Part shown: positions 1-18,198 of the stretch, piece by piece | Position numbering within the stretch: position 1 is the first letter of the stretch | Layout: each line of letters begins with the position of its first letter | Origin: Candidatus Woesearchaeota archaeon | GTDB lineage: Archaea; Nanobdellota; Nanobdellia; Pacearchaeales; GW2011-AR1 | Direction of reading: 5' to 3' | DNA length: 18,198 nt | Assembly (NCBI GenBank): GCA_964530955.1 | Contig: CAZHCL010000006.1 | Coordinates: 28,448-46,645, forward strand | Translations under genes and position numbers: made by a program | The notes under the pieces: generated by a model | Told to the model about the DNA's origin: nothing | Database searches by the model: none | What the model saw: the letters and a program-made list of their open reading frames with translations, nothing else

Positions 1-740
1 TCAATCTCTTTATACTGAACTTTTGAATTTTGATTTGATTGATTAGACATTGCCTTGAATGATTTCTGAGTTTCAGTCATCTCTTTTTTTATGTCTTCAA
101 CATTTGTAACGTATTCTCCGACTTTTTGAAGAATTGAAAGCTGTAATCTATCAATAACTTTTTCTATTCTCTTTAATCTATCATCTACTCCTGCGAGCTT
201 TGCTTCCATTGATGTTTTAAGGTCTATTATTGATTCTAATTGTCTTCTTAGAGAAACCATTTTTTCTGCCATTACCTGTTCAGCTATTTCTGATATTACA
301 TCTGTGCTTGTTCCTGAATCGTAGGGGGAATATTCTTGATATTGTTGTTGGTATTGCTGCTGATAACCTGTATTGTCTGGAGCAGCATATTCTTGCTGTT
401 GTGGTTGTTGCTGTTGCGGCTGCTGGGCATATTGAGGATATTGCTGACCTTGCGGGTCTGCTGCAGTTTGATTGGCTGATTGATTGGATGGCATTTCAGA
501 TTGATTTTGGTCGGTATTTCCAGAACTTATTATTGATTGCTGCAAATCTTGAGTTCGGGTTGGATATGAAGAGACCATGCTAGAATCAGAAGAATCAGAA
601 ACTGCCTGTTTTATTCTTGCCTGTGCGATTGCGTCTGCAGCATCTCTCCCTGAAAATCCTCTTTGCTGCATGAACATACTAATTTCATCATCTGATTTTC
701 CATCTGCCTGCATCTGCTTTATTTCATCAAGTATTGCCAT
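1..740 (-). CDS. Partial (3' end runs off the window) hypothetical protein, >246 aa: N-terminal helical domain, Q/P/Y-rich low-complexity linker, C-terminal coiled coil
   Basis: Hand translation: open frame from ATG at 740 to the window edge, MAILDEIKQMQADGKSDDEISMFMQQRG...QQYPQYAQQPQQQQPQQQEY...EIAEQVMAEKMVSLRRQLESIIDLKTSMEAKLAGVDDRLKRIEKVIDRLQLSILQKVGEYVTNVEDIKKEM. It starts 6 nt after the stop of the upstream minus-strand gene. Absent from the ORF track. Confidence 0.85.
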   Translation of the reverse strand, partial: MAILDEIKQMQADGKSDDEISMFMQQRGFSGRDAADAIAQARIKQAVSDSSDSSMVSSYPTRTQDLQQSIISSGNTDQNQSEMPSNQSANQTAADPQGQQYPQYAQQPQQQQPQQQEYAAPDNTGYQQQYQQQYQEYSPYDSGTSTDVISEIAEQVMAEKMVSLRRQLESIIDLKTSMEAKLAGVDDRLKRIEKVIDRLQLSILQKVGEYVTNVEDIKKEMTETQKSFKAMSNQSNQNSKVQYKEI

Positions 741-746
741 CTTTTT

Positions 747-1046
747 TTATTTTCTTATAAGGTCCAATTGCCTTTGGACTATTGCAACTTCTTCTTTTCT
801 TGCAACATTATTCAGTTGCTCTGTGACTCTTTCAAGTAGCTCTTTAATTCTTGAGCTGTCTTCTTTCATCAGGAGCATTGATTTTTTCATCTCCCGTATT
901 TCTTTGAAAGTTTTCTCTCTTTCTTCTACCAGAGTCTGACCTATTAATAAAATGCGGTCCTTTAATAAACGTTGCTTTTCCTCCATATCTCTCAGCTTGG
1001 CAGAAAAATCACCGAAAGGAGCAGGTTGGACATATGCATCAGTCAT
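747..1046 (-). CDS. Coiled-coil hypothetical protein, ~99 aa (start moved from 1190 to 1046)
   Basis: MTDAYVQPAPFGDFSAKLRDMEEKQRLLKDRILLIGQTLVEERE... shows heptad-like periodicity. A TTTTAAA box on the minus strand (1074-1068) lies 22-28 nt before ATG 1046, and this start removes the overlap with the divergent gene at 1182. Confidence 0.8.
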   Translation of the reverse strand: MTDAYVQPAPFGDFSAKLRDMEEKQRLLKDRILLIGQTLVEEREKTFKEIREMKKSMLLMKEDSSRIKELLERVTEQLNNVARKEEVAIVQRQLDLIRK

Positions 1047-1067
1047 TTCTATAACAGGCTCTCGGGG

Positions 1068-1160
1068 TTTAAAATAGTTTGCCCAGTCGGAAGTGCTAAG
1101 TTCTTGTGGCTTGAATAATGATTTTAATAAACGTGGCTCAATAAGGGATAAATATTTAAT
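1068..1160. promoter_or_regulatory. Divergent promoter region with back-to-back TATA boxes
   Basis: TTTTAAA (minus, 1074-1068) and TATTTAAT (plus, 1153-1160), each 22-29 nt before an ATG. Confidence 0.6.
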
Positions 1161-1181
1161 ACTAGTAAATGTCTTAGAAAT

Positions 1182-2057
1182 ATGCCTCATGAATTTAGGA
1201 AATTTGAATGGAAAAATTTATTTGGATTGCCTATTTTTCCTTCTCTAAAAAAATATTATCAAAAAGATACAAGTAGAGGATTTCTTATTTTCAAACCTAG
1301 TGAATATAAATCTACAGATTCACAAGAACGCGCGAAAATGGCTTATCAAGATGCAAAAAATCATGCTAATTTTTACAAGACTTTAGTAAAAAAACATCTT
1401 TTGCCACCTGAAACTAAAGTTAAGGCCAAAAGAATAAAGCATAGTGATTCATATCATGTTGAAATTGTTATGCCCCATGTTCCTTGGGAGTATATGGATA
1501 TGGTTAGAGATATTCGAAGCAGAGCAGGATATAGAAGTGGTGACGAACAATCAGCACATTACTCAGTTGTAGATACTAAACGAGAGATTAAAGAGGCAGC
1601 AAGAAGTAAAGGTTATGATTATACTCATTTCATATCTACTACTAGCGGAACAAGACGTGACGAACGGGGAGAGTTCAGTGGCGACCTTAATGACTATGTA
1701 AATTATCGTTTTTACCGAAATGGAGGGGTTGCATATATTGATGCAGAAATATTGACAACAAAATTGCCTTTCAAAGGTAGAAAAGAAGCACATATGGAAT
1801 TTATGTCTAGAAGAAACAGAGAAGAATTTATGGAAGAAAGAAGAAAAGAGAAAGAAAATCTAGAAAAAAGGATTGAAAAACCTAAGATGTCAGTGCTAAT
1901 ATCGTGGGTAAGTTTAATATCTTCTATTTTGTTAGTTTCATTTAATCTAACAGGTAATGTTATCGCCAATTCACCCAACGTGACTTTGAATTGGGTTGGT
2001 GGAGTCTTATTTGTAATTGGCTTAATCGGGTCTTTGGTTTATTTCAGGAAAAGATAG
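1182..2057 (+). CDS. Membrane-anchored protein: candidate atypical protein-kinase-like N-terminal domain plus a C-terminal 2-TM 'LTGNVI' hairpin
   Basis: Two hydrophobic helices at the C-terminus around SFNLTGNVI, ending in RKR. Motifs in kinase order: LIFK(38), LLPP..., EIVMPHV, GD(168)LNDYVN(174), VAYID(187). TATA box at 1153-1160. The gene itself is well supported; the kinase call is tentative. Confidence 0.6.
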   Translation: MPHEFRKFEWKNLFGLPIFPSLKKYYQKDTSRGFLIFKPSEYKSTDSQERAKMAYQDAKNHANFYKTLVKKHLLPPETKVKAKRIKHSDSYHVEIVMPHVPWEYMDMVRDIRSRAGYRSGDEQSAHYSVVDTKREIKEAARSKGYDYTHFISTTSGTRRDERGEFSGDLNDYVNYRFYRNGGVAYIDAEILTTKLPFKGRKEAHMEFMSRRNREEFMEERRKEKENLEKRIEKPKMSVLISWVSLISSILLVSFNLTGNVIANSPNVTLNWVGGVLFVIGLIGSLVYFRKR

Positions 2058-2115
2058 ATCTTCTCGGTAAGTTCATGGAAAGCTATTTAATCTTAATCTG
2101 GGTTAGATAATCAAA

Positions 2116-4374
2116 ATGATATTCAAGGACAAGGCGCCGCTATACTCTACGGAGGTGGAAAGAAGACAGGGTGAGGAGATTCTTTACATTAATTTTATGA
2201 ATGCTCCTTTCATCCCTAGTCTTGCCGATGATCCTACAATAATGGGGAGAGTGGTAGATGCGCTTGCTGAAAATCCTGAAATTTCTAGAATTGTTTTTGT
2301 GCAGCAGAGAAATTATAATTATCCTTTTAATCAGATTACATTACTTTCTGAGATAGCCAGAATATACAATTATCTTACTAAACAGGAGGGTTTGCTTTCT
2401 CCTGACAAATTGAGGGTTTATGGAAATGTTCCCGAAATATACGAAGAGATGAGCTCTTTTGTTGGATTACTTAGACAAGATCCGTTATATTGCTATGATA
2501 AATTGAGGAGAAAAATAACTTCTCTTAGACAGGAAAGCCAGACAAATAATCAGGTAATGGGATACCTTAGATTGCTTGAGAGAATTATCTCTTTGCTTGA
2601 TGAGACTGCCATAATAAAAAATTATAGGGATAAAATTGAACTTACTGGAAGACAGGGAAGGGAAATTTATAATAGTATTTTTAGAGCAGATATACTTCCC
2701 AACTTTACTTTTACAAGGCTTGTTGCTCAATTGCCTGATGATGCAGAGCTTGTTGACCAGTATGAGTTAGATTTTCAGTCTGAAAATGCAACTGTAACTG
2801 TGATGAAAAGAAAAAATGATTCTAAATTCTTTTATCATTTGATGCCTCCCGAATATTCTTTGAGTGAGGATCATCATTATTTATTGAATTTAGCTAGGAA
2901 TGTTTTAATTGAACATAGACCAAAGGCAGAGGAATTTACTGACCCTGAAAAGACAAGACATGTTTTTTTCAACGTTGCGAAAGATTTACTAAATGAATTA
3001 AGTCAGAATAAAAAAATAGGGCTGACTTACAATGAACTTAACAAACTTGCTAGGATTCTTGTAAGATATACAATAGGATATGGGATAATTGAAGTTCTTC
3101 TTGCTGATAGTAAGTTACAAGACGTTTCACTAAATGCTCCCATTGCGCAGAACCCTGTTTTTGTAAGGCATCAGGATTATGATGAATGCGTTACTAATAT
3201 AATCCCTAGCTATGAAGATGCCGATTCTTGGGCTGGAAAATTAAGATTGCAGTCAGGCAGACCTCTTGATGAAGCGAATCCTATTTTAGATACTGATTTG
3301 GTTTTTGGGAATGTACGAGCGAGAGTCGCTGCTGTAAAAGAGCCTTTGTCTCCGCAGGGACTTGCCTATGCTTTCAGAAGACATAGAGATGATCCTTGGA
3401 CCTTGCCATTGTTTATCAAAAATAAAATGATTAATTCATTTACTGCTGGGCTGCTTAGTTTCTTGGTTGATGGTAACAGGACTTTATTAGTTGCAGGAAC
3501 AAGAAGCTCAGGAAAGACTTCTCTTCTTGGAGCTTTAATGTTAGAGGTAATGTCAAAAGTAAGAATCATTGTAATTGAAGATACTTTGGAACTTCCTGTT
3601 GACTCTTTAAGAAAAAATAATTATGATATTTTAAGAATGAAAGTTAGAAGTGCATTGCTGGAGGGAACAACAGAAGTTGAGGCATCTGAAGGTATAAGGA
3701 CAAGCCTGAGACTTGGAGATTCTGCGCTTATTATTGGAGAAGTAAGAAGTTCTGAAGCTAAGGCATTGTATGAAGCTATGAGAGTTGGGGCTTTGGCAAA
3801 TATGGTTGCAGGAACTATTCATGGAGATTCTCCCTATGGTGTTTTTGACAGAGTTGTAAATGATTTGGGAGTTCCAGAAACAAGCTTCAAGGCAACGGAT
3901 TTAATTATTGTGGCAAATCCAGTTAGAACTCCTGATGGGTTGCATAATAAAAAGAGAGTTGTAAGCATAACTGAAGTTAGAAAACATTGGAAAGAAGATC
4001 CTATGGAAGAAAAAGGATTTGTTGACCTTTTGAATTACAATGTTGAAAAAGATTCCCTTGAACCTACTGCGGAATTGATGAATGGAGATTCTGAAATAAT
4101 CAAGAGCATTGCGGGAAGTGTGAAGGGATGGGCTGGAAATTGGGATGCTGTTTTTGATAATATAATATTGAGAGGTAAAATAAAGCAGGAGATAGTTGAC
4201 CTTGCTGAAAAGCTGAATAAGCCTGCTTTGCTTGAGGCTAAATTCAATGTTCTTTCAAACAATGCATTTCATAGAATAAGCGATGAAATAAGCGGAGAGT
4301 TCGGTCTTCCTATTAGTGAACAAGTTTTCCCAAGATGGCAGCAATGGGCTTATGATACTGCCAAGAGTTTTTGA
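2116..4374 (+). CDS. Type II/IV secretion / type IV pilus assembly ATPase (VirB11/TadA/PilB/FlaI family) with a long N-terminal extension
   Basis: Walker A GTRSSGKT (aa 461-468), Asp box IIVIEDTLEL, Walker B LIIGEVRSSEA, His box GTIHGDS, and GRPLDEANPILD. TATA box at 2084-2091. Confidence 0.95.
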   Translation: MIFKDKAPLYSTEVERRQGEEILYINFMNAPFIPSLADDPTIMGRVVDALAENPEISRIVFVQQRNYNYPFNQITLLSEIARIYNYLTKQEGLLSPDKLRVYGNVPEIYEEMSSFVGLLRQDPLYCYDKLRRKITSLRQESQTNNQVMGYLRLLERIISLLDETAIIKNYRDKIELTGRQGREIYNSIFRADILPNFTFTRLVAQLPDDAELVDQYELDFQSENATVTVMKRKNDSKFFYHLMPPEYSLSEDHHYLLNLARNVLIEHRPKAEEFTDPEKTRHVFFNVAKDLLNELSQNKKIGLTYNELNKLARILVRYTIGYGIIEVLLADSKLQDVSLNAPIAQNPVFVRHQDYDECVTNIIPSYEDADSWAGKLRLQSGRPLDEANPILDTDLVFGNVRARVAAVKEPLSPQGLAYAFRRHRDDPWTLPLFIKNKMINSFTAGLLSFLVDGNRTLLVAGTRSSGKTSLLGALMLEVMSKVRIIVIEDTLELPVDSLRKNNYDILRMKVRSALLEGTTEVEASEGIRTSLRLGDSALIIGEVRSSEAKALYEAMRVGALANMVAGTIHGDSPYGVFDRVVNDLGVPETSFKATDLIIVANPVRTPDGLHNKKRVVSITEVRKHWKEDPMEEKGFVDLLNYNVEKDSLEPTAELMNGDSEIIKSIAGSVKGWAGNWDAVFDNIILRGKIKQEIVDLAEKLNKPALLEAKFNVLSNNAFHRISDEISGEFGLPISEQVFPRWQQWAYDTAKSF

Positions 4375-4427
4375 TTGTATAATTTAAAATATAAATAGAT
4401 TTAAACTCTATTTGTGAAGATAATTTT

Positions 4428-4832
4428 ATGGAAAGGGAACCTGATTTTTTTGGCAATTGGTCTGTAGGAAATCCATTACTTGGAGCTCTTGCTTCTGCGT
4501 TTGACGACTATGGTTCTTTTAGAATGTATGTTAATGGAAGGCCGCCTTTAAGAGAAGGAGTAGAAAAAATAACTGGAACTATCGAAGATCAGTATGACTG
4601 GGCTATGTTTGATGGAGAGCTATCTGGGCAGGAAATGAGTTTCATGAAAATTTATTCTCCGCAAGCTATTGCAAGAGGAGCAGCACCAAATGGAGTTAGA
4701 TATGCAGGGATTAAATTTCCAGACTCTTTCAGAGGCAAATTTACGGTCGTTAATGGAACTTCTGGGGGAGTTACGGCTGACTGGCAGGGCGAGTTTTATG
4801 TTATTCCAACGGAAGCAATTAGGGGTAATTAA
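4428..4832 (+). CDS. Hypothetical protein, 134 aa, predicted all-beta (Gly/aromatic strand pattern)
   Basis: Alternating strand motifs ITGTIEDQY, FDGEL, SFMKIY, VRYAG, FRGKF, WQGEFY. Own TATA (GATTTAAA 4398-4405) 23-30 nt before the ATG. Confidence 0.7.
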   Translation: MEREPDFFGNWSVGNPLLGALASAFDDYGSFRMYVNGRPPLREGVEKITGTIEDQYDWAMFDGELSGQEMSFMKIYSPQAIARGAAPNGVRYAGIKFPDSFRGKFTVVNGTSGGVTADWQGEFYVIPTEAIRGN

Positions 4833-4848
4833 AACTAATTTTTTACTT

Positions 4849-7008
4849 TTACAACGAATTCAGAGATATCGCTGCGAGCAAGCTCAGAGCGATTATCGAG
4901 CCGAGAGCAGTTATGACATAAAGATAAATGCCTCTTCTGAGATTCTTTGCTAAATCATACTTTTCTTTAAGAGGGTCTCTGCCAGCATCAATGGTTACTA
5001 ATGCTCCAGAAAGGATGAATATTATTTCGACTATGTAAAGACCTATGCTTACTTGTATATAATATGGGGGAATCATTTTTGTAAGGTCAAATATGGATAT
5101 TATTGAACTGAATGTTCCTGTTCCTAATGTGCTGCTTAGGTCTTGGGTTGAAAGAGTTGATTGGAATCCCTGCAATTTGTTTAAAATAAGAGTTATCATT
5201 GATGAAAGTCCTACAACTATTCCTGCAAGCAAGGGTGCAAGGAAAGTCATGTTGGCGCGCATGTCAGAGACAACTTCTGCTAAAAGGTCTCTAAGTCTTT
5301 GATTTATTTTTTGAATGTTTTTGACATAATCTGAAATGGACATTAATGAACGTGCTGCCACCTGAAGACCTTTCTTTACTGATTCAACTAAAACTCTCAT
5401 TGAAGTGGAGATTAATGAAGAAGGATAGTAGGTTATTGCTCCTCTTTTTTTATCGAATATGGCATTTTCTACAGACATTCCTGCCTGTTGGATATTAAGG
5501 TTTACAATCGAGAAGAAACTTTGTGTTGCTTGTCCTTGCGTGCTTTCTGCAACTCTTCCGAAGGCCATTTCGGCTGGTAGACCATCACCCAATCTATTTC
5601 CCAGCTGGAAAATGGAATTTGTGAATTCTTCTTCTAAGGTTTTTGTTTTCTCTCTTGCTTTTATCAAGTCTTTTGTCTTTAGTCGGTATGCTGTTGAGAA
5701 GAAAATGGCTATGCTAAGGGGAACAAATATACTCAACAGAACTCCTGCTAACCCAAAGGGGCCCACTATACTTCCATCTATTATTTTAAAGTCAAAAAGT
5801 TTGCTGTTTGCAATTGAACTTGCAGATATTCCTATATCTCCAAATGTGTAATCGCTTTTCAATCCTAAAGCGGAGGTGAGGAAACTAATCTGGAATATGA
5901 ATGGCAGGATTCCTATAATGAAAAGAGGGAATGCTACTAAAAATGCCCTTATCCAGGGCTTTCTTGAAGTGAATTTAGAATAATCTGGATTCATCTCGAG
6001 GACGGATGACTCCCCATAGCCTCCAGGTCTTTTTAGAAGAACTTCAGAGGCCATGTAAAATACAAAGAATGGAATGATTATATTGAATATGAGAAAGACG
6101 TGTTGCCATTGCACTGCTCCCTGCAACAAAGTTGAAGCTAATGGAAGAAGGGCAAGAGCAAGCGTTGGAAGAATTATTCCAAGCATGTAAATATTTGTCA
6201 TAGGTGCTCTTATTTCTCTGGAATATTTTAGCATCTTTTCGTAAACGCCATCTAAAATGACTTGGAGTGATTTTTCTAAAATTTCTACTCTTCTATTCTC
6301 TGAAGGTTCATACAACGAAGATTCAACAAGGTGAAATGACTCAACAAACTCAGGTGAATAATCTCTCCAGGTTTCAAGGTAATTATCAAGAGCTTGCTTT
6401 ATTGTGGAATATTTTCCTATTTCTATATCATAGAATATTTTTTTAAAGTCAAGGGCGAGGGCTCCTTCGAGATGCTGTGAGGCAAACTCGATTGCTCTTT
6501 CAAGATTTGAGGTGTGCTTCATATAAATTACTACATAAAGAATTGCGGGAACCATCTGTGAGGAGGCTTGGAGTCTCCAGGCGTTTGCAAGTCTCTTTGG
6601 CATGGTGTAAGTATAATAAAATACGAAGAAGCTAGCTATTACTCCAAGGAAGAAAAATAGTAATTGCAATGAGCCATTTATCAGGTAAAATGCTAATGTG
6701 ACAAGAAGAGTTCCTATAAACACTGTGAGCATTGAAAGCACACAGAGAGTTAATGCTTGGCTGGGATTTACATCAAGATGTGCTGTTTCAAGCTGTTTTT
6801 GTATTTTGACTCTATCTTTTTCAGCTATTTTTATTGAAACTAGATTTCCAAGAGATTTTGCCCATTTTTCATATCTTGAGGGGAAGGATATCATTTCATT
6901 CTTGAATTCAAGATACTCTCCTGAAGAAGGGGCTTCATAGGAGGAAGATTCCAGAGTTTGTTCGATTTTCTTGCTATACTTGTCTAATATGTCCTTAGTT
7001 GTTACCAT
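4849..7008 (-). CDS. Type II secretion system F / TadB-TadC-like pilus inner-membrane platform protein with two GspF-type domains
   Basis: 719-aa polytopic protein. Two cytoplasmic GspF-like segments (VIYMKHTSNLERAIEFASQHLEGALALDF; EEEFTNSIFQLGNRLGDGLPAEMAFGRVA) are each followed by TM bundles. It lies near the ATPase and the pilins. Confidence 0.88.
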   Translation of the reverse strand: MVTTKDILDKYSKKIEQTLESSSYEAPSSGEYLEFKNEMISFPSRYEKWAKSLGNLVSIKIAEKDRVKIQKQLETAHLDVNPSQALTLCVLSMLTVFIGTLLVTLAFYLINGSLQLLFFFLGVIASFFVFYYTYTMPKRLANAWRLQASSQMVPAILYVVIYMKHTSNLERAIEFASQHLEGALALDFKKIFYDIEIGKYSTIKQALDNYLETWRDYSPEFVESFHLVESSLYEPSENRRVEILEKSLQVILDGVYEKMLKYSREIRAPMTNIYMLGIILPTLALALLPLASTLLQGAVQWQHVFLIFNIIIPFFVFYMASEVLLKRPGGYGESSVLEMNPDYSKFTSRKPWIRAFLVAFPLFIIGILPFIFQISFLTSALGLKSDYTFGDIGISASSIANSKLFDFKIIDGSIVGPFGLAGVLLSIFVPLSIAIFFSTAYRLKTKDLIKAREKTKTLEEEFTNSIFQLGNRLGDGLPAEMAFGRVAESTQGQATQSFFSIVNLNIQQAGMSVENAIFDKKRGAITYYPSSLISTSMRVLVESVKKGLQVAARSLMSISDYVKNIQKINQRLRDLLAEVVSDMRANMTFLAPLLAGIVVGLSSMITLILNKLQGFQSTLSTQDLSSTLGTGTFSSIISIFDLTKMIPPYYIQVSIGLYIVEIIFILSGALVTIDAGRDPLKEKYDLAKNLRRGIYLYVITALGSIIALSLLAAISLNSL

Positions 7009-7075
7009 CTTTTTTCAGTTATTTTACTGGCTTAGAAAGGAAAATGTAAGTTATAAATTGTGCGGTTTATTATTG

Positions 7076-7480
7076 CTAAGATTCCATAAAGTTCATAGTC
7101 TTTTTGAAGCCAAGCTTTTTGAAAATATTTAGGTTTCTATCAGCAGTAAGCAAAACCATTTTTCTTTTTGGTGTTTTTCTATTTTTATACTTCAAAGCTT
7201 CTTTAATAAGAGTTTTGGCAATTCCTTTATTCCTCCACTCTTTTAGGACATATATATCTTCAAGCCACAGCCACCTACTATCTTTATCTTTTCTTAAGGA
7301 GAGATATCCTATAATTTTGCCTTTTTCTTTTGCTGTTATATAGACTTGTTTTTTGTTTTTAATTATGGATATAAAGTCAGACCTGCTGTTAGGATTCCAC
7401 CATTTCAATTCTGAGTGGGCTATCAAATCTATTTTGGCCAGTTCAGTTGCATCCGCTAATTTTGCAAATTTAGTTTCCAT
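7076..7480 (-). CDS. GNAT family N-acetyltransferase
   Basis: KIIGYLSL...LWLEDIYVLKEWRNKGIAKTLIKEA (acetyl-CoA motif A) and C-terminal IFKKLGFKK. Confidence 0.92.
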   Translation of the reverse strand: METKFAKLADATELAKIDLIAHSELKWWNPNSRSDFISIIKNKKQVYITAKEKGKIIGYLSLRKDKDSRWLWLEDIYVLKEWRNKGIAKTLIKEALKYKNRKTPKRKMVLLTADRNLNIFKKLGFKKTMNFMES

Positions 7481-7503
7481 ATTTTAATTAATAATTGATA
7501 GAT

Positions 7504-7529
7504 TATTAATTTATCTAAATAGTTATATA
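7504..7529. promoter_or_regulatory. Divergent TATA boxes for the GNAT gene and the wHTH gene
   Basis: ATTAATAA (minus, 7511-7504) and TTATATA (plus, 7523-7529) at leaderless spacing from ATG 7480 and ATG 7552. Confidence 0.55.
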
Positions 7530-7551
7530 GGTATTTCTTATTTCTATAAGC

Positions 7552-7956
7552 ATGCTAGAAACATATTATCTTAGGGAATCTTTAGTTCTTTTAACATTGG
7601 AAGAATTGGAAACCAGAAATCTTGCTCCAATTAGAGAGTATGAATTTCATCAACTTGTAAGAAAAATTCAACCCCAAGACCAAATAGTTTTTAGGTACAT
7701 AGATGAGCCAATTTCCTATAGTTATGACTTAAGTGGATTTATTGAAATGTTGGAAAGGAAAGCTCTTGTAGATAATTTCATTCTTATTAATGGAGGGCTT
7801 ACTCGTACTAATAATTACCAGCTGACTCGAGTTGGAAGAGCAGAAGCTCGGGATTGGATGCAAGATGTTCGTCTTAGAAGAGATTTGACTGAAAGGATAC
7901 GTCTGGGCATTGAATCTTCTGTTCTTTTGCTTACCGAATCTTTAGAAGTCAGATAG
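7552..7956 (+). CDS. Winged-helix protein (YwgA/SocA-like pattern)
   Basis: P-x-SYDL...IEMLERKALV...YQLTRVGRAEA matches the wHTH wing signature. Own TATA (TTATATA 7523-7529). Confidence 0.6.
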   Translation: MLETYYLRESLVLLTLEELETRNLAPIREYEFHQLVRKIQPQDQIVFRYIDEPISYSYDLSGFIEMLERKALVDNFILINGGLTRTNNYQLTRVGRAEARDWMQDVRLRRDLTERIRLGIESSVLLLTESLEVR

Positions 7957-7969
7957 TTTAGTAGCAACA

Positions 7970-7978
7970 GATTTAATA
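7970..7978 (+). promoter_or_regulatory. TATA box at the head of the pilin array
   Basis: GATTTAATA 22-30 nt before ATG 8000. Confidence 0.6.
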
Positions 7979-7999
7979 ATACTGGAAATATATTTTTAT

Positions 8000-8164
8000 A
8001 TGGATAGAAAAGAGAGGAAGGGTCAGATAGAATTTAACACAATCGTCTATTGGATTATAGGGACACTAGCAGTTGTTTTTGGAATAATTGAAATTATTTA
8101 TCTTAATGGAAAGGGAGTTAGTTTCTTTGATGCGATAAAAAATTTATTCCACCCCATAGGATAG
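8000..8164 (+). CDS. Micro-pilin 1 (54 aa, class III signal peptide RKG/QIEF)
   Basis: Hand translation MDRKERKG/QIEFNTIVYWIIGTLAVVFGIIEIIYLNGKGVSFFDAIKNLFHPIG*. TATA GATTTAATA at 7970-7978. Not in the ORF track. Confidence 0.85.
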   Translation: MDRKERKGQIEFNTIVYWIIGTLAVVFGIIEIIYLNGKGVSFFDAIKNLFHPIG

Positions 8165-8173
8165 ATATCCACA

Positions 8174-8977
8174 ATGAACAAAAAAGCTCAAACACTTTCT
8201 TATATTTTGTACCTTATTATCGCACTATTAGTTGTTTTTATTGCTGTAAAAGTTTACTATAATTCTGGTAATTATTTTAAGAGTAATGCTGATCTTATCC
8301 CTAATTTCAATGACAGTGTGCAAAAAGTTTCTGGAATTGAGATTATAAGATATGATATTGTGAAAGATGCATTGCAGTATTATGATTCGGGTTATAGATG
8401 GCAGGCATTTCCAGGGACATTATCTCTTGATGAAAAAGATTTAAGTTATGTTGACGCCCATAATGTATTTGTCAATTATTATATAAAAGCAACTAGAAAA
8501 AGTCTTACAGTAAAAATTGATAACAGCAATGATTATGTAATTTTTGAAAGTGTAAAGCAAGGACCTCCTTCTGGAACTACCAATTCAAATTTATTTAATT
8601 TTGTTGCCAATAAGATTAATCCGCCAATACAGACTTCAGGAGGAGATGTTGTCGCTTATTTGTATACTAATGGAAACTATTCTGGGTGGTACGATGTAAA
8701 TGTTAACCATGCTCTTTCTTACTATCCTTCTTCTGGCAAGGAAAACAGAGATGAAGCAATCTTGGCTTGGAATGATGAACTGATAAAACAAGCAGATAAC
8801 TGGAGAGATTCGGTTCTTAATATTCCGGTTACATTGGCTTACACCGACACAAGTACAAAAGCAGTAAAGACAATACTTGTATGTCCAATTCCTATATTTG
8901 AGAATAATGGAAAATATTATGATTATCTAAGTTTTGATTTGGAGAAGGAGGCTCAGCCTGGTGATTCCTGCTCTTAA
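8174..8977 (+). CDS. Pilin-like protein 2 (class III signal peptide KKA/QTLS), 267 aa
   Basis: MNKKA/QTLSYILYLIIALLVVFIAVKVYY followed by an N/S/T/Y-rich extracellular domain with sequons and a C-terminal Cys pair. Confidence 0.85.
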   Translation: MNKKAQTLSYILYLIIALLVVFIAVKVYYNSGNYFKSNADLIPNFNDSVQKVSGIEIIRYDIVKDALQYYDSGYRWQAFPGTLSLDEKDLSYVDAHNVFVNYYIKATRKSLTVKIDNSNDYVIFESVKQGPPSGTTNSNLFNFVANKINPPIQTSGGDVVAYLYTNGNYSGWYDVNVNHALSYYPSSGKENRDEAILAWNDELIKQADNWRDSVLNIPVTLAYTDTSTKAVKTILVCPIPIFENNGKYYDYLSFDLEKEAQPGDSCS

Positions 8978-9104
8978 TTTTATTTTCGGGAATAGAAAGG
9001 CTCAGATGTATAGTTGGTTAGATAATCTTGCCTTGTGGATTACTTTTCTTATTATTGTGGCTGGAGCAATAATATATTTCATACTGAAGAAAAATATTGG
9101 ATAG
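8961..9104 (+). CDS. Micro-pilin 3 (47 aa from a GTG start; RKA/QMYS; 33-aa mature peptide)
   Basis: GGAGG at 8947-8951, 9 nt before GTG 8961. Translation MIPALNFIFGNRKA/QMYSWLDNLALWITFLIIVAGAIIYFILKKNIG*. Overlaps the previous gene by 17 nt. Not in the ORF track. Confidence 0.7.
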   Translation: MIPALNFIFGNRKAQMYSWLDNLALWITFLIIVAGAIIYFILKKNIG

Positions 9105-9140
9105 CGCAATTGTTTTAAATCCTATATTCTTATGACTTTA

Positions 9141-10217
9141 ATGAGATTATTCAAAAAGGGGCAGATAGAAGTTTACCAGGTTGTTATGCTTATTTTGTTT
9201 GTTGTTGGATTAGCAATACTCTTATTTTTTTGGTATTCTTTCAAAAATACTACTAATCTTAGCGATGATACTTGTCATCTTTCCGCGCTTACAAGGGGAA
9301 CTACTCCTTCTGCAGGTCAGTCTTATATTCCACTAAAATGTACTACAAAGAAAATCTGTATTACATCAGATTCTTCAAAGAAGTGTACTGATTCTTTTGC
9401 AGGAGAGAGCGATATAAGTGTCGTTGCACTGCCTTCCGATAATCTCAGGGCGGCGAATTTGATTGAGAAAACTAGTGTTGAATCAATGTACAACTGTTGG
9501 AGTATGCTTGGACAGGGAAAGCTTGATTTGGTTGGGAATTTTCCTGAGCAATTTGGCTTAACTTCAAGCAGTCTTGCCAAACCTTATTGCATAATTTGTT
9601 CTAGAGTTGCGATAGACAAGAGTGTTGATGGAAATATTATGAAAAATGTTAATCTTTATAGCTATATGAAATACAATGGGCCAACAGGTCAGCAACTGAC
9701 TTATTTACAGTTGTTTACTGACCCTCAATTTAAGTCTTATCCCGTAGTCAATCCAAGTTCATATCAAGATATAGGAAATAAGGACTCTTCTGGAAAAGAA
9801 GTCAGCATAAATTCAAGTCAGAATCAAATAGCATTTGTTTTCATGCAGATAAAGGCAAAAGATATATCTAAAGTTATAGCTAATCTTGGAGAGGCAGGAG
9901 CAATTACCTTGGGAGGATCTTTCTTAACAGGACCAACAAGGTCTGCTGCTGGAGCACTCATATTTTCAGGAGGAGTGGCTGGATTTATTTACAAAGCAGC
10001 AATAGCTACAGGGATTATTGGACAAGCTGCGATTAATACTTATTCAGGACAGATAACTGCTGCTGGTTACTGTGGAGCATTTACTGGAGAGAGTCAAAAT
10101 GCAAATTTGGCAAGCGGTGCAGCTGGAACAAGCAATGGTTGTTCTTTGATTCAGAGCATTCCTTATAGCGCAAATTCGGTAAATCAACTTTGTAGTGTGA
10201 TAGATGGAAATCCTTAA
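9141..10217 (+). CDS. Large pilin-like protein 4 (KKG/QIEV) with 10 Cys and an internal Gly/Ala-rich hydrophobic segment; start 9141 (9132 also possible)
   Basis: MRLFKKG/QIEVYQVVMLILFVVGLAILLFFWYSF. TTTTAAA at 9113-9119 fits a leaderless start at 9141. Confidence 0.85.
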   Translation: MRLFKKGQIEVYQVVMLILFVVGLAILLFFWYSFKNTTNLSDDTCHLSALTRGTTPSAGQSYIPLKCTTKKICITSDSSKKCTDSFAGESDISVVALPSDNLRAANLIEKTSVESMYNCWSMLGQGKLDLVGNFPEQFGLTSSSLAKPYCIICSRVAIDKSVDGNIMKNVNLYSYMKYNGPTGQQLTYLQLFTDPQFKSYPVVNPSSYQDIGNKDSSGKEVSINSSQNQIAFVFMQIKAKDISKVIANLGEAGAITLGGSFLTGPTRSAAGALIFSGGVAGFIYKAAIATGIIGQAAINTYSGQITAAGYCGAFTGESQNANLASGAAGTSNGCSLIQSIPYSANSVNQLCSVIDGNP

Positions 10218-10784
10218 ATGAAAATAAAAGAAAAAAGAGGCGATTTGAAGGAGCATATCGGAGATATAATCATAGGAATATTATGTCTTGCTTTGATAAT
10301 TGCTGCGATTGTTATAATATACAAAGTTTTTGTAAATCAGGAAGCTCAAAATGCTAAGGTCACAATTGATGGAATAGAGGCAAAGATAAATAATCTTGCT
10401 GTTGGGCAGAATGGAACATTCTCTGTTTCTGGATTTCCAGGAGCAGCGCCAAGTGATATAACTGCTGCTCGATGGTATTTTATTGGATGGAGCAAGGCTG
10501 AGACGGGTAGACCTGGCGCTTGTACTTATGAAAGCTGTTTATGCATATGTAAGGGTTCATTGGGTGCAGATAAGAGTGCTCTTGCAGCTGAATGTGACAA
10601 AGAAGGATTTTGCAGGGCTTTCCCAGTTTCAAGTATACAGGTACAGACCAATTTTAAGGCTACTGAGTTTGCAGGAAAAAATGTACCTTACATAAGGCTC
10701 GAAAGTAATTTATTAGATATAAATGTGGTTAAAAAGAAAGACAATATTGAGGTATATCATGATGACTATTTTTCAATTCTTTAA
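10218..10784 (+). CDS. Pilin-like protein 5 (KRG/DLKE), 188 aa
   Basis: MKIKEKRG/DLKEHIGDIIIGILCLALIIAAIVIIY plus a Cys cluster CTYESCLCIC...C...C. The ATG directly follows the upstream TAA. Confidence 0.82.
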   Translation: MKIKEKRGDLKEHIGDIIIGILCLALIIAAIVIIYKVFVNQEAQNAKVTIDGIEAKINNLAVGQNGTFSVSGFPGAAPSDITAARWYFIGWSKAETGRPGACTYESCLCICKGSLGADKSALAAECDKEGFCRAFPVSSIQVQTNFKATEFAGKNVPYIRLESNLLDINVVKKKDNIEVYHDDYFSIL

Positions 10785-11199
10785 TAGAAAAGCAGAAGGC
10801 GACCAGGTTTTAGGTACGGTAGTTTACATAATATTAGTCTTGCTTTTTTTTATAGGGATGTTTTATTATGTCTCTTTACAGAGGAATGGTGCTGCAGCTT
10901 CTGAAGATTTTTATGCGAAAGAAATTAGCAAGGTAATTAATTTTGCACATCCTGGTGATCAGATAGTTTTTGATGTTCAGACGCCAACAGAGATAGCAGC
11001 CAAAAGTGGAATAAAGGATTCAAAAGAGATTTTTAATTTTGATAATACAAATAAACAGGTTTGCGTCAAATTAAGTGCAGGTATAAGAAGTTGTTATAGT
11101 TATTTTAACAATGTAAATATTTCTGACTGGAAAATAAATTATGGGGTTCCTAAAAATATGCTAATAATAAATATTGCCGGAGGAAAAAATGCTGCGTAA
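10759..11199 (+). CDS. Pilin-like protein 6 (RKA/EGDQ); start moved to 10759 (or 10762)
   Basis: MMTIFQFFNRKA/EGDQVLGTVVYIILVLLFFIGMFYYV. GAGGT at 10749-10753 precedes the ATG. Overlaps the upstream gene. Confidence 0.82.
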   Translation: MMTIFQFFNRKAEGDQVLGTVVYIILVLLFFIGMFYYVSLQRNGAAASEDFYAKEISKVINFAHPGDQIVFDVQTPTEIAAKSGIKDSKEIFNFDNTNKQVCVKLSAGIRSCYSYFNNVNISDWKINYGVPKNMLIINIAGGKNAA

Positions 11200-11665
11200 T
11201 AAGAGGGCTGAGATGGGCTCGCAGATAATGGTTTTGGCTACATTGTTTTTAATGGTAATAATTGCTGTCGGGATTGCTGCGGGTGTTAGTCTTTATTTTG
11301 GTTCAGGAGTTGATGCAAGGCAAGCAGATGCAGACATATTAAAGTATAAAATTGAAAATTGCTTTAATGAAAAAAGTATTTCAGATATAGGGAAAAACAT
11401 TTTTGATTCATGCGGGTTAAATAAAGATTCTTTTAATGGAAATAGCTTAGTATTCAAGATTTGTGAAAATTCAAATCTTAATGATTGTACAACAAGTAGT
11501 GCTTCTTTCCTTTCTTCTGGAAGTAATTTCCAATCTTGCTTATTTACTGGAAAAGAGTCGAGTAATACTTTTCTTAAATGTTCATATGCTCAGATATCAA
11601 GGGATGGAAGGAATTTTGTTTTAATTACTGGAAGCAGTCAACAGATAAGGAGGATAAACGCATGA
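11189..11665 (+). CDS. Pilin-like protein 7 (KRA/EMGS); start moved to 11189
   Basis: GGAGG at 11179-11183, then MLRNKRA/EMGSQIMVLATLFLMVIIAVGIAAGVSLYF. Cys-containing extracellular domain. Confidence 0.82.
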   Translation: MLRNKRAEMGSQIMVLATLFLMVIIAVGIAAGVSLYFGSGVDARQADADILKYKIENCFNEKSISDIGKNIFDSCGLNKDSFNGNSLVFKICENSNLNDCTTSSASFLSSGSNFQSCLFTGKESSNTFLKCSYAQISRDGRNFVLITGSSQQIRRINA

Positions 11666-12300
11666 TGAATAGGAAAGCAGAAGGACCTTTTTCGATAACT
11701 ATGACTACAATACCTATAATGATTATACTTGTGGTTCTAATGGGTCTTTTTATATTTGCTGCGTATTTGGAGTCTCGCTCAAAGCCAGGAATTAATTCAG
11801 ATGCATTAGGCATTCAAATTTCTGAGGATTCTTTATTGTTCAAGCAGATACAGGTTGATGCACAACAAATGCCTCTTGCCGAGGGTTTGATAAAGTATCC
11901 TTATGAAAAAGTGCCTACTGGTCTTTCTTCTTTACAGGATAGAAGTGCATTTACTAAAAGTTATATTGATGCACTTCTATCTTTTGTCAAGTCGCAGACT
12001 TTACCTTCAAGTACTCTTTCTTGGGAGAGCGGAGAGTGTTTTTCTATTGCGATAGAAGATTTTACAAATGGAATTGGAAGATTTGCAGTAATAAATAAAG
12101 ATTCAAAAGGAATTGTTTCTACAGAAAAAGATGAAATGTATAAAATTGATTCCAAGACTAAATCTGGCAGCAAGAAAAATGTAGTAATTACAACTGGAGA
12201 TACATCTCATAGTGATACTTTTGGATATAATTATATTCCTTTGACAATTAATGGAAATTCAGGGGCAATCCTTTATTACTTTGTGAGGTGCTCAGGATAA
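11662..12300 (+). CDS. Pilin-like protein 8 (RKA/EGPF); start moved to 11662
   Basis: AAGGAGG at 11647-11653 and an ATGA start/stop overlap. MMNRKA/EGPFSITMTTIPIMIILVVLMGLFIFAAYL. Confidence 0.82.
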   Translation: MMNRKAEGPFSITMTTIPIMIILVVLMGLFIFAAYLESRSKPGINSDALGIQISEDSLLFKQIQVDAQQMPLAEGLIKYPYEKVPTGLSSLQDRSAFTKSYIDALLSFVKSQTLPSSTLSWESGECFSIAIEDFTNGIGRFAVINKDSKGIVSTEKDEMYKIDSKTKSGSKKNVVITTGDTSHSDTFGYNYIPLTINGNSGAILYYFVRCSG

Positions 12301-12301
12301 G

Positions 12302-12769
12302 ATGGAAAAAATAATTAACAGAAAAGGAAGCATTTCAACCACTTCTTTATTATTTGTAGCTATTATCCTAATAATCATGGCATGGACTTCTTTCATTTTC
12401 TCAAATTCTGATAATCAGGTGAAGTCAGAATCAATTTCTAACACTCTTTCTCAGGTAGAATTTACTTAGAAATATATTCTTGCTGAATCTGCTTCTATCG
12501 CGAAGCAGGTTGTTTTGTCAAAAACGAGTGATAGTGAACTGAAAAATACTTACATTCAGGATTCGCTTGCTCACAAATTAGGAATAGAGGAAGAGGGGAA
12601 CCTTTTTGCCAAGATAAAAAATGGAGATTTTAGTTTTTCAAAGGATGGAGAGCAGTATGTTTTGCAGGTAAATGAAGTCGGATTTGAATCTAAAGGACCT
12701 GATGCAGATATTAAAAGGACTTTCGACATAAACCTTAGATTTGACAAAGACGGTAACTTAGCGACATAA
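12302..12769 (+). pseudogene. Pilin-like gene 9 (RKG/SIST) interrupted by an in-frame TAG at 12467-12469 (codon 56); 155 aa if read through
   Basis: MEKIINRKG/SISTTSLLFVAIILIIMAWTSFIF...QVEFT*KYILAESASIAKQVVLSKTSDSELK... The track ORF 12515-12769 is the same frame. Pseudogene, sequencing error and readthrough cannot be told apart from this sequence. Confidence 0.75.
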
Positions 12770-12771
12770 CA

Positions 12772-12779
12772 TTTATAAA
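12772..12779 (+). promoter_or_regulatory. Consensus TATA box for pilin 10
   Basis: TTTATAAA 22-29 nt before ATG 12801. Confidence 0.65.
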
Positions 12780-12800
12780 TAAGGATTAATTTGGTTATCT

Positions 12801-13448
12801 ATGCTCATAAAAAGAGGAATGAACAGAAAAGCGCAGGAGACTACTCCTTTATCTAATATTGCTGGGGTGATTATTATTGTGGCTATTGTTGTTATTTTGC
12901 TTACTTTGGCGTTTAATGCTTACGGGAAAGGAAAGACTGTTGCTACTTCTCTTCCAAGTGATTTAACAAGTCTTGTAACTGCATGTAATGGTTATGTTTC
13001 CTCTTCTATTACTTCTACTCAGGTAGATTATTGTAAGTTTAGAGAAATTACACTTAATGGTGTTGATCAGTATATAAATTGTGCAAACCCTGCTGTTCAG
13101 GGTTATATGGATTCTCAGAATAGGGGTGTCTTCAATTGTAATTCTGACAGTACTAATCCTCCTGAGAAACAGGAATGTATTACTTTGTTCAAGCAAGGAA
13201 TTAAGAATCCTTTGGTAGTTGGAGGGTTGAATGTTAACTGTGCCAATCCTGCAACGAATACAATAACTCCAATAACATGTAATGATCTTGGCGGAGTGGT
13301 TTCTGCTTTCAACAAGGCTTGTCCTGCAAAGAATGCGGCTGGACAGTTGATTGGTACTGGTACAGCCGATCAGACAAGAGCAGTAAATGGTTACAATGCT
13401 GGAGCTGAAAAAGATAGTGTGTGTTGCGTAGTGCCTTTGTCAGCTTAA
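12801..13448 (+). CDS. Cys-rich pilin-like protein 10 (RKA/QETT), separately promoted
   Basis: MLIKRGMNRKA/QETTPLSNIAGVIIIVAIVVILLTLAF, 10 Cys, C-terminal C..LGG...C...CC module. TTTATAAA at 12772-12779. Confidence 0.85.
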   Translation: MLIKRGMNRKAQETTPLSNIAGVIIIVAIVVILLTLAFNAYGKGKTVATSLPSDLTSLVTACNGYVSSSITSTQVDYCKFREITLNGVDQYINCANPAVQGYMDSQNRGVFNCNSDSTNPPEKQECITLFKQGIKNPLVVGGLNVNCANPATNTITPITCNDLGGVVSAFNKACPAKNAAGQLIGTGTADQTRAVNGYNAGAEKDSVCCVVPLSA

Positions 13449-13482
13449 TAAGATATTTAAATTAGCTTTTCTCTTTTTAATA

Positions 13483-13617
13483 ATGGATTATGATTTTCCT
13501 CAGAGAAGAAAGAACAAGAATGACAAAAGGTCTAAGTCTAGGTTTAACAAATATAAGAAGGGCGGCCAGCACAGGACTAGTAATGTTTCAATTTCTTCGC
13601 ATCCTCCTGCTAAGTAA
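13483..13617 (+). CDS. Small basic protein (44 aa, 13 K/R)
   Basis: MDYDFPQRRKNKNDKRSKSRFNKYKKGGQHRTSNVSISSHPPAK*. TTTAAA at 13456-13461 sits at the leaderless spacing, and the ORF fills the gap between pilin 10 and the peptidase. Confidence 0.5.
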   Translation: MDYDFPQRRKNKNDKRSKSRFNKYKKGGQHRTSNVSISSHPPAK

Positions 13618-13662
13618 AACTGTATAGGATAGATTAATAAATAATTATTCTCTGGTTTTGAG

Positions 13663-14526
13663 ATGGAAGAGTATTACTTTTTATTTTTGATTGCATTCGT
13701 TTATACTATTTTTGCAGCTGTGCAGGACCTTAAAGAAAGAGAAGTTGCTAATTGGCTTAATTTCTCGTTGATTGCCTTTGCTTTGGCTTATAGAGCTATT
13801 TATTCCTCTTACACTGGCAATTATTCTTTTCTATTGTTTGGAGTTCTGGGATTTGGAGTTTTCTTTTTAATTTCCAATTTACTCTATTACACTAAGGTTT
13901 TTGCAGGAGGAGATGCTAAACTGCTCATGGCTTTTGGGGCAATATTGCCTTTCCAGTCATACTTGGATCTTGCGACTCTAAGTCTTAGCTTTCTTTTTGT
14001 GTTATTCTTTATAGGAATGATTTATGGAGCGATATATAGCATCTTTCTGGCTGCCACAAATAAAACTAAATTTAGTCGGGAGTTTAGGGAACAGTTTAGA
14101 AAGAGAAAATATCTTCTTCTCTTTAGTATTCTTGGAATAGCGATAATTATTGCTAAATCTTTCGGCGTTTTGTCATATTTGCCTTCCTGGTGGTTCTTTG
14201 CTCTGCTATTTATTTTCATGCCTTTGCTTTATATTTATCTTGAGGCAGTTAATAGAAGTTGTATGATAAAAATAGTTGATGCTAGCAAATTAACTGTGGG
14301 AGATTGGCTTGAACAGAATGTAAAAATTGGAAGCAAAACGATAAGAAAAAGTGTTCATGGCTTAAGCGCTAGTGAAATAAAAGCACTACAGAAAGCTAGG
14401 AAGAAAGTGATTGTAAGATATGGAATTCCTTTTGTGCCTGCTTTTCTCTTGGCTTTAATTTTTATGGTATTCTTCTTTTTAGTTTCAGGACTTGACTTTC
14501 AGAGCTTTTTCTCTTCTCTATTTTGA
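13663..14526 (+). CDS. Archaeal prepilin/preflagellin peptidase (A24 family, PibD/FlaK-like)
   Basis: First Asp motif AAVQDLKEREVANW, catalytic GGDAK (GxGD), C-terminal GIPFVPAFL, multiple TM helices. Confidence 0.93.
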   Translation: MEEYYFLFLIAFVYTIFAAVQDLKEREVANWLNFSLIAFALAYRAIYSSYTGNYSFLLFGVLGFGVFFLISNLLYYTKVFAGGDAKLLMAFGAILPFQSYLDLATLSLSFLFVLFFIGMIYGAIYSIFLAATNKTKFSREFREQFRKRKYLLLFSILGIAIIIAKSFGVLSYLPSWWFFALLFIFMPLLYIYLEAVNRSCMIKIVDASKLTVGDWLEQNVKIGSKTIRKSVHGLSASEIKALQKARKKVIVRYGIPFVPAFLLALIFMVFFFLVSGLDFQSFFSSLF

Positions 14527-15097
14527 TTTTTTCTATTTTTGGTTTTATGGGTTTGTCTTTTATCAAGATGGCTATCTTTTCAAGCTCTTCAGTTGATGCC
14601 TTTGTTCTTGGAGAAGCTAAGCTTAATTTAGAGCCATAGCAGGGAATAAGATTAACTATTGATTCTCCGAATTTTGTTTCTGGTTGAATTTCATTTGAAG
14701 TTGCTTTTAACTTACTTATTGTTCTTTTTGCTAGTTTTTTTGCCAGGGCAATAGAATTCTTTGGAATATCTTTTGGATTCGAAACTGATGTTTTAGGAAT
14801 TATTATTACATGGCCTTTTGAAATTGGATTAATGTCGAGAACTGCGAGGGAGAAAGAGTCTTCAGAAACAGATACTGCTGGCACATCTTTATCAACTATC
14901 ATCCTGAATATTGTTTTTTCTTTCTGATTAGGGTTTGCATTTCTTGCCTGTTGCTGTTTTACAAGTGTTTCAACTGCTTCTGTTGAAAGAGAATCTATTT
15001 GTGCAAGAGCCTGCGCTTTTTTATCCTCAGGTAGATGGTTCACTTGCTCTCTTAATTGGTCTTTTATTTCTTCAACTTCTTCTGGTGCAAGAGTCAT
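14462..15097 (-). CDS. HIT-fold protein with a degenerate histidine triad, an N-terminal helical extension and a Lys-rich tail
   Basis: TIFRMIVDKDVPA...AVLDINPISKGHVIIIPK is the HIT N-terminal signature. The HxHxHxxP site reads FGESIVNLIP. Confidence 0.85.
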   Translation of the reverse strand: MTLAPEEVEEIKDQLREQVNHLPEDKKAQALAQIDSLSTEAVETLVKQQQARNANPNQKEKTIFRMIVDKDVPAVSVSEDSFSLAVLDINPISKGHVIIIPKTSVSNPKDIPKNSIALAKKLAKRTISKLKATSNEIQPETKFGESIVNLIPCYGSKLSLASPRTKASTEELEKIAILIKDKPIKPKIEKIKIEKRKSSESQVLKLKRRIP

Positions 15098-15147
15098 ACA
15101 AGAAATAGGAGAAAAGGGTTTATAGAGATTATGTTGATTTCTTACAT

Positions 15148-15420
15148 TTATCCGAAAGCTCTTCGATAATCTTCAATTGCGACTGAGGAAACATGTTCTA
15201 TTGAAGATAGAAGTGATTCTACTTTATCAGTTCCTTTTTCTTCAGGAAGATCTGTTTTCATTATTAATGCTTTCAATCCGAAGGCAATAGGTCTCTCTTC
15301 AAATGAAAGGTTTTTTGCTCCTTCATTCTGCATAAGAGAAGTAGCTTTTTTCTTTATTTCATCTAAGCTTGCTTCAAGAGAATCAGGAAGGATTTTTACT
15401 ATTAAAACAATTGTAGCCAT
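15148..15420 (-). CDS. ef1b: Archaeal translation elongation factor 1-beta
   Basis: IVKILPDS...EERPIAFGLKALIM...GTDKVESLLSSIEHVSSV; 90 aa; TATA at 15450-15442. Confidence 0.95.
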   Translation of the reverse strand: MATIVLIVKILPDSLEASLDEIKKKATSLMQNEGAKNLSFEERPIAFGLKALIMKTDLPEEKGTDKVESLLSSIEHVSSVAIEDYRRAFG

Positions 15421-15479
15421 GATAAAGGCTAATAAAAATCCTTTATAAATCTGTTGTTTATAACAGAGAAAAATAAGTT

Positions 15480-15500
15480 AAAAAAAATAAAAAATAAAAA
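15480..15500 (-). terminator. Oligo-T tract, archaeal-type terminator of the 46-aa membrane protein gene
   Basis: The minus strand reads TTTTTATTTTTTATTTTTTTT 7 nt after the TAA at 15508. Confidence 0.6.
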
Positions 15501-15507
15501 TTTGTAT

Positions 15508-15648
15508 TTATTTGCTTGATAAGCAGCCAATTCCTCCAATGACGGCAACTACACCGCCAATGAAAGCTAGCCACGCAGCAGGCATCCACTGACCGATAAC
15601 TGAAATTACTCCGCCAATGATTGCGAGCCATGCTCCCCAACTTGCCAT
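15508..15648 (-). CDS. Small 2-TM membrane protein (46 aa) with an internal duplication
   Basis: MASWGAWLAIIGGVISVIGQWMPAAWLAFIGGVVAVIGGIGCLSSK*. AAAGGAGG SD 11 nt upstream and a T-tract downstream. Replaces the out-of-frame track ORF 15458-15679. Confidence 0.85.
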   Translation of the reverse strand: MASWGAWLAIIGGVISVIGQWMPAAWLAFIGGVVAVIGGIGCLSSK

Positions 15649-15792
15649 TGTTATGAATTCCTCCTTTCAATAGAAACAATCATGTGTATATTAATAATAT
15701 AGGATATTTAAATCTTCGGTTCGTGTTAATTAAAAGGGTTTATGGTCCTTCAGAATCCAAATACTTTTAAATTCAATTTAGGTCTGAAAGTG

Positions 15793-16728
15793 ATGGATAA
15801 TTATGTTGCTTTGATTGAAAGGATTTCTAGGGCTTCGGGATTGAGTAAAGAAGAGCTTGAAAAGAAGGTTGAAGGAAAGAGAGCAAAGCTTTCTGGTCTT
15901 GTTTCCAAGGAAGGAGCAGCGCAGATAATCGCTGCAGAGCTTGGAATTAATTTTGAGAAAGAAAAAATGAAAATTTCTGAGATTGCACAGGGAATGAAAA
16001 GAGTAAATCTTGCTGCTAAAATAGTTGATATCTCTCCCGTAAGAAGTTATAACAAATCTGGAAGAGAAGGAAAGGTTGTAAATTTAATGATAGCTGACCA
16101 GACTGGAAATGCAAAAGCAGTTTTGTGGGATAGTAATCATATAGGGCTGATAGAGCAGGCTAAAATAAAGGTTGGAGATGTGATTGAGCTTTCAAATGCT
16201 CAAATAAGGAATGGGGAATTACACTTAGGTTCCTTTTCTGACTTTAAACTTAGCAAAGAGAACATTGGAGAGGTCGTGACTAAGAAAATGTTTACTTCAA
16301 AGAAGCTCAAGGATGTGAATAGCGGAGAAAGTTTGAGGGCAAGGGCAGTCATTGTTCAGCTTTTTGAGCCTAGATACTTTGAAGTCTGTCCTGAATGCGG
16401 AAGGAGAGTATTGGAAGAGGAGTGCAAGGTTCATGGAAAGGTAGTTCCAAAGAAGAAAGCATTGCTTAATGTTGTTCTGGATGATGGAAGCGATTCAATA
16501 AGGTCAGTTATGTTTGGAGAGACTATTTACAATCTGGGATTGAATGAGGAGGAAGTATTCAATATTGAGAAGTTCATGGAAAAGAAGAAAGCAATTCTTG
16601 GAGAAGAGAAGATATTCTCAGGAAACATAAGGACGAATGCTCTTTACAATACTTCTGAGTTTAATATTGAGCAGATTGAGGAGCTTAATGTTGATACTTT
16701 GCTCAAAGAGCTTGAAGCTAAGAAATAA
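15793..16728 (+). CDS. rpa: Replication protein A / single-stranded DNA-binding protein (OB folds plus Zn finger); start moved to 15793
   Basis: OB-fold strings VNLAAKIVDISPVRSY...IADQTGNAKAVLWD and VVLDDGSDSIRSVMF. Zn site CPEC-x8-CKVH. TTTTAAA at 15764-15770 fits ATG 15793. Confidence 0.88.
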   Translation: MDNYVALIERISRASGLSKEELEKKVEGKRAKLSGLVSKEGAAQIIAAELGINFEKEKMKISEIAQGMKRVNLAAKIVDISPVRSYNKSGREGKVVNLMIADQTGNAKAVLWDSNHIGLIEQAKIKVGDVIELSNAQIRNGELHLGSFSDFKLSKENIGEVVTKKMFTSKKLKDVNSGESLRARAVIVQLFEPRYFEVCPECGRRVLEEECKVHGKVVPKKKALLNVVLDDGSDSIRSVMFGETIYNLGLNEEEVFNIEKFMEKKKAILGEEKIFSGNIRTNALYNTSEFNIEQIEELNVDTLLKELEAKK

Positions 16729-16774
16729 TTTTTGTTTTAATAAGATTTAAATCTCTGATTTTACTAGACTAATA

Positions 16775-17224
16775 ATGATGTTCAGGACTCATATGGCTAT
16801 CGGGGTGATGCTTGCACTGATATTTTTGCCTGCGGTTACTCATAAATGGACTTTCATAATTGTACTACTTGTTTGCACTTTACTTCCTGATATCGATATG
16901 AGTCAGTCTTATCTTGGGAAACATAAAATTTTAAGACCAATACAATGGTTTGTTAAACACAGAGGAGTTTTCCATAGCTTTACTCTTGCGATAGCTGTTG
17001 CACTCATATTTGCATTTTACATTCCTATTCTTGCTCTTCCTTTCTTTTTAGGATATGCTGGTCATCTTATTGGGGATGCTGTTACGAATGAGGGAATAAG
17101 ACCTTTCTGGCCATTCAAGGATGAAATAAGGTGGAAGATAACTACAAATGGCAAGAGTGAGAAAATAATATTTTATGTTATTGTAATTATTAATATTGTT
17201 TTATTGATTAGTTTTTTCATCTGA
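16775..17224 (+). CDS. Membrane-bound metal-dependent hydrolase (YdjM/DUF457-like)
   Basis: THMAIG, LLPDID, HRGVFHS, HLIGD..T..GI..FWP motifs with TM helices. Confidence 0.9.
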   Translation: MMFRTHMAIGVMLALIFLPAVTHKWTFIIVLLVCTLLPDIDMSQSYLGKHKILRPIQWFVKHRGVFHSFTLAIAVALIFAFYIPILALPFFLGYAGHLIGDAVTNEGIRPFWPFKDEIRWKITTNGKSEKIIFYVIVIINIVLLISFFI

Positions 17225-17266
17225 TTTTTTAAAAATAGACCAACTGTATTCTGGATTGATATAATA

Positions 17267-17274
17267 TTTATAAA
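17267..17274 (+). promoter_or_regulatory. TATA box of radA
   Basis: TTTATAAA 23-30 nt before ATG 17297. Confidence 0.65.
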
Positions 17275-17296
17275 GCCAGAAGTTTGAAAATACTCT

Positions 17297-18198
17297 ATGG
17301 CAAAAGGTGAAGAGGAAAAAGAGGAGGTGGTTGAGGTTAAGGAAGGGCATCCTGAAATGAAAATTACTGATGTTCCCGGAATTGGTCCTGGAATAGCTGC
17401 AAAGCTTGAAGCTGCAGGCATTTATGATTTAATGGGTCTTGCGGTCATGTCTCCTTCTGTCCTTGCTGATACTGCTGGAGTTGGAGAGGCTGTTGCAAGA
17501 AAAGCTATTCAGGCGGCAAGAGGAATGATGAGTCTTGGATTTATGTCTGGAGATGAATTTGCAAAGAAAAGAGAGGATGTGATTTATATTTCTACAGGAT
17601 CAACCAATTTGAACAATCTTCTTGGGGGAAAAGGGGTAGAATCAAGGGCACTGACAGAAGCTTACGGTGCATTTGGAAGTGGCAAAACACAGCTAGGATT
17701 GACTCTAGCTGTGAATGTCCAACTTCCTAAGGAGCAGGGAGGAGCAAATGCAAAAGCTGTTTTTATAGATACAGAAGGCACTTTTAGACCTCAGAGAATA
17801 AGACAGATAGCTGAGGGGATAGGAGCGAATCCAGACAAAGTGCTTAAGAATATTTTGGTTGCAAGAGCTTTTAATTCTGATCATCAGATACTTCTTCTTG
17901 ATAAGATAAATGAGATGATAAAAGCAGGCGAACCAATCAAATTAGTTATTATTGACTCTTTAACTGCTCACTTCAGGGCAGAGTTTACTGGAAGAGGAGA
18001 ACTTGCTGATAGGCAGCATAAACTTAACAGATATTTGCACCAGTTGATTAGACTTGCTGAGCAGCATAATCTTGCTGTTTATGTGACTAATCAGGTTATG
18101 GCTAATCCTGCGATGATGTTTGGAGATCCAACAACTGCAGTAGGAGGCAATATTGTTGCCCATGCTTCTACTTACAGAATGTATTTCAGAAGAGGAAA
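17297..18198 (+). CDS. radA: DNA repair and recombination protein RadA (partial, 3' end off the window)
   Basis: Hand translation: HhH domain [19 protein letters not shown], Walker [23 protein letters not shown], Walker [50 protein letters not shown] at 17267-17274. No intein in the visible part. Confidence 0.97.

What the first reader, a model, noticed from the sequence alone, without database searches (positions are those of the whole stretch)
2116..14526. Complete DPANN type IV filament system with ten consecutive, mutually dissimilar pilin-like genes
Seen: ten tandem plus-strand genes (8000-13448), each starting with basic residues, then G/A, then a ~20-aa hydrophobic helix. Precursors range from 47 to ~360 aa and I see no shared globular sequence among them. 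They are flanked by an A24 peptidase, a PilB/FlaI-type ATPase and a double-TadC platform. Established: these are the core parts of archaeal type IV pili. No ArlF/G/H or archaellin-like N-terminus is visible, so it is not an archaellum. Inference: a multi-subunit pilus or pseudopilus of a probably host-dependent archaeon, possibly for host attachment or macromolecule uptake. I cannot place its subunit set in the Aap, Ups, Epd or bindosome classes.
Basis: partly seen in the sequence, partly recalled or inferred. Interest (0 to 1): 0.82.

Follow-up and report, generated by a model that had tools for sequence, protein, structure and literature searches.

The report
Conserved DPANN type IV filament locus
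This is a real, complete pilus-building gene cluster (motor ATPase, very divergent membrane platform, leader peptidase and ten unrelated pilin-like subunits, one of them broken) of a tiny Pacearchaeota-type archaeon. It is standard equipment of that lineage and was flagged before, but no one has shown what the filament does.

Summary
Between 8000 and 13448 there are ten tandem plus-strand genes. Each has a short basic leader ending in [KR][GA], followed by a helix of about 20 hydrophobic residues. They share no similarity beyond that helix. One of them (p9) is cut by an in-frame TAG.

The flanking genes are:
- a TadA/FlaI-type ATPase with invariant catalytic motifs;
- the genome's only A24 prepilin peptidase;
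- a 719-aa membrane protein with no Pfam hit of its own, whose homologues carry two T2SSF repeats.

The locus is syntenic in Pacearchaeota/Woesearchaeota MAGs. The platform family was found in 299 of 301 genomes sampled in the lineage. Six of the ten pilin families (p1, p4, p5, p6, p7, p10) recur across relatives, and the other four vary.

It is not an archaellum. It does not meet the Epd (system 1) criteria that I tested. Its architecture fits archaeal "system 2" (N-extended ATPase, single platform gene, many pilins), but the PilB3 signature domains were not detected.

Hamm et al. 2024 already flagged T4P-like loci with coiled-coil partners in these lineages. This scan has also reported the same locus type on other genomes. 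The function (adhesion or host contact) remains inference. I classify it as a new member of a known kind, of moderate interest.

The parts
3..740 (-). g01: soluble coiled-coil-type protein with a Q/Y-rich linker. It runs off the window start (296 aa in the contig). It is probably one of the 'CCP' partners of DPANN T4P-like loci.
   Evidence: Found just upstream of the ATPase, mostly on the opposite strand, in 58 of 80 related loci. With g02, a hit is present in 58 of 62 loci that have upstream flank. No TM segment and no Pfam family. Hamm et al. 2024 describe CCP genes beside the CpaF/TadC genes.
747..1190 (-). g02: 147-aa soluble coiled-coil-type protein, the second CCP-like partner.
   Evidence: Present in 61 of 80 related loci, directly upstream of the ATPase and divergent from it. 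No TM segment. Only weak coiled-coil Pfam hits.
2116..4374 (+). Assembly ATPase (752 aa) of the TadA/CpaF/FlaI (VirB11-type) family, with a unique N-terminal extension of about 215-290 aa.
   Evidence: PF00437 E 2e-15. TIGR03819 TadA 134.6 bits and FlaI 118.3 bits, both below their cut-offs. PDB ranking: A. fulgidus GspE 2oap > CpaF > FlaI. Walker A lysine, Asp box, Walker B and His-box histidine are invariant in 81 orthologues.
4849..7008 (-). Platform protein (719 aa, about 9 hydrophobic segments) with two highly divergent T2SSF repeats (about 150-290 and 460-600).
   Evidence: No Pfam or NCBIfam hit of its own. 22 of 50 homologues hit PF00482, several in two stretches, best E 3.2e-10. AF2 model pLDDT 87; Foldseek match to the EpsF cytoplasmic domain 2vmb_B with prob 1.00 and TM 0.69. 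N-half versus C-half hhalign E 0.002. Next to the ATPase in 45 of 46 loci with enough flank. Family present in 299 of 301 genomes of the lineage.
8000..8164 (+). p1: micro-pilin (54 aa, 46 aa mature). A helix-only subunit with a conserved amphipathic tail. Candidate major pilin (Flp/EpdE-like in size).
   Evidence: Leader MDRKERKG|Q. The family is present in 30 of 38 arrays, most often (15 of 30) as the first gene. TATA-like TTTAATAATA about 25 nt upstream of the ATG.
8174..8977 (+). p2: pilin-like protein, 267 aa. Lineage-variable.
   Evidence: Leader MNKKA|Q plus hydrophobic helix. Orthologues found only in 2 close relatives.
8961..9104 (+). p3: second micro-pilin (47 aa, about 33 aa mature), directly ahead of p4.
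   Evidence: NRKA|Q plus helix. Equivalent 36-50-aa class-III ORFs sit ahead of the p4 orthologue in L007, L010, L011, L015 and L019.
9132..10217 (+). p4: largest and most conserved pilin-like subunit (361 aa). It has a Cys-rich alpha/beta domain of unknown fold on a long N-terminal helix.
   Evidence: Leader ...KKG|Q. Orthologues in 31 of 38 arrays. Conserved C48/C76/C122/C153/C156 and CW.M.GEGK.D / YC.ICSR.AFD motifs. AF2 pLDDT 75 with helix 14-57. No PDB fold match. Only DPANN 'hypothetical' clusters in the ESM Atlas. Only one strong TM segment.
10218..10784 (+). p5: conserved pilin-like subunit, 188 aa.
   Evidence: Leader MKIKEKRG|D. Family present in 28 of 38 arrays.
10747..11199 (+). 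p6: conserved pilin-like subunit, about 150 aa (start uncertain, 10723-10768).
   Evidence: NRKA|E plus helix. Family present in 24 of 38 arrays.
11174..11665 (+). p7: conserved pilin-like subunit, 163 aa.
   Evidence: NKRA|E plus helix. Family present in 25 of 38 arrays.
11662..12300 (+). p8: pilin-like protein, 212 aa. Lineage-variable.
   Evidence: MMNRKA|E plus helix. No orthologue detected in the 80 loci.
12302..12769 (+). p9: pilin-like gene broken by an in-frame TAG at 12467-12469. A 55-aa N-terminal piece is followed by about 99 further in-frame codons.
   Evidence: NRKG|S plus helix. Orthologues in L010 and L011 are continuous (about 160-174 aa) and have Tyr where the TAG lies.
12801..13448 (+). 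p10: last pilin-like gene (215 aa; probable start MNRKA|Q at 12819). Alternative candidate major pilin.
   Evidence: Family present in 22 of 38 arrays, most often near the end of the array and sometimes duplicated (26 copies). It has the highest mature N-terminal identity among the six widespread families (0.28).
13663..14526 (+). A24 prepilin (class III signal) peptidase, 287 aa, 6-8 hydrophobic segments.
   Evidence: PF01478 E 1.5e-13. FlaK model 44 bits, below its cut-off. D22 and D84 (GGD) are invariant in 16 orthologues. It is the only A24 gene found in the 83%-complete genome.

Best explanation
The locus encodes a type IV filament (T4F) assembly machine of a Pacearchaeota/Woesearchaeota-type DPANN archaeon.

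Proposed mechanism:
1. The pilin-like precursors insert into the membrane through their N-terminal helix.
2. The A24 aspartyl peptidase removes the short basic leader after [KR][GA] (family consensus M-N-K-[KR]-[GA]|E/D/Q).
3. The hexameric VirB11-type ATPase, docked on the two-repeat T2SSF platform, uses ATP to lift processed subunits out of the membrane into a helical fibre held together by the hydrophobic helices.

A helix-only micro-pilin (p1) or the last gene (p10) most likely forms the shaft. The conserved set p4-p5-p6-p7 would form a priming or tip complex, like minor pilins. The variable members (p2, p3, p8, p9) would diversify the surface.

The two soluble coiled-coil proteins encoded divergently upstream probably act with the ATPase's unique N-terminal domain on the cytoplasmic side.

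The most likely role is adhesion to surfaces or to a host cell.

Shown here: the identity and integrity of the four core parts, the motif, the synteny and the near-universal conservation. Inferred: cleavage, filament formation, which subunit is the major one, and the biological role.
For: ATPase:
- Family hits.
- Walker A lysine, Asp box, Walker B and His-box histidine are invariant in 81 orthologues.
- Nearest solved relatives are afGspE 2oap (118 bits), CpaF (101) and FlaI (66).

Platform:
- 22 of 50 homologues hit T2SSF, in both halves.
- The fold matches the EpsF cytoplasmic domain.
- There is an internal duplication signal.

Peptidase:
- PF01478 hit, with both catalytic Asp invariant.

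Pilins:
- Ten in a row, P about 1.5e-10.
- Across 288 array proteins from related loci, positions -4 (N, 52%) and -3 (K, 76%) are enriched although the search rule did not require them.
- The G/A column is conserved in the p1 and p4 alignments.
- The p4 model has the long N-terminal helix typical of pilins.

Synteny:
- The order CCP< CCP< ATPase> platform, pilin array, A24> recurs in Pacearchaeota/Woesearchaeota MAGs.
- Of 46 loci with >= 9 kb downstream flank, 45 have the platform and 35 have >= 5 tandem class-III genes.
- The platform family is in 299 of 301 sampled genomes. That tally includes two unpublished genomes, G243 and G244; without them it is 297 of 299.

Literature:
- Hamm et al. 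2024 found proteins of the homologous nanohaloarchaeal loci in proteomes.
Against: - No experiment shows cleavage, a filament or a phenotype in any member of this lineage.
- None of the ten pilin-like proteins matches a known pilin family. The p4 domain has no known fold.
- The window's own platform is recognisable only transitively.
- One pilin gene is broken, and the platform is inverted relative to most relatives.
- The genome has a second, canonical T4P locus and only one peptidase. The peptidase's position therefore does not prove it is dedicated to this array.
- The choice of major pilin is a guess based on size, position and conservation.
Confidence: 0.85

Rival explanations
1. The machine builds no long pilus. 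It makes a short pseudopilus or a surface-display/secretion device (T2SS-like or bindosome-like). The many dissimilar class-III proteins would then be anchored or presented at the envelope rather than polymerised into a fibre.
For: There are ten unrelated globular domains, several of them Cys-rich, and no obviously dominant major pilin. The 2026 census proposes that T4F machines functionalised by class-III-signal binding proteins are widespread in archaea (abstract). Further class-III-like proteins are scattered across the genome.
Against: No substrate-binding-protein domain was detected in any array gene. The BasE model scores 64.6 bits against a cut-off of 1000. Conserved helix-only micro-pilins are what shaft subunits look like in Tad/Epd systems (PMC13705601).
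Confidence: 0.12
2. It is a DNA- or macromolecule-uptake (competence-type) pilus that feeds a cell with a very small genome.
For: The genome is small (761 kb at 83% completeness). A many-minor-pilin layout resembles Com/T4aP systems (my own knowledge, not tested).
Against: No ComEC channel was found in the genome, although the genome is only 83% complete. No retraction ATPase or DNA-binding domain was detected in the locus.
Confidence: 0.06
3. The N-termini are ordinary Sec signals or uncleaved membrane anchors. The clustering with the T4F genes would then have no functional meaning.
For: My motif rule also picks up Sec-like signals elsewhere in the genome. No signal-peptide predictor was available.
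Against: The leader N-K-[KR]-[GA] is conserved in 288 proteins from related loci, at positions the rule did not impose. The hydrophobic stretches are about 20 residues or longer, and I saw no AxA-type site after them when reading the sequences. The array is syntenic with the ATPase, platform and A24 peptidase across the lineage. Poisson P is about 1.5e-10.
Confidence: 0.03
4. It is a degenerate archaellum (a rotary swimming organelle).
For: The ATPase hits the FlaI model at E 3.7e-34.
Against: That score is 118 bits against a 550-bit cut-off, and it is lower than the TadA score. No archaellin reaches the cut-off anywhere in the genome. None of the locus genes scanned against Pfam matched an archaellum accessory family. 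The FlaI-like ATPase of the genome sits in the other locus, on C5.
Confidence: 0.01

Closest known systems
Type IV pilus-like loci with coiled-coil proteins (CCPs) of 'cluster 2' DPANN (Hamm et al. 2024, Nat Commun, PMC11291902)
   Same: Same lineages (Woesearchaeota and Pacearchaeota are named). A CpaF-type ATPase and a TadC-type platform sit next to one or two coiled-coil protein genes. Here g01 and g02 lie upstream of the ATPase, and a hit to one or both is present in 58 of 62 related loci with upstream flank.
   Different: The figure legend of that paper lists filament proteins (FlaF, PilA) only for its locus 1. In the text I read, it does not describe a ten-gene class-III array or the adjacent A24 peptidase. 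I did not test its proposed sigma-1-like fold for the CCPs. Here the CCPs have no signal peptide or TM segment, which suggests a cytoplasmic role.
Archaeal T4F 'system 2' / clade 2 (e.g. Haloferax volcanii PilB3-PilC3, Archaeoglobus fulgidus loci; PMC13705601, PMC4858521)
   Same: An ATPase with an extended N-terminus, a platform encoded by a single gene, and multiple pilins in the locus (definition). The best solved relative of the ATPase is the A. fulgidus GspE-type ATPase 2oap.
   Different: No PilB3_N or PilB3_C domain in P0002 or in 23 orthologues. The platform is too divergent for the T2SSF model. The pilins match no known family. No MinD-like ATPase or large adhesin-like protein showed up among the locus genes scanned against Pfam. 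The phylogenetic position was not determined.
Epd pilus of Methanococcus ('system 1' / clade 1) and the bacterial Tad/Flp pilus
   Same: A dedicated-looking peptidase inside the locus, at least five minor-pilin-like genes, tiny helix-only pilins, Gln at +1 in five of the ten proteins, and an ATPase that scores best on the TadA model.
   Different: System 1 has two platform genes, whereas this locus has one. The Class_IIIsignal (DUF361) model finds nothing in the genome. No DUF2341 adhesin or FleN/MinD matched the locus genes scanned against Pfam. The peptidase has 6-8 predicted TM segments rather than a clear 9-TM EppA form.
The genome's own second T4P locus (contig C5)
   Same: The same four-part logic and the same single A24 peptidase available.
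   Different: The C5 ATPase is FlaI-like over its full length (386 bits). Its platform is split into two ArlJ-like genes. Its pilins carry the standard archaellin/pilin N-terminal domain with hydrophobic +1 residues. The window's system is the divergent one.

Membership tests
Type IV filament superfamily (core machine) | VirB11/PilB-type secretion ATPase with intact Walker A, Asp box, Walker B and His box | tested here: met
   PF00437 E 2e-15. Walker A lysine, Asp box, Walker B and His-box histidine are invariant in 81 orthologues.
Type IV filament superfamily (core machine) | Polytopic platform protein with T2SSF (PilC/TadC/ArlJ) domains | tested here: met
   The window's own sequence has no hit. 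However, 22 of 50 homologues hit PF00482, in two stretches, with two of the ten members examined individually above the cut-off. The fold matches the EpsF cytoplasmic domain with prob 1.0. The evidence is transitive.
Type IV filament superfamily (core machine) | A24 prepilin peptidase with two catalytic aspartates | tested here: met
   PF01478 at 51.5 bits against a cut-off of 26.5. D22 and D84 are invariant in 16 orthologues.
Type IV filament superfamily (core machine) | Substrates with a class III signal peptide (short basic leader, G/A at -1, hydrophobic helix) | tested here: met
   All ten have the motif. The leader consensus is conserved in 288 related proteins. Actual cleavage cannot be tested with these tools.
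Archaellum | Archaellin (PF01917) filament subunits | tested here: not met
   There is no hit above the cut-off in the genome. The best is 18.7 bits, on another contig. The genome is 83% complete.
Archaellum | ArlI-type ATPase reaching the equivalog score | tested here: not met
   118.3 bits against a cut-off of 550.
Epd pilus / archaeal system 1 (clade 1) | Two separate platform (TadC) genes | tested here: not met
   There is one 719-aa gene with two repeats. Definition taken.
Epd pilus / archaeal system 1 (clade 1) | Pilins with the DUF361 / Class_IIIsignal motif (PF04021) | tested here: not met
   No match at E <= 1 anywhere in the genome, while the M. jannaschii control rings. No hit in the ten proteins.
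Epd pilus / archaeal system 1 (clade 1) | 9-TM EppA-type peptidase | tested here: inconclusive
   Hydropathy gives 6 strong hydrophobic segments and, on my reading of the sequence, up to 8. There is a weak Arc_PepC_II hit at E 0.05. No EppA model was available.
Epd pilus / archaeal system 1 (clade 1) | ATPase inside clade 1 of the archaeal secretion-ATPase tree | not tested
   No named reference sequences for clades 1-4 could be fetched with these tools.
Archaeal system 2 (clade 2) | N-terminally extended ATPase, single platform gene, multiple pilins | tested here: met
   About 215-290 extra N-terminal residues. One platform gene. Ten pilin-like genes. Definition taken.
Archaeal system 2 (clade 2) | PilB3_N / PilB3_C accessory domains on the ATPase | tested here: inconclusive
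   None were reported in P0002 or in 23 orthologues. The Atlas lists these domains only in more distant Methanobacteriota clusters. I could not confirm that the local Pfam copy holds these two models, and only a minority of members of those Atlas clusters carry the domains.
Cluster-2 DPANN T4P-like locus with CCPs (Hamm et al. 2024) | Coiled-coil protein gene(s) adjacent to CpaF-like ATPase and TadC-like platform in a cluster-2 DPANN genome | tested here: met
   g01 and g02 lie upstream of the ATPase and are conserved in 58-61 of 80 loci. The relatives are Pacearchaeota/Woesearchaeota. The coiled-coil character was read from the sequence only. The sigma-1-like fold was not tested.
Bindosome / Aap / Ups (Sulfolobales systems) | System-specific ATPase and subunit models (BasE, BasC, UpsA, UpsF) | tested here: not met
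   BasE scores 64.6 bits against a cut-off of 1000. There are no Bas or Ups hits for the platform or the pilins. By contrast, such weak hits do appear for the C5 locus.

The most novel reading that the evidence does not exclude
This near-universal machine, together with its two coiled-coil partners, could be the dedicated host-contact apparatus of Woese-/Pacearchaeota. A filament tipped by the conserved Cys-rich p4-p7 complex would recognise or breach the host envelope. The rapidly changing subunits (p2, p3, p8, p9) would set host specificity. That would make it the archaeal counterpart of the Saccharibacteria episymbiosis pili, and a handle for predicting hosts of uncultured DPANN.
Probability: 0.15. 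Interest if true: 0.85.

Novelty: new member of a known kind. Interest (0 to 1): 0.45.

Why it matters
Pacearchaeota and Woesearchaeota are abundant, uncultured archaea with very small genomes that are presumed to depend on hosts. How they attach to anything is unknown.

- A groundwater study stated that type IV pilus components are missing in DPANN (10.1101/2020.05.14.094862).
- The 2026 census reports that Nanobdellati rarely show an ordered T4F locus.

This locus contradicts both for this lineage. An ordered, complete machine is present, and its platform family is in 299 of 301 sampled genomes. It probably escapes detection because neither the platform nor any of the pilins reaches a standard family model.

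The six conserved pilin families and the p1 micro-pilin family are concrete targets for metaproteomics, antibody or cryo-ET work, and for improved MacSyFinder models.

The value lies in the lineage-wide picture. This particular window is only one more copy.

Tried and rejected
- Pfam and NCBIfam on all ten pilin-like proteins: only noise.
- Pfam on 19 p1 orthologues: a single Flp1_like hit at E 0.0014 and two N_methyl hits at E 0.84. These are leads only.
- Full-length Foldseek of the platform model: no hit at E <= 0.001. Only the local EpsF-domain match and a PilC model (3jc8) were informative.
- Direct sequence and profile searches of the platform against the PDB: EpsF only at E 0.35.
- p4 structure: Foldseek and the VIA-align wide search gave nothing above Z 4.5. 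So no known fold was found, which does not prove a new fold. The Gly/Ala-rich segment of p4 (about 255-320) is modelled with low confidence and does not pass a TM hydropathy threshold, so I do not treat it as a membrane-inserting hairpin.
- PF04021 (Epd-type signal), archaellin and ComEC searches of the genome: negative.
- PilB3_N/C domains in the ATPase family: none reported.
- Pfam on g01, g02, the 291-aa upstream gene, the 134-aa genes and the ATPase N-domain: nothing usable.
- ATPase phylogeny against named Aap/Ups/Epd/Bas/ArlI/PilB3 references: not possible.
- The supplements of the 2026 census are not held, so I could not see how it classifies these genomes.
- One findings look-up failed because it had too many words.

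Full report
**What is in the window**

The window is G000:C6:28448-46645 of a 761-kb, 26-contig genome that is 83% complete. ORF listing and translation show ten consecutive plus-strand genes between 8000 and 13448. They are tightly packed, with gaps of 0-31 nt or overlaps.

Each begins with a short basic leader ending in [KR][GA]. Next comes Q (5 genes), E (3), D or S, and then about 20 or more hydrophobic residues. Precursor sizes run from 47 to 361 aa.

Using one explicit rule, 69 of 2688 genomic ORFs >= 45 aa qualify (0.09 per kb). The array has ten in 5.45 kb, Poisson P about 1.5e-10, and that figure counts the array's own hits in the background.

All-vs-all BLASTP finds no similarity beyond the N-terminal leader and helix (best E 0.002). 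So "mutually dissimilar" is correct.

One gene, p9, is cut by TAG at 12467-12469. Its orthologues in two relatives are continuous proteins of about 160-174 aa with Tyr at that position. The window therefore has nine intact genes and one nonsense-interrupted gene. A sequencing error would look the same.

**The three machine parts**

*ATPase.* The 752-aa product of 2116-4374 hits PF00437. It hits the TadA (134.6 bits) and FlaI (118.3 bits) models, both far below their equivalog cut-offs. The Walker A lysine, Asp box, Walker B and His-box histidine are invariant in 81 orthologues. A family profile ranks solved structures as A. fulgidus GspE 2oap (118 bits), CpaF (101) and FlaI (66). About the first 215 residues are unmatched.

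*Peptidase.* The 287-aa product of 13663-14526 is an A24 peptidase (PF01478). Both catalytic aspartates are invariant. It is the only A24 gene found in the genome.

*Platform.* The 719-aa minus-strand protein (4849-7008) has no Pfam or NCBIfam hit of its own.
- An exhaustive search found a family of 1028 representatives.
- 22 of 50 aligned members hit T2SSF, with stretches in both halves, best E 3.2e-10.
- The AlphaFold model (pLDDT 87) contains a domain that Foldseek matches to the EpsF cytoplasmic domain (prob 1.00, TM 0.69).
- The two halves align to each other at E 0.002.

So the platform assignment is right, but it rests on transitive evidence. It is one gene with two repeats.

**Comparative evidence**

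The ATPase has full-length orthologues at 52-73% identity in at least 132 genome records, 80 of which were fetched. Nearly all are labelled Pacearchaeota, Woesearchaeota or Nanoarchaeota MAGs.

tblastn of the window's proteins against those loci shows a recurring order. Two soluble coiled-coil-type genes lie divergently upstream. Then come the ATPase, the platform, a pilin array and the A24 peptidase. These are followed by the same HIT, aEF-1beta and RPA neighbours.
- Of 46 loci with at least 9 kb downstream flank, 45 have the platform and 35 have five or more tandem class-III genes (up to 11).
- Of 62 loci with upstream flank, 58 have the coiled-coil genes.

In 288 array proteins from related loci, the leader consensus is M-N-K-[KR]-[GA]. 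N at -4 (52%) and K at -3 (76%) were not imposed by my rule. That is independent evidence for a conserved processing site.

Clustering the array proteins gives six families that recur in 22-31 of 38 arrays: p1, p4, p5, p6, p7 and p10. The families p2, p3, p8 and p9 are restricted to close relatives or to this genome.

A profile of the platform family found a match in 299 of 301 genomes sampled across the phylum, in 223 of 225 genera. Two of these, G243 and G244, are unpublished; without them the tally is 297 of 299. The system is therefore core equipment of the lineage.

**The subunits**

*p1.* This family is most often (15 of 30) the first gene of the array. Its members are 47-58 aa, with one helix and a conserved amphipathic tail (consensus ...KG.S.ID.IKNLFRFG). 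Its size is that of the helix-only shaft subunits of Epd and Tad/Flp pili (PMC13705601). A TATA-like box lies about 25 nt upstream of its ATG.

*p10.* This family most often lies near the end of the array and is sometimes duplicated. It has the best-conserved mature N-terminus among the six widespread families. It is the alternative candidate for the major pilin.

*p4.* This is the most conserved subunit.
- It has five conserved cysteines and two conserved motifs.
- Its AF2 model (pLDDT 75) shows a 44-residue N-terminal helix followed by an alpha/beta domain.
- No solved fold matches it.
- Only DPANN "hypothetical" clusters resemble it in the ESM Atlas.
- Its Gly/Ala-rich segment is poorly modelled and is not hydrophobic enough to call a TM hairpin.

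**What it is not, and what it resembles**

*Not an archaellum.* No archaellin reaches the cut-off in the genome. The FlaI-like ATPase of this genome sits in a second, canonical T4P locus on contig C5. That locus has pilins carrying the standard archaellin/pilin N-terminal domain and a platform split into two ArlJ-like genes.

*Epd / system 1 criteria that were tested are not met.* There is one platform gene, not two. There is no DUF361/Class_IIIsignal match, while the M. jannaschii control rings.

*System 2 architecture fits.* The 2026 census defines system 2 by an N-extended ATPase, a single platform gene and multiple pilins. The nearest solved ATPase comes from A. fulgidus, a genome in which the census reports similar loci. 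However, PilB3_N/C domains were not reported in 24 family members. I could not build a tree against named references, so membership is open.

*No ComEC was found*.

**Prior knowledge**

- Hamm et al. 2024 (PMC11291902) reported two conserved type IV pilus-like loci with coiled-coil proteins across cluster-2 DPANN, including Woesearchaeota and Pacearchaeota. They list CpaF and TadC in each locus but filament proteins only in their locus 1.
- Sivabalasarma and Albers 2026 (PMC13705601) found T4F components in 2942 Nanobdellati genomes. They state that ordered loci are rare there and that pilins are scattered.
- He et al. 2020 wrote that T4P components are missing in DPANN.
- This scan's own records show that the same locus type was noted and followed up on several other genomes. 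I used those notes as leads and checked the Hamm paper myself.

What I did not find in the papers I read:
- the ordered array of about ten genes with its six conserved families;
- the adjacent peptidase;
- the near-universality of the platform;
- the fact that the platform and pilins fall below standard model thresholds.

**Verdict**

The mechanism is the standard T4F one:
1. leader removal by the A24 peptidase;
2. ATP-driven extraction of helix-anchored subunits on a T2SSF platform;
3. a shaft of p1 or p10;
4. a conserved minor-pilin complex.

Confidence that this is a working T4F machine is about 0.85. Confidence in any specific role (adhesion or host contact being the most likely) is much lower. 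This window is one more member of an already flagged, experimentally unstudied DPANN locus type, and its interest is moderate.

Noticed in passing
window 12302-12769: Pilin gene p9 is interrupted by an in-frame TAG (12467-12469). Continuous orthologues in L010 and L011 have Tyr at that position. This could be a recent nonsense mutation, a sequencing error or read-through. The 55-aa stump would still look like a micro-pilin.
   Followed up: yes
G000 contig C5, locus L087:3538-10652: There is a second, canonical type IV pilus locus. It has three pilins with the archaellin/pilin N-terminal domain, a 509-aa FlaI-like ATPase (386 bits), a platform split into two ArlJ-like genes (432 + 296 aa) and one more pilin-like gene. 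It has no peptidase of its own.
   Followed up: partly
window 13663-14526: This is the only A24 peptidase found in the 83%-complete genome. It would have to process two leader classes: +1 Q/E/D in this array, and +1 I/L/V in the C5 locus and in stand-alone pilins.
   Followed up: partly
window 3-1190 (and L088:6298-7638): Two soluble coiled-coil-type proteins lie upstream of the ATPase and divergent from it (one has a Q/Y-rich linker). They are conserved in 58-61 of 80 related loci and probably correspond to the CCPs of Hamm et al. 2024. They have no signal peptide or TM segment, which suggests a cytoplasmic rather than a surface role.
   Followed up: partly
window 4849-7008 versus loci L017-L086: The platform gene is inverted (minus strand) in this genome and its closest relatives. 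It is co-directional with the ATPase in most other relatives.
   Followed up: no
window 4428-4832, 7076-7480, 7552-7956: Three genes sit inside the locus: an unknown 134-aa protein, a GNAT acetyltransferase and another unknown 134-aa protein. None has a counterpart in any of the 80 related loci, so they look like lineage-specific insertions.
   Followed up: no
G000 contigs C1, C12, C13, C15, C16 (e.g. C16:16030-17101, C12:20281-22131, C1:99063-99869): At least ten further proteins with [KR][GA]|Q-type class-III-like N-termini are scattered over the genome. One of them is a 616-aa protein. They are possible extra substrates of the same peptidase.
   Followed up: no
loci L059 and L083: Two records labelled 'bacterium' and 'uncultured Methanosarcinales archaeon' carry the same DPANN-type ATPase at 53-66% identity. 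These are probably mis-binned or mislabelled contigs.
   Followed up: no
L088:4906-7188 (upstream of the window): Several short stretches upstream of the window read as N (withheld). They fall inside small membrane-protein genes and at the 3' end of g01.
   Followed up: no
window 2116-2760 (ATPase residues 1-215): The N-terminal extension of the ATPase is strongly conserved, with many invariant residues across 24 orthologues. It matches no Pfam family or solved structure. The Atlas suggests similar long forms in Aenigmarchaeota and in a 708-aa Thermoproteota cluster.
   Followed up: partly
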